NCBI GenBank assembly: GCA_001643675.2 | Contig: LSRY02000051.1 | Location: forward strand, 372,001 to 436,000 | Source of the DNA: Monocercomonoides exilis PA203 | Lineage: Eukaryota > Protista > Preaxostyla | DNA: 64,000 bases | Direction of reading: 5' to 3' | In this document: positions 1 to 64,000 of the stretch, one piece after another | Numbering within the stretch: position 1 is the first letter of the stretch | Layout of the letters: each line of letters starts with the position of its first letter | Notes under the pieces: generated by a model | What the model was told of the DNA's origin: nothing | Seen by the model: only the letters and a program-made list of their open reading frames with translations | Databases searched by the model: none | Program-made: the position numbers and the translations under genes

Positions 1-210
1 TGCATATTCCTCGTCCGTCCCCGGAACGACTCCCTTGTAGATGTCCCCTGCACCACAAAAACAGTTAAAATTCGCCAAAACCTAACACCTGTTCTCCACA
101 CCGAACGACCCGCACCCGATTTTCTTTTCCAGCTTGTACCGTCCCCCAACAACTTGCGGCACACGCGCAATTGGTGGGGCTTGCGATGGCTTTCGAGATC
201 TATCTGCCAT
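1..210 (-). CDS. CK1: Casein kinase 1 paralog, 5' part (exon 1 210-102, intron 101-48, exon 2 runs off the window); near-identical inverted copy of the gene at 36076
   Basis: Reverse complement reads [37 protein letters not shown]|[15 protein letters not shown]. It matches 36076-36285 except one synonymous GAC/GAT change and one intronic base. Confidence 0.9.
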
Positions 211-330
211 TAAAACTTATGATCAAAATTACCCCTTATTTGCTTTTATCAGATATCTGAAATAACTCTAAAGAGTTTTTTTTTGTTTTTTATTTTTTTT
301 TTCCCACATATTAAAATGGACAAAACAATA

Positions 331-1050
331 CCTCTGTGACCTGACAAATAACTTGAAGCCTCGTCTGTCATAAAAAAAAAAAAAAAAAAAAAATTTTTAA
401 TAAATTTAAAATATACTATTGCAAAAACTTCTAAAGACTTTTCAAAGCACTATGATAAAGATTTGTTGATAGTATCTGTAATATCTTGTTGTTTTTTTTC
501 TTTTGTCAGTGACCGTCAGTGACTGTCAATGACAAATTGTGACAAAAATATTCCTCAACAGACATTTCGTTACAAATAAAATAAATATCGTAAACTTGAT
601 CATTTGGGACAAAATATTTCTCTTCAGGCATTTTCATTGAGAAATTTTGCATCTTAGTGAACTTTTTGTGATTAAAAAAAATGAAAATAATGGGTTCATT
701 TTTTGAAATACACGTGAGGTCGCAAAACATAATGATGCTGTATTAATGATGTTTGTTTACAGATATGAAAATGAAATTAATTTCAAAATCTGATAAAGTT
801 TAAAAATGTTATAAGTGAAACAATTTTTTCATGCCTTGTGCATAAAAAGCTTGAAAGAACGTATTTTCCCCCATTTTTTTAATTTTTATTTTATCAAAAT
901 AATAAGAATTGTGACATGTGGATTTCCAAATTAATTATTATAGTAATAAAGAATTATGAAATCGTTATTCAAAGCTATTTATGACAAATAAAAAACATCT
1001 TCTCAGTCATTTTGTCGATTTTTCGTTTTTCTCTTGTCACGTCACAGAGG
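331..1050. mobile_element. MITE-like non-autonomous element, 17-bp TIR, candidate 4-bp TSD AATA
   Basis: CCTCTGTGACCTGACAA (331-347) vs TTGTCACGTCACAGAGG (1034-1050) match 16/17 as inverted repeats. AATA lies directly outside both ends (327-330, 1051-1054). Internal GTGAC/GTCAC motifs; no credible ORF. Confidence 0.6.
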
Positions 1051-1372
1051 AATAGACAAAACATCTGCGTCACATGCCTTCAGACGTGAACATTTTAGGA
1101 GTGACGTGACGTGACTGAAAAAATTTCATTTTCTAATAAATAAATATTCTAAAATTAAAAACAAGACGTACAAAGAATAATTGATTTTTTTTGTGATTCA
1201 TCTTTCATTATTTTTTTTTTAATTTTTTTTTGAATGTTCATTTTCAATTTTTGTATGAACAATGGGTTGTGTCGTGATCAATTTTTTACGGTATAAATAC
1301 CAAGGCATTCGCGTCACTGATGGTCACTGACGTGTTTTTTGATAATGAAGCATTTGGAAATTATTATTTATT

Positions 1373-1626
1373 TGGATCATTCTTTTTGAAAAGTCGCAAA
1401 TGAAAAAATTTTGGGTTAAATAAAACTGAACATTTTTTGACCAGTTTTTGCTCTTTATACTGAAAACTTATAAACATATAGAATTTGAATACACAAACCT
1501 ATTTAATGTGAGAAAAAGTGCATGTTGGAGAAATGTGATTGATTAAAAACAAAAAATGACAAATTAGGAACAATTTTTTTAAACCCAAATAATTAGTATT
1601 TGCGACTTTTCATAAAGAATGACCCA
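1373..1626. mobile_element. ~250-bp MITE-like inverted-repeat element
   Basis: TGGATCATTCTTTTTGAAAAGTCGCAAAT...TTTGGGTT at 1373 is the imperfect reverse complement of AACCCAAA...ATTTGCGACTTTTCATAAAGAATGACCCA ending at 1626 (~48-bp arms). TSD unclear. Confidence 0.55.
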
Positions 1627-1995
1627 TATGTTATTCATGGATGCATCACATGTGTTTGCCTCTTCATTGGTAAATCCATAAATCGATTGAGGAAAGTTTT
1701 TTAATTTTTTCATATTTTTAATAACACTTTTTTATTCTTCTTGATCTAAATAGTTCGAGATGTATTAAGAAACAGAGGAGATTATAAATCACACAGATGC
1801 GAATGGATAAAACAGAAAAATATAGAAACCAATGAGTACACAAACTGTTTGAATTTATTGATTTTTCTTGAAATAAATATGGAACTTATATATAATTTTG
1901 ACATAGGTTATTATCATCCAATGAAGGAAGAATAAATCATTTCCAAACTTTCTCTTGATATTGTTAATCACAAAATATTTATTGGATTCACTCCT

Positions 1996-4953
1996 TTGAA
2001 TAATGTCAGGATTGTGAAAAATGATATACACAGACTTTTTATGTGTCCCCGTGAAAAAGATGGTGTTGCTTGTGGAGTGACTGGTCGGAAGGATTACTCT
2101 TTGATTTTTATTCACAAATGTGATTTGATTATGAATAATCATATCTCTTTGTTTTTTTCTCTGAAGTCCAATTTCTCAACATATTCTAATTAAAGGAAAC
2201 AAATCCATGGAACTTCTCAAACAACATTGGAAGGAGAGCTTGCTGAATCTTTCATCAATGTCGTTGCCCGTAGAAATATTTCTTTTCTTTCAGTTAAAAC
2301 AAATAAATTCAATGATTTTGTATCAGCATCAATAAAGTCATCACCAGCAAATCCACACATGAGCAGAGAAGATATTTTCTCTCGCTCAACAGAGAGAAAT
2401 GTGAGTAGGATTCTTCATGAAACAAATTCTAAGAAAATGAAAAAAGCAATTTCAATAATTTCTTACAATCCCCTTGGAGTGGTCATTGACAGAGGAGTTG
2501 TTGGGGGAGTTAACTACACTGCAGTGGGCATTTCAACAATTGATCGATTTTCAAAACCTCTAATTTGGAAGTTGAACAAAGGCTGTCGATCAGAATCCGG
2601 TTATTTCAATATGGGAACAGGAATAATGACAGAGTTGAGTGCTTATGGATGTTCTGTCAGAGTTTGGTGCTCAGATGGACTTTAACCACAAGTTTTATCT
2701 TTGAACGAGATATCAACTTATGATTGCATGGAATTACCTACTTTGTCGCATACAAATAATTATCCCAGACCAATTTTTGAAAGGTGTCTGAACCACATGT
2801 CAATATTTTTTTTGAAAAGTTCCATTTGTTTTATTTTTAAAAAAATCAAAATTTCATATTTCTATCAAATTTCTGTTCACTCTCACCAAATTTTGCTATT
2901 ATGAAAACAAAAGTTTGACAATGTTATTTTATCCATTTTTGAGAATTTTCGTGAGTTGGAACAGATACATGTTAGAAATATGAAATTTTTTATTTTTTTT
3001 TGAAAATTATACAAATGGAACTTTTCAAAAAAATTTATACATATAATCAACCTGGTTGTCAGTCATGCTTTTTCTGAAAATGTTAAACTTAAGAAAATGA
3101 AGGAATTGATTATAAGATTCAGTCAGCAAGCACATTTGTCAATTATCAGAAACAGTTCGAAAAAAAAGATGCCCATCATTTATTGCTGCCAGATGGCTGT
3201 GCTTGTTCAATATTTGTTTCTTCATAAGGCAGAATCAATCAATAATAAACAAAACCAGCATGCATTCAGATAACAAAATATTTGAAATTGCTCTAACTGA
3301 ATTGTTGCTGTATCCACTTTGTTCGATTCATCTTATTTTTGAAAAAGAATCGACAAAACCTGGAGATGCTTTTCCTGTCATGATTCAAGCAATGAATTTG
3401 TATGATTCTTTTTCAACATATGAATATTTCAAAGGTGGAGAATGGCATAACGCCTTTACCGATATAGTCATTCTGTAATAAAACTCCACACTTTGTTATT
3501 TTTCTGGACAACTAATTGCAACATCTTACGCATTAACTCCAACAGGATCATATAAACATCGAACCAACAAATTCACTTGTGACCCTAGGGAACGTTTGAA
3601 TATAAACAAAAAATACATATTATTATTATAAAAATATTCATATTTTTCCTTTATCTCGTAAATATTATTTAATTAAGTTTCAGAAACAATTATTGATGTG
3701 TCCAAAAAATCAAGCGAATCTAAATCACATTGTTGTGGAGAAGATTCATCTGGATCAATGTGTCTAATTCAAAACTCATCATACACTTCGTCTTCATCTT
3801 GTTCGTTATCATCTTTTTCATCCTCCTCTTCTTCCTCCTCTTCATCCTATTCCTCTTCCTCCTCTTCCTCCTCCTCTTCGTCTTTATCTTCCTCCACCTC
3901 AAATGTTTCCTCTTTAACTACATTTCCTATTTTCCAGAATCCTTCTTCGTTTGAGTCAAAACCAAATCATTATCACAAAACTTGTTCGGATAAACATTTG
4001 TCAAACCTTCCATTTTCATCAACTGAAAAGTTGAAAATAGCTTTTGTGAACTCTGAAAAAGAAGATGAAGGATATAGAAAACGTGTTGTTGGATCTTCTT
4101 TTTCAACTTCTCAAACTGCAAATTGCACAAAAGTGATGAATATTGAGTTCTCAAACTCAAAACTGCAAAGTTTATATGTTTCCATTTCAACTCTGGATTC
4201 GAATTCTCAAGAAAAAACAGAAGAATTTGAAGAACAATACGAAATAGAGGATTTTGATGAAAAAGATCTGTTTGGATTGATTCTAGTTGAAGAAGAAGAA
4301 AAGGATGACGAATATCAACACAAATTCAATCAAATGGATCTTCTTAATTGCTCCCTGACTAGAAAAACAACTCAGCGTGATGAGGTGTCGGATAGTTTGT
4401 CAACAGACATTTCTAAAAAGTCACTAACTGAAGAAGAAAATTCAAGAAATGCAAAAGAACTGACGAATTATAAAGAAAACAACGAAAGTGAAAACGAAAG
4501 CGAGAGTGATGTGGATTTCATATTCAATTTTTCTCGTTTCAGAAAAATTGAAAAATGAAAAGTTGATTCAGAATCTCAAACTTTGAAAATAATATGGGAT
4601 TATTTATTTTCTGATTGGTTTGGTTGGATTGCGGCAGGTTTTAGAGTTTTGTTAAATCATGTGATTGACGAAAGGCTCAATAGAATAAAGTCATAATGAA
4701 TGAAGTTTTTTAAAGAAATAATTCTTAAAAAATAGAAAGATGAAGACATCGAAGCAGATGATTTCATTTTTTATCAAGATTTTGGCTCAAATAGTGGAAC
4801 ACAATTAATATGTTCTTATATAGCTAACTGCACAGTAACTTCTTCAGCAGTGAATCATCTTGTGAGAGAATATTTTCAAAATCCCGCAGAATAATTGGAG
4901 ATCTTCACCACAATATTTCAGACAGAACACTCTATTCTCTTCTTCTTCTTTAA
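1996..4953 (+). pseudogene. Decayed hAT-superfamily DDE transposase
   Basis: Ordered hAT motifs across fragmented ORFs: VVIDRG (1st Asp), WCSDGL (2nd Asp), RCLNH|IINLVV (CxxH), PSFIAARWL (RW motif, ~3172-3198), LLLYPL..FEKES, and the C-terminal dimerisation motif SESSCERIFSKSRRIIGD (4849-4902) ending TAA at 4951-4953. In-frame stops, frameshifts and a Ser/Glu-rich insert (3698-4558). Confidence 0.8.
2797..3042. mobile_element. 246-bp inverted-repeat insertion splitting the hAT CxxH motif
   Basis: Arms TTTTGAAAAGTTCCATTTGT/ACAAATGGAACTTTTCAAAA and AAAATTTCATATTTCTA/TAGAAATATGAAATTTT. Removing 2797-3042 joins AAC CAC to ATA ATC AAC CTG GTT GTC (NH-IINLVV) in frame. Confidence 0.75.
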
Positions 4954-5109
4954 TTTCTTATGGTGATAAATATTTTCAGTTTTGAATATATTTAATCGAT
5001 CATTTTGTTCGTCACTTAGTAATTTTCTTTCCCAAATCTCTTCATCTTTACAAAAAGCTGAAATATGGAACAGAATTTAAATGTTATATGTTTTGACAGA
5101 AAATCAAAG

Positions 5110-8100
5110 TTAATTTACTGAATATTGAATGAGCTGAAGCAAAAAGAATAAACGAAATATGTGATTAGGGGAGAAAAGAATCTTAGAGCGATAAAGATGA
5201 GGCTGAGTGTGCAGGTTCTGGTGGTGAGCGAGGTGTTGGATGTGTAGGATGGTCAAGTTGTGTTTAGCAGTCTGGAGGCAACGGTGGAAGCAGAGGCATG
5301 CGATGCGGAAGAGTTTCAACTGGTGCATGGCACAGGCTTGGAGCTTCCGGTGAGGAACATTTGCGTCGTGCTGCAGAATGAAGTGAGTGTGCTTTATGAG
5401 ACAGTGATTGAGGTGGTGGAAATGACACGCAAGTCTGTGGAAATGAATCTTTTGAATATAGGTGCTCCAGAAAGCAGGAGAGGCGGAACTGTGGCAGCGG
5501 ATCTTGGAGCTACGAGGTGACTGAAGCAAAAACAGTAAAGCAGTATCAGGATGAACAACTTCAGTGTGCTTGTGTTCGTAGTTCAGTGGGCGATGCAAGT
5601 TTTTGTATACGAGGAGAGCTCGGGGAGTACGGAGGTGGTGGTGAAGCTGTTGGGGTTCAGCAAGAACGAGGAGCGGTGGAGGAAGAATACATATGTGCAG
5701 GAAGTTGGTCTGGGGGAAGTGGAGAAAAAGGAGCTGATACTGTTTGGGTGGGAGATGTGGATGGGAGACGAGGATTCTGAGGAAGAAGAAGAAGAAGAAA
5801 ATATTTGTTGTTGATTGAGTTTTGTTGAACAAAGGAACTGAATTTGATCTGCCTCTTCCTTTTTTATTGGAATAGCTGAGCTGAGAGTCTTCAATGTCAG
5901 TTTCTGAATGTTTGACTGAATGCTTTGTTAAGTGTGTGTTTTTGAGATTTTCTTCAAAAGATACAATGAATCTGTGTTTAAAGAAGAAGCCAATGAACTC
6001 GATGAAGACAAAAGGTTTGCATCTGAAGAAGATAACTGGATTTTCCAGAGGACAAGCGAATTGCTTGTGATTTGTGTGCCACACTGCACATGCTTCCCAT
6101 CCACCAATGCCATCACCCGCGGCAGAGACGGGTCAAACGGAAGGATAGTCCCACACAAAAGCTGAATCCTGCTGCAGGACGCTTCGCTCGGAAACGTTGA
6201 TTATGTGAACGACTCTGCCCGCTTCTTCAGAGAGAATATGGTTGACTGTGCGCGATTCTGTGTTTTTATCAGTGTCTGTGATTGCGAATGAGAATGTGTT
6301 TGTCCCTCTGCTTTGCCTGGCGAAACAAATAATCTTCCTGTGCTCGCTTTTGTCAAAATTGCCAAGTGCTTTGAGGAAGCAGAAGATAGCAGAAGGCAAT
6401 CGAGTCTGGCTGAGTTTCCATCTTCATCTGCAAAAAGAGGATAATCTGTGATTTCATCACTTCTATAACTTCCATCATTTCTGCTTCTTCTATTGAAGTT
6501 ACGGTTACTGTTGTTGTCTTCGCCAAGCAGAAAAAGCGAAGAAAGAGTAGCTTTTATCGACCAGAGGAGCGATGTCACTCCTCTCAGCACTTCCACCTCG
6601 TCTGACTGCAGACGCAGATGAAGCGAGGCAGCCGGAGCACGCGATGACTGCAGATCAAGAGGCCTTTCACAGAATATTGAACGTCTTTTGGATGAGGATG
6701 AGGATGAGGAAGAAGAAAAAAGAGGATGAAGATGAATAATTGTTGATAGAACGAAGGAAAGAGGATGTTGAATGGGATTGAGGTTTGTCAAAGTTGAGGG
6801 AGGACTTGAGAGAGGAAGGCTGGAATGTGCTTTGTTGGATGTGGGGGTGCTGAGAAGGATGTGAAGATTGTGAAGAAGAAGAAGAAGAAGAAGAAGAAAC
6901 AGAAGCAGCAGCAGAAGAAGAAGAAACAGAAGGACTAGAATTAATCACATCGCTCTTCGTCATTCCATGGACTGACTCCGCAGACACAGCTGAAGGGGAA
7001 GACAAGAACATTGACTGATAAGAAGCGAAGGATGTGAATAAATGGAGCTGATTGAAAGAGATAGGAAGCATTCTATTTGTTTCCTTTGAGGAGTGTTTTG
7101 TGGGGGTTTCTTTGCTTCTCAGCAGCAAACTGCCTGTGGAGTCAGCTTTTACAATAGAAGAGTGAGGGTCATGTGGTGATTGATATGATTGATATGATTG
7201 CTATGAATTTAATGATTGTATTGATTGAATAGATTGAATTAATTGAGATGACTGAGGTGATTGAGGTGTTTGCAATGGAATAGGAGAAGAAGGAGAAGGA
7301 GAAGAGGCTGAATGTGAGGCAGAAGGTGAGGTTGAAGAAGGAGAGTTGTCTGAGGTGAGGAAAGGGGAAAAAGAAGAAGAAGTGAATGTTCATAAAGATG
7401 AAGATGTGGAAGAGGATAAAGAAGAAGGCGACATTGAAAGTGAAGGCGAAGCAGCACGCTGTTCTGTTGAAGAAGAAGAAGAAGAAGAAGAAGATGATGA
7501 AGAAGAAGAAGAAGAAGAAGAAGATGAAGAAGAAGAAGAAGAAGAAGAAGAAGAAGAAGAAGAAGAAGATGATGATGATGATGATGATGAAAAAGAATAT
7601 TCATAAGTTCTTCTTTTATTTTGAGAAGCACAGTCAGATTATGAAGTCGATGATGACATTATCCCATCCTCTGATGTCATATCCATGTGAGGCGTATGCT
7701 GCAAGAGGTCTTCCTTTGAAAATCGCTCTTGTTGCGCAGCCATCCGAGAAGATGTTTGGGGCAAAAATGTGCATTTGACTTGCTCAATGCCGAGTTGAGA
7801 AGCTGCGTAACTCTGATGATTATTCATCTGGCTGGATTCAACAGAAGACATTATCATCTGCTGCTGCTATGGTCGTTGAAGTTTGCAGATATGGTTCTTT
7901 GGCGTTCATTTAATTCACTTCCAACGCGTTTGCAGCAAACATCCTGTCATTAATTTGTATCTGTTCATATCTCTGTTGCAGTTGAGGCATCTGTTGTTAA
8001 AATTGTGCATTTTGCATCTTCCCCATCTTCTGAGGTGGATATTGCGGAAGAACAACATCAGAAGAGTTGAAAAGAGAAGACGGGATAGTTGTGAAGTCAT

Positions 8101-11100
8101 TGTTATTAGTACAAGCATTATCGCTGCAAGCACTGTAACTATTATTATAATTGTGAGGTGGTTGATTCGAAGCCATTTCTTGATTCAACGACTAGCTCTG
8201 CTGATATTCATTGATTATGCCATGATAAGTGACAAAAGCGAGCAGAACATTTGAGAGAGAGGCATTCCGTTAAATTGGCTTCAGACAAGAAGGAGGTGGA
8301 GGCTGGGAAGCATTTGCCATGGATGATGTTGAAGGCATTGAAGGCACAGATTGAATAAAAGACATAGAAGATATGGAAGGCACAGAGGAGTTGCATTGAG
8401 ATAAAGAAAGACAGGTGGGATGGTATTGTGCTGATGAAGTGGATGAGGAAGAGAGGTTTGCAAATTGGACACAGGGTCAGTTGAATATTAAGAATTAGAA
8501 GAAGACGACGATAAGGAATCCAATGAAGATGACCCAGTATTGCAAGACTGTAGCTGATAACGATGCAGAAGCAGACACAGGAACAGAAGGAACAGTCATT
8601 GAGTACGAAGAAGACTTTGATAAATAAAATAAAGTCAGTGTGTGTGAAACCCAAGCAAGGGTGTTGCATAGCATCTGCAGAGGCGACGGAAGGAGTTCCA
8701 GCTTCATTATTAGCTGGCTCTGCTCCAGAAATATCTTCTTCACCAGTCGTCTCTTTCTCTTTCTCTTTCTTTCCCTTTCTCTTCCCCTCTCTCTCCTTCA
8801 TGATGCATATCCGTTGCCTTCCCCCTTCCTTCCTCCTCCTTCTCAAACAGCTTCTCCCGCCCTTCGTTCTTCCCTGAATTCGCTGGTCTCTTATCATCAG
8901 TCACATTATCTGCATCCGATGATCCACTCCATTCAGCAATAGATGAAGATACAATGTTAATGCCTTGTGGATTCATGGAAGTGGACATTCCATTGGATGG
9001 GGTGTCTGTCACTGGCAAAGCATAAAGTTATGTTTCATCTGGAAAAAACATCGTCTGAAAAAGAGAAATAGAGACGAATGGCTCATCTTTATGGGTACGA
9101 TGGCAATATATGGTTTGGCATTTGGTTGTGGAAGATTTGTGTGTTGAAGAAGAAGAAGAAGAAGAAGAAGAAGATTCTTGTGAAGTGGATCATATGCCAT
9201 GAGATGATGGTGCAGACGTTAACGCTGTAGATGTGAGTGTCGCGTTGCCATCAGCTTCTGTTTCCTTTCCATTGCTCATTTTGGTTGATGAAGTCTGCTT
9301 GTTGCTAATGTTGTTGTTATTGCTGTTATTATTATTATTATTTATGTTTTTATATTCAGATGCCGCAGATGAAGACAAACAACAGAAAGCAGACGGTTTT
9401 TGGATGTTCTTATCAGTTTGGTCACCAGCTGGATGAGATGTTTTCTGAGAACTCGAAGTAAAATTTCTTTTATTAGGTGGATGAGATGATGAAGTGGAGG
9501 AATATGATGATCATGAAAGAAGTTTCATGTTTATTTGAAGATGAAGATGACGACGAAGAAGAAGAAAGTTAAAATTGCGTTGAAGACTGATGTTATAACA
9601 GTGAAGCAGAAATAGCACTCGACAAAATCTGCGAAAGCGTTGGTTTTTCAATGGTTGAATTGAAAGGTTCGTTGACAGGTGCGAATGAAGAGAATTGTGT
9701 GTGTGAAAAGGGATGAGAAATCGAAGATAATTCCATCCCAGCAGAAGAAGTGCCAGCAACTGAAATGGAGTTGTTGTGAGATGCAGCAACAGAAGAGGAA
9801 GAGGAGGATTAAGACAAAGCAGACAGAGAAGAGCGTGAATGATGGTTTGCATAAGGAGCCATTCAAGCATCGCTGGTAAGTGCATCCATCATCATTACCA
9901 GCCACGATACACTGTTTAGAAAAGACGATAGCAGCTCCAGCGATGAAGCTGGCAGAGCGGACAGGGTGAATACAAGAGAGGCTGATACCCAGGAAGAGGA
10001 AGATCCAGAGGAAGAAGAGGGCGTGGAGGAATATGATGAAAGAGTAGAAGAGGTCGAGCATGATGAGTGATTCGTGTGGTGGAATAGCTCAGAAGGCGAA
10101 AAGAAAGGCTCAATTTGAGAAGGATATGGAGGAGGCAGGAAAGCCTGTATCATTTGTGTTAGAAGAATGGTGAAGTCTGTCAGTGAAGGGTTTCCAGCAA
10201 CGCCTGCGATGTGCATCACAGACGGAATCTTCTCAGCCACAGAGGCAGATGAAACAGATGACGCATTAGACGCACCCAGTGGCATTACATTCCCAACAGT
10301 CACACCCTGTGAGGATGATCCTTGTGGATGTCGATTGTATCGATTTGATGGGATCTGCTGTGAAATTGGAAGAGGTCCAGTCGGTGGGAAAAGAAGATAA
10401 GGCATCCCAAATGAAGTCGATGAGTCCAGTGATGAATGTGCATTTGCTCCTCCTGACGAATAAGAAAATCCTTGGCATTTGGACTAGGAACTCGAACGAG
10501 GTGCCGACTGAGTTTGAAAAATAATTGGTGTATTTTGTCTCGGTGTGGAGAAGCAAAATCCTGAGAAGTTGGAGATATTCCATCTGAATGTGGTGTCGGG
10601 GATGAAGAGGAAGGAGTTTAATCAGTTGAAACAGATAAAGAAGCAAGAAGTGGAGAAGAATATGAAAAATGATAAAATGATTATTGAGGAGAAGGGGAAA
10701 AGAAGAGTAAAAAGGCAAAGGAGAATGAGAAGACGAAGACAAAGGTGAAAATGATGAAGAAGGAGAAAAATAATTTGACATTTGCGCAGAAGATGATGAA
10801 GGCTGCCTGGGAATTGAAGAAGTTGGCGAATCAAACGAACGAGCGGCACACGAAATTGATTGCATTGAGTCACTTTCTGTTTGAGATAGCCTGCTTTTCT
10901 TTTCCGTCTGAAACGAAATTGCCCCTTCGCTTATCTTTCTTGTAACACTCAATTTCTTCTTCGGGGAGATCATTTAGATTTTTTCGTATTGATTCACCAG
11001 CTGCATCAGAATGCGGGCAAGAAGCGGGCTCTCTGCCATCGCTATCATCTGTGCCTCTTTTGTGAGTGTGAGGTCGCTGTCCATCATAAGTTCCATCTTC

Positions 11101-12090
11101 TTTTTCTGTCTTTTGTGCGCTTTTAGCTCTGCTCTGTGTGCTTCTCTCTCCTTTCGATGAAACTTTCGCTCTTCTTCTCCTTCTTCCTCCTCATCTTTTT
11201 CTTCTCCTTCTTTTTCTCCTCCTCCTCCTTCTTTCTCTTCTTCTTCTTCTTTTTCTTCCAAAACACCATCTTTCCCACTGCAAACAGCACAAGCCCATTC
11301 AACACTATGAAACATCCAAGTGTAATCAGCAGAAATATTATTTTGTCGTTCTTCTAATCTGTCAAATAGAGCGAGGTATACTCCACAAACGCACCTGATA
11401 GAAGAACAGAACTGGAAAGAGAAGAACATGTGCTCCCAGTAAAGGCAGATATCTCACAGAGCAAGGGAAGCCAAGGAGAGAGGAGAGTAGATATGAGGGA
11501 GAAGAAGTGTGATTGAAGATGAGAGATAAAGGCACAGAAGCAGACGAGGCTGGAAGCTGAAGTGTGGCAGCTGAAGAGTGCAGTGGATTGGATAAAATGA
11601 TGTGTAAACTTTGATGATGAAGAAGTTGAAGATACCTATGAATGAAAAAATAAATGAGTATTGAATGAAGTTGTGAAGCTATTTCTTTTTAAAAAATTAT
11701 TATCGAAAAAAAAACATTAAAAAATAACAAACTTTTTTGTTTTAACCTAAATTTCATAATTCTTCCACTCTTGATATCTTTCATTCCATCCTTCAAAAGC
11801 CCTATTTCCTTCCCTGCTTTTGCGCATTTCCCATTTCCCTCAGTCGAAGCGTGCATCAGCAGCACTTTCCATTTCTCTGTCGAGCCAATCGTGCTTCGCT
11901 GCCACAACAGCACCCATTCCATGAAAGAGAAAGCAAATGCCTTCCAACACAATCATCAAAAAGCAGGCGGCTTTGGTCCAGAACCGTGTGGATTGCGCAG
12001 TTATACATGATACTGTAACGAGGATGAAGGAGACGATGGAAAATGCAGAACAATCGATGAAAATAAACAAAAGTTAACAACAAACACATA
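5110..12090 (-). pseudogene. Large decayed low-complexity (Ser-rich) gene, with possible transmembrane segments near its 5' end
   Basis: Chain of minus-strand Ser/Gln/Asn-rich ORF fragments (e.g. 10974-11429, 10266-10973, 9863-10405, 6667-7128) broken by stops and frameshifts. Hydrophobic stretches near 11.3 and 12.0 kb. One intron-like AT-rich segment at ~11636-11746. No recognisable domain. Confidence 0.4.
7469..7590. repeat. (GAA)n/(GAT)n trinucleotide microsatellite (poly-Ser on the minus strand)
   Basis: Direct tandem GAA/GAT runs. Confidence 0.9.
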
Positions 12091-13687
12091 AGATAGAGGA
12101 GAGGGACGGATGTGTTTGAAAGGAGTGAAAAGAATAGGAGAAAGAGGGAAAGGGAGAAGAAGAAGATAATGATGAAGGAAGAAAGGAGGCCATTTCTATA
12201 GATAGTGATTATTCTTTTTCAATAAAATATTTCTTTGTAATTATTTGAATTCATTAAATCTCCATATTTTAATGTCTTCATCCTATTTTCCGTTTGAACG
12301 AGCAATTCATATATGTTAAGATACAATAATTATGCGCAAATACTTACCGATAATTTGAAATCAATACCAGCAGCACAAACAATTCTGAAAACATCTATTT
12401 CTGTACAAATTATTTAAAAATCAACACAATATTCTAATCCAAACCTTTCACATAAATTTTCCTGTTATTTCTTTAAATATCGAGCTTGTTTCCAAAAATA
12501 ATTATGAATTATTATTATGGAATTTGTTTTTTTTCATTTTATGGACTATAACGCTGTATTCATTGTAGTATGAATTTGGAATAAATATGGAACAAAACAT
12601 GATTATTTTCTCAAATGAATAAATTTATCATAACAAATAATGAAATGAATATCACTGACATTTTAAAGCTGTTGCTAACCTAATAAAAAAATGAACATGA
12701 ATTCTTGTAATATACTCTTTTGAAATATATTTTGTTGAAATAAATCCATCAAATAATACAATAATTAATTCACACTCTTTATTGTCTCTTCAATAAAAAT
12801 TCATTTTCCTTCGAAATTATTTTCTTTTAAATACAGTAATAATGAAACATAAATATTTTGTGGGCACTTTGTTTCGAAACAATATTTCATTATTTTCTGA
12901 AGATTGTCAAATATTTGTTTAATACTGTTTTTAACATTAGATACAATGCAGATTGAATCAAATTATTCAAATAGAAAAAATAATTTAAAATTCTGGGGGT
13001 TATTTAAAAATACACCTGTTTATTTGAATTGACTTGCTAATTTTTAAAATCTTCATCCTATTTTGAATTAAATGTGCAAAACATGAAAATAGATATCATT
13101 AGATAATTTGCATAAAAGATTGATATGAAACACTGAAGTTTATTTTGATTCTAATTTTGAAAAAAATTCGATCTTTCAATAATCAACTTCGAAAGAATTG
13201 AATAACTCGATAATTCGTTTAAAATGCTATTTCAACTTATGTTATCGAAAGCATGAGTTATATAATGAGAGTTTGAATGATTGTTGCAATTAAATATTCA
13301 ATTTTCCCAATATACAAATCATAAAAGCTATTTATAACTTTTTGTTTTTTTCTTCACAATTGTAAATTGTTTCTTTAAAATTGTAGCACCAACGACAACT
13401 TCTGTTCTATTTTGATCAGTCCTCACGAGGAATTTACTGCTTTTTTTGTTTTAAGCAACAGCACTTTTCAAACAATATTGTTTTTCATTTTTCGCCTTGT
13501 CGATAAACAATACCTTTAATCATTTACGTGAAATATATAAAACACTGAATATAAAAAAGTGTGTATGGTAATTTTTCAAAATTTCGTTTTTTATCAAGAA
13601 CATTTTATATTATTTCAAAATTTTCTTTTTGGATATTTTTCTTCTTATAAAACCGATCACACAATCTATTTTTAATGCCTTCAACAC

Positions 13688-15620
13688 TTGAAACCTTTGG
13701 CCTTTGCCTGTTTTTATTTTTATCCCACTTCATCCAAACGATTTCTTACAAACTTAATTTCTATTTCAATTGTGATTGACATTTATTCTCTTACGTTCCA
13801 ATCAACGGCTTTCTCTTCCAGCTCGTTCAAAACGTCATCAGGAGATCCTTTGTTTCTTTCTTCAACAATTCCGACACTTTTCTCTCTGCCTTTAATGCTT
13901 CTTTTCTCCACCAAACAAGTTCTTCATCAAATGCTGCTGTGGTTCACATTGGAACAGAATCTCAAAGAGCAAAACCTGTAAGATTGACTTCATTCGATTT
14001 AAACAGTTATCGCTTTGAATGATGCGAATGGAATAATTCAAATAGCGGAAGTGATCATGGAGGTGCTCTAAAAGTCAACTGCACAAATGCAAATCTCACA
14101 ATAACTTTTTGTTCATTTTACAATTGCTCTTGTACAGGTAATGGCCACGGCGGAGCATTATATTGTAATCGTTCGTTGAAGACTGACATTACAAAATCAA
14201 ATTTCACAAGTTGTTCGGCCACTCATGGAGGAGCAATTTGCATTGCTTATCCACAATCAAATTCTGTTTATTCATTCTCCGAAAACAGAGTGGAAAGTTG
14301 TAAAATAACAAGTTGGTGTGGAACCGGTTGGTATTTCTTGCTAAATGACTTGTCTGCATCTGGCCAATTTCTGTTCACAAAATGCAAGTGTATAGCAAAT
14401 ACTGGAAGTGATTGTGCTGGTTCTCTGTCATTTTTTAATCCTCCAGGAAATAAACCAAATCAATTCTCAATCAATGATTTTCAGTACATAAACAACAAAT
14501 TGACTGCCTCTTCCACATGGGGTGGGGCAGGTATTTAATTGGACGTCACTTATTCCTGGATGAGTGGTGCAAAATTCATCACTTTCTGCTTCTTCGATGG
14601 CAACACTGCCACAAATGGCAGAGGAAATGACGTGTTCTTTTACGGAAGTGATATTACCCAATCCCCATTCGAGAATTGTGGATCAACAACTCCAACAAAA
14701 AGAGTGTGGAATCAAGGAACAGCTGATAATACCGTGTTCAATGGCTGGCTCCCCCTCGTTGCCCAGAACAAAATCGTTGCCAGCAATGGAACTAATTCTG
14801 ATGCCTGTGGCAGACCCCAACAGACCCCATGCGCCACCATCGAGTATGCCCTCAACAGCTTCATTTCCCTCCTCCAAGACGCCTCCCTCACCCGCCTTTC
14901 CTCAATATTTGTTCCTCTTCAAACACTAACCTTCAGCGCCATTGACACAAAAATCACAGGAAATGGCACAACCGCCACCACCATCGCCTCCAGTGGCATT
15001 CCCCAACCACCAAACTCACATTCACAGTCATCACAATCAACATCATCTCTTTCCTCATTTTCATCATTTTCATCTGCATCTTCTTCACCAGATCCATCTG
15101 CCACTTCTGCCCTCTTCCAACAAACCCAGGGCTCCCTCACAGTCTCTGCCCTCGCCATCTCCCACAACTCCACAAATCCCATCACCCCCATCCTCTTCCA
15201 CCTCTCCCAAAACTCCCCTTCCCTCAAACTCAACACAACCACAATCACCGGAACAACCCCATCTTCATCATCAATCACAACTCCCCTCTTCTTCCTCACT
15301 GCTGGCTCCCTCGCCCTCAACCACACAACAATCACCAAACTCATCCTCAACAGCCACCCCCGCCAGCTGTGTCCTCTCCTCTGCCACCTCCCCTGCCCTC
15401 TCCTTCTCCCTCACCAACCGCACCATGGCAAATATCACCTCAGAACAGTTGAGCCAACAGACTGCCACCAATGGCGGGTGCATCTCATTCTCCTCATCTG
15501 CATATGTCAACCCGTTTTCGGTGAGCAACACCATCTTCTCCACCTGCTCTGTGAGCGAAAGGAAAACGGATATCGAGAAAATAAAGGAGGAAAAAATTGA
15601 AGAGAATGTGGGATGCTTCT
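13688..15620 (+). pseudogene. Truncated, disrupted member of the pectin-lyase-like beta-helix surface protein family (same family as 50869-59949)
   Basis: GGAL/GGAI motifs. WMSGAKFITFCFFDGNTATNGRGNDVFF..QSPFE aligns with WMS..FIYFCFFCEN..LRGNDCYF..QSPFE of the giant protein, and DACG..TPCATIEYAL is a family module. In-frame TAA at 14536-14538, frameshift near 15355, abrupt end. Confidence 0.7.
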
Positions 15621-16185
15621 GAAAACAGAAGCGAAGGTACAAAGAAGATTCGCTATTCTTTGAAAAGAAAAAGAACAGAAATATTGATAAGGATGAGTTT
15701 GAAAAGGAAGAAAGAAATGATAACGAAAATAAAGATGATTTACAAGATGAAAAGAACGAGAAAATTAAAGAGAAAGATCATTTTGAAATTATAAGATTAC
15801 GACAAAAAAGAGAATGAGTGAAAAAATGAAAGAAAATTAGGAAAATGAAAAAGGAAAAGGAAATAGACATACGATTCTGCAATTTTTCCATCACTATTCT
15901 ATGTTAATAGTGATGATTCATTCTGTATTATAAAACACTCGCATAAAACAAATTTGTTCATCAGAATTCATAGAATATCGTTGTATTCTTTTTATCATTT
16001 ATGCAAAATTGATAAAAATTATCTTCAAAGTGAATCATTCTTCACTTAAAACTCAAAACAAATAATTATTTCATTTTGTTGACAAATTATTTATTAAACA
16101 TTTATTTATTTTATGCTTATTTTCACGCTTCCGTAGAATAATCAAAATTTCATTTATGAAATTGTCAAAAAAGGTTTGATTTTTC

Positions 16186-16579
16186 GGCATGATTTAAGAA
16201 AGGTGGGCAAAAAAATTTTATTGAAAAAATGGCAAAAAAGAGCACCCCTCCGGGTTCGAACCTTCGACTCACCAACTTGCAAGTTTGTTAGCAAGTCGCT
16301 GGTGCCGATCGGCTAGAGTGCTCTATTTTTCTATACTTTTCTTACACAAATATTTATAATAAAACCCTAACACTAAAAATTGATCAAAAAATGAACCACT
16401 TTTTTCGAGCGCAAACCCTAAAAAGAAGAGCGGGAACAAAACCCTAAGCCCAAGAACTGTTACGCTAACCCTACAACCTAAACCAAGCAACTAATACAGA
16501 GATTATTTTTGAATTTTAACCCTAAAAATATAATTATACTGGGTCAGATCAATTTTGCCCACCTTTCTTAAATATTGCC
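16186..16579. mobile_element. 394-bp Merlin/IS1595-type MITE, copy 1
   Basis: TIRs GGCATGATTTAAGAAAGGTGGGCAAAA / TTTTGCCCACCTTTCTTAAATATTGCC (27 bp, 3 mismatches). Exact 8-bp TSD GATTTTTC at 16178-16185 and 16580-16587. GG termini plus 8-bp TSD are Merlin hallmarks. Confidence 0.9.
16239..16324 (-). ncRNA. tRNA-like / Pol III type-2 small RNA unit inside the MITE
   Basis: Minus strand: terminal stem AGAGCACTC/GGGTGCTCT; A-box TAGCCGATCGG (16315-16305); B-box GGTTCGAACC (16262-16253); CT-AAC-AA anticodon-like loop; T6 run at the 3' end (16239-16234). The T-stem does not pair, so this is not a canonical tRNA. Confidence 0.6.
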
Positions 16580-16916
16580 GATTTTTCTTTTATTTACACT
16601 TTATTTTTGTGAGTGTTTTTTGTTTGTTTTATTATCATTTCCCACAATTATTATTAATTTGAATGATCTTTTCTAATTTGAATTAGGATGGTGATTTTTA
16701 ATTTTTGGCCTTTTATTTGAATTGAGTGGTATTAATTCAAATTAATAGAGGCTTATTTAAAAAACCTCAATTAATTCAAATTTCGCAACTTAATCTGCAT
16801 TGTATCTATTACAATTCTGACTAACAATTTCATTTGATTCAAAGTGATCTGATATTTCATTTACAAAAAGGGTTCTTGATCAACAAAAAAACATATCACG
16901 ATCATCACAAATCCAC

Positions 16917-19900
16917 ATGAGAAACGATACAAATTCGATGAGTAATTGTACATCTGACAGATCGGAAATGAGCAAGTGGACAGAAAATAGTGGAACTTTT
17001 GGTGATAAAGATGGAAGAACAGAGGCAATGCGACATATCATCAACACAAAAACTGAACCGCCTGAAGGGATGAGACATGACATTACTCTTGCAGATAATG
17101 ACGGATACACAATGGCCATGCTCTGGATCAAATATGTCAAAACAGAACCACCAGAGTGGATGAGACATGACAAAACAATTAAATGTGGTTCAGAAGAAAA
17201 GACAATAGACATGATATGGTTTGAATATGTGAAAACAGAGCCACCCAAGTGGATGAATTATGAAAATACAAAGAAAGACAAAAACGGAAGAACAGATGCA
17301 ATGAAATGGATTCAAGAGACAAAATCTGAACCACCAGAGTGGATGAGACACGATGTTTCTCTTGCTGATGAGGAAGGAAGAACAATGGCCATGCTCTGGA
17401 TTGAATATGTGAAGACAGAACCACCCAAGTGGATGAGGCACGATGTTACACTTGCTGATAAAAATGGAAGAGCAATGGCTATGATTTGGATAGAAAATGT
17501 TAAGATAGAACCACCTAAGTGGATGAGGCATGATAAAAAACTTTTTGATGACAAAGGAATGACAATGGCTATGTTGTGGATTCGATATGTCAATACGGAG
17601 CCACCAGAATGGATGAGACATGACAAAACAGTTGCTGATGAAGAAGGACAGACAATGGCCATGAATTGGATTGAATATGTAAAGACAGAACCACCAGAAT
17701 GGATGAGACACGGAATTAGTCTTGCTGATAAGGAAGGACAGACACTGGCCATGTATTGGATTGAATATGTCATGACAGAACCACCAGAATGGATGAGACA
17801 CGGAATTACATTAGGAATTGGAGAAAGGGGAACAATGGCTATGATGTGGATTGAATTTGTGAAAACAGAACCACTAGAATGGATGAGACACGGAATTAGT
17901 CTTGCTGATAAGGAAGGACAGACACTGGCCATGTATTGGATTGAATACGTCATGACAGAACCTCCGGAATGGATGAGACACGATGTTTCTCTTGCTGATA
18001 AGGAAGGACAGACAATGGCTATGCACTGGATTGTATATGTGAAAACAGAACCTCCGGAATGGATGAGACATGAGAAAACACTTGCAAATGAGAAAGGAAT
18101 AACAATGGCCATGTTATGGATTGCAAATGTGAAGATAGAACCTCCAGAATGGATGAATTATGATAATATGCTTCGTGATGATAATGGAAAAACAGAAGCA
18201 ATGCGTTGGATTGTTTTGAATAAAACTGAACCACCCAAGTGGATGAGACATGATATTACTCTTGCAGATAATGACGGATGGACAATGGCCATGTTGTGGA
18301 TTCAAGGAATCCAAACAGAACCGCCAGAATGGATGAGACATGACAATGAACTTGCCAATAAGAACGGAGAAACAATGTGCATGCGTTGGATAAAGGAAGT
18401 GAAGACAGAACCTCCAGAATGGATGAGACATGGAATTTCAATTAAAGGAGGATTTAGGGAACGAACAATGGCCATGCATTGGATTGAAAATGTGAAGACA
18501 GAACCTCCAGAATGGATGAGACATAATATCATGTTTCGTGATAATTATGAAAAATCAATGGCCATGCTCTGGATTGAAAATGTTAAAACAGAACCACCCA
18601 AGTGGATGAGACATGATATTACTCTTGCAGATAATGACGGATGGACAATGGCCATGTTGTGGATTCAAGGAATCCAAACAGAACCGCCAGAATGGATGAG
18701 ACATGATATTACTCTTGCAGATAATGACGGATGGACAATGGCTATGATTTGGATTAAATATGTGAAGACAGAGCCACCAGAATGGATGAGACACGATATC
18801 ACACTTTGCAGCAATAACGGACAGACAATGACCATGCTATGGATTGAATATGTGAAGACAGAACCTCCGGAATGGATGAGACACGGAATTACTCTTGCTG
18901 ATAAGGAAGGACAGACACTGGCCATGTATTGGATTGAAAATGTCAATACGGAGCCACCAGAATGGATGAGACACGGCAAAACAGTTGCTGATAGCAGAGG
19001 AAGAACAATGGCTATGCACTGGATTGTATATGTGAAAACAGAACCACCAGAATGGATGAGACACGGAATTAATCTTGTTGACGACAAAGGAATAACAATG
19101 GCCATGTTATGGATTGCAAATGTGAAGATAGAACCACCAGAATGGATGAGGCACGATATCACACTTTGCAGCAATAAAGGATGGACAATGGCCATGCTCT
19201 GGATCGAATGCTTCAAGAAAGTCATACCAGAGTGGATGATACGTGACAAAAAATTAACTGATGAAAGCGGAACAATGGCCATATTTTGGATAAAATATGT
19301 GAAGACAGAGCCACCAGAATGGATGAGACATGATATTACTCTTGCAGATAATGACGGATGGACAATGGCTATGATTTGGATTAAATATGTGAAGACAGAG
19401 CCACCAGAATGGATGAGACACGATATCACACTTTGCAGCAATAACGGACAGACAATGACCATGCTATGGATTGAATATGTGAAGACAGAACCTCCGGAAT
19501 GGATGAGACACGGAATTAGTCTTGCTGATAAGGAAGGACAGACACTGGCCATGTATTGGATTAAATATGTGAAGACAGAACCACCAGAATGGATGAGACA
19601 TAATATTACAATTAAAGGAGGATTTTGGGAACGAACAATGGCCATGGATTGGATTGAATACGTCAAGACAGAACCACCTAAGTGGATGAGACACGATATC
19701 ACACTTTGCAGCAGTAACGGACAGACACTGGCCATGCATTGGATTGAATACGTCATGACAGAACCACCAGAATGGATGAGACATAATATTACACTTGGAA
19801 AAGGAAGATGCGGCACAATGGCCATGTTCTGGATCAAATATGTCAATGCAGAACCACCAGAATGGATGAGACACGATATTACAATTAAAGATGGTGGGGG

Positions 19901-20333
19901 AGAAAAGACGATGGCCATGCTCTGGATTGAATACATCAAGACAGAACCACCCAAGTGGATGAGGCACGATGTTACACTTGCTGATAAAAATGGAAGAACA
20001 ATGGCTATGATTTGGATAGAAAATGTTAAGATAGAACCACCTAAGTGGATGAGACACGATGTTTCTCTTGCTAATAAACATGGTGAAACAATGGCCATGT
20101 CCTGGAAAATATTGGTCATGACAGAGCCACCCAAGTGGATGAATTATGAAAATACAAAGAAAGACAAAAACGGAAGAACAGATGCAATGAAATGGATTCA
20201 AGAGACAAAATCTGAACCACCAGAGTGGATGAGACACGATGTTTCTCTTGCTGATGAGGAAGGAAGAACAATGGCCATGCTCTGGATTGAATATGTGAAG
20301 ACAGATCCACCAGAATGGATGAAGACAGATTAA
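16917..20333 (+). CDS. Intronless 1138-aa tandem-repeat protein: 37 x ~30-aa Trp/Met-rich, ankyrin-like repeats (consensus EPPEWMRHDxTLxDxxGxTMAMxWIxYVKT)
   Basis: Uninterrupted 3.4-kb ORF with ~90-bp DNA periodicity. DxxGxTxAM resembles the ankyrin DxxGxTPLH turn. No signal peptide, TM segment or catalytic domain seen. Confidence 0.9.
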   Translation: MRNDTNSMSNCTSDRSEMSKWTENSGTFGDKDGRTEAMRHIINTKTEPPEGMRHDITLADNDGYTMAMLWIKYVKTEPPEWMRHDKTIKCGSEEKTIDMIWFEYVKTEPPKWMNYENTKKDKNGRTDAMKWIQETKSEPPEWMRHDVSLADEEGRTMAMLWIEYVKTEPPKWMRHDVTLADKNGRAMAMIWIENVKIEPPKWMRHDKKLFDDKGMTMAMLWIRYVNTEPPEWMRHDKTVADEEGQTMAMNWIEYVKTEPPEWMRHGISLADKEGQTLAMYWIEYVMTEPPEWMRHGITLGIGERGTMAMMWIEFVKTEPLEWMRHGISLADKEGQTLAMYWIEYVMTEPPEWMRHDVSLADKEGQTMAMHWIVYVKTEPPEWMRHEKTLANEKGITMAMLWIANVKIEPPEWMNYDNMLRDDNGKTEAMRWIVLNKTEPPKWMRHDITLADNDGWTMAMLWIQGIQTEPPEWMRHDNELANKNGETMCMRWIKEVKTEPPEWMRHGISIKGGFRERTMAMHWIENVKTEPPEWMRHNIMFRDNYEKSMAMLWIENVKTEPPKWMRHDITLADNDGWTMAMLWIQGIQTEPPEWMRHDITLADNDGWTMAMIWIKYVKTEPPEWMRHDITLCSNNGQTMTMLWIEYVKTEPPEWMRHGITLADKEGQTLAMYWIENVNTEPPEWMRHGKTVADSRGRTMAMHWIVYVKTEPPEWMRHGINLVDDKGITMAMLWIANVKIEPPEWMRHDITLCSNKGWTMAMLWIECFKKVIPEWMIRDKKLTDESGTMAIFWIKYVKTEPPEWMRHDITLADNDGWTMAMIWIKYVKTEPPEWMRHDITLCSNNGQTMTMLWIEYVKTEPPEWMRHGISLADKEGQTLAMYWIKYVKTEPPEWMRHNITIKGGFWERTMAMDWIEYVKTEPPKWMRHDITLCSSNGQTLAMHWIEYVMTEPPEWMRHNITLGKGRCGTMAMFWIKYVNAEPPEWMRHDITIKDGGGEKTMAMLWIEYIKTEPPKWMRHDVTLADKNGRTMAMIWIENVKIEPPKWMRHDVSLANKHGETMAMSWKILVMTEPPKWMNYENTKKDKNGRTDAMKWIQETKSEPPEWMRHDVSLADEEGRTMAMLWIEYVKTDPPEWMKTD

Positions 20334-20979
20334 TTTCACATAATTGCAAAAGAGTGTTTCGTTGGAAGTGAAATTCGTTTCTTGAACTTCAACGAATCAA
20401 CATTTCACTGTGTGTCTGAACAAAAACCTTTGTCATTCATGAGATGAAATGTTTGATGTTGGAATGTTCTTTCTTTCTTTTATGAATTGATTTTTACTTT
20501 TTCGATGGAAATTTGGACATGCTTCAAAAATTATTCATTTTTGAACCTCTCCTTTTGTCTTTTCATTGCTTTGATATTTTCTGTCCAAATGTGCGAATCA
20601 TTTCACTTTTCGAATTTTTAATTTCTCAGATTCATCAAATTTGTTGATTTTCTTTTTCATTGTAATATCCACATGCACAAGTTGATTAATTCAGATGAAG
20701 TATTATTTTTTTTCCATTCATTGCCATTCATTTCAGTTTCACAATAATAACTGATATCGTAAAATCCATTTTTTCTTTCAAAAAAAACAGTCAAGAAATC
20801 AGAAGAAATGAAAGAAGCGAGATGATAGGTTGAGAATTAATAAGGATTAACAATCTTCAACAAAATATTATTTTGAGTGTTTGACAAGGTTGATGAGAAA
20901 GAAGAGATAAGGAAGAGATTACCATCCATCCCATCAACTTCAACAGCAAAATCAGAATTTAACATTTGTTCAATCGCTT

Positions 20980-22493
20980 GGCATAAACATACAAAACGCG
21001 TACCAAATTTTTTCACCTAATAACAACAACAGAAGTTCCATTTGATGATTCCGTTAATATTCAGTACGAAACATCTTGCGAAAAGAAATGTGCATGAAAA
21101 AAGAACAAAATTTTTTTCAAAAAAAATTCATGAAAAAATATCATTTATGGTTCAAATTCCGAAGAATCTTCTCCTGTTCCAGCTCCAAATGGATACGAAT
21201 CCTCGCTTTCTGATTTTAAAAGTTCTTCTTCAGTATTTTCTTCATCTGTAATTCCAAAAATGTCATTCATATCAGGAATTTCTTCGTTTTTATTAACTTC
21301 ATCATCGTCAATTTCCAATTCAAATTCATCTTCAGATCGAAAATTGATAACTTTTTCTATGAATTCTCCGAAGGAAATTTAACCTGATCTTTTCACAATG
21401 AATGTCGCAAGCACTCCAGGAATATATCGCTTTCTCACTCCATATCAAGGGAAAAAAGATCGCAAATGTGCCCACATTCCTTCGATAGTGTTCGTGTTGG
21501 CTTTCGTAACAGGATCGACGTAATGACGTTTAGGCAAACGGTTTGGTGTGTGTAACCAATTTCTCCTTAGCAAGTGTAAGCTTTCCACTCGTCGCTGATT
21601 ATTGTTGATCCTTCTTTGATTCTGTTTTTAATTATATGGATTAGTGTCTCTTTTTTCCGATTTGGCACAATGACCATTTAATTATTTCCTAATTCTTCTT
21701 CACCTTTTCGTTCGATAGCTCCAAATATCCACATCAATTTTTTCTGCTTTCCTTATTCGAAAAATAGTTTTATTCAAGGCAAATAAATTTATATTTATGT
21801 CAACAAAATAAATATATGATGTTAAAACCTTTTTTGTATTTCCGTCTCCTCCATGCAGCTTCATCAATTACCTCTATTTAACCAGCCCCTCCAATTTTTT
21901 CATTTCTGTAATTTAAGTTATTTTATGCAGTCGACCTTGATATTCCTGTCTAGTATCTAATCGTCATTTGAGATTCATTTAGCATCATGCCAATTTGCAA
22001 ATCTTTGATTTCCAGCCAAAACATCAAAAGAATCATCATCACAGTAGAAATAAGCAATTTTGAAGACCCCAGAGTCGTATTTTTTAAGCAGGAAACACTT
22101 TGCTTGCACAATGAACACTTCAAAAAACTTGAATGTCCCCTTCCTTTACAGATATATTTGACTTTTTTGCAGTGTTGACAAACTTCAAATACCTTCGGAA
22201 AATACTGTTGTATCCATTTCCAAGATGATTCATCAGATGAAAATGTCTCATACAGTGAATGGCACACCTTTTTGAAAGGTTTTTTGCAAAAATTCAAATT
22301 TTTGATCGATAAAAATTTTGTGATCAAACCCATTTTTTATGTGATTTTTTGATAAAAATTATATTTTTAATTTTGTCCAGAGGATGCAAAGCGCAGACAA
22401 AGAACATAATATTCTCAAACCTAATAAGCAATAGATTTCGAAAATGATTGAAAGAATCAAAAATATTAGGTATGCTTATTCTATGCTTATGCA
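20980..22493 (-). mobile_element. Degenerate autonomous-type Merlin (ISXO2/IS1595-like) DNA transposon
   Basis: GGCATAAACATACAAAACGCGTACC (20980) vs the reverse complement of GGTATGCTTATTCTATGCTTATGCA (ending 22493) match 19/25 and enclose the transposase pseudogene. No clean TSD. Confidence 0.65.
21145..22333 (-). pseudogene. Merlin/ISXO2-like DDE transposase pseudogene with N-terminal CxxC..CxxC zinc ribbon and one probable intron
   Basis: Motifs CQHC..CSLC, KIGGAG*IEVIDE, WIFGAIER, VPNRKKETL, TIISDEWKAY, HQTV, YVDPVTKANTNTIEGMW and an acidic tail. Several in-frame stops and a frameshift. Confidence 0.88.
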
Positions 22494-22565
22494 CCGTTCT
22501 ATCTTGTATTGGCTTTTAGACAAGAAAACACAGAGAAAAGCAGAAATTTGTTATTTTCAAAATTG

Positions 22566-22954
22566 GGCATGATTTAAGAAAGGTGGGCAAAATATTTTTA
22601 TAAAAAAAATGGCAAAAAAGAGCACCCCTCCGGGTTCGAACCTTCGACTCACCAACTTGCAAGTTTGTTAGCAAGTAGCTGGTTCCGATCGTTTAGAGTG
22701 CTCTATTTTTCTAAACTTTTCTCACACAATTATTAATAACAAAACCCAAACCCTATAAATCCAATAAAGATCAAGTTTTTTCAAGAGCAAACACTAAAAG
22801 GAATAGCGGGAACAAAACCCTAAGCCCAAGAACTGTTACGCTAACCCTTCAACCTAAACCAAGCAATTAATACAGAGATTATTTTAGAATTTTGACCCAA
22901 AAATATAATAATACTGGGTCAGATCAATTTTGCCCACCTTTCTTAAATATTGCC
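22566..22954. mobile_element. Merlin-type MITE, copy 2 (direct orientation to copy 1)
   Basis: Same TIRs and internal sequence as 16186-16579 with scattered substitutions. Flanks CAAAATTG / TATATCTC do not form a TSD. Confidence 0.88.
22619..22704 (-). ncRNA. tRNA-like Pol III unit, copy 2 (A-box mutated)
   Basis: B-box, terminal stem and T-run identical to copy 1. The A-box is changed to TAAACGATCGG and there is one substitution in the central hairpin. Confidence 0.45.
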
Positions 22955-23264
22955 TATATCTCTGTGTACAAATGAGGAAATTTGATCTTGAAATGATGAA
23001 CGTGTTGTGTTAATCTTCCATATGTATTTATTTTCTTTTTTGTTTGTTTTTAAAACTGAATAAGAATTTTTTATTTTTTGTGACTTTGTTGATCGTTTTC
23101 TAAAACAGTTACACTTTTGCTTAAAGAAAAAATGGAAAGAAGTTGACATTAAAAGAATGATTAAGCTTTTTCAATATTATTGGTTATAAGTTATTATGAT
23201 TCTTAATAAATGAAAATATGATTATTTTTATAGAAAATCCAATATTTCTCACTTTGAAGTTGCA

Positions 23265-24240
23265 CGATTTTCGAGCAGAAATGGAAAAACAAGGAAATGA
23301 TGGACAGTTTTGGGATGAGTATAGAAGAACTGAGCTTCTTTGAAGTATGAAATTTTAAAAGAAAAACACAAGATGCTCAAAAAAAAAGAAACTGCAGTTG
23401 GAGAAAGCTGCAGCATTGCTGAAGAACATGGAATATTGTAAAGATGTGTCCGTCAAATGAAGTTATTGCTAAAGCAATTCTTCGTTGAACGGATATATTG
23501 TGGGAATTATAATTGAAGACAAGAAAAAAGAAGAAAAGAACGAAAAGCTGATGTGTGATCTTTGTGAATGCTATCAATTGTTTAACTGCAGGATTTCACC
23601 TGAATTTCTTCATATCATTGTGCATTGTCTTCTGAAAGCTGCATTGAAGAAAGTGGAAAGCTAGGAAGTTCTAAAAGATGTGGAAATAGTTTTTCTCGCT
23701 TTGAGCAATGCTGGACATTCCATGTGAATATTTCTATTTCCTTTTTGATATTTTTGCGTTTTTTCTAATTTATTGATAAGAATACAATTAAGAATTCTGT
23801 TATAATGAAATCAATGAAATTATCCAACATCATACTGAATTTCACAATCTCGCACAACCCGAGAATCGGTCAACTTATTTGGTTTGAAAAATTGTTATTG
23901 TTGAACGAAGGTTTGGATTGTTTAATTACAAATGAACTGCATATTATCAGAGTTGCAGAAAGAGATATAAAGAAGTCTCTGAGTACGCAGATTGTGAGAG
24001 AAAAGGAGAAACAACAAGCGAAGGAGAAAGAATGTAACAAATACAATCATTTGATGGATCAAAACAATGGTATTTTGGTATTTTGAATTTTGAATAATGA
24101 AAAAATTGGTCTCGTAAACGGTTTTGTTCAGCCTATTCGAGAGGAAAAGTATATCAATATTCATATAATCTTTCAATGCTTTAATTCCTTGGAAGAAAGC
24201 AAGAAGCGGAGATGTGAGTGATTAAACATTGTTGAATGAT
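23265..24240 (+). pseudogene. Decayed paralog of the multicopy family gene at 44245-45686
   Basis: Fragments LMCDLCECY, VHCLLKAALKKVES*EVLKDVEIVFLALSN and EIIQHHTEFHNL match LLIDLCEC, VPCLLKVALKKEESEKAQKEVEIALLALSN and EIIKYHQEHHNL. Stops and frameshifts present. Boundaries approximate. Confidence 0.75.
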
Positions 24241-24851
24241 GCAATCACTGCAATCTGCTCGTTTTATTTTTTATAATGAAAAAAACTTTCACTCGTTCAA
24301 AGTCACCCCACCACCACCACCACCTCCCCTCTCATAGACACATATGCAGTTGGTCATATTAAATATGATCAACGCCAGTTTATTATTTTTATTGTTCACT
24401 TTTTCATTTCTGAAATTTGCTGTATTTTTCTTGTGATGACAAAAGAGGAAATAATATTATGAATAAAGATATGCAATGTTTAACCGTTTTTCAAGTTGTC
24501 ACTTTTGTTGATCTTTCGTGGATAATGATTAAATAACAATAATGTTCAATAACATTTGAATACAGAACAAAATTTGAAGAAAGCAGAAGACATTCATGTT
24601 TCATTTTCAAATTTGGAAAATACATGAAATAGATGATTTTTTGTTTAATCACACGAAGAAAGAACTCAAGTGTGAAATGATCAAAAACAAAAATGGTCGT
24701 GTCGATTTCAATATTTTCAGTTATTTTTAATTCTTATCATCTCTTTTTTCTTCCTCAATTTTTTATATTTTTAACGTTATTTGAATTTATGTTTTCGTTT
24801 TTCATTTTTTCTATCTTCTGATCAATATCAACCTTAAAAATAAATTTATAT

Positions 24852-25322
24852 ATGCAAGGAAATAATGAAGTGGACATTGATGATTCGTCTGAAGACATTG
24901 AGCCTTTATTAAAGTATCATTTTATTCCACTTGATTTTATGTGCGAAATACGCGTTACAGCAAAGTGCATGACTCTTAATTCAAAGCAAATAGCTGTTGG
25001 ATCATCAGATGGACATGTGTATGTTCTGAGCAATCAAGGGACTCTATTAAAGACATATAAGCCAGCATCATCGCCAATAAATGCTTTATCAATTTCTGAG
25101 GATCATTTTATTGGAGTTGCTTCCGAAGAAGGACTTGTAGTTGTTATTGCACCTTCTGATGAAGGAATAGTTGTAAAACATCAATTTCCAAAGGGAGTGA
25201 ACGCAATTGCGTTGCATCCTAATTACGGAAAGCAAAAAGAATTCGTTGCTGGAGGTGTTGAAGAAAAACTGACATACACTTCAAAAGGTTAATTTTTATC
25301 CTTTTGGAGAATAATCATTCAT

Positions 25323-25361
<39 letters not shown>

Positions 25362-28300
25362 GCATGTTTCGAAATAACACTAAAGATTTATCTACAAATG
25401 ATGGTGAAATATTGAATATTCGATGGAATGGTCGTTATTTGGCATGGGCTACAACATTAGGACTTAGAATTTATGACTTTGAACGACAAGCACCAATTGC
25501 ACGCCTTACAATGTTTAATTCAAAACAACGTGCTCTTGCAAAATTATATCCATTTTGTCTATGTTGGCGGGGATTAAACGACTTATTTGTTGCATTCGGC
25601 AATCGCATGATCATGTACCGAATTCATGAAACACCAGATGAAAAAGGCCGACTTGCTTCAATTGTTCATCAGATGGATGGGTTAGACTTTTGCATCTGCG
25701 GAATAGCTCCATTTCTTCACCACTTAGCGATGCTGTGCAGCTACGAGCCATCAACTCCGACTGCTCCACGCAGCCCTCCTGAGCTGAGGATTGTCCGTCT
25801 GGACATTCTGCCGATCGGACGTGTTTCACTTGATGATGTGCTGCGTGCTGAGATGAGCTGCGATTCGCTGATTATCTCGCCGAGCTCTTCCGCCGAGCAG
25901 GCAGCACTCGGCACCTCTTCCTCAACAATAAGCGGCGTTCTCGACGACTCGCTGACTGTGCAGCCTTCTCCAATCTCTCAGCACTCCTCTTTCCGCCCGA
26001 AGGACATATCGCTCTACCACGTCGACGGGCTCATTAACCTGTTTGTCCTCTTCTGCGGCGGCGGGGCAGCTGGGCTTGCTTCCTCTGCGAACTCGCCGCA
26101 GTCTGTTGGAGGCAGCATCGTGTGTGGATCGCACATCACCACCGACGACCACGTAGGCTGGCTGATCTCGCGAGGGAGATATGCAGCTGCGCTGGAAGAC
26201 GCCGAGAAGGCGCGGAGCGGCGAGCTGAAGCGGACGACGGTGGACGACATTGTGTCGCGCTATTTGGATGTGCTGGTGAAGAAAGGGGACTGGCCGTCGG
26301 TGATTGCGCTGACTGAGAAGCACCTCCGCGGCAACGTGTCGCTTTTTGAAGGCGTCGTCTGCTGGCTCATCTGCATCGAGCACCTCGAGGCGCTGGGGGT
26401 GCTGCCTGTTTCTGAGCCACAGCTGGACGGGCGGGTGTACGAAATGGCGCTCTGCTACTTCCTCTGCAGAGACACAGCTCGCTTCAAGACAGAGGTGGGC
26501 AGGATTCCTTACCAGCTGTATGACCCAAAGGTTGTTCTCGCACAGATAGACGAGGTTGTGGACTTGTACAAGGACGTGGCTGCTGTCGTATCGGAGTTTC
26601 CACTTATTGACAGTATGCTATTGCTATTTTTCTTTTAATATGCTTTTTTTCCCCCTTTTTTTAATTAAATTAATCAACATTTCCATTTTTTCTTTGAATG
26701 AACTGTTCAATTGAACCAACCCTGTATATATACATTCATTCATTCATACATACATTCAAACATACACAGAAGGCGACCGTCATTCTGTTCCTCATTTCCA
26801 GAGCACATCTGACCGGATCTCCTTTCTGCAGAGTGTGACACAAGGAAGCATGACGCGGCAGCTGATTCTGAGTCGTTGTCTGAGCGAAGTGGCGATGCAG
26901 CTGAAGGAAAAGCGGATGGCACTGCAGGAAGAGTTTGTGGTGATCAATGCGATGTACCTGCTGCGCCTGGAGCGGATGCAGGAGATGGTAGAAGAAGAAG
27001 AAGACGATGATGATGAAGATGATGATGAAGATAACAGTGAAGAAGAAGAAGAAGGCAATGAAGCAAAAGGAGAGGTGACAGGAAGCAGAGACAGCAGGGG
27101 AGTGTTGAAAGAGACACAGACAGAACAATCGCCGACTGTTCTCAACACCCTTGAGACAGACAGAAGAGAGCACAAAAAGGAGGAGAAAGAGAAAGAGAAA
27201 GAGAAAGAGAAGAAGAAGAAGAAGAAGAGAGTGAAGAGCAGCCAGCAGCCAGCCCAGCCGTCTGCACAGAGTGGGATAGCAGATCTGTCAGCTGATGAGC
27301 ACCAGTTCATCCGCGACCAGATTGCGTTGGGTGCATTTGGAGGCATTCCACCTGGGCTGAGCGAGGCAGATCTGTCTGCCTATTCCCGCTATGCTGTCGA
27401 GGCAGAGCAGCGCCGGCAGCACGAGAGAGAAATGGAGCTGGAGAGAGAGAAAGAGAGGGAGGTGGAGCGGGCGAGGAGGCAGATGAAGCTCCCTGCGGCA
27501 CTGGCACAGGCACCGCTGGGGGGTGTTGGTGTGCCGTCGGGTGCATCAATACACTCAACATTGTCTTCGCTCTTCAGCTTCTCTCACATCAGCGCCTGCA
27601 ATTGCCAGCACCACACCCCACTGAATGGCAGACCCCTCTTCTCGTTTGCTTCGCCTGTCAAAAACAACAATTCATCTTCACTTGCTTCTTCTTCTGCTTC
27701 TTCTTCTCCTTTCTACGGTCTGCCTTCACGCAACTCTTCCACTTCATCCACATCCACATCCACATCCACATCTTCTTCATCATCTCCTTCATCATTCACT
27801 TCACGCACATCCACTTTGTCTTCTTCTTCTTCCTCTTTCTCTTCCTCCTCTTCTTTCCTCAGCTCTTCTCCTCTGACAGCTGTTGATGCAGACACGATGA
27901 CACTGCTGTCACTCGAGCTGCAGCGAAAGGAATACAAAGCAGCACAAGTCATTTTGTGGCTGATGGAAAAAGAGAGAGAGAGAATTCACACCGCTCTGCT
28001 TCATTGCAACAGGCTCATCCTCTTCTTTCAGCACCTCATTTCACTCTGGGTGAAGATCCCTCAGACAAATCAGACTTCTTCATCTGCATTTGCTTCCTCC
28101 TCTGCAGCAGCAGCAGCTGCTGATGGCTCAATCTCAGAAGGTGCAGAGAAAGAGAAAGAGAAAGAAGTGCTGGCAAAGGAATACGAAAAGAAGGAAACAC
28201 AACATTCTATTCTATCAACTGCCTCCAAACGAATGGGATCTTCATCTCCTCTTCCTCCCTCCCAGGCAGAGTCAATCGATGCCCTCAAGGCTAATCCCTG

Positions 28301-30149
28301 TCTCTTGGCTGAAGTGGTGACGCTGGTTGTGGTGCAGCTGGATGCGCTGCTGAGGAGCCTGACGAGTGCGAGGATGTCGCTGCTGGAGCAGGCAGGGCTG
28401 TGGCACGAGTGCTTTGCTGTGCAGGTGTGGATGGGAAACAAAGCAGTCTTCAACTCAATCAAACAGTACCCGTCGCGCACCCTCCCGCTCGTTGTGACAC
28501 ATTTGGCTGAGCTGTGGGAGATGGACGAGCAGATGACACTGAACATTCTTGTGCACACGAAGAGGGATGCTGCAAGAGACGAGAAGGAAACAGACAAAGT
28601 GAGTGGAGGCAGTGCTGTTGATGCCTCTGGAACAACAAGTCTTTCTGTTGAAAGTGGAGGAGACGAATACTACTTCAGTGTATTGTCTGCAGTGAATGCG
28701 CTGACAGGGGGAGTGGGCATTGTGAGTGGGCAGAGTCAGCTTCAACAGCAGCAGCAGCAGCAGCAGACGAGGAGTGTGGGGGCATCTCCTTCATCTGTGC
28801 GTGTGGGAGGTGTGGGAGGTGTCGGAGGTGTTGTTGGGCGTGCTGCTTCAAACAGCCTGGCGCCGTGGTTGAGAGAAGGCGAGTGTGGCAGAAGGGTGTT
28901 TGTCTATCTGCGGGCACTGTGGAATGTGCGGAGACAGCGCTGCAGTGGGTGGGAGGATGAGATGGTTGTGTTGTACTCCATTCACTGCCCAGCAGAATTG
29001 CTGGCATTTCTCACGGAATGCACAAGCTACAACGTGGGGAGGGCACTGAAGGTGTGTGAGGAGAGGCACTTTGTTGGAGGGATGGTTCATCTGATGCGGC
29101 TGATGGGGTCGAGACTGAGATCGGTGGAGCTGGTTGTGTTGGGAATAGGCGATGTGGCAAGTGCTGTGGAGATGTGCTTGTCCACTCCATCTGTCGCTGG
29201 CAAGCCAGTTCAGCCAGCAATCGCAGGCTCCTCAGCCTCTGGTGCATCTTCTTCTTCTTCTTCCTCTTCATCATCCTCCTCCTCCTCTTCTTCTTCTTCC
29301 CTCTCAAGAGAGGGCAGAGATGACCCGTCGGGTGATGCGATGATCCATCTGCTGTCGCTGTGCCTGTCACGAGAGGGGATAGCGCAGATGGTCAGATGTG
29401 GATGCAGAGAGACACTTGGAACGAGTGTGGTGCAGCAGCTGGTGAGGAAGTCGTCGGGGATGGGATTGGGATTGGGCAGAGAACTCACCTCTTTCCTGCA
29501 GTCTACCTCGTCGTCTTCTTCTTCTTCCTCCTCTTCTTCTTCATTATCATCATCCTTGTCTTCTTCTGATCTATCTTCTTCTCTCTCATCAGGTGCTGTC
29601 ATCCAGCAGGGTGTGGTGGATGCGCATCTGCTCATCCGCAAGATCCCCTCTGGCTGCATCATCCTTGGCCTGAAGCGTGCCATCATCTCCTTGTTGAACG
29701 AGTGGCGTCTCCACATGTCTGTCCTCTCGGCCTCGCGCACAGCAACAGAACAGGACAGCCGCAACGCTGTCTCCAATCTCGTGCGTCTCAAGAAAAGCGG
29801 ACTCAAAATCACACAAAGAGAGACTTGCCCCATCTGCGGAAGGAACCTGTTTGACAGCGTGCCGCCGCTGGGTGTCGCTCCTTCGATGGGCTCGCTGCCT
29901 TCTCTGCCTTCTCTGCCTTCTCCTTCTTCTTCGTCTGCCTCTTCTGAGTCTGCTCTTCAGCCAACACACATTGTGATATACATGTGTGGCCATGGGTGCC
30001 ATGAGCAGTGCCATTTGCGTGCGTTGGAAGAGAGACAGCAGTTCGGAATTGATCCAATGCCTTCTTCTGTTTCATATGCCTCTTCTCCTTCTTCTCAATC
30101 GGGTAATACAAAAAAAGTTAACATGTTTTGCTTTAGATGCATGAGTTAA
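24852..30149 (+). CDS. VPS41: Vacuolar protein sorting 41 (HOPS subunit): WD40 propeller, clathrin-repeat region, C-terminal RING-H2; exons 24852-25287, 25362-26612, 26770-30149
   Basis: EPLLKY, GSSDGHVYVL, IALHPNYG..FVAGG, GEILNIRWNGRYLAWA, DDHVGWL, YEMAL, and C-terminal CPIC..CGHGCHEQC..CFRC. GT-AG introns restore the frame. Confidence 0.88.
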
Positions 30150-30378
30150 ATCATACTTCAATGCAAAACATATCACTTCATAAATTATTGTCATATCTCC
30201 ATTTCTAAAGAAAGTACCTCTATTTTTTTTTCTTTTTAGCATCTCATCGTTTTCTTCACATCAAATTATTATTTTTTTTTTCTGTTTGAAATTGTGATGA
30301 TATTCCTTTTAAAGCTGTAATTTTGTTAAAATAATAATATTTATTGATCATTTCTTTGTTTTATTTTTTTACCTTCAA

Positions 30379-31356
30379 ATGATTCCAAAGAAATGCAAAT
30401 CAATTTTTTCAAAATGCATGATTGCTTTGCAAGTGATGTTTATGATCTTAGACCTTTGGACAGTTGGGTTCGTTGATACTTACACACTTTTCGGCTTTAC
30501 AAAAACAGGACGCTTGTGCCTTTTATTCTATTTTATCCCGTATTTTCTTATGGTGTGGTCATTTTTGTATACAATAATAATTGGGCCCGGATACATTCCG
30601 ATCAAATGGGGAGTAAATCCAAGTGTCCAAAGTTCTATTCCTCAACTTCGCGAATGTTCTTTTTGTGGAGGAAACAAAGTGCATCGTTCACATCATTGCT
30701 CAAAATGCAATCGATGCGTTCTTAGAATGGATCATCATTGCCCTTGGCTGGCAACGTGCATTGGTGCAAGAAACCATAAATCATTTGTTCTTTTTCTTTG
30801 CTACACTTTCTGCATAGGAGTACAAACACTCATCTTTGGATTTATATGGATGACTTTAGGCTTTTCTCAACAGGACATTGAAGTAATGATACATGGGGAA
30901 AAGGTTACAATGTATATTAGGGCTGGATTTGTAATATTTTCATTTATGTATGGAATGTTTTTCATTTTGTGCACTGGAGTGTTGAGCAGCCAGCATTTTG
31001 AAACATTCACCAGTAATGTCACCGGAATTGAAGCATTATCACCTTCTCGTTATCTCGATCCCGAATTTAAATCCAAAGGAATAAGAAAACATTTATACGA
31101 TCAAGGATCTCCATTGAAAAATATGAAATCGTTTATGGGGAATTGCGTGATTTTTTGGCTTATCCCAATTCCTCCACGTAGAGGAACTGAGGTCTTTGAT
31201 TGGGTTGAAGATTATGGAAAGTTTGAAGACATTGGAGATTCTGATGAAGAATTCGTTCGAACAAGAGCAGAAATGATTGTTGGGGAAAGAAAAGAAAATC
31301 AAAATTTACAGAATGAATCAGATTTCACATTTCCATACAAACGCGTCCTTCGCTGA
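30379..31356 (+). CDS. DHHC-type palmitoyl acyltransferase
   Basis: [41 protein letters not shown], four TM segments, NVTGIE (TTxE-like) and YDQG..KN motifs. Confidence 0.95.
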
Positions 31357-31712
31357 AATATTATAGATATTTCCTTTTTCATCAAATTATTTTACTCCAT
31401 AGACTCGATGCCCCTTTTGCTATCCTCAGGAACTTTGTTCGGAAGAAGGAAAATATTAGAAAGACATATTCAAATAATTTTGTTATATTCGAATATTGAA
31501 AGAAAGAATGAACTTTGAGTAAGAAATAGAAAAACACAACTTAAAAATTAATAATTTTAATAATTTCAGGACAAATGAAGTTGCAAAAATATTATTATAT
31601 ATGTATTTTAATACTGCTATTATATGGAATTCTTTTGCTTTTTTTTCTTATTAATCAAAAAAATTTTGATTTGCAGTCTTATGGATCACATTATGGGTGA
31701 TCGAATCGGAAA

Positions 31713-34700
31713 ATGAACCAGTATGTGCCAACATGGAATACAACAGAAATAAAAGGTGCAGATTCAAGAATAAATACACATTCTGCAGTGTATTATAAAG
31801 GAACGATTTATCTTTATGGAGGACTTGCACCAAATCCTTCGATTATGTTATCCATAAATGCTGGTGTGCAATAAAAAACAATTGATAATCTATCTGAGCT
31901 AACGTTATCATCTGTAATATTTTGTATCCTTTTATGAACTTTTTTGTTTCAACTTCAAAGAAACCGGATTGGCAAAAAGTCGTCCTATCAAGCCTCCAAA
32001 ACGTTATGGTCACACTTCAAACCTTTATGGATCGCACCAAATTATATTTGGTGGTAAAGATTTTTCTGTCAGAGTCAATGATCTGTACGATTGTAACTTG
32101 GAAACAGGGAATACATCATTGATAAAACCAACTGGAACTGTTCCTTCGCCAAGGAGCCTACACTCAAGCGTAATATACAAAAATATGCTCGTTGTTTTTG
32201 GTGGCGTTGATGATAATGATAATTTGTACAATGATGTCCATGTATATCATTTTAGTGTGCAAAATTGAATTAAAAAAGTCTTTTTAATCATTTATAATTT
32301 ATTTTTTAGATGAAAAGCGATGGGAAAGGATTAAAACTAGCGATGGCGGAAACTCTGAGAATCAACCTCCTCCTGTATTTCTCCACAGCGCTGTGCTTTT
32401 GAACGGGAAAGATATGTATGTGTTTGGAGGGAGCAGACAAGTGAACAGAGGACATGTTATGAAGAGAGGCCTTCTAAACTCGCTCTACAAACTGGACTGT
32501 GAGAGCTGGGAGTGGAAGCTGATAAAGCCAACGCTCCTGACGATTGTCCGGGGTGATGACGCAGATCATCCGCCTGTCTCGCTGGAAGACCCACAAGATG
32601 TCTTCTTTGGAGGAAAAGCCATGCCTTCTCCTGTGCAGCACGACAGACAGAACTTTGGGGGGCTGTTCATTCCATCGCCGCGGTTTTCGCACTCTGCAGT
32701 GGCGTGGCGCAACAAGATGCTCGTCTTTGGCGGGGAAGGAAACGCAAAGCTGAATGATTTGTGGCTGTTTGACCCGCAGACTGAGCGATGGAGGCTGTTC
32801 TTCACAAACGGAGTGGCTCCTTGTCCAAGGTTTGTGCTGTCATTTCTGTTGAAGTCACGTTTTTTGGTTCATTTTCTAACTTCTGATTTATTTCTTTTTA
32901 ACAACTTATAAACTTGAATCATTTTCATTCTTTATTACTATATTTTTTGATTTTATCGCTTTTATTTCTGCATTTCATCAAAGAAATGCTCATGTATCAT
33001 TAGTGATTGGAGACACCTTATACATTCAGGGTGGGTGTGGCCATCGTCTTCTTCTGCCCCATCTGCACTGGCTGAATCTCGGCCAGTCGTTCTTCAATGC
33101 CGACAGCCCACTCGCCATCAACCCGAGCCATTCACTCAGCTCTCTCCACACACTTCCTCCTTCTCCTCCCCATTCGCCCTCAGAAGAGGTGTCCCCGCGC
33201 AGTCAGACGCCACCTGCTGACTCAACACTGAAGACAGCTGACGACGACGACAACGACGACGAAGAACTGCCGCGTCTGCCGCCATCGCCAATCCCTCTGC
33301 GGATAAGCGATGCTGTCTCAGACGTGCTGGGCATAGCACCTTTCCTCCCTTTTGTGACACTCCCGCCCATCGCCTTCCACCTCCCTTCACTCGCCCGCGC
33401 TGCTCCCGCTGGCTCCTTCACGCGCCACCCGCGGAGAATGAAGAAAGAGCAGATGAGCCATTTCCTTCTCCCTTTTCTGCCGAGCATATCTCATCTGCTG
33501 CTGGAGCAGGTGTCGCTCTTCAAAATCAGCATTCCGCAGGCAACTCATCCGCCTTCGTCGAAGCAGCTGTCGTTGGCACTGCCTTCCTTCAGCAGCACAC
33601 AAAACAGAGCATTTGGCTCAACCATCGCTGCTGTGCAGCACGATGCGCTGGAGTCGATGTGGGGGCCTTTTATGAAGTCGTCCTCTCGCTCAAAGAGGAA
33701 AGTGAAGGCTGGTTTGGACAGATTGACAGGAGAAAAGAGAAAGAGCAGCGAAACAAGTGAGCAGAAAAGGGACTCTGAGTATGAAACTGAAAATACTGTC
33801 AAAGAAATTGTGACTTCTTCATCTTCAACTAATACTGCAGACACTGAACAATCAAACACTCCAACATCTTCATCTTCATCTTCAACCTCTTCTGTCTCAA
33901 ATTCATCATCATCATCATGTTCTCCTTCCTCAATTCCTGCATACACAAGCATCGCTGGTGTTACACCATTTTCATTTGAATGCTCTTCATCATCATCATC
34001 ATCATCATCATCTTCTTCTTCTTCTTCCTCCTCCTCCTTCTCTCTTTCTCCCTCCATCTGCCCATTCCCCACCCCCGACGACACCCCAACAGCCCCTCAA
34101 ACACTCCTCTGCAGAGAGATTCTGATGCACGAGGCATTGAACGACTTTGGCATGAGCACATTCAACTTCTCCATTCTCTCACTTCTGAGTGACAGCAGCA
34201 CAGCGGACTTGGCACTTCACGTGACAATCAAAAAGACAAACGAAATTGGTGTGTTGATTTGATGATGTTCTGAATGTGTTTCTGAATGAATGCTTATTTT
34301 GATAATTGATTTTTTGTTTTTTCTGTGTATTTTTCAAATTAATATGATTATAATTTTAACTTGTCCTTCTATTTATTGATGACTTCTTTATCTCATCCAT
34401 TTCTAAACAGACACATTCTATTCCCCCGCAGCGGAGAAAGAGATCGCTCGCATCTTTGGCGACGTATCTGAAGATGCAAATGGCTCGTTTGTTGTTCTTC
34501 TCCACTCGTTTCTGGTGGAAGAGCGGATGCCTCAGCTGCTTTCATTCTGCACATCACGTGGAAAAGGAGAAGAACTCTGGGCACTTTGGAACGAATGTTT
34601 GTCAGACACAGGAAAGAACAAGGCATCTTCTGTGTCTGAGGATGGGATGATATCACAACTGGATTCTTTGGAATCAGATGATAATTCGCATACAGACACT

Positions 34701-35537
34701 TCTTCTTCTTCTACTTCTTCTTCTCTTTCTTCTTCTGTTTCATCGGCATCACAATCACAATCACCTTCACAATCATCATTTTCACCACAGTCATCATCAT
34801 CATCTTCTTCTTCTTCTTCTTCCTCATCCACACGCAATGACACAACAGCAGGCACCACTTCCCCTTCATCCTCTTCATCCTCTTCTTCCTCTTCCTCTTC
34901 TTCCACATTTTCATCTTCTTCCACAACCAGCACCTTCACCCGCTTCCACTCATTATGTGCCTCTCGTGAGTGCCAGTTCATATCCCACACGACTCCCTTT
35001 GTCTGCACCACACGCGCCTCGCTGGCTGTGCTGCTGGGCTATCTCTACAGCGACTGCCTCCTCCCTCTCCCGTTCATTCCTCCCCTTGCCACAGAACACA
35101 CTGCTGTTCGGCTGCTTCAATCAGAGGCAGAAAAGATAAAAGCGCAGATGAGGAGCAGCTGTTGTGACAGTGTGGGAGATAGCAGAGGGAAGAGAAGGAA
35201 CAAGCGAGTGGTGTCTGAAGAGGAGCTGAACTTGTTTGAGCTGTATTCGATGCGTGTGGATGCCAGCGCCACCTCCTCTCCCTTCCAGACACACACCACC
35301 CCTCCTTCACTCGACACTGCATTTCTGATAGCTCTGGTAGAGGTGCATCAATGGGGAAAAGCTTGGGATCTGCAGAGGATGAGGCAGCTGTGTGTGAAGA
35401 TGTTGAATGACAATGTGCAGCCATCGACGGTGGACAAGGTCATTGCCGCTGCCTCTGCTCTCAAACAGGACAGGCTGAAGAAGCAGTGGGCTGATTGGAT
35501 CTCTATCACAAGGAAGAGAGGGGTCTTTACCACTTGA
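31713..35537 (+). CDS. Kelch-repeat + BTB/BACK-like protein (LZTR1-like architecture); exons 31713-31863, 31961-32254, 32310-32829, 32984-34248, 34411-35537
   Basis: Six kelch-like units (HSAVYY..LYGG; RYGHTS..IFGG; RSLHSS..VFGG; HSAV..VFGG; RFSHSA..VFGG; RNAHVS..IQGG). Split BTB motifs TADLAL, LHSFLVEERMP, LLGYLYSD, RMRQLC. Canonical GT-AG introns keep the frame. Confidence 0.8.
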
Positions 35538-36075
35538 AAATTTCTTTTCTTTTTTTTTTTTAACTTTTTTATTTTTTATTATTTTTTGTTTTTTTGTGAT
35601 TGCGAAATGCGTTGTTCTGTCTACTGTTTCTCTAAATTTTTATTGCTGCGAAATATTTCTCAATTGTCTTTTTTGGTTTTTATTTGTATTATTTTGTTAT
35701 AAGTTAATGATTATTTTGGTTTTTTAAAACAAACTTTAAGTTTCTTAAAAAAGAACAAACAAATAAATTTTTTTTCATTTCATATGATTTTTTTTTAACA
35801 AAAAAGTGGCTCACCGTCTATGTTTTACTATAATTATTGAAATTGCGAAAACATTTTTCTCAATTTTAAAACAAGAGATAAAAAATCAGATAATAACATT
35901 CACAAAAGAAAAAATTGAAAATGATGAAATAACAATAAATTATAGAAATTAAAAATTATGCAATTCTAATATTTTTTTCCGCATATTATGCTTAAACAAC
36001 ATTTTTATTTTCTGAAAATGAAATTAAAATTCTTAATTATTTTTTATGTTGGTTTGTATTTGATCATAAGTTTTA

Positions 36076-38804
36076 ATGGCAGACAGATCTCGAAAGCCAT
36101 CGCAAGCCCCACCAATTGCGCGTGTGCCGCAAGTTGTTGGGGGACGGTACAAGCTGGAAAAGAAAATCGGGTGCGGGTCGTTCGGTGTGGAGAACAGGTG
36201 TTAGATTTTGGCGAATTTTAACTGTTTTTGTGGTGCAGGGGACATCTACAAGGGAGTCGTTCCGGGGACGGACGAGGAATATGCAGTGAAGCTGGAGGCG
36301 TGTCTTTTCTGGGATTCACTTTTTTTCGCTTTGAACCAGGGACTTTTTTTCATTTGATTTTTGTTGGATGGATTTGTGGTGTGGTGACGATGGTGGGGCT
36401 TGTGTGTATGCGTGCTATTGCTGTTGGTGGGTGGTGGTGCGGAGCAGCCGGCGAACGCGAAGATGCCGCAGCTGATGTATGAGTGCAAGCTTTACAAGCA
36501 CCTGAACGGAGGGCCAGGGATTCCGAATGTGTGGGGAAAGCACTTTTTTCTTTTCCTTTTTCTATTTTTAATTTGCTGTCCATTCTATTTTTTTTTCACT
36601 TTGGAATTGTTTATTGTTTTTTCATTCTCTTTCTCTCTTTTGGCGGTGCAGATCAAGTGGTTTGGGGCAGAAGGGAACTACAACGTGATGGTGATGGACC
36701 TGCTGGGGAAGTCGCTGGAGGACCTGGTGGCAGCGCAGCCGCACCAGCGGTTCAGCCTGAAGACGACGATCATGCTGGCAGACCAGATGATCTGCCGGCT
36801 GGAGTTTCTGCATTCGCGAGACTATGTTTGTGAGTTTATTTATTTATTTATCTTTTTTTTTATTTGTTTGACTGATTGACTGGTGGTGCAGATCCATCGG
36901 GACATCAAGCCAGACAACTTCCTGATGGGGCGGGGGAAGAAGAAGAACATTGTGTACATCATCGATCTTGGGCTTGCGAAGCGGTATCGCGACTCGTCGA
37001 CGCACCAGCACATTCCGTACAGGGAGGACAAAGGGCTGACCGGGACTGTGCGATATGCATCGATTGTGTGCTTTATTATTGTTATTGTTATTGTTATAAT
37101 TATTTTGTATTTTCTTTTTCTTTTCTCTTTTCTTTTTGTGATTTGGGGACTGGGTGGGCAGAACTCGCACCACGGGATAGAGCAGTCGCGGCGGGACGAT
37201 CTGGAGTCGATAGGGTACATCCTGATCTACTTCCTGAACGGGTCGCTGCCGTGGCAGGGGCTGAAGATCGAGAACCGGAACAACAAGTTCCGGGCGATCT
37301 GCGACATGAAGATGAGCATCCCGGTGGAGACGCTGTGCAAAGACTGCCCGAAGGAGTTTGAGCTGTACATGCGGTATGTGAAGGACCTGCACTTTGATGC
37401 GAAGCCGGACTACTTCTATCTGCGGCGGCTGTTCCGGTCGCTGTTTCTGAAGAGCGGGTACACGCTGGACTTCCAATACGACTGGAGTGTGGAGGAGCCG
37501 GTGGGATCATCATCCTCATCCTCCTCCTCATCCTCCTCTTCTGGCGGAGGAGGAGCAGCAGGAGGAGCAGGGGGAGCAAGGGGAGGGGAGAGGCGGAAGG
37601 AGGAGGAGCGGGAGGCGAACGAGAGGCACGGGGTGGTTCTGTCGACAGATCGGATGGATCGGAGTGGAGGGATTGGAGGGCCAGTGACAGGAGGAGCAGT
37701 GGGAGGAGGAGGAGCGCCTGTGGGGTCAGTGCCATCAGGGGGGATGGGGATGGGGATGGGTGTGTCGTCGACGATGGCGACAGCAGGGACAGCAACGCCT
37801 CCGTCGACGTCGACGCCAGCAACAGCACACCCGTCGACAGCATCGCCTGGGCCATCGCCTTTGGGGTCAGGGCGAGAGAGCGGGGGAGGAGCAGGAGCAG
37901 GAGTCACAGGAGGAGGAGGAGAGACAGGAGCGCCATCGCCATCAGAGGGAGCACCAGCGACGATGCGGAGCACGAGCCAGCAGCAGACGCCGCAGTTCCA
38001 GGCGCAGATGCAGGCGCAGATAAAGGCGCAGCAGCAGGCAGCAGCAGCAGCAGCACAGGCTCAGGCGCAGGCACAGGCGCAGGCAGCAGCTGCACAGTCG
38101 ATGGGCGGGCGGAGCAGCCGGGGCGGTTATGGGCCGCAGATGGCACCGGGGATTGTGATGGGGCCGAGCGGGCAGCCGATGATGGTGGCGCCGGGGACAG
38201 CCGGGGCGACGCCGATGACGCAGGCGCAGTATCTGCAGTACCAGCAGTACCAGCAGCAGCTGGCAGCGATGGGGGGCATGCGAGGAGCGCCATCTGGGTC
38301 AGGTGCAGGTGCAGGAGCAGGAGCAGGAGCAGGAGGCGGGGCAGGAGCAGGGGGTGTGGGAGGGAGTGCACACCGGAGCGGAGGAGAAGGAGGGTATGCA
38401 GGGTATGGGAGTGGGCCGCACTCTGTGTCGCAGTCTGCAGGGATTGGGGCAGGGGCAGGGGGTGGGGGAGGAGGAGGAGGCGGCGGGTATTATGGAACAT
38501 CGAGTGGGAGTGGGCTGCCGCGGTCGAGCACAAGCACAGGAGGGGTGGGGATGGGGCGGTCAGGTGTGAGTGTGAGCCGGATGGGAGGGGGATGAGTTCA
38601 GGCACGGGGAGTGGGCGGATGGGCGGAGGGAGTGGAGGAGGAGGAGGAGGGATGGGAGGAGGAGGAGGAGGAGGAGGAGGAGGGATGTCATCGAGCGGGT
38701 ATCGGAGCAGCAGTGGGATGCCATCGTCGATGAGCGGGAGCAGGGGGGGATATGTTTCGAGCTCGCAGCGTCTGGGGCCATCTCCTTCATCGGGAAGGAG
38801 ATAA
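36076..38804 (+). CDS. CK1: Casein kinase 1 with long Gly/Ser/Gln-rich tail; introns 36185-36238, 36298-36447 (GC-AG), 36529-36651, 36826-36891, 37066-37161; probable 1-nt indel near 38590
   Basis: [78 protein letters not shown]. The ORF stops at 38595 but the same-style Gly-rich coding continues in another frame to TAA at 38804. Confidence 0.93.
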
Positions 38805-39280
38805 AAGGCTGATGAAAATGGAGGGATGAGGGGAGGAAAGGAGGAGAAGAGGGAGAAGAGTGAGGAAAGGAGAAAGAGGAGGGAAAGGGAAGGAGAAAGA
38901 AATGAAGAGAAATGGATTGAAAAGGAGAAGAGTTGATGAATAAAGGAGAGAAAATGAAAGAGAAATGGAGAAAGAAGAAGAAGAGGAAATGGTTGAAGGA
39001 GGAGGGGAAGAAGAGAAGAAGAGAAGAAGAGAAGAGAATGAAAGAAGATGAGGAATAAAAAAAGAAGAGAGGAGGAAAAGAAGGAAAAGAGGGAAAAAGA
39101 GAAGAGGAAAGGATTTGATGAAACACTTCACAAAGATGAAAATAGAGAAGAGAAGAAGAAGAAATTTGGAGAAGGAGAAGGAGGAGAGGAGGAGAGAAAA
39201 AAGAAGGAAAAAAGAAGGAGAAGAGAAGGAGAAGAGAAGGAGAAGAGAAGGAGAAGAGAAGGAGAAGAGAAAAAAGAAAT
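38805..39280 (+). repeat. Purine-rich (GA) low-complexity tract downstream of CK1
   Basis: ~470 bp almost entirely G/A, including tandem GAAGGAGAAGA units. Confidence 0.7.
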
Positions 39281-40699
39281 GGATTTGAATGGAGCAGAGT
39301 GTATATATATAAATGTGTGTGGGAGCATTTTTGCGAAGCTGTGCGATCAAGTGGCCGATGATAAATACGAATGGCCAGCCTTCAAAGGACAGGGTCTGCT
39401 GAGCTGGATCGACCGCCGAATGCGCATGGATCGAAGGGAGTCCAAGAAATGCTTTGTTCGAGTTCTTTTGTGAAGAGACGCAGGAAAAGGGAGGAAAGGA
39501 GGAAAAGGGGAGAGAATGAGAGAGTGGGAGTGAAGAGGATGAAGAAGGAAAAGGGCAGAACAAAGATTGTCTGGATGGCTTTGGTGCATGTGGATTGGGA
39601 GGAGTGTCGATGAAATGGACGGGTGGAGCCTGTTGCTGGAGGCAGGATTGCGTATGGATTTGGAGCACTTTGGGAGCCAGGACAGCTTTGCTGATGAGGC
39701 GCTTGTGATTTGAAGGCAGAAAGACAGCACACATTTATTTGAATGGTTTTCTGTTGTTTTTATTTTTTGATTTTGTTTGATTTTGATTTGACTTGAACCC
39801 CCTTTGTCAGTTTTTGTCAGTTTTTGTCAGTTTTTGTTTGTTTTTGTTTTGAATGTTGAACCATTTCATTGCACCAACAAAGCGAAGCGAATGAGTTTTG
39901 GGGGGTTGTGTGTGGGTGGAGGGAGCATGGAGGAAGGAAAGTGGATTGTGAAAGGGAAGGGTTAAAAAGTGGCACCATCTGGCATCTCCAAAAGAATAGA
40001 AAGAGAAAAAAAAATCAAAATGGAAATTGAACATGAATGGCTGAATGATTGCCCAACAGTCGGATTGGAGAGGAACAGCCACCAGTCTCCGCACAGAATG
40101 TGGCTGAGTGTTCATCGCTCTCGTTGCCTGCCAGAACATGCTCATTCGCACACATCCCATTCACTGCTTCACCTTTCTTTCTCTCCTCATCAAGCGGGCA
40201 TTGCTCCAGTTCTCGAAACATTTTTTGCCTTCAGGAAAAAAAAAATACAATAATCTATTGGAAAAAGAAAATGTTTAATGAGAAAAACTCTGAATAAATA
40301 GAATGTGTGCAAACAAACATTTCTTGCTATTTTTTGTTGGCTACAAGTTTGTATTAAGCCATAACCAGCTTCATAAAAAAAAAAGTGTCAGAGTTATTAA
40401 ACAGGCCTGAGAAAAAGAACTTCACAATGGAGATATCTTTTTCGTCAGTTTTTATTTTTCTTTCTTTCATTGTTTTGACAGGAAAAATAACCAAGACAGT
40501 CAAAAACATTCTCGAGTGGAAAATTGTTTGTTTTTTGATTTTTATTTTTAATTTTTTAATTTTTTTATTTAGATTAACGAGGATGAATATGAATGAAGAA
40601 TTAAATAATTATGGGCATATTTGTGTTTTGGCAATTGTTTGTTTTTTGACTTATATTTTGCAATTCTTTGCAAAAGACTCGAAGAGCTGAATACACATT

Positions 40700-43165
40700 A
40701 TGAATTTACTTGCATTTTTCTTGCTTTGGAAATTATGTTCAGCTTTTAATCCATCCACTAACATTATTGAAAATCTGCAACCAGGGCTTTACAAGCTTGA
40801 TATTACAAAAGAACGCACACTTAAAGTTGAAACAATGGAATTGAACATCACCACTGATAGGCATTATTGCGAATTTTCGGACGAAACAATGGATGTTGAA
40901 ATTGATAATGACGAAATGTTTTCCAAAGCTGACTACCCTTGTACCGAAGATAAAATTTCTGCAACTATTACAGCTTTATATTTATTACAGTATAACATGG
41001 GTTCAGATTTTAAAGGCACACGCTTTAGAAAATTATCATATTTTCATCTTATGGCGTGCGGAAAAGTTATGATCACAGATTTTGATAACAAAACTGTTCT
41101 AGAACATCATAAATGCGAAGATGAAACGACTAATCATATTCTTCCTGCGTTATTTGATCCATCTTTCTTGGATGTCACAACCGATTCTTGTATTCCTTTT
41201 GATTTAACTGTTCCGAAGGAATGTCCCAGAAATTGCACTGCAGAAGGGCAAAGCTGGAACATCCAACAATCATTTAAAACGCGTACCTATTCTGTTGGAT
41301 TCGGAAGTCAGATTACAATCGGGCAATTAAAAAGACTCATTTGCAGAATTGGGCCAGTTGCAGTTAAGATAAATGTTGGAACAAATATTCCTCTTGCAGA
41401 AGAATCATCATTTGAGAAAGCTATTTATAACGGAAGAAAAACTCCCTACGAGAAGAGTGTAGATATCTGGATAGCAATTTATGGTTCAAAGAAAATTGCA
41501 AATGAGTTAACAGGAGAAGAAGAAGAATATTTAATTGCAAAAAATATACACGGAGATGATCTGCCTGATTCAGACCCAGACAATGAAAATGAGCAATCAT
41601 ATTTTTTTATTTCTGTTGCGGATGATCAAGTTTGGGGTAGGAGAAAATCAGAAGAATTACGTAACATTAACAAAGGAAGCAACAGCCAAGGTGATCCTGA
41701 TTATCGATTTGATGTGTATTTTATGTATTTGCCTTCTATTTGGGATGATGAGATAAGAGGAATATATCAGCAGGAGATTGATGAAGAAGGATATGTACAT
41801 TACACTTCACTCACACAAGAAGAAATGGACAAGAATTTTTTCCCTCTGAAAATTTCAAACAAAGCGTATGCAAAGGAATCGTCAACTCATAGTTCTCTTA
41901 CATCTTCATTCTCTTCTCCTTCTTCTATTGATTCTGCTTTTGAATCCACAACTTCATTAAACAGATTGCATCAACGCAACATCTTTTCTTCTCGGCCAAA
42001 GCCTCTTCTTTGGAATCGTCAAGGAGCTTCTGCATTTCCAGTGAACTATTCTGTGATATCAGAATATGAGCTCTTCTTCCACCCACATTTCCGTCTGTTC
42101 ACAACACTTGATTCTTCCTGCGACAAAGTGTCCACGTCCCAATTGAGATCAGCTGCCGATGCGATATCCTTCTCACTCTTTGCGCATTTCAGAGCCAACC
42201 AATCAATTTCTCTTCATTATTCTCTTTCTTGTCTGCCAGAGTTGTTCAACAAAAGAGGAGAAAGCAGAGAGCCCTCCTCGTCGTGCAAGGGCATTGGGCT
42301 CACAGCTCTTTCGTCTGTAGTGAAGCACGGCTTTGTTGGGATTGATTGCCTCGATAGCTCTCTTCGAATTGTCGAGAAATGCCCAATTCGCTGCACATCA
42401 GACACAGCCGCCAGAATAAGCAATTTAGGAACACATGATAAGAATTCGTGTTTGAGCGAAAAAGATGCATCGAATAACTCAGGCATCTGCTCAAGCATAT
42501 CAGATGCTTTTGAGGCAAATGCCGTTAACAGCTCTTTGGTTGTGCAAAATGGAGATCAATTGGCATTTGTGAAAGTGGTGGATGTATCTGCAGAGGAGCT
42601 GAAGGGATATATTATGAAACATGGACCATGCGTTATCACATTCACCGTTGAACAAAACGAAATCGACTCTTTTGTCGCAGGATGGAATGACGAAATGTCT
42701 GTTCTCGGAGAGAATGATAAAACAGCAGAAAATGCAAATGCATTCACTCCAAACTCAAAGGACGCAAACGAAAAGATCACCCGCTCTGTCACTGTGCTTG
42801 GATGGGGCGTATCGCCTCCGAATTCAAAGCACTCAAGTGAAATTGAGTATTGGCTTGTTAAAGATCAAGATAAGCTGAAGCATTCTTCTGATAGCGCAGT
42901 CGATTATTACGCAGATTCCAGCACTGCAAATATTTCTGAACATTTTGAAGCAACTTCAAACTCTGTTCCTCGTGCAATCAGAGACACATATCGCGTTGCA
43001 ATTTCGTCCAAACTTTCAACGAAAGATCACTTGACTGCTCTTTTCTTCCCTGCAACTGTTGAGACTCGTGGAGACGTTGGAGGATCATTTCACGTGAATA
43101 TTCCATATAAGATCAGCATCGTTTTAGGTTTAATTCTTTTGCTGTTTTCTTCTTCGCTTCTTTAG
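40700..43165 (+). CDS. Secreted/membrane-anchored protein with two degenerate papain-family (cathepsin B-like) domains, probably catalytically inactive
   Basis: N-terminal signal peptide and C-terminal hydrophobic tail. Domain 1: LSYFHLMAC, CIPF..CPRNC, LKRLICRIGPV, IAIYG, EYLIAKN. Domain 2: FPVNYS, ISLHYSLSC, SCKG, CPIRC, IMKHGPC, SVTVLGWG, EYWLVKD. No CGSCWAF or catalytic His. Confidence 0.75.
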   Translation: MNLLAFFLLWKLCSAFNPSTNIIENLQPGLYKLDITKERTLKVETMELNITTDRHYCEFSDETMDVEIDNDEMFSKADYPCTEDKISATITALYLLQYNMGSDFKGTRFRKLSYFHLMACGKVMITDFDNKTVLEHHKCEDETTNHILPALFDPSFLDVTTDSCIPFDLTVPKECPRNCTAEGQSWNIQQSFKTRTYSVGFGSQITIGQLKRLICRIGPVAVKINVGTNIPLAEESSFEKAIYNGRKTPYEKSVDIWIAIYGSKKIANELTGEEEEYLIAKNIHGDDLPDSDPDNENEQSYFFISVADDQVWGRRKSEELRNINKGSNSQGDPDYRFDVYFMYLPSIWDDEIRGIYQQEIDEEGYVHYTSLTQEEMDKNFFPLKISNKAYAKESSTHSSLTSSFSSPSSIDSAFESTTSLNRLHQRNIFSSRPKPLLWNRQGASAFPVNYSVISEYELFFHPHFRLFTTLDSSCDKVSTSQLRSAADAISFSLFAHFRANQSISLHYSLSCLPELFNKRGESREPSSSCKGIGLTALSSVVKHGFVGIDCLDSSLRIVEKCPIRCTSDTAARISNLGTHDKNSCLSEKDASNNSGICSSISDAFEANAVNSSLVVQNGDQLAFVKVVDVSAEELKGYIMKHGPCVITFTVEQNEIDSFVAGWNDEMSVLGENDKTAENANAFTPNSKDANEKITRSVTVLGWGVSPPNSKHSSEIEYWLVKDQDKLKHSSDSAVDYYADSSTANISEHFEATSNSVPRAIRDTYRVAISSKLSTKDHLTALFFPATVETRGDVGGSFHVNIPYKISIVLGLILLLFSSSLL

Positions 43166-44244
43166 AAAAGATTTTCATTATTTATCTCAAACTGTTTATG
43201 GTTAAGCTTCTCCAATTTCTTGAATTGGTATTAATATAAAGTTCATTATATTTCTTCTTTGAATAGTTGAAATTAAATGGCGCATTTAAATGAGCTGGAT
43301 AAGATTGACGTTTTGTAATGAACATTTTAGTGCGTTGAATAGAATTGTTTTCTTTGCTTTTTTCAATTTCAAGATTATTTTTTGATTTTTTAGATATATT
43401 ATAAGCATAGAGTTTTTTATCTGAAAAAGATAAATTGGATTTCTTCTTGTGAAATAATTTTGACTTTTGCATTTGTTTGTGAGCTTGAAGCAATAAAAGA
43501 AAAAGTCACAGATTAACTTATTTATTGTGCTGAAACTCTTTGCTCTTTTGATTGAATATTTTTTCCAGAAATTCTTGTATTTGTCTCAATGCAGAAAAGC
43601 CGAAGTGAAAAACAATAAAGTTTTATTGGATTATAAAAGATAAATGCTTCTATTTTAAAAATAACTTTCAAATGAATAACTGTTTGCAAAGAAAAAATTA
43701 AACGACGTTATTGTTTGTTTTTTATTTTTTTGGTTTTAAAACTTTTCACTTTTCTTTCTCAATTACCGATATTCTTAATTATTGGAATTCGTTATTTGTC
43801 TGCATCGTCTTTCTTTTCAGAAACAAAAAAAATTGACATTTTATTCGGATATGCTCGCTTTGCAAAAAATATGAGATATTCGCACATATGCTTTTGAATC
43901 TCTTTTTTTCAATATTTCTGAATATATTTTTAAATCTCGGTAAATCTTGGAAAAAATAAGGCAAAAGAAAAAACTTAAAAATTAAAAAATTTAAAATAAA
44001 ATAAATATAAATATAAATATATAAAAATAAAAGAACATAACTTTTGAGTTACAAAATGAAATAAACTCATGTTCTCAAACATTTACATTTTCATAATTCA
44101 AATTACAGATAATCCATAAAAAATTATTTGACTAATAAAATAAAATATCCCCTAAAATTTGTTGAACAGCATTACAAAAAAGAAAAAAGTCGGAAAGAAA
44201 AAAGAAATATTTCTAAGTTTTGAAATATTGCACATCTCATTTCT

Positions 44245-45686
44245 TCAAACAATCACGAAACAATCAGTCAATTCAAATGAAAAGTCAGTAGAAAAATATG
44301 CTCTTTCTAAAATAGAAATTGTTTTATAAAAGCTTGTGATTAAATCCTCAAATCCATTTTCTTCCATTTTTTCATAAAGCACCATGTTTATTTCCTTTCT
44401 TTTCGCTTCATTGTCTTCAAAATCAAAATTATTTTTCAATCTTTTTCGAATTGTCGAAAGCAATTCAAAGTAATTGCGTTTCATAATGTCTACCAAAGTT
44501 GACCGCTGAAGTTCATCTGAAATTAGATTTGCAACTCCTGCCTTTAATAATGCATCAGCTCCAACAGCTCCACGCTCCGCAGATTTCTGAAGTATCGAAA
44601 GACAAGATTCAGTTATTACTCTTTCATATTCTCTAGATGCTCTGCATAACTCAATAATGCAACGATCCAACCCAACATTCTTCATCTCCAGAAATTTGTA
44701 TAAAAGAAAGCAAGACTCCAATGTTCGGAGCCATCTCTTCAAAGTGAACACTTCTTTCTTTTCTTTTTCGCCTTTCTTCTTTTCTTCTCTCTTCCAATCA
44801 ATAAGAATTCTCAGTTCCTCCAACTCTCTTGTAACCTCTTCCACAAAATGAAGATCATCCTCAACAACTTTTTTCAAACATTGATTGAAGGATAATTGGT
44901 TTGTCAAAAACTCCCAAACAGACTGATACGCGAGCCGTGTGAGATTGTGATGTTCCTGATGATATTTGATGATTTCTGTTACATCACTGAGATACAGTTC
45001 TCTTTCCATGACCTATGCAAAAAATAAGCAAATAAAATTACAATAAGAAAGGTTAAATTATTCAATAAATGGAAAAACAAATAAATCATACATAATATGG
45101 CACTGCATTGCTCAATGCCAGCAACGCTATTTCCACTTCCTTCTGAGCCTTCTCGCTTTCCTCTTTCTTCAACGCAACTTTCAAAAGACAAGGCACACAC
45201 GCTTTGAGCATTTTATTTGAAGTTGAATTAAATAATAATAGGTTGCATTCGCAAAGATCTATCAGAAGCTTCATGTTTTTCCTTTCTTTCTTCTTCTCTT
45301 CTTCAGCAATCATATTTTCAAATTTGCATTTCAGCAATGCACAACAAAAATTATTTATTCGGATATTTTTCTCAAATAAGCAACATCCAAGATTCTTCAA
45401 CAACAAAATCGAATTTTCAAAAGATAATTTCTTTTTGAAGATCATGCAGTGTATTTTACTGAAAAATTCTTTTTCAACAATAAATTCAAGCATTTCTTTA
45501 TTCATATCTTCGATCATTTCAACCATTTCTTCAATTTTCTGCTTCTGTTCATCTTCATCACAATCTTCCAGCTCAGAAAATAATTCTTCAAAAAAAAAAA
45601 AGAAAGAAAGAAATCCAATCAAAAAGAATTCAAATCAACAATGAATGCACACTGTTGAATCTTTCAGTGACGCTTATTGCCTGCAT
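44245..45686 (-). CDS. Lineage-expanded helical hypothetical protein; exons 45686-45653, 45585-45092, 45012-44245
   Basis: Spliced frame MQAISVTERFNKLFSELEDCDEDEQKQKIEEM...LLIDLCEC...VPCLLKVALKKEES...YHQEHHNLTRLAYQSVWEFL...KMEENGFED. GT-AG introns. Paralogous pseudogene at 23.3-24.2 kb. Confidence 0.8.
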
Positions 45687-46407
45687 TTTTATAAGAATAT
45701 TTTGTCAAAAAACAAAAAATAACATTCACATTGAAGTTGAATATGTTTGGATAGAAGGCATAGATGAAAAATAAAAAACTCATAAAGATCATAGAAAAAT
45801 ATGCATTCAAACCGTTCCATCAAGCGTTGACATTTTCTACTTGTAATTTAAAAGAAAAAGAATGCTTTATCTTTTCTGTTTGTTGTTATGGTTGCAATGA
45901 TCGTTTAATTTCTTTAAACTGGAATATTCATGCACTGATTGAAAGTTCAATGAGTGAACATCACCTGTAGAACTATAAATTTTATTTCCTGTTTTGAAAG
46001 TTCACAATGGTGGAGATGCAATATTTTTGGAATTCTATCTTTTGAATTATTGAGATCCGTTGTCCAAGGGGAATGCAACAATTTCATCAATAACACAAAA
46101 ATATGTAATGAATGTAATTTATATTGTTCTATTGATTGTGAAGATGTTTCCATCTGTATCCTTTCCAAAGTTCAGGAATATGAGTTGTTGTTGAAATGGC
46201 CAATCTCCGCTTTGTGGAGCATAAAGATGTGAATGGAGCTGATTGTTTTATTGCAATTAGGAAATAAAGGAAGTTACGGAAGATATATGATTTTTATTTG
46301 GAGAAAGAAATGAAAACAAATTCAACTGATGTTTTGTTGAATGAAGATAACCAGAAGGAATTCTGTGAAGGACAAAATCTGCACAAAATTATATAGAATT
46401 TTGGAGC

Positions 46408-47041
46408 ATGAGGCAAAGGAGAAGCTTTTTTGGCAAGGAAAGTGGCTGGCAATATCGAGGGAAAGATATTTCTTGCGAACAAAAACTTAGAAAACAATGC
46501 AAAGCAATGAGAGTGGAGATCAGGGACATCAATGGGAGTGAAACAGCTGTTGTTGCCGTTGGAAAGATGCATGTGTGTTTTGTGAAATATGCGCTGAGAA
46601 ACAAGACTTTCCAAAAATTCGTACTAAAAGGAAAAAGAATAATTTGTGGCAAAAGCATCAGTCTCGGCCTATGTTCTTGCAAGAATGGCAAGATAAGTGA
46701 AGTATCCTGCAGCTATTTCCCTTCTATAACCTTCACTGAGCTGCTCCAAGAGCGAGCCAAAAGCTTGGCGTTTCGTTTCCATGGGCAGTATTCAGCAATT
46801 TGAGTTGGGAATTATCTTCTGCCCGTCTCCATCAACGGTATTTCGACTTCTGCTGGCAAAGTTCTGTATGTTTTGAGGCTCTGTTCGGCTGCTAATATAG
46901 GGTTGGGCTGTTTTGCTACAGTTGTTGCGGGAGATGGCAACAATGCGACTTTGTTTTATCTGCTAACAACTGCAACAGGTGGATCAGCCTTTATCTTCAT
47001 CTTCATCGACTTCCTCTTCTTCCTCTTCTTTCTTATCATCC

Positions 47042-47116
<75 letters not shown>

Positions 47117-49778
47117 CTTCCATTGTCCTGCAGAAGTCACGCTTCTCCTTCTGTTGATCGCTTCACTTTTCATCACTATCGAAGCTTCCTTAATTCAGTG
47201 CATTTTTTGTATGGCAGCGCAAATGCATCGACTTTGCTGAAGCATCTGGAAAGAATGAAAATAGAAAGAAGAAGGAAGATTTTGGACATGATAATAAATG
47301 CAAGAGCACTTCAGAGAGATGACTCAACAGCTGGTGATATCACATCATCGAATGCCCAACTGACTCAAACAACTGCCATTTCACAATCATCTTCTTCTCC
47401 AAATGAAACTGAAGGTGCCAATTCTTCTTCCTCAACACTGCCTCAATCTCCAAAAAAAGAGATAGGTGTCAAAAAAGAGGATGAACAAATCTTTGCCATT
47501 TCATCTGAACTTCCATCTTTTTCATTCAGACCACTTCGACTGAAGGCTTATGCAAATACCCAATTCAACATATCATTTTCTTTTCTTTCCTCTCAACTTC
47601 GGTTCATACTCGACATTCTCCGAAATCTTCCACCAAAAGAAAAAGCGATTGTTGTTTCCAGTTTCATCTCTCCGCTCGTTTTGATCCGCAACATCTTTTC
47701 ATCAAACTCTTCATTCGCATCAACATCCACCTTTGCTCTTTGGAAGAAGGCGAATGGGCAGGGCAGAATGAAAGAGGTGTCGTATTTCTCTTCTGTTCCA
47801 CCGCCGTCTGTGCTGCTGATGCTCCTTCAGTGCTTCTGTGCTGATTATAATCTGTCCTGTGCGAACACTCTGATTGTGGCAGACGCCCTACTGAGCAGCA
47901 AAGACGTGGAGCAGATCGCAAAACGGATGGACAAATCGAAAGAGATGGGAAAAGAAGAAAAAGAAAAAAGCAGAAGAAAAAGGAAGAAGAAGAGGCAAAG
48001 AAAAAAGCAGAAGAAGCAAAGAAAAAGGAGAAAGAAGAAAAAAGAGCTGAAATCGAAAAAGAAAGAAAGCGATTGAATGAGCTTATTTCAAAGCAGAAAG
48101 AAGTTGTCGAGAAAAAAGAAGAAATACTTCAAATGCTGAAGTCACTTGAAGAAATAGAGCAAATGTATTCAACTATGATAGAGAATTTGAAGGAGAAAAT
48201 ATCTCATTATGATGCAGATGAGAGAGAAGAAGAGAAAGAGAAGGAGAAAGAGAAAAAGAAAGAGAAGAAAGAGAAAGGAAATCTTTGGAGCAATGTGATG
48301 TTAATGATAACACATCAAAAGTCTCTTCAGTCGAAGATCAAGAGAAAAACAAGATAAATGCACAGACTTCGAAGAAGGATACAAATGTTGCGAAAAATCT
48401 GGATGCAAATTGTGAAGAGAGAGAAAGACAATCACATGGAAAAGAGCAGACTGAAATTGCTCGTCGTGCAAGACCGATTGCTTTTGAAGGGGCAGACAAT
48501 GAAAAGGAACAACAAAATTTGCCTTCGCTTTCGTTGTCTCTTGAGACACTCACACTTTCCTCATCTCTTCCAACTCAACAGACGATGCAACAGACGAATT
48601 CGATCCTGTTCACTTTCCTTTCTAATTTTCACAAAGAACAGTCTGCCCATCGAAAGGATGGTTTCACTCAAAATTCTTCTTCCTTGCAACAGCAACAGTT
48701 TCCAAATCAAGTCACACAGAATCAGACACAGCCATTCAATCCAATCTCAACATATTCTGCTTCACTGAATAAAAATAGCAGCAGCAGCTCATCAACTTCA
48801 CTTGGAATGGAAATGCAAAAAACAGCTGGAGATGCAGATGCTCAAATGCAAACTTCTCCTGCTCGCAATATGTTGATGAGTGACAGATCAAATAGCATTT
48901 CTCATAGTCCAACAGCACTTTCTTCGCAATCATCTTCTCCTTCTTCTTATCATGGAACTTCTCGATTTTCACCACAAAGTGCAGCATCATCCTCTCATTC
49001 TTTGATCGTTGCCAATGCCAAAAATTATGTCGAAAATAAGAATTTTCGAAAGCAAAATTACAACAGATATCATCAGCAGACATCGTCCTCTCCTATTTCT
49101 TTGCAATCAATATTTAGTGATCTCTTCGATCAGCAAAATGACAGACAATCAACTCCATCGAAGAATTCATACAGTCAAGCCACACAACCTCGAATATCCA
49201 GGCCTTCCTCTTCATACCAATCTCAGTCTGGATATCATCGCATGAGCAGCATACCTGACATGCCAAAGAATTCCAATTTGTCCGCACAATCCAAAAGAAG
49301 CAGCAGCTCCTTCCACAACCCTTCTCTGCCATCTGTTGTGGCAAAATCAGTTTCATCTCCAGATGCCAACAAATCATCGCTCATTTTTGTTAAGCAGCCA
49401 ACACGCTTATCAACCTCACCAAATGATGTATTCCTTTCTCATAACATCGCAAATCCTCCGAGTCAGCCTCAGCCTCAGCCTCATCCTCAGTCCCAGTCTC
49501 AAGGTTTAACTCAGCCATTTGTCGATAGAAATCAACAAAAAACTGAATCTACGTTATCTTCTTCTCCAATTAGCATTCCAGCAGTTTCTCCTTTGACCGA
49601 GTCCAGCCATCAATCTTCTCCTCCAAAGATGCTGCTGGCATCATCTCAGCCATCGACTTCATCCGAATTTCCTTCTGTTCATTCAACTGCACAGCTCATT
49701 AACGAAGCAGTTCGTCAAATAAGATCACAACCTTCTGCTCCCTCTTATACAGCTTCTTTACCATTTGCGACTTCATAG
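46408..49778 (+). pseudogene. Disrupted gene containing a degenerate SNF2/Rad5-16-type helicase C-terminal (HELICc) domain plus coiled-coil and Ser/Gln-rich tail
   Basis: SSQLRFILDIL..EKAIVVSSF..LVLI...VLLMLLQC..YNLSCANTLIVAD..EQIAKRMDK follows the SNF2 HELICc pattern but lacks the Gly residues of motif V and an intact motif VI. In-frame TGA at 46801-46803, probable intron 46861-46978, frameshifts in A-rich tracts near 47.98 and 48.28 kb. Confidence 0.55.
47046..47114. repeat. (CA)34 microsatellite
   Basis: Perfect CA dinucleotide run. Confidence 0.95.
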
Positions 49779-50868
49779 AATGAAACTAAGCAAAATATAT
49801 GTTTTCTTTTTCTTTTCACTTTTGTTTTATTCAATCTTTTTTCACTCACATTTCCTCTTGAGATTTTTTGGTTCTTATAGCTTTTAGCTCACAAGAAGAC
49901 TTAAGAAATAAATAATTCTTCGTGCTTTGTGAATAACTATGAATATATGAATTTCTAATATGCTAATATTTTTTTTTCATTTTTTGAGTGATTTTCTTAT
50001 ATTAATATGACAATTTGGAATGAAGATGAATTTTGAAAAAAAGAAAACTCTCCCATCATAAATACGTTTTCATTTGATCAAAATTTTCTTAAAAAATTCA
50101 CCATAAATTGGCTCGCAGCATACTATACGATATGAAAAAAAGCACACAAGTTAAACTTTTAAGATGTTAATGAATTACATCCTCAAAAAAAGAGATTTAA
50201 TTGTTCTTAAGTGAGTTCGCATCATTTGCATTCCAATGAAGATTATGGTGGAAATAAAAGGAGTCGATGTTATTGGTGGAATAAACTTCTTGCAAATAAT
50301 TCTAAATAACTTTTTACCAACAGATTTCTTGGATTTCAAAATTATACAAAAATGCAACAACAAGTTATAAAAATCTTCAGATGGCATTTATTTTAAAGCA
50401 ATTATTCACATTAAACAGCAGAGCCACTATCACGTTCATAACAAATCATATGAAAATGATGGAGCATACTGACTACTCAAATATTCAATAAACTATCGCA
50501 CAAAAATGATAATTAAGAAAAGAAAACAGTTTTTAATCCATATTCATTGAATTCGAAATACCTGTCGAACTTGATTTATTGTATGAATCTCCAAAAGGAG
50601 CAAACAATTTCACAATTACAACGAAAAGCCATCATTTATTTGCGAAATCAAAGAATATTCATTTATTTCCTTCAAATGATCAAGTGCTGACAAATGTCCG
50701 CTGCTTCAATGAGGCAATCACCTTAATATCTGTGCAGTTGAGCATCCGTTTGAAGAGCGCAAGCGAACAGATTGAAAGACAAAGACAGGAATATTGGTAT
50801 CACAATCCTTCTTCACAAATGCAATGGGATATGGATGATCGTGAAAACAAAATGATTATTAAACGTTT

Positions 50869-53800
50869 TCATAAAAAACTCATATTTTCCTGCTCACTTC
50901 TGCTTTCTGAATCTCTAGGGCGTTCGCTTTCTCCACAGCACCCACTGTAGCATTCGACAGCATCTGTCATTGTCAGTACTGCAGCACCTGGAGGGAAGCG
51001 TTGGATAAGCTCACGCTTCAGCAAAGCCAAAGTGGGCCTTTGTGAGGCACATCCAGACAAGCAGCACTTGGTAACATATTGCAATGAGGAAGTGCTTATT
51101 CTTTCAAAATTCGGTCTTTCACCATTCACAATCTTCTGGCCCGCCACCACACCCTCATACTCCCCAAACGGGATCTCCAGCGTCACACACTCCCACAGCA
51201 TCATCCCAATCGAAAAGGCAACTGATTCCTTTGTTGCCCCCATCTTCCTGTTCATCAGCAATTCTGGTGCCATCCACCTCAAGCTCTCTTTTCTAATATC
51301 GTCGTCGTCTTCAAACGCGGATGAAGGAAGGGAGACATCATCATCATCGCTGGCAGAAGTCACAACAGTTAATGAAGAGATCGATGAGGAATCTGAATCA
51401 TCAGAAGAAAGGAAATCGGAATGCATCACAATGCAGATCACCATGTGTTCAGAAAACAACACAATGTGAGGACTCAGACTGGACAATGACTGAAGCTTGT
51501 TTTCCATTTCATCAAATGAGTGAAGTGCAAGATTTGCCACCCAGAACAGGATCTGAGCAGCTGTCTGCTCCCTCTCCTTCAAGGAGCCAATTGGCATCTC
51601 TTTTGTCTTGTTGCTTCCATGAAGCAACATGAACAACGAATCCCTCAAATCCACAATCAGCTTCTCATGAGGAGATGAGCAGGCCATTGCATCCACCAGA
51701 TTCGACATCGACGAGGTGGTTGGACACAGATCCTCCCCTCGAACAAAAGTTGAATCTGAATCAGTTGTCGAAGTGGATGAGATGGAAGGTGAAGGAGTTC
51801 TCTTTCTCACCTCTTCCTCCTCTTCCTTTTCTAATGTCCAATCAGGGATCTTATCTGAATCTTTCCCCAAAATGTATTCTGTCGATCCGCTTTCACTCAA
51901 CAAATGCTCTGACGATTCTGAGTGTCCCAAGCTTTTCTCATATACTCTCTTCTTGATCCTCTCTTCATTCTTCTTCTCTGCCTCCCTCTCTGCTCTCCTC
52001 CACTGCTCCTCTGGTGACACCTCCATCGTCACCATCTCAAATGCCTTCGGATCCTTCTTCACTGTATCATTCACTATTTCTTCCAATTCTTCTGTTCGTC
52101 TCTCAGATTTCCTCCATCGAACTGCAAGAATAACAGAAACAATCAGAACAATCAAAAGAATAATTGCCATAATTATCACTATCAACGGCCAATACGATTT
52201 TCCTTCTTTTCCTCCTTCCACCACTTTTTCATTTCCAGTCTTTGGTTCTGTTTTGTTCTTCAGAATCTGTGGAGAAGTCTCTGCCAATTGCTTCCCAAAC
52301 AGAATCATCACTGTCACCTCCGTTTCATCTGCAATTGCTGTTATATTTTCTGATGAGATTCTTCCAATCACTTCCGTTTCGGATACAAAACTGTCTTCCT
52401 CAAACCGATATGTCTCAGCCAACTCCACATCTCCTGTTTTGAATATCAATCTGAATGACAAGTCGCAAGGCACAAAAAGTGATCCCTTGAATTTCACAAC
52501 AACATTGCTTTCGTTTTCGTTCACTGAAACATCTTCCAGTTTGGGAATAAAGAAAGGCGATGGCCTTTCTCCTGCGAATCCTTCGAGAGTGCATCCATCA
52601 TTCAAGATCCAAAGAGAAGAATTGTCATTCAATCCATCTCCGCCTTTCAAACTCGAAATGATCAGTGAAGCAGAATCTGAGCAAATGACGTTTCGACGAA
52701 AAGAGGGATATTTTTCGATGAAAGGATTGTTGTTCAAAAACTCCCCTTTCTCGATCGTCACATCGCCAGCTGATACGGAAAATCCACCTGATGATGAATT
52801 CGAAATTATAACATCCTTCATCACCAGTGAAGAATTCGCTGAGTGAACAAGTGATCCATTCCATTTGCATATTTCTTCAAAATTATTATTTCTCTCACTT
52901 TCACTTACTTTTGAAAGAATTCCTTCAAACTCACACGTTTGCATCGAAACATCCTTTGCATTGCTTATCTCCATTATGCTTCCTTTAACAGAGAGAGAAT
53001 CACAATTAGAACAGGAACAGTTTGAAAGAATTACTTGTGCTGAAGTTGAAGAAGCTGAAAGAACAGAAGCTCCTTTTGAATTTCTCGAACAGTTGTTGAA
53101 TGAGGAGATTCCAATAGAAACTGTTCCTGATGACAAATCGTTTATCGCAATGATGCAACCTTCAGACAATTTCACTCCATCTGCAGATACTCCATAAAAC
53201 ACAACACTTCCACAATCACCAATCTCAAATACATCTGTTGTTGATTCAATTTGTTCCAGTTTCACATTCGTAATATTTATCTCATCACAGTTAAGCAAAA
53301 ATGAAGGCTTTTTGAATGAAAGGAACGATACTGAGCAGTTGTCAATATGAAAAATTCCATTTTCGACGCTCAGCAATGATAAGTTGAGAACAATAGATTC
53401 TATATTATCTGATTGGCCAACAGATGAAAAATCAACAGATGAAAGAGAAAGTTGTCCACTTGCTTCATGAATGATTGAAATGCCTGAATATGAAAATAAC
53501 AGATCAAAACTGAATTTCAATCTCTCAATCCGAACATTCTCTGAGGTTGTGATAAGACTTCCATCGTTGGTTATTGTTGAGTTCAGATGCACCAAAGCAG
53601 CTGAGGGAGATTGCAATGAGCGGATGATCACATCATGAACATCACATTTCCCAATAATAACTGTTTGCCCCAAGATCAGCAACTGAGAGAATAGAGATGG
53701 AATAACGTGCTGAACTCCCATATTCAATGAGTTGCATGGCATACTAAATTCTCCGCATTGCTTGCTATCTCCGTGGTTGCCTGTTGCTGAAGAAACAAAT

Positions 53801-56800
53801 ATTGTCTCGCTCTGGTATTTCACAACCTTCAGCAGAAGATCCTCTTCCCCAACAAACGAGTCTGTTGTGCAGCCCCATATCGCTCGTTCCTTCACAAACG
53901 GTGTTCTGAAATCCAAAAGGAACTGCTCATCAACAATCTGTGTATCAACTGAATTGCATCGAATATACACATCTCTCCCTCTCAATGCAGAGTTGTCTTT
54001 GAACGTGATGTTGGATAGCATAAAGTTCAGAGGCTTTTCATCTGTCGAGGTGCATTCCAGAAACAGCCACCCACCTCTTCCTATGGTTGAGCAGAAACAC
54101 TCAGAAATCGTGCAAAAAGAGCAGTCAAAACTTCCTCCCTCATTCAACACATAAAACATCCCTCCTCCCTTTCCACACTTCAACCCTCCACATCTCTTCA
54201 TTGTTGTGTTTCGAATCACCATTTTCAATGGCTCATCATCATTATCATTTCGGATGATCGGAATATCATCTGTTGTGTTCTGGGTGACTTCCTCGAATAT
54301 GCTCCACTCAATAACAACATCTTGCTCAACTTCATTTGTCTCTCTTCTTGAACTCTTTGATATGCTCAATCCACTCGTCCCATCAAGTTGAACATCCTTC
54401 ATCGTCAGGTTTTTAATCTTCAAAATCGTTGATGAAAGCACAGAAACAATATCTTTTGAAAAGCTAAGTGATTGAACTTTCACAAATTCCAACACTATTG
54501 TCCCTCCTTCTGCTTTGATCAGCCCATAATTCATTATTTCTCTTCTGCTTTCTTCATTTTTTGAGAACGAACAATCTTTCGCAGTCAACAAACCATCGTT
54601 TGAGCCAACATATATCAAATAATTGACTCCACTCATGAATGAAGAAGGAATCACAAAATTAATTAATTCGAAATTTGTGTTTCCCTGAATCTTCAAAGCA
54701 GCTCCTTCTGCTCCTTCAAGAGATGAAGCAGATTCCAAAGAGCACATGCTGCTATTATCAGATTTCACTGAAATTCCACTCACATCAACACTCTTCTGAA
54801 GATACCCTTTTCCAATGATGTTGACATTCCTTTCATTTCCTTCTGACAATCTCGTCAGTGAATAATCGATTGACAGACAAGGATAATCTGAGTATCCGCA
54901 GGCACCCATATCTCTTCCTTCACTGCAAATAAATACTTCCGAACAAAATGTTAACCAGAAATAAACCAGTGGAATGGCATTCGTTGTGTCACTCCCATCA
55001 AAGCCTCTCATAGAATCAAACGAAAGATCAGCCAGATGATCGGACACAAATGGAAGTGAATCATTCGTGATGCTCTTCGTCAAGTTGGATGATTCAACAA
55101 AAAGATCATTTCCATATCTCGCGACATTTGGCTTGCCTGCCTCAAAAACAGGGGATGAGATCACAAAAGAAATTTCGTCATCAACCACCTTCATCGCCAT
55201 CCCTCCACCAAAGCCAGTCTTTTCTTCTTCAGCTGGTGTTGTGCATCCTGTGAATGTGCAAGAAATAATATCCAAGTGCGTATTCCCTTTCAACTGCACA
55301 TTGATAGCCCCTCCTCTGCTTCCTTTTTCATACACAGAACATCCATCAAAAATGCATTCTTCAATATTTATTTGTGTATTTGTTCTTTCATCTTGATTGT
55401 TGTCAATGTTCAAACAGCCTGCATTTCCAGAAGTTCTGGCAAATGATTTCATTTGACATTTTGTAATGTTCAATTTTTGTTCATTGCAGCATTCAACCAA
55501 ACACTCATTCTGCTCCCCACTTCCTGAGAAATTGCTTTCCACAATTTCAACTGAACTTAAACCTCCGCTATTTCCATCACAAATTATTGCGCTTGTCTGC
55601 CATTTGATCCCAATCCCAAACACATTGCTTATCATCACTTCACCTTCTTCAATCTTCACAAAGGAAATATCCAAGCTATTTTCAGAAGCAATTATCCCAC
55701 AATCCTGAATTATCACTTTGTTGGAAATGCAATGGAATATGCTTTCATATGATCTTATTCTTTCTGCAACAGAAAACACCACCTTGCCAAAGGTTGTTGG
55801 ACAGCGCGTCTCGAATACTCCCCTTTGTGAACCAGAAATGCCTGCTCCTATCTCATGATTTGATGTGTTTCCTTCTCCACTCACACTCCACTCATTTGAA
55901 TCCATCTTTAATTCTTCCCCAAAAGAGAACGGAGAATTCAGCTTGATTGACTTGTTTTTGCCTGAAAACCTCAAACTGGCTGCTTTTGTAATCGTGATGC
56001 ATGGAACTTGCTCGAATCCACAACCACTGAAATCATGAGCCTCTTGCCCACCCACATGGCATGGCGCTGTGAAGTTATTCCACAGATACACAACAAGCGG
56101 TATTTCAAATTCATCATTTGCTGTTGAGCGCTCAAAGCCATTCAACTTTTCCAACTCATTCAAATTAACACCAAAACCGAATATTGCTGAGTCGATTACA
56201 GCACTCAGATCATCAGCATCCAGAAACACATCTTTCCCTTTCCTTCCCTTGCACCCATTAAATTGTATACTATTCAAAATAAAATCAGATGCTTTATCAT
56301 CCAAAACAAAATATATCGCTCCTCCCATTCCCTTCTTCCCATCCGCATTTGCAGTTGCCTCACACTCCGAAAACCCAACCTTTGTTCCTTGCTCACCCAC
56401 ATTTCCATTATTTGGAGGATCTTCTGTAATGTTGCCAACACTGAAGCTTGATCCACTTTTCATATTCATCCACAGCCCTCCTCCATTTCCTCTCTCGCTT
56501 TTGCACAAACTCATGCTTCCTTCCTCAAACACAAATGAACATCCACTTTCCAGTGTGCATTCGATTGCTCCCCCGTTTTCCTCTTTGACTGCAAAATTCG
56601 AAATGTCTGTTCGAATGATTTCTATTTTCTTGGCACTTGTTGAAGAGATGAGCCGTGATGATGCTATTCCTTCAGATGTGGCAATGGAAGAAACATCACT
56701 GTCGCTCATTTGAAGAGAAGCTTTGTTCTTCACTTCAATAAATCCTGATGCATAACTTGTTCCAATCCCATTCAGCTGAATGCTTTTCAACTTGGCTTCT

Positions 56801-59800
56801 GTATTGTCTCCAAACAAAGAAATAAATGGATATCCACTCAAAATCATTGACGAAGCCGAGAACATGTCGATTATTAAGATCCCAGAGTCAATTGATAAGA
56901 ATTGCAATGACAATTCTGATGATGGATTTTGAAGAGAAAGTGAACATTGAATCAAAGAAATTGATGATGAGGATGAAATAAAAGTGGAGCGAAGAGGAAG
57001 GGAAGATGGAAGAGAGAATATCAGTTTTGATAATTCTGTTTCAGCACTTGCTGAAATCATCGCTGAATTAGATGTAGAATTTGAATCAGAAACTGTCCAT
57101 CCACTTTGACCATCTTTTCCTTGGATTTCATGTTTCTGTTCACCAAATGCCAATTCATCGCTCATCATAATCATTCCATTCACAACAACTTTCTTTGTTC
57201 CTGTTTGCCTTTTGAGTGAGTGCTTCATTGTCAAACAAGGGAATTGGACGATTCCACAATGTGAGTGATCAGATGCCTCGACGTTGCTCACAGATATTTC
57301 TTCTGGAGTGGGAAGGAGATAGATACACAGAGGAATGGCCACACCGGTGTTTCCATTGTCATATCCTCTCACTCTGTCAACAGAATCCAAAGAGACTGTA
57401 ACACATCTGATGTTTTCTGATTTTGCTGTTTCTTCCAGATTGGGTGAAATGACAAAGATATCATTCCCCCATTTGGCTGTGTTTGTGCTAAAGGAAGAAG
57501 ATATCAGGAAATTGGGATTTTCATTCAATAATCGAAGAAGGATTCCTCCCCCAAATCCATATGTTGCAGAGCAAAAGCACCCATCAAAAGATCCGCCTTT
57601 CAATTTCACTTCATTTTCGTTTCCAACACACAACATTATCGATCCTCCATTTTCTGAACTTGAACTTCCACATCCTTCAAAAGTGCTCGAATTCACATCA
57701 ATATTTGCCTTATCATTCAAAAACGACATCACAGCCGCTCCGCTCGTTGTTCTTTCAATTCCATCGAATGAACATTCTGAAAGTGTCAATGCAATTTCAT
57801 TTGTCGAAGAAAGCGAAAACAACGAAACAGTTGAAATTGTCTTTGCCCAGTTCACATGTTCCATCTGAAACATCCCATTCTGAACATTGATAAGCTCTGT
57901 GATGAATGCTGTTTCTGCTGATTGTCCGCTCCCAAAAAATATGTTCAGTCTGCTGATGCTCATTCCTCCTGCTCCACTTATCTCAAATAGCCTTGAATCT
58001 CGGTTATTTGGATCTATCGAATTATGCACGATGTCAAAGTTGCTGATGGATAATACGCCCATTGAAACGCAAAAAAGGCATGTTTCTTTTTGATTAAGGA
58101 AGCTTGTTTGCACAACCGAAGAAGTTTCTTCACTTCCACATATATTCAAATGGTAATCTCCAATATTCACTCCTCTTGTGATCAATAAAGAATCTATTAG
58201 TTTCACTTTCCAATTATTTAATGGAAGCGTGTGGTTAACTGCACTTTCAAGCGTCGTGCATGGATTTGATTCTATCAATCCACAAACAGGTGATATATCT
58301 GTTCCTAAAGAAGAGACAAATCGTATTGTTCCTTTCCATGTGGCAAGCCAGTTATCATATTCGGTTAGTTGATTGTTATAAAATATCCTATTAGAATCTG
58401 TGGTTGAAAAAGAGCTTTCAAAAGGAGATTGAACTAAAGAATTTCCAGTGAAATAACAATCGTTTCCCCTGAGATTGTCTGCTAAGTTCTCGCAGAAAAA
58501 ACAAAAATAAATAAAAACTCTGTTTGATTCGCTTGACATCCATGGCTGTGAAAATATAATGATCCCTCCTCCACCATCATTAGTCTGAGTTCCATGGGCT
58601 TTATTCCTAACATAAAGATTGTTTGATATTATCAAATGATTTGTGGATGTTGGAATATATGTCCCTCCACCAAAAGTAGCCGCTTCATTGCTTTCGAAGT
58701 AATTATCTTGAATTATCTCTTCAGAAGTTATTGTCGTAGGTTCGCATCGAATAGCACCTGCATAAATTGTTGAAGATGAACATTTTTCAAAACGACATCC
58801 TTTAACATAATATCCCATTGTTATTTTGTAAATGAGAATAGCTGGTGTGTTATGCACTGCATGGCACGAAGACGAGTTGCTATCTGTCACATTTGTGAAG
58901 GCTGTATTTTGGGAATCAACACAAGTGTGATAATATGAATCGAGATAAGCAAATGAGCATCGAAGGATTGTTACACTGTTCCCTTCTCCTCTAAGAACAA
59001 CACCTGCTGAGTTTATTGAGGAATGGTTTGCATTTTTCCATTCGCAATCTGTGAAAGATGAAGTCTCATTCACTTCAATTCTTTGCATTTCTTTGTTTCC
59101 AGCAATATCACCATTATCTGAAGTAGAACAAGAGCAAAACGATGAATTACTCGTTGAAAATATTGATTGCAAATTTAGTGATGGAGCGATTCTTCCGTAT
59201 ATTGCATCAGAAACTGATGAAAATAAACACCCTCGAATATTCACACAGTTTTGTGAAAAAGTTTGTTGCCCACTGCATAAATTCTCTCTCGAAGTGAAAT
59301 TATAAAAAGATGTGTGATGAATAGCGATTGAGGATAAGGTTGATGATAAGAGAAATGGATTTGAGCTGACTTCATATCCTTCAAAAATTGAATTGCTTAC
59401 ACAAATATAACCTCCTTTAAGGAAAGAATTTTCTGAGTTCATTAAAATTAATGAAGAAAACATTGATTTTTCATGAGAAACTTTTAAAGAAATATTGTGA
59501 AGATTGAGTTTTCCATCACTCAAAATAAAGAAATTGATTTCACTTGTTACAAACAAGTATAAAGAACATGAAATTGCGGACATTTCTGTTTGCTCGCCAA
59601 TTGAAAAGCAAACTTCATTTTTTCGTTTGAAAATTGAGATAAGATCAATATTCAATGTTACGTTTGCACTTTTGCAACTTGCTTCCCATGTTGTTCCATA
59701 ATTTGAAGAAGCATTTTTTGCAATCAATTTTTTTCCGCATAGATAATTTAAGCTATTCTTCATTCCTTGATATTTGAAAGGATTAAGGCAAAACGATAGA

Positions 59801-59949
59801 TTATCTTTTTCTTGAGCAAATAAATATGGAATTTTTGAATCTCTATAATATGCGTCACGTGAAAAATCAACATTCGAATTGCATTGTGCTTCTGATATAA
59901 TTGAAACAAATAATAGGTGAGTAACTACAATTACGAACTTTCTCATCAT
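50869..59949 (-). CDS. Giant intronless type-I membrane protein: signal peptide, repeated pectin-lyase-like beta-helix modules, TM helix, cytoplasmic pseudokinase
   Basis: ~3030-aa ORF with likely start MMRKFVIVV at 59949. GGAI/GGSI/GGGL motifs; five CGxxxxPCx[TS] modules; TM YWPLIVIIMAIILLIVLIVSVILAV. Kinase C-lobe motifs SLRWMAPEL, AFSIGMMLWEC..IPF, GERP, RPT; no HRD or DFG. Confidence 0.88.
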   Translation of the reverse strand: MMRKFVIVVTHLLFVSIISEAQCNSNVDFSRDAYYRDSKIPYLFAQEKDNLSFCLNPFKYQGMKNSLNYLCGKKLIAKNASSNYGTTWEASCKSANVTLNIDLISIFKRKNEVCFSIGEQTEMSAISCSLYLFVTSEINFFILSDGKLNLHNISLKVSHEKSMFSSLILMNSENSFLKGGYICVSNSIFEGYEVSSNPFLLSSTLSSIAIHHTSFYNFTSRENLCSGQQTFSQNCVNIRGCLFSSVSDAIYGRIAPSLNLQSIFSTSNSSFCSCSTSDNGDIAGNKEMQRIEVNETSSFTDCEWKNANHSSINSAGVVLRGEGNSVTILRCSFAYLDSYYHTCVDSQNTAFTNVTDSNSSSCHAVHNTPAILIYKITMGYYVKGCRFEKCSSSTIYAGAIRCEPTTITSEEIIQDNYFESNEAATFGGGTYIPTSTNHLIISNNLYVRNKAHGTQTNDGGGGIIIFSQPWMSSESNRVFIYFCFFCENLADNLRGNDCYFTGNSLVQSPFESSFSTTDSNRIFYNNQLTEYDNWLATWKGTIRFVSSLGTDISPVCGLIESNPCTTLESAVNHTLPLNNWKVKLIDSLLITRGVNIGDYHLNICGSEETSSVVQTSFLNQKETCLFCVSMGVLSISNFDIVHNSIDPNNRDSRLFEISGAGGMSISRLNIFFGSGQSAETAFITELINVQNGMFQMEHVNWAKTISTVSLFSLSSTNEIALTLSECSFDGIERTTSGAAVMSFLNDKANIDVNSSTFEGCGSSSSENGGSIMLCVGNENEVKLKGGSFDGCFCSATYGFGGGILLRLLNENPNFLISSSFSTNTAKWGNDIFVISPNLEETAKSENIRCVTVSLDSVDRVRGYDNGNTGVAIPLCIYLLPTPEEISVSNVEASDHSHCGIVQFPCLTMKHSLKRQTGTKKVVVNGMIMMSDELAFGEQKHEIQGKDGQSGWTVSDSNSTSNSAMISASAETELSKLIFSLPSSLPLRSTFISSSSSISLIQCSLSLQNPSSELSLQFLSIDSGILIIDMFSASSMILSGYPFISLFGDNTEAKLKSIQLNGIGTSYASGFIEVKNKASLQMSDSDVSSIATSEGIASSRLISSTSAKKIEIIRTDISNFAVKEENGGAIECTLESGCSFVFEEGSMSLCKSERGNGGGLWMNMKSGSSFSVGNITEDPPNNGNVGEQGTKVGFSECEATANADGKKGMGGAIYFVLDDKASDFILNSIQFNGCKGRKGKDVFLDADDLSAVIDSAIFGFGVNLNELEKLNGFERSTANDEFEIPLVVYLWNNFTAPCHVGGQEAHDFSGCGFEQVPCITITKAASLRFSGKNKSIKLNSPFSFGEELKMDSNEWSVSGEGNTSNHEIGAGISGSQRGVFETRCPTTFGKVVFSVAERIRSYESIFHCISNKVIIQDCGIIASENSLDISFVKIEEGEVMISNVFGIGIKWQTSAIICDGNSGGLSSVEIVESNFSGSGEQNECLVECCNEQKLNITKCQMKSFARTSGNAGCLNIDNNQDERTNTQINIEECIFDGCSVYEKGSRGGAINVQLKGNTHLDIISCTFTGCTTPAEEEKTGFGGGMAMKVVDDEISFVISSPVFEAGKPNVARYGNDLFVESSNLTKSITNDSLPFVSDHLADLSFDSMRGFDGSDTTNAIPLVYFWLTFCSEVFICSEGRDMGACGYSDYPCLSIDYSLTRLSEGNERNVNIIGKGYLQKSVDVSGISVKSDNSSMCSLESASSLEGAEGAALKIQGNTNFELINFVIPSSFMSGVNYLIYVGSNDGLLTAKDCSFSKNEESRREIMNYGLIKAEGGTIVLEFVKVQSLSFSKDIVSVLSSTILKIKNLTMKDVQLDGTSGLSISKSSRRETNEVEQDVVIEWSIFEEVTQNTTDDIPIIRNDNDDEPLKMVIRNTTMKRCGGLKCGKGGGMFYVLNEGGSFDCSFCTISECFCSTIGRGGWLFLECTSTDEKPLNFMLSNITFKDNSALRGRDVYIRCNSVDTQIVDEQFLLDFRTPFVKERAIWGCTTDSFVGEEDLLLKVVKYQSETIFVSSATGNHGDSKQCGEFSMPCNSLNMGVQHVIPSLFSQLLILGQTVIIGKCDVHDVIIRSLQSPSAALVHLNSTITNDGSLITTSENVRIERLKFSFDLLFSYSGISIIHEASGQLSLSSVDFSSVGQSDNIESIVLNLSLLSVENGIFHIDNCSVSFLSFKKPSFLLNCDEINITNVKLEQIESTTDVFEIGDCGSVVFYGVSADGVKLSEGCIIAINDLSSGTVSIGISSFNNCSRNSKGASVLSASSTSAQVILSNCSCSNCDSLSVKGSIMEISNAKDVSMQTCEFEGILSKVSESERNNNFEEICKWNGSLVHSANSSLVMKDVIISNSSSGGFSVSAGDVTIEKGEFLNNNPFIEKYPSFRRNVICSDSASLIISSLKGGDGLNDNSSLWILNDGCTLEGFAGERPSPFFIPKLEDVSVNENESNVVVKFKGSLFVPCDLSFRLIFKTGDVELAETYRFEEDSFVSETEVIGRISSENITAIADETEVTVMILFGKQLAETSPQILKNKTEPKTGNEKVVEGGKEGKSYWPLIVIIMAIILLIVLIVSVILAVRWRKSERRTEELEEIVNDTVKKDPKAFEMVTMEVSPEEQWRRAEREAEKKNEERIKKRVYEKSLGHSESSEHLLSESGSTEYILGKDSDKIPDWTLEKEEEEEVRKRTPSPSISSTSTTDSDSTFVRGEDLCPTTSSMSNLVDAMACSSPHEKLIVDLRDSLFMLLHGSNKTKEMPIGSLKEREQTAAQILFWVANLALHSFDEMENKLQSLSSLSPHIVLFSEHMVICIVMHSDFLSSDDSDSSSISSLTVVTSASDDDDVSLPSSAFEDDDDIRKESLRWMAPELLMNRKMGATKESVAFSIGMMLWECVTLEIPFGEYEGVVAGQKIVNGERPNFERISTSSLQYVTKCCLSGCASQRPTLALLKRELIQRFPPGAAVLTMTDAVECYSGCCGESERPRDSESRSEQENMSFL

Positions 59950-60357
59950 TTCAAATATTATTGTGGGAAATTTTCTGATATCTGCCTTTCCGAAAAATAT
60001 CACACCAATAGCAATTCAAAATAAAAAATTTTGCATTGGTCAAAAATTCGTTTTCAACGAACAAAAATTATTGAAATTTTAAACAAAGTTCAACAGATTC
60101 AATGTTTTGGTGAAAATAATGATTTTTTTCAATCAAATAAGCTTTTTTTTATTGCATTCTTTCATGATTATTTCTGAAAAATTAAATTTGAGAACATGAA
60201 TAACCCTTTTGAATCATTGGAGGTGCATCAGTTTTGAATGAACTTTTCTTTTATTTATCGAATATTGAAGGGCTAGTATTCTATCTTGTTTCTACAATTT
60301 GTTCAAATAAATTTCAGTATTTATTTGAGATGAGGGAAAAAGAAAAGATCATTCTTA

Positions 60358-61357
60358 GGGTGATTTATAAACCCGAACATTTTTATAAACCCGGTTATTT
60401 TTTTTGTTTGTTGAAACAGAATAAATAGATTATAAAAATTAAAAAGGCAAACATTTATTTATATATTTAACTATTTTATGACGGCACTAAAATTTTTTTG
60501 TTTCAATTTTAGTTTTTGATGAAGATCAAAGGAATTTTTAATTTATTTTCGATCATTTGTTTTGCTTGTTTTTAACCAACTCTCTTTCTTTGTTTATTTT
60601 TAATTACAATATCATAAAATATGCATACTGACCTTTAATAATTCCAAATGTTCTATGTTTTTATCTTTTTTTTCGAATGTTTTTCACATTTCATCATTTT
60701 TGTCAAAAAATATGAATAAACGAAAATTATGAACTGTGCAATATTTTTTACATATAAAAAATGATGTGCGTGAAAAGAAAAATGTTTGCATAAAGCATTC
60801 ACCGAGTTAAAATTTTGTGAAATGTTGTTGTTTTCATTACACACATCAAATATTGAAAATGATAAAAATGTTCATTTTGTGTTCAATTAAATTTAAAATG
60901 ACTAATTATTAAGATTACCAATGCATTATTATCTTTTTTACACGACATAGTAATGAATAATCCTTTAAATAAAATATAAGCTCGGTAATTTTCATTTTTT
61001 CATATTTTTTGACAAAAATGATGAAATGTGAAAAACATTCGAAAAAAAAGATAAAAACATAGAACATTTGGAATTATTAAAGGTCAGTATGCATATTTTA
61101 TGATATTGTAATTAAAAATAAACAAAGAAAGAGAGTTGGTTAAAAACAAGCAAAACAAATGATCGAAAATAAATTAAAAATTCCTTTGATCTTCATCAAA
61201 AACTAAAATTGAAACAAAAAAATTTTAGTGCCGTCATAAAATAGTTAAATATATAAATAAATGTTTGCCTTTTAAATTTTTATAATCTATTTATTCTGTT
61301 TCAACAAACAAAAAAAATAACCGGGTTTATAAAAATGTTCGGGTTTATAAATCACCC
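60358..61357. mobile_element. 1000-bp foldback/MITE with ~359-bp near-perfect TIRs, flanked by TA
   Basis: 60358-60716 is the reverse complement of 60999-61357. Termini GGGTGATTTATAAACCCG...CGGGTTTATAAATCACCC; TA at 60356-57 and 61358-59; TTTATAAACCCG repeated twice at each end; non-coding 282-bp spacer. Confidence 0.92.
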
Positions 61358-62003
61358 TATATGGAGCAAAATATTTATTCTTATGAAAAATACAACTATT
61401 TGTTCTAAACTTATTCTTCATCGAATAATATTATGTCCGGCTTTCACATGCATAATAACGAAGAAAATATATATATATATATATATAATTTCTTTTAAAT
61501 ATCGTTACAAGGGATGTATGTTTTCATATGTTGTTCATTTATAAAAAAATCCCATTGAAATTAAAATTCTGATCAAAACTCGAACGAAAGCTTGATTTCA
61601 AAAAGGATCCCATATGCAATATCAGTTTATGATGAATTCCCTTTTTATATGTCAAGGGAAGAACTTTGTTGTTAAACAATAGGTGAAAAGCAGTCTGTTT
61701 GAATAGAAGAAAGATTAGATTTCAATAATTATATTATGTTCAAAAATCATAAAAGCTTTTCGATCTGGCGATGAAATAATCATATTTTTTGTTTGGTAAT
61801 GTGATGTGTCCAATAACTCAAACTGTGAAATGGACGCAAGCTCAAACACATACAAAAATGTTCAGAAATAAGAATAAATTATCACAAAATGCTGAACTCC
61901 ATTTTTACTCAAATTTATCTTCAAAATTGAAGAAAAGGAAATAATGATGCTTCTTTGAAAGATCAGATCGGCAAGATAAAAGTTATGATAATTTTGTCGA
62001 AGA

Positions 62004-64000
62004 TTACGAATTGGAAGTTGGAGCAAATGTGCGTAAAGATGAAGGCACAGATAATGTTGAAGAAAGAGGGTTTTGCTGACTAGCTAAAAGACGACTTGGT
62101 GTTCCAGCTGGAGATGATGCGGAAGCAGCAATAGAAATCAGTTGAGTTGTTTGCTGAGATGTTGTTTGTGACGAACTCGAAGAAGAAACAACTCCATCAT
62201 TAAGGGGTGCGCTTGCAGTAGCTGCGACAGGCGCAGTCGGGAAACATTGAAACGTTGGCACTGCGCTAACTGGTGAAGTGGATGGAGGAGAAGGAGAAGG
62301 AGAAGAAGGGGCGTAATTCAACGGGGATACTGATGGAGAAAACAATGAAATTGAAGGAAGCAGAGATGGCGAGTGCGATTGAGACTGATACTCATTTGAA
62401 GAAGAATTCACATAATTTGAAGGATAACCGCTTGTCCTTTGAACGGCAGGAATAAATGGAACAGCACCCGGCGAGAAATAAGTTTCCTCTGAGCCAATAG
62501 CAGTCGATGGCGAATGAATAGTAGACATTCCAGTCATCATGCTTGTCGAACTTCCATACTCAGCCCTATCTGTCAATGAAAAAGAATTATCATTGCTGTT
62601 GCTGCCGGGCTCCAGATAATCAGGCCCGTTCATCATTACTGAGGAAAACCGTTGATTGTACCCACCCTCATTTCCCTGTACATCATCATCTTCTTCTGTA
62701 CCATCATCCGCATTAAACGCGCCTATGTTAGACGGAAGCTGCGTTCGAGTCAAATAACGTCTCCGATAATTCGAGTGATATCCCAGATGATCTTGCTGGC
62801 GTTGGTCCCGTTGCTGCTGCTGCTGTGGAGCAACAATGCGAGATTGGAAGCGATGTCGCCGATCCTGCTGTGAAAGCTGATATCCTGCTGATCGAAATGC
62901 TCCAATTCCGTCGATGCCTACTCTCTGATCGTTCCCGTTCCCAATTGCGCGTCCAGCTCCTCCATCTCTGGGCATAAGCTCCTTTTCTAAATCAGGATCA
63001 TTCATTTCGTATTCGCCCAGGTTGCCTTCGTCGAACACTCTCCCGCTTCCCAATTGCATGTTTCCAACTCCTCCTTCTCCTCTTAAGCTCCTTTCCATTC
63101 CTTGTTCATCGCCAATCACAACCCCAAGATCTCCTTCTCCTTCTCCAAACCTATCCACATTTGCTGCCATTCCGCGACGACGAAGCCTCATCTTCCAATT
63201 CAAATCATCTGTTGAACTCATCGCTGGCTTGTCTATCGGGTTCATCTCCATCTCTCTATACAGATGTCCTCTGTTTCTCATGTTTTCCAGCAGATCTTGC
63301 TGAATAGATTCCAAATGGCTTGCTTCCGTGTTGTGAATGTTAGAAATTTCTCTTCTCTCGCTAGCAGATCCAATGCCCTCATCAACGCCAATCTCAACAG
63401 ATCTGATTGGCCTACCAAGCCTATCATACGTGACTTGTGTTCCAAATATTGAATCAACACCTCCGTAAGGTATGTTTCTTGAAGCTCCAATTAAAGATGA
63501 TGATACAACGGATTGTTGCATTGATGTCATCATTTGTTGTGCTTGAGATGTGGATGAGCCAGTAAGTGAAAAAGATGGTGAGTGAGACTGAGAAGAGTTC
63601 AATGTAGTTGGTGATGGAGAAGTGGAGTAAGTGGACGAAGATGTTATTCCAGCCGAAGCTGCTGATCCTACGTTCATTGAAGAAGAATCAGTGCTGGGAC
63701 GCATCCGCATCCCAAATCCCATCGGCATCCCCATTTGCATGCTCATCATACGCACAAAGCTGGGCTCGTTTGCATCTTCCCTCTCTTCTCTCGGAGGAGC
63801 AGGAAATTCCTCAAATCCTGGCTGTCGAAGCAGCTTTTCTCCACCTAGTCCAGCAATTTGATGGTTATACAGCTTCTCGTCCACCTGATTGTTGTACCAC
63901 TTTCTGACAATTTTGAAGAATAGCTCGCACGTCAGAAGTGAGTCGCTACCAGCCTGATGAGTGATCCCAACTCTCTCCACACTGTAATCGTTCGCCAGTG
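62004..64000 (-). CDS. CAF1: CCR4-NOT deadenylase subunit CAF1/POP2 (CNOT7/8-like), 3' part, with ~600-aa low-complexity C-terminal extension; starts outside the window
   Basis: LANDYSVERVGITHQAGSDSLLTCELFFKI is the CAF1 DEDDh ExoIII motif (RxGxxHQAGSDSLLT..FF). Confidence 0.88.
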   Translation of the reverse strand, partial: LANDYSVERVGITHQAGSDSLLTCELFFKIVRKWYNNQVDEKLYNHQIAGLGGEKLLRQPGFEEFPAPPREEREDANEPSFVRMMSMQMGMPMGFGMRMRPSTDSSSMNVGSAASAGITSSSTYSTSPSPTTLNSSQSHSPSFSLTGSSTSQAQQMMTSMQQSVVSSSLIGASRNIPYGGVDSIFGTQVTYDRLGRPIRSVEIGVDEGIGSASERREISNIHNTEASHLESIQQDLLENMRNRGHLYREMEMNPIDKPAMSSTDDLNWKMRLRRRGMAANVDRFGEGEGDLGVVIGDEQGMERSLRGEGGVGNMQLGSGRVFDEGNLGEYEMNDPDLEKELMPRDGGAGRAIGNGNDQRVGIDGIGAFRSAGYQLSQQDRRHRFQSRIVAPQQQQQRDQRQQDHLGYHSNYRRRYLTRTQLPSNIGAFNADDGTEEDDDVQGNEGGYNQRFSSVMMNGPDYLEPGSNSNDNSFSLTDRAEYGSSTSMMTGMSTIHSPSTAIGSEETYFSPGAVPFIPAVQRTSGYPSNYVNSSSNEYQSQSHSPSLLPSISLFSPSVSPLNYAPSSPSPSPPSTSPVSAVPTFQCFPTAPVAATASAPLNDGVVSSSSSSQTTSQQTTQLISIAASASSPAGTPSRLLASQQNPLSSTLSVPSSLRTFAPTSNS

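What the first reader, a model, noticed from the sequence alone, without database searches (positions are those of the whole stretch)
16186..16579. Merlin-type DNA MITE carrying a tRNA-like Pol III transcription unit
Seen: a 394-bp element with 27-bp GGCA- TIRs and an exact 8-bp TSD. Inside, an ~86-nt minus-strand unit has a terminal stem, A-box, B-box and T6 terminator. Its centre can fold as a 12-bp hairpin (CGACTTGCTAAC/GTTGGTGAGTCG) with three G-U pairs that work only on the minus strand. It also has a CT-AAC-AA anticodon-like loop, but the T-stem is broken. Known: tRNA-derived Pol III heads are typical of retrotransposed SINEs, not of cut-and-paste TIR elements. Inference: a DNA-transposon-borne small ncRNA or TFIIIC-binding cassette (panhandle architecture reminiscent of vault or VA RNAs) spread by Merlin transposase. 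It could act as a regulatory RNA or a portable insulator.
Basis: partly seen in the sequence, partly recalled or inferred. Interest (0 to 1): 0.82.

Follow-up and report, generated by a model that had tools for sequence, protein, structure and literature searches.

The report
Merlin mini-transposon carrying tRNA-like gene
This is a real, recently mobile 394-bp cut-and-paste (Merlin) mini-transposon of the protist Monocercomonoides exilis, and it carries a scrambled tRNA-like gene that other, tRNA-seeking transposons treat as a real tRNA gene, a cargo not described for a DNA transposon in the papers I searched.

Summary
Window 16186-16579 is a 394-bp element with 27-bp GG-initial terminal inverted repeats (TIRs; 25/27 match) and an exact 8-bp target-site duplication (TSD). 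There are 6 uninterrupted copies, 3 with their own perfect 8-bp TSDs, and about 5 interrupted or truncated ones.

It is Merlin. Its end is homologous to the 3' end of a 1509-bp autonomous element (L039) that has a DDE_Tnp_IS1595 transposase, GG termini, an 8-bp TSD and its own diverged tRNA-like unit at the same position.

The minus-strand unit (16323->16240, then T6) has a terminal stem, an A box and a B box. It is not a tRNA by ARAGORN or Rfam. It folds as a very stable rod (z -5.0, against -1.3 for the antisense strand).

Copies decay neutrally: there is no excess conservation or covariation within the family. However, 3-bp-TSD transposons that abut the 5' ends of true tRNA-Thr, Gly, Leu and Asp genes have also landed 1-10 bp upstream of this unit in at least four family copies and several sister copies.

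So the unit is probably still recognised as an RNA polymerase III (Pol III) gene. Transcription itself is untested.

Earlier agents of this scan reached the same reading on other copies of this genome.

The parts
16178..16185 (.). Left copy of the 8-bp target-site duplication, GATTTTTC
   Evidence: Exact direct repeat D6; flanks shown.
16186..16212 (+). Left terminal inverted repeat, 27 bp, starting GGCA
   Evidence: Inverted pair I1. The genome holds 16 matches to this TIR at 3 mismatches or fewer, against 0 for the reversed control pattern.
16213..16233 (.). Subterminal spacer, homologous to the subterminal region of autonomous Merlin B (L039) and of MITE B
   Evidence: Alignment A3.
16234..16239 (-). 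T6 run directly after the unit (Pol III terminator-like)
   Evidence: Sequence. It is the least variable segment among the 10 copies (pi 0.033, but only 6 nt). True tRNA genes of this genome also have T5 or longer within 0-4 nt of their 3' end.
16240..16323 (-). tRNA-like unit of 84 nt, with its 5' end at 16323. It has a terminal stem, an A box and a B box, and is predicted to fold as a rod.
   Evidence: Fold of -41.2 kcal/mol, z -5.0, against z -1.3 for the antisense strand. Not called as a tRNA. Identical in three copies.
16252..16262 (-). B-box match, GGTTCGAACCC on the minus strand (the core GGTTCGAACC is its own reverse complement)
   Evidence: Sequence. The same 11-mer occurs in the true tRNA-Leu of L065.
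16305..16315 (-). A-box match, TAGCCGATCGG, fitting TRGCNNANNGG
   Evidence: Sequence and pattern scan. The distance from A-box start to T5 end is 81 nt in both unit A and unit B.
16265..16298 (-). Central 12-bp hairpin with three G-U pairs (arms at 16287-16298 and 16265-16276)
   Evidence: Part of the minimum-energy structure, which has an ensemble frequency of 0.83.
16324..16333 (.). Insertion hot spot just upstream of the unit's 5' end. It is empty in this copy and occupied in copies C37, C38, C45 and C1.
   Evidence: Junctions, with 3-bp duplications (ATT, TTT). The same family abuts true tRNA 5' ends.
16363..16552 (+). Array region with four CCCTAA motifs on one strand. It is shared at about 85% identity with sister MITE family B and is absent from the autonomous Merlin L039.
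   Evidence: Only 2 of 20000 shuffles reach 4 or more motifs. The motif columns decay faster than the rest of the array (pi 0.205 against 0.134).
16553..16579 (-). Right terminal inverted repeat
16580..16587 (.). Right copy of the target-site duplication
22566..22954 (+). Second, older copy of the same MITE family in the window (91% identity, no intact TSD; unit on the minus strand)

Best explanation
Window 16186-16579 is a non-autonomous (MITE) member of the Merlin superfamily of cut-and-paste DNA transposons. The genome's size and contig count match the Monocercomonoides exilis Nanopore assembly. This copy is one of the youngest of a small family of about ten.

The minus-strand tRNA-like unit was not captured by the MITE. 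It is a lineage-inherited module of a clade of small autonomous Merlins, where it lies between the transposase stop codon and the 3' TIR, on the transposase strand, and ends in a T-run. It is tRNA-derived in its promoter layout (terminal stem, A box, B box, terminator) but has lost the cloverleaf, and its RNA would fold as a stable rod.

Most likely mechanism (inferred): TFIIIC binds the A and B boxes and places TFIIIB just upstream of position 16323. Pol III then makes a hairpin RNA of roughly 85-90 nt that ends in the U-tract. The same complex is what attracts the tRNA-start-site-targeting Harbinger-like transposons that have repeatedly landed 1-10 bp upstream of the unit.

Any benefit is to the transposon lineage, for example by keeping the element in open, unsilenced chromatin. 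It is not a benefit to the host at this locus, because once inserted the copies decay neutrally.

What is shown: the MITE anatomy, Merlin membership, inheritance from an autonomous element, the box architecture, and the insertion hot spot shared with true tRNA genes. What is inferred: TFIIIC/TFIIIB binding, transcription, and any benefit.
For: MITE and mobility:
- TIRs and an exact 8-bp TSD.
- Six uninterrupted copies, three with different perfect 8-bp TSDs.

Merlin membership:
- The genome gave 575 first-look candidates for PF12762, and all 150 that were scored pass the cut-off.
- L039 is a 1509-bp element with GG-initial TIRs and the 8-bp TSD TAACATAA. Its 355-aa ORF scores 83.8 bits on DDE_Tnp_IS1595.
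- Its 3' end aligns with the left end of this MITE, covering unit, T-run, spacer and inner TIR.
- The published Monocercomonoides Merlins have TIRs of 23-29 bp and 8-bp TSDs (PMC8101967).

Pol III layout kept in two diverged units:
- Units A and B align only patchily (mean column identity 68% across both families; pairwise alignment).
- Both keep an A-box match, a B-box match, a terminal stem of 9-10 bp and a T6/T7 run, and the distance from A box to terminator is the same 81 nt.
- Both fold far better than shuffles on the sense strand (z -5.0 and -5.5). True tRNAs give z -1.6 and -2.0. The antisense strands are weaker.

Treated like a tRNA gene:
- A 973-bp element with 21-bp perfect TIRs and a 3-bp TSD has 44 genomic matches.
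- Its same end abuts the 5' ends of ARAGORN-called tRNA-Thr, Gly, Leu and Asp at 7-9 nt (the Thr case is also seen by Infernal). Other copies lie in stacks next to tRNA-Ala and Asn.
- The same or related elements sit 4-10 nt upstream of unit A in copies C37, C38, C45 and C1 and upstream of unit B in L029.
- In four more B copies, 3-5 kb separate the unit from the rest of the MITE.
- The one other insertion seen in a family-A copy is a different transposon with a 7-bp TSD at a different site.
Against: - No expression data were available, so transcription is not shown.
- The unit is not recognised as a tRNA by ARAGORN or Rfam.
- Across ten copies the unit is no more conserved than the rest of the element (pi 0.150 against 0.1445). 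The rod shows no convincing covariation: 86.6% of cells are paired against 85.5% in shuffles.
- A deficit of variation in the unit among the youngest copies is marginal (0/90 against 14/304 sites, p about 0.03-0.05). It is also inflated by a recombinant patch in one copy.
- The rods of units A and B do not use positionally homologous pairs, so no cross-family covariation could be scored.
- The tRNA-seeking transposons might recognise DNA sequence, such as the A box or the terminal stem region, rather than a bound Pol III complex.
- No autonomous element with this family's own TIRs was found.
- Only two unit-bearing families could be examined here.
Confidence: 0.6

Rival explanations
1. The unit is an inert relic. 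A tRNA gene was captured long ago by an ancestral Merlin and now hitch-hikes as a decayed pseudogene with no Pol III activity. The tRNA-seeking transposons recognise leftover DNA sequence (the A box plus the terminal stem region) directly, so their insertions say nothing about transcription.
For: There is no tRNA call and no cloverleaf. There is no excess conservation or covariation within the family. Copies carry box-breaking mutations without obvious consequence. Similarity to true tRNAs is weak (z 1.6-3.8).
Against: Units A and B align only patchily, yet both keep the A box, the B box, a perfect terminal stem, an immediately adjacent T6/T7 run, the same 81-nt spacing and unusually stable sense-strand folds. 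The targeted true tRNAs (Thr, Gly, Leu, Asp) share little sequence beyond the Pol III boxes, and the insertion distance tracks the 5' end of the gene.
Confidence: 0.25
2. The unit serves the transposon through something other than Pol III. It could be a structured 3'-UTR element of the transposase mRNA, acting in 3'-end processing or stability in the way tRNA-like ends do. Alternatively it could be a subterminal hairpin used during transposition. On this view the box matches are leftovers.
For: In the autonomous element the unit lies 219 nt downstream of the transposase stop codon, on the same strand, next to the 3' TIR. The rod fold is very stable in both families.
Against: This does not explain why tRNA-start-site-targeting elements land just upstream of the unit. 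It also does not explain why a T-run follows the terminal stem directly, as at true tRNA genes. Other Merlin families of the genome (L040, L045) transpose without such a unit.
Confidence: 0.1
3. This particular copy has been co-opted by the host as a regulatory RNA gene or an insulator for the neighbouring gene at 16917-20333.
For: The copy lies 338 bp upstream of a 1138-aa ORF, and a second copy lies downstream of the same ORF.
Against: The copy is one of the youngest, with an intact TSD and a unit identical to those of two other copies. The family shows neutral decay after insertion. No orthologous comparison is possible.
Confidence: 0.03

Closest known systems
Merlin superfamily DNA transposons, including the Merlin families reported in Monocercomonoides sp. 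PA203 (PMC8101967)
   Same: TIRs starting GG and in the 23-29 bp range, 8-bp TSDs, and a relative encoding a DDE_Tnp_IS1595 transposase.
   Different: The published description has no occurrence of 'tRNA' or 'MITE' in its main text. This family is non-coding and carries a tRNA-like cassette plus a CCCTAA-motif array.
tRNA-derived SINEs
   Same: A short non-coding mobile element with a tRNA-like segment that has internal A and B boxes.
   Different: SINEs move through RNA using LINE machinery, have no TIRs, and have variable TSDs and a 3' tail. This element has TIRs and a fixed 8-bp TSD. Its unit lies internally, reads outward toward the nearer TIR and stops at its own terminator about 20 nt short of it, so its transcript cannot be the transposition intermediate.
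Small structured Pol III RNAs carried by mobile or viral genomes (adenovirus VA RNAs, gammaherpesvirus tRNA-like/miRNA units) and vault RNAs (from general knowledge)
   Same: Internal type-2 promoter boxes, a T-run terminator and a rod or panhandle fold.
   Different: There is no sequence or Rfam match. The size is different, the host is a protist DNA transposon, and the function is unknown.
tDNA and TFIIIC-bound 'extra TFIIIC' sites acting as chromatin boundaries (from general knowledge)
   Same: An A/B-box element that could recruit TFIIIC independently of tRNA function.
   Different: No binding or boundary data exist here. This is a possible mode of action only.
Pol III-gene-targeting mobile elements: yeast Ty3, Dictyostelium TRE5-A (review PMC5911963, listed, not read), and Dada DNA transposons (from my own knowledge)
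   Same: These are the closest known analogues of the elements that hit the unit: insertion at a fixed short distance from tRNA genes, in a fixed orientation, with stacking.
   Different: The elements here have TIRs and 3-bp TSDs, and one larger insert carries a DDE_Tnp_4 (Harbinger-type) fragment. They are therefore DNA transposons, not retrotransposons. They are neighbours of the finding, not the finding itself.

Membership tests
Merlin superfamily (DNA/TIR) | TIRs with a conserved terminal 5'-GG | tested here: met
   Both ends start GGCA. Other Merlins of this genome start GGC/GGT. The criterion is as stated in PMC8101967.
Merlin superfamily (DNA/TIR) | TSD of 8 or 9 bp | tested here: met
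   Exact 8-bp TSDs in this copy and in two others, each different. Autonomous L039, L040 and L045 also have 8-bp TSDs.
Merlin superfamily (DNA/TIR) | An autonomous partner encoding a DDE_Tnp_IS1595 transposase with matching ends | tested here: inconclusive
   No coding element with this family's own TIRs at 3 mismatches or fewer. The sister element L039 has a transposase scoring 83.8 bits on PF12762. It shares the subterminal spacer, the inner TIR and a homologous unit with this MITE, but its outer TIR differs.
MITE (non-autonomous TIR element) | Short, non-coding, multi-copy, with TIRs and TSDs | tested here: met
   394 bp. No ORF of 150 aa or more overlaps it. Six uninterrupted copies plus interrupted ones.
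Functional tRNA gene | Cloverleaf with an anticodon arm and T arm, detectable by tRNA finders | tested here: not met
   ARAGORN finds none at default settings. There is no Rfam tRNA match. Only an untypable call appears at 80% thresholds. The predicted fold is a rod.
Pol III type-2 (tRNA-type) transcription unit | A box and B box in the right order and spacing, with a T-run terminator | tested here: met
   The A box fits TRGCNNANNGG from unit nt 9. The B box GGTTCGAACCC starts at nt 62. T6 follows the unit directly.
Pol III type-2 (tRNA-type) transcription unit | A Pol III-dependent transcript, or TFIIIC/TFIIIB occupancy | not testable with these tools
   There is only indirect support: tRNA-start-site-targeting transposons insert at the equivalent site.
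tRNA-derived SINE | Retroposition hallmarks: no TIRs, a 3' tail or LINE-derived end, and variable TSDs | tested here: not met
   The element has 27-bp TIRs, a fixed 8-bp TSD and no 3' tail.

The most novel reading that the evidence does not exclude
A clade of Merlin DNA transposons has kept a tRNA-derived Pol III gene as a working part of the transposon. This would be either a TFIIIC/TFIIIB-bound module that keeps the element in open chromatin, or a Pol III-made hairpin RNA that acts on silencing. If so, a cut-and-paste transposon lineage would spread active Pol III genes around a eukaryotic genome and thereby create new landing pads for tRNA-targeting transposons.
Probability: 0.3. Interest if true: 0.8.

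Novelty: new variant of a known kind. Interest (0 to 1): 0.62.

Why it matters
tRNA-like Pol III modules are known as the heads of retrotransposed SINEs. I found no description of one as inherited cargo of a cut-and-paste transposon lineage in my literature searches.

If the unit is active, Merlin elements scatter Pol III genes and TFIIIC sites through a gene-dense protist genome. That has three consequences. It could reshape chromatin boundaries. It makes new targets for transposons that home in on tRNA genes. It also offers a natural experiment on what such transposons recognise: a scrambled unit that keeps only the boxes, terminal stem and terminator is still hit.

It also helps to annotate the 35% of the M. 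exilis assembly reported as unclassified repeats (PMC8767320).

Tried and rejected
- tRNA detection. ARAGORN at default settings and with introns, and Rfam at E<=10 and at gathering score, gave nothing. The unit is not a tRNA gene or a recent pseudogene.
- Origin from a specific tRNA. Global alignments to six true tRNAs of the genome gave only weak scores driven by the boxes (z up to 3.8). BLAST of the left half found only family copies. No donor could be named.
- Excess conservation. Per-region diversity over 10 copies showed none. The deficit among the youngest copies is marginal.
- Covariation. None within the family. A MAFFT alignment of units A and B gave no shared structure, because their rods are not in register.
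- An autonomous element for this family. A TIR pattern search at 3 mismatches or fewer and a left-half search found only MITE copies.
- Relatives outside the genome. The L039 transposase found nothing in the metagenome collection.
- More unit-bearing families. A sequence model of units A and B found 27 clear genomic matches (10 A, 17 B) and one weak one that I could not read. A motif scan of the 76 loci and of the window found only A, B and true tRNAs.
- Telomere-like motifs as a functional array. They are enriched (2 of 20000 shuffles) but decay faster than their surroundings, so I did not build on them.

Full report
**What is in the sequence**

Window 16186-16579 is bounded by a 27-bp inverted repeat at 16186-16212 and 16553-16579. 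The two arms match at 25 of 27 positions and both start GGCA. The element is flanked by an exact 8-bp direct repeat, GATTTTTC.

The minus strand reads as follows, from 16323 to 16240. It has a terminal stem (9 pairs in the predicted fold). It has an A-box match (TAGCCGATCGG) starting at nt 9 and a central 12-bp hairpin with three G-U pairs. A B-box match (GGTTCGAACCC) starts at nt 62. Six T follow directly after the 3' half of the stem.

ViennaRNA folds these 84 nt as one rod of -41.2 kcal/mol with an ensemble frequency of 0.83. No shuffle out of 200 folds as well (z -5.0). The opposite strand reaches only -26.4 kcal/mol (z -1.3).

No cloverleaf is present:
- ARAGORN finds no tRNA in the whole window.
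- Rfam gives nothing at E<=10 around the site or at gathering score over the window.
- ARAGORN reports only an untypable 'tRNA-???' when its thresholds are lowered to 80%.

**It is a mobile family**

The window is contig 49, bases 372001-436000, of an assembly of 82.3 Mb in 101 contigs. Those figures match the Nanopore assembly of Monocercomonoides exilis (PMC8767320). The name is my inference from that match; the lead came from earlier notes of this scan.

The genome holds six uninterrupted copies at 86-100% identity. Four more copies carry the left half with the unit (C37, C38, C45, C34), one A-like copy (C1) has its left part displaced, and one is truncated (C11). Three copies have perfect 8-bp duplications with three different sequences, which shows independent insertions. 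A second, older copy lies in this window at 22566-22954.

**It is Merlin**

The genome gave 575 first-look candidates for the IS1595-type DDE domain, and all 150 that were scored pass the curated cut-off. One of the loci fetched, L039, is a complete element of 1509 bp with these features:
- 24-bp TIRs starting GGCA/GGTA and the 8-bp TSD TAACATAA;
- an intact 355-aa ORF scoring 83.8 bits on DDE_Tnp_IS1595;
- downstream of the ORF on the same strand, a tRNA-like unit ('unit B') followed by T7, a spacer and the 3' TIR.

Its TIRs are those of a sister MITE family ('B'). Family B has 8-bp TSDs and shares the right half of the present element at about 85% identity. The last 180 bp of L039 align with the left end of the present element through the unit, the T-run, the spacer and the inner part of the TIR.

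The published survey of Merlin reports more than 100 copies and at least 7 families in this organism. TIRs there are 23-29 bp and all families give 8-bp TSDs. The paper's main text has no occurrence of 'tRNA' or 'MITE' (PMC8101967).

I found no coding element with this family's own outer TIR. The partner transposase of family A is therefore unknown or lost.

**The unit is inherited, diverged, and keeps a Pol III layout**

Units A and B align only patchily (mean column identity 68% across both families; pairwise alignment). Even so, both keep:
- an A-box match and a B-box match;
- a perfect terminal stem made of different sequences;
- a T-run directly after the stem;
- exactly 81 nt from A-box start to the end of T5.

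Unit B also folds as a rod: -44.1 kcal/mol and z -5.5, against z -4.6 for the antisense strand. In the MITE version the values are z -3.9 and -2.9. Two true tRNAs of the genome give z -1.6 and -2.0.

Not all Merlins carry such a unit. L040 and L045 do not. No donor tRNA can be named.

**What the copies say about constraint**

Over ten copies, nucleotide diversity in the unit (0.150) equals that of the whole element (0.1445). The B-box and T-run side is somewhat lower and the A-box side higher.

On the predicted rod, 86.6% of cells are paired against 85.5% in shuffled controls, and only two pairs have double changes. The three youngest copies have no difference in the 90 nt of unit plus terminator, against 14 differences in the other 304 nt. 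The p value is only about 0.03-0.05, and the wider comparison is inflated by a family-B-like patch in the second window copy.

Inserted copies decay neutrally, and nothing suggests a host function at this locus. That test does not address selection in the active transposon lineage, where the cross-family retention described above is the relevant evidence. That evidence rests on two families only.

**Independent evidence that the unit is treated as a tRNA gene**

Three family-A copies are split at the same place, 1-10 bp upstream of the unit's 5' end, by unrelated inserts with 3-bp duplications. A fourth, A-like copy (C1) has the same kind of junction.

One insert is a 973-bp element with perfect 21-bp TIRs starting AGAACTTG. 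It has 44 matches in the genome. Its flanks show the following:
- ARAGORN finds true tRNA-Thr, Gly, Leu and Asp genes whose 5' ends lie 7-9 nt from the same end of the element, always in the same relative orientation.
- The Thr case is also seen by Infernal.
- Most other copies lie in stacks of like elements joined by repeated AGT triplets, with tRNA-Ala or Asn at the end of two stacks.

A related element sits 6 nt upstream of unit B in L029. In four further B copies, 3-5 kb now separate the unit from the rest of the MITE. A larger insert of this kind carries a DDE_Tnp_4 (Harbinger-type) fragment.

The only other insertion seen in a family-A copy is a different transposon with a 7-bp duplication at another site.

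The targeted tRNAs share little beyond the Pol III boxes, and the insertion point tracks the 5' end of the gene. The simplest reading is that the targeting elements recognise the Pol III initiation complex, as Ty3 does, and that the unit assembles it. Direct recognition of box DNA cannot be excluded.

**Verdict**

The Merlin-MITE reading is sound. The 'Pol III unit' reading is supported by architecture and by transposon targeting, but not by any expression data. The 'regulatory RNA or insulator' idea has no support at this locus.

I put 0.6 on a unit that still binds the Pol III machinery, 0.25 on an inert relic recognised by sequence, and 0.1 on a non-Pol III role for the transposon. Host co-option gets very little.

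The CCCTAA motifs are enriched (2 of 20000 shuffles) but decay faster than their surroundings.

Earlier agents of this scan reached the same reading on other copies. I used their notes as leads and re-tested the organism, the Merlin link, the autonomous source and the tRNA targeting on this family.

**Limits**

A metagenome search for related transposases found nothing.

Noticed in passing
L047-L076 (for example L050:1422-2471, L055, L065, L072); in this family L034:669-1641: A family of non-coding elements of about 970 bp has 21-bp TIRs (AGAACTTG...) and 3-bp TSDs. Its members sit 7-9 nt upstream of true tRNA genes in one orientation and stack there with repeated AGT junctions. A second type with ends like AGTGGGGGA...CCCGGG shares the same sites. 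A 4-kb insert in L031 carries a DDE_Tnp_4 fragment (L031:3243-3584).
   Followed up: partly
window 22566-22954: A second, older copy of the same MITE (91% identity, no intact TSD) lies in the same orientation on the other side of the 1138-aa repeat-protein ORF (16917-20333). Its segment at about element nt 205-230 looks like sister family B rather than A, which suggests recombination or conversion between the families.
   Followed up: partly
window 16363-16552; L012-L016, L018, L020, L021, L024: The CCCTAA-motif array is shared at about 85% identity by MITE families A and B, whose TIRs and units differ far more. It is absent from the autonomous Merlin L039. The MITEs therefore look like mosaics that exchanged an internal module.
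   Followed up: partly
L059:1390-1500, and the same in L060 and L063: A tRNA-like sequence with a good B box is not called by ARAGORN at default settings. It is also abutted by the tRNA-targeting element, and the locus is present in three near-identical copies on contig 91.
   Followed up: no
L032:1103-4241: A 3.1-kb element with a 7-bp TSD (CGTGAAC) and ends resembling ...GCCTTTGCGAC / GTCGCAGGGGC... is inserted in the array part of the C34 copy. It is a different, unclassified transposon.
   Followed up: no
G000:C2:395678-395774: A weak match (28 bits) to the sequence model of units A and B. It may be a third, more diverged unit.
   Followed up: no
L040:1048-2982 and L045:876-2360: Two Merlin copies share TIRs (GGTWATTGCACAATATACGACCG) and have perfect 8-bp TSDs. 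They carry no tRNA-like unit, which shows that the unit is confined to part of the Merlin diversity of this genome.
   Followed up: partly

Follow-up and report, generated by a model that had tools for sequence, protein, structure and literature searches.

A tandem array of shortened ankyrin-like repeats, predicted to form a protein-binding solenoid, in Monocercomonoides exilis

An intact, intronless gene in the window (the whole 64,000-nt stretch of DNA analysed here) encodes a protein made almost wholly of shortened ankyrin-like repeats. On the basis of the predicted fold and the placement of the variable residues, we consider it probable that the protein represents a new form of ankyrin repeat: a solenoid with a shortened outer helix which would bind proteins inside the cell via the usual ankyrin groove, and the repeats of which have been copied between non-adjacent places.

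Anatomy of the array and its predicted fold

The features of the region are collected in Table 1. The preliminary description had proposed 37 repeats of about 30 aa with a near-invariant scaffold and hypervariable residues between AM and W and after WI, and the unit alignment bears this out. The 37 anchors correspond to 36 full units and a partial unit of 9 aa; the full units are 30 aa long in 31 of 36 cases, 31 aa in four and 29 aa in one, with none of 33 aa, and TRF gives a tandem period of 90 nt with 36.3 copies and a score of 2085. Positions E1, P2, M6, M22 and W24 are invariant in the 31 units of 30 residues and the mean column identity of the repeats is 67%, whereas across the 36 units 11 different residues occur between AM and W and 13 different residue pairs follow WI. 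Tryptophan accounts for 79 of the 1138 residues (6.9%). The first unit scored by the family HMM starts at aa 30, and the degenerate half-repeat of the leader is likely an N-cap. The array protein contains no domain other than the repeats: the Pfam scan gave no NACHT, NB-ARC, NOD or N-terminal effector domain, the repeats filling aa 30–1138, and no hydrophobic segment is present (the highest 19-residue Kyte–Doolittle mean is 0.89).

Table 1. Features of the array gene and its surroundings (positions in the window).
Feature	Positions	Strand	Remarks
Decayed frames	13850-15700		Stop-interrupted
Array ORF	16917-20333	+	Intact, intronless, 1138 aa; ATG at 16917, TAA at 20333; almost wholly shortened ankyrin-like repeats
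Leader, 46 aa	16917-17054	+	Polar S/T/N-rich start, then degenerate hairpin-and-helix half-repeat ahead of unit 1
36 full repeats	17055-20303	+	87-93 nt each; hairpin loop, 9-residue helix, Pro-Pro segment with one-turn helix (helices predicted)
185-nt block, units 3-4	17235-17419	+	Exact copy at 20121-20305 (units 35-36); twofold DNA depth
116-nt block, unit 14	18228-18343	+	Exact copy at 18591-18706 (unit 18)
205-nt block, units 19-21	18687-18891	+	Exact copy at 19314-19518 (units 26-28)
Partial 37th unit (9 aa) and stop codon	20304-20333	+	
Downstream stretch in RNA contigs	20435-20725	+	Likely 3' UTR; strand not evident from contigs
ISXO2-type transposase relic	21531-21752	-	Pfam PF12762, E 5.8e-12
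Decayed frames	23250-24250		Stop-interrupted

The DNA contigs back the assembly, as judged from the depth in run X1, which is 72–113 over the unique pieces of the array and 185, about twofold, over the 185-nt internal duplicate; no contig spans the whole array, and the complete repeat order is that of the assembly alone. Four deletions of 1–2 bases within the ORF occur in run X2, in one or two contigs each, and are absent from X1, X5 and X6. Over conserved words the DNA depth sums to about 9000 at most; this figure was not taken as a count of copies, being inflated by short contigs that overlap.

Six of the 37 units (180 residues) were modelled with AlphaFold using 117 aligned sequences and no templates, giving a confident model (pLDDT 96.9, pTM 0.91; all five models at least 95.9) in which every 30 aa comprise a helix of nine residues and a helical turn of three. 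Each unit is accordingly predicted by this model to keep the hairpin and the inner helix of ankyrin, with the outer helix shrunk to one turn. A single-sequence model was all-beta (pLDDT 60.8, with 31–42 for the other four), and the β-solenoid fold that it implied was superseded by the alignment-based model. A Foldseek search of the PDB returned 103 matches at E ≤ 0.001 (best 4o60, E 1e-5, TM 0.61), of which those listed are ankyrin or DARPin entries, and a search of BFVD returned 95 matches at E ≤ 0.001 (best TM 0.70), the named ones being mostly ankyrin proteins of giant viruses and poxviruses. The best VIA-align match, 6moj_A, aligned 175 of 180 residues with an rmsd of 3.1 (180 model residues versus about 196) and a Z of 13.9, close to the value of about 13 that the guidance of the program itself regards as borderline for repeat proteins. 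By these Foldseek and VIA-align matches, the model has the stacked hairpin and inner helix, forming a groove, of an ankyrin-like fold. The space in the core vacated by the missing helix may be taken up by the two conserved Trp residues and the Pro-Pro segment.

The family profile, of 29 positions, aligns weakly with KANK1 (E 0.14), in register across the G-x-T motif and the first helix; nine of the 117 alignment members match Ank_2 at E ≤ 0.01, and one relative, P0002, passes the Pfam ankyrin gathering score (29.8 bits versus a cut-off of 27.3). The array protein itself departs from canonical ankyrin in its period, which is not 33 residues, in lacking two helices per repeat in the predicted model and in having no match to a Pfam ankyrin profile above the cut-off. 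There is no ankyrin match among its eight weak Pfam matches; these (YycE-like_C, RHH_5, ASCH, DUF2556 and four weaker ones) were rejected as sums of short repeat-inflated stretches, as were NF008257 and two PHROGs matches, and a sequence search of the PDB gave titin-type noise only. An Atlas look-up with residues 130–430 returned two ankyrin clusters (0.80 and 0.76), which is a lead only. The earlier proposal of a distinct ankyrin-like repeat family is thus upheld: the array protein has no Pfam ankyrin match, yet the structural matches of its confident AlphaFold model are ankyrin repeats.

Variable positions, selection and copying of repeats

The seven positions of highest entropy among the 30 correspond to ankyrin positions 2, 3, 5, 10, 13, 14 and 33, that is, to the six sites randomised in DARPins together with groove position 10, the ankyrin numbering having been fixed after the entropy table was known and position 10 having been added to the DARPin six afterwards. 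In the passages of PMC8248824 that concern these sites, 2, 3, 5, 13, 14 and 33 are the variable positions and position 10 is a contact. The mean entropy of the six DARPin sites is 2.25 bits; of 593,775 sets of six sites, 71 attain this value. Among 658 repeats of relatives the most variable positions are 5, 13, 15, 14, 10 and 3. From the ankyrin numbering and the helix periodicity, the variable residues are predicted to lie on one ankyrin binding face. Because the variability falls exactly at the sites with which ankyrins grip proteins, we take the array for a probable protein-binding rod with reshuffled repeats rather than a code that reads DNA or RNA.

Selection differs between the scaffold and the groove. 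At the 23 non-groove positions omega is 0.17, indicating purifying selection on the scaffold; every indel in the array spans whole codons, and the frame stays open throughout its 3.4 kb. The pooled omega of the seven variable sites, the same from two starting values, is 1.0, a value as compatible with relaxed constraint as with diversifying selection. Taken jointly, ankyrin positions 5 and 10 gave an omega of 1.68 (p 0.023), a value for a post hoc pair, uncorrected and ignoring recombination, that was not reproduced with site-specific synonymous rates.

The array units are copied to non-adjacent places. The exact blocks are given in Table 1. Across the array, 12 pairs of units share 90% identity or more, all of them between non-neighbouring units, and seven pairs combine one near-identical half with one distant half; in the variable segment, units have a median nucleotide identity of 67%. 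Recombination between units could in this way yield new binding surfaces.

Expression, relatives and genomic neighbourhood

The array gene is present in the RNA libraries: RNA contigs, which carry neither strand nor level, cover most of the ORF but leave the majority of intergenic bins uncovered, and positions 16917–17144 have no gene-specific RNA contig pieces. Repeat variants absent from the window are joined to the array scaffold in DNA run X1 and in RNA runs X5, X7 and X8, pointing to expressed paralogues.

The picture of an intact, intronless frame amid decayed neighbours holds: around the array gene lie MITEs, the transposase relic and decayed genes of multi-copy type. The 8-bp target duplication at the MITE upstream of the array gene is private to that MITE and is lacking at the downstream copy; the two MITEs therefore do not bound a single element with the gene inside, and a composite transposon was rejected. 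No viral hallmark was found among the 21 window proteins scanned with Pfam, and no viral gene adjoins the array gene in the window.

The repeat is common to 233 cluster representatives, whereas its profile is absent from the copies of Pfam, NCBIfam and PHROGs searched, and literature searches, made at the level of listed papers, found no published description of it. Relatives mostly carry 2–6 units and at most 11, so that the array, with 37, is far longer than any relative found; no longer fused form occurs among 2270 candidates, which is weak evidence. A RING-like C-terminal tail was recognised by pattern in 12 of 180 relatives, to which Pfam adds P0005 and P0017, and the earlier statement that there is no effector domain is correct for the array gene itself.

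The repeat occurs at 14 of 16 metagenome loci, L015 and L016 having been dropped as chance matches (0 and 1 repeat). Three of the 14 have virus-like neighbours: at L010 a relative adjoins a capsid-like gene, and at L012 and L013 relatives lie on gene-dense contigs of 19–20% GC; the neighbour at L003 looks bacterial. An 865-aa ORF of L013 was tentatively read as a capping enzyme from its motifs, and searches of Pfam, PHROGs, NCBIfam and the PDB gave no confirmation. Two repeat scans of IMG/VR gave 43 and 40 pattern matches with none confirmed, a scan with the exact DNA pattern gave none, and a RING-based scan gave 43 loci with the repeat in none. GTDB genomes yielded ten stretches with one weak relative and no loci, and the repeat was not found in plasmids. 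A match in Sulfolobales virus YNP2 was rejected, as it is out of frame and falls on a short repeat of the opposite strand. The suggested association with viruses is retained for some relatives, through the three virus-like contexts.

Proposed function and comparison with known systems

We favour a protein binder, in which the array would bind extended peptides or protein surfaces at several points along the groove. The RING-fused relatives may act as ubiquitin ligases whose repeats recognise the substrate, and the RING-less array protein may be an adaptor, a scaffold or a sequestering binder.

A more specific reading, which we regard as unlikely, is a host-defence or non-self receptor library: the host would have acquired a repeat of protist viruses, multiplied it in several genes as long arrays that lack a RING, and reshuffled it so as to bind proteins of viruses or symbionts or serve as a decoy for them. 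The window-absent variants that point to expressed paralogues, the non-adjacent copying with its half-identical, half-distant pairs, the virus-like loci, the length of the array relative to its relatives and the raised omega at positions 5 and 10 are in line with it, but that omega carries the reservations given above, no NOD or effector domain is present, the three IMG/VR repeat scans gave no confirmed repeat, and only three of the 14 metagenome loci have virus-like neighbours, with a bacterial-looking one at L003. The corresponding history, in which a mitochondrion-poor gut protist captured a minimal one-helix ankyrin repeat from viruses of anaerobic protists and built from it an immune-like, multi-gene library of recombining binder arrays, a natural DARPin library against viral or symbiont proteins, seems to us equally improbable. 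Somewhat less credible still is that the gene is a passenger, selfish or viral, which arrived recently, expands by repeat slippage and is of little use to the host. Such a gene would suit the mobile and decayed surroundings, the virus-like contigs of the family and the neutral appearance of the variable sites; against it stand the absence of an adjoining viral gene, the flanking MITEs with no target duplication in common and the intact frame with whole-codon indels, RNA contigs and a constrained scaffold, although the constraint may predate arrival in the host genome.

TALE and PPR proteins are nucleic-acid-reading repeats with a two-residue code, a basic track and a helical-hairpin superhelix. 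In a reader of this kind, each repeat would read one DNA or RNA base through its variable residues. The array shares with TALE and PPR a long near-identical array with a fixed scaffold and few variable residues; the top four types also cover 67% of the post-WI pairs and 72% of position 10, a superficial likeness to a small alphabet. We consider this reading very improbable. The variable sites are ordinary ankyrin groove sites, seven in number rather than two, and the 36 units contain 24 different triplets at positions 10, 13 and 14. The protein is acidic (pI 5.6, net charge −36) and groove positions 5, 10, 13 and 14 have no net positive charge, with K/R at 25 of 144, D/E at 24 and aromatic or aliphatic residues at 65. 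The fold differs, with structural matches to ankyrin protein binders and none to TALE or PPR in the Foldseek search of the PDB or in VIA-align, and the 2–6 units of most relatives are too few for a sequence code. Of the modular binder of proteins or nucleic acids originally envisaged, the protein binder is therefore the likely part, as predicted from the binding face, and nucleic-acid binding is not retained.

On the predicted fold, little more than one helix per 30-residue unit would be enough for a stable ankyrin stack, and the repeat would offer a shorter natural scaffold for binder design, the variable sites of which match those chosen for DARPins. The RING-fused relatives are candidates for a group of ubiquitin ligases that has been overlooked and may in part be viral. 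To our knowledge, little is known of non-self recognition in anaerobic protists, and the arrays would provide a handle on it if they recombine and vary between strains.

Where canonical ankyrin repeats have the motif TPLH, the array repeat has T-[ML]-A-M. It shares with ankyrins and DARPins the G-x-T hairpin, the inner helix, the stacked solenoid and the variable positions (PMC8248824) including 10, with a structural match of TM 0.5–0.7, and it differs in its 30 residues instead of 33, its two conserved Trp residues and a Pro-Pro segment with one helical turn, as predicted, in place of the outer helix, the canonical repeat having an inner and a longer outer helix in the account of PMC4353913. 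The high-conservation ankyrin, TPR and WD repeats of fungal NLRs described by Dyrka et al. (2014; PMC4986451) resemble the array in their shuffling and in variable sites on the concave-face inner helix and hairpin, whereas the array protein has no NACHT, NB-ARC or effector domain and an internal identity of about 67%, compared with the >85% over at least 100 aa taken there as criterion. The poxvirus ANK-PRANC/F-box proteins and giant-virus ankyrin proteins, as outlined in PMC4353913, are virus-associated arrays joined to a ubiquitin-ligase module, which recalls the RING of the array-protein relatives; they have canonical two-helix repeats and an F-box-like tail, whereas the array protein combines 37 units with no ligase module.

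The repeat gene and its surroundings

The repeat feature at the P0001 locus, which encodes a repeat protein of 1138 aa, is real: division of the open reading frame into units confirmed the repeats of about 30 aa, with a scaffold and variable positions, that had been proposed in a preliminary description, and the tandem period of the gene is 90 nt, with 36.3 copies (TRF). A repeat-profile search of the six frames of the window gave no second site. In DNA run X1 the unique pieces of the gene were found at depths of 72–113 and an internally duplicated piece at 185, as expected of two true copies, with no substitutions listed inside the ORF; run X2 showed four small deletions, in one or two contigs each, that were absent from the other three runs.

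The gene is represented in RNA by gene-specific pieces of 120–336 nt, at depths of 7–18 in three runs. When the RNA contigs of these runs were matched to the window at 98% likeness, any depth was seen in 20, 18 and 14 of 30 bins, with most intergenic bins empty, whereas DNA covered 30 of 30; this evidence, consisting of contigs from four runs of one study, speaks to presence and not to strand, start or level. Among the RNA contigs, no gene-specific piece covered the opening 230 nt of the reading frame. Contigs in both DNA and RNA runs join the P0001 scaffold to loop sequences that are not in the window, and are most simply paralogues. Immediately ahead of the gene lies a segment that the DNA runs show in multiple copies and from which an RNA contig departs at 16839 into other sequence; this segment may be common to paralogues or may be another repeat.

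The window is eukaryotic, with Vps41, DHHC, papain-like and kinase genes, and the style of its genes would suit an oxymonad-type gut protist as host. The Merlin-like transposase, a relic of which sits between the repeat gene and the downstream MITE copy, is a possible mover of the MITEs. The repeat gene itself was ruled out as the cargo of a composite element because the upstream MITE is a self-contained insertion. The MITE also holds degenerate telomere-like AACCCT runs.

Features of the window and of the metagenome loci (L numbers) that carry repeat genes
Feature	Position	Strand	Description
Broken copy of a surface-protein-like family	13850–15700	+	Ser/Thr-rich, highly repeated; DNA depth, when summed, reaching about 20,000; RNA from related copies
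MITE copy 1	16186–16579		394 bp; 27–28-bp inverted ends; 8-bp target duplication; 340 bp upstream of gene
tRNA-like segment inside MITE	~16240–16322	minus	ARAGORN at relaxed threshold only
Multi-copy segment	16600–16873
P0001 reading frame	16917–20333	+	1138 codons
P0001 leader		+	46 aa, at start, ahead of full repeats
P0001 full repeats		+	n = 36 (31 of 30 aa, 4 of 31, 1 of 29)
P0001 partial final repeat		+	9 aa
Transposase relic, ISXO2/IS1595-type (Merlin-like)	21200–21900	minus	Stop-interrupted; PF12762, E 5.8e-12
MITE copy 2	22566–22954		91% identical to copy 1; 2.2 kb downstream of gene
Short intron of Vps41-like gene	25289–25367		33-T tract; skipped by contig of RNA run X7
3044-aa protein	50869–60003	minus	Membrane segment near 2610; C-terminal tyrosine-kinase-like fragment
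Capsid-like 564-aa gene and three neighbours	L010:873–4996	minus	Adjoining repeat gene
865-aa ORF	L013:5928–8525	+
Unnamed ~200-aa domain	L005:2159–2770	+	Standing alone beside repeat genes

Predicted fold and variable surface

Without an alignment, AlphaFold gave a beta-solenoid of low confidence; with 117 rows and six units it gave a model with pLDDT 96.9 and pTM 0.91, in which each unit has one helix of nine residues and a helical turn of three. The matches of this model in Foldseek and VIA-align were ankyrin proteins and DARPins throughout, the best VIA-align row aligning 175 of 180 residues onto about 196, as expected for units of 30 versus 33 residues. The family profile aligned weakly with KANK1 through the G-x-T motif and the first helix, and Ank_2 matched nine of the 117 alignment members, yet searches of Pfam, NCBIfam and PHROGs matched P0001 itself to neither an ankyrin profile nor one dedicated to the family. 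The earlier proposal of a distinct ankyrin-like family is supported. In PMC4353913, the ankyrin motif is an inner helix and a longer outer helix; in the modelled P0001 repeat, a Pro-Pro segment and one turn would replace the latter, and two Trp residues would occupy the core vacated by it.

The seven most variable of the 30 positions are, in ankyrin numbering, 10, 5, 3, 2, 13, 14 and 33, and in the wider family variation falls on largely these positions too. PMC8248824 describes DARPin libraries in which positions 2, 3, 5, 13, 14 and 33 are randomised, as well as the D5–HER3 complex, where position 10 touches the target; the entropy of the DARPin six in P0001 is reached by just 71 of 593,775 six-site sets. 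Since the variable sites coincide with these positions, the code-like pattern is an ordinary ankyrin binding surface. The preliminary description had raised a modular, possibly programmable binder of protein or nucleic acid, and four types do account for 67% of the residue pairs that follow the WI of the scaffold, counts that by themselves would be compatible with a small alphabet; however, the variable residues are those of the usual ankyrin groove, and because the protein is acidic and its groove charge-neutral with many aromatic and aliphatic residues, protein binding fits better, so that a nucleic-acid code is very improbable. P0001 is instead probably a new, shortened ankyrin-repeat variant in an unusually long, reshuffled array that is likely to bind proteins.

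Relatives and a possible viral link

A word-indexed search yielded 64 relatives shorter than P0001 from 7991 candidates and one of comparable length from 6233; a further 2270 candidates included none that was longer. With a two-repeat profile, 233 representatives fell within E ≤ 0.001, of which 143 also passed 1e-10 and 31 passed 1e-30; the list covers the best 150. The relatives carry 1–11 units (among 181 proteins), and P0001 carries 37. A RING-like pattern forms the C-terminal end of 12 of 180 relatives, and Pfam recognized RING in ten of the 32 scanned, two of them beyond the pattern-found set. By eye, the unnamed L005 domain seems to be fused behind the repeats in two relatives, P0014 and P0164. 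In searches of literature listings, no description of the repeat was found.

At least four repeats occur in 14 of 16 metagenome loci, most repeat-bearing loci being AT-rich contigs of small size that offer no clue beyond their tandem repeat genes; in L003 the neighbouring gene looks bacterial. The Atlas look-alikes of the 564-aa L010 protein (0.97–0.98) include clusters of Parabasalia, Nucleocytoviricota and Preplasmiviricota, two of these clusters having capsid or double-jelly-roll families assigned to a minority of their members. Because the tool rated the recognition value as weak, we only infer that L010 resembles a Polinton-like virus of parabasalids. L012 and L013 are gene-dense, with 19–20% GC, and contain a resolvase/integrase, a DEAH helicase and a Dda/RecD2-like helicase to which a giant-virus MAG contig has a 32% match. 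The 865-aa L013 ORF, with motifs that we take to be those of a three-domain mRNA capping enzyme, was not recognized in Pfam, PHROGs, NCBIfam or PDB searches; were it a true capping enzyme, L013 would represent a giant-virus-like lineage of great divergence, with 19% GC. Searches of IMG/VR, GTDB, phages and plasmids gave no true match to the repeat. With these results, the virus association raised earlier is suggested for three of the 14 loci and falls short of being established for the whole family. Capture of the array from viruses as an immune-like library is an unlikely reading.

Probable reshuffling of the array

Three blocks, of 205, 185 and 116 nt, have exact second copies at distant places in the array. 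Identity in the variable segment reaches 90% or more in 12 unit pairs, none of them neighbours (the best adjacent pair reaching 83%), and seven unit pairs are alike in one half and unlike in the other. This points to an array in which units have been copied and have recombined with one another, and not to simple tandem growth. A codon model of the 32 unique units gave an omega of 0.17 for the scaffold versus 1.0 at the seven variable sites; positions 5 and 10 jointly gave 1.68 (p 0.023), a post hoc choice under a model that ignores recombination, the signal being gone with per-site synonymous rates. For the ankyrin arrays of fungal NLRs, positive selection is demonstrated in PMC4986451. Although P0001, unlike the NLRs described there, is without a NOD domain and has an internal identity under their threshold, it shares with their arrays the geography of variation.
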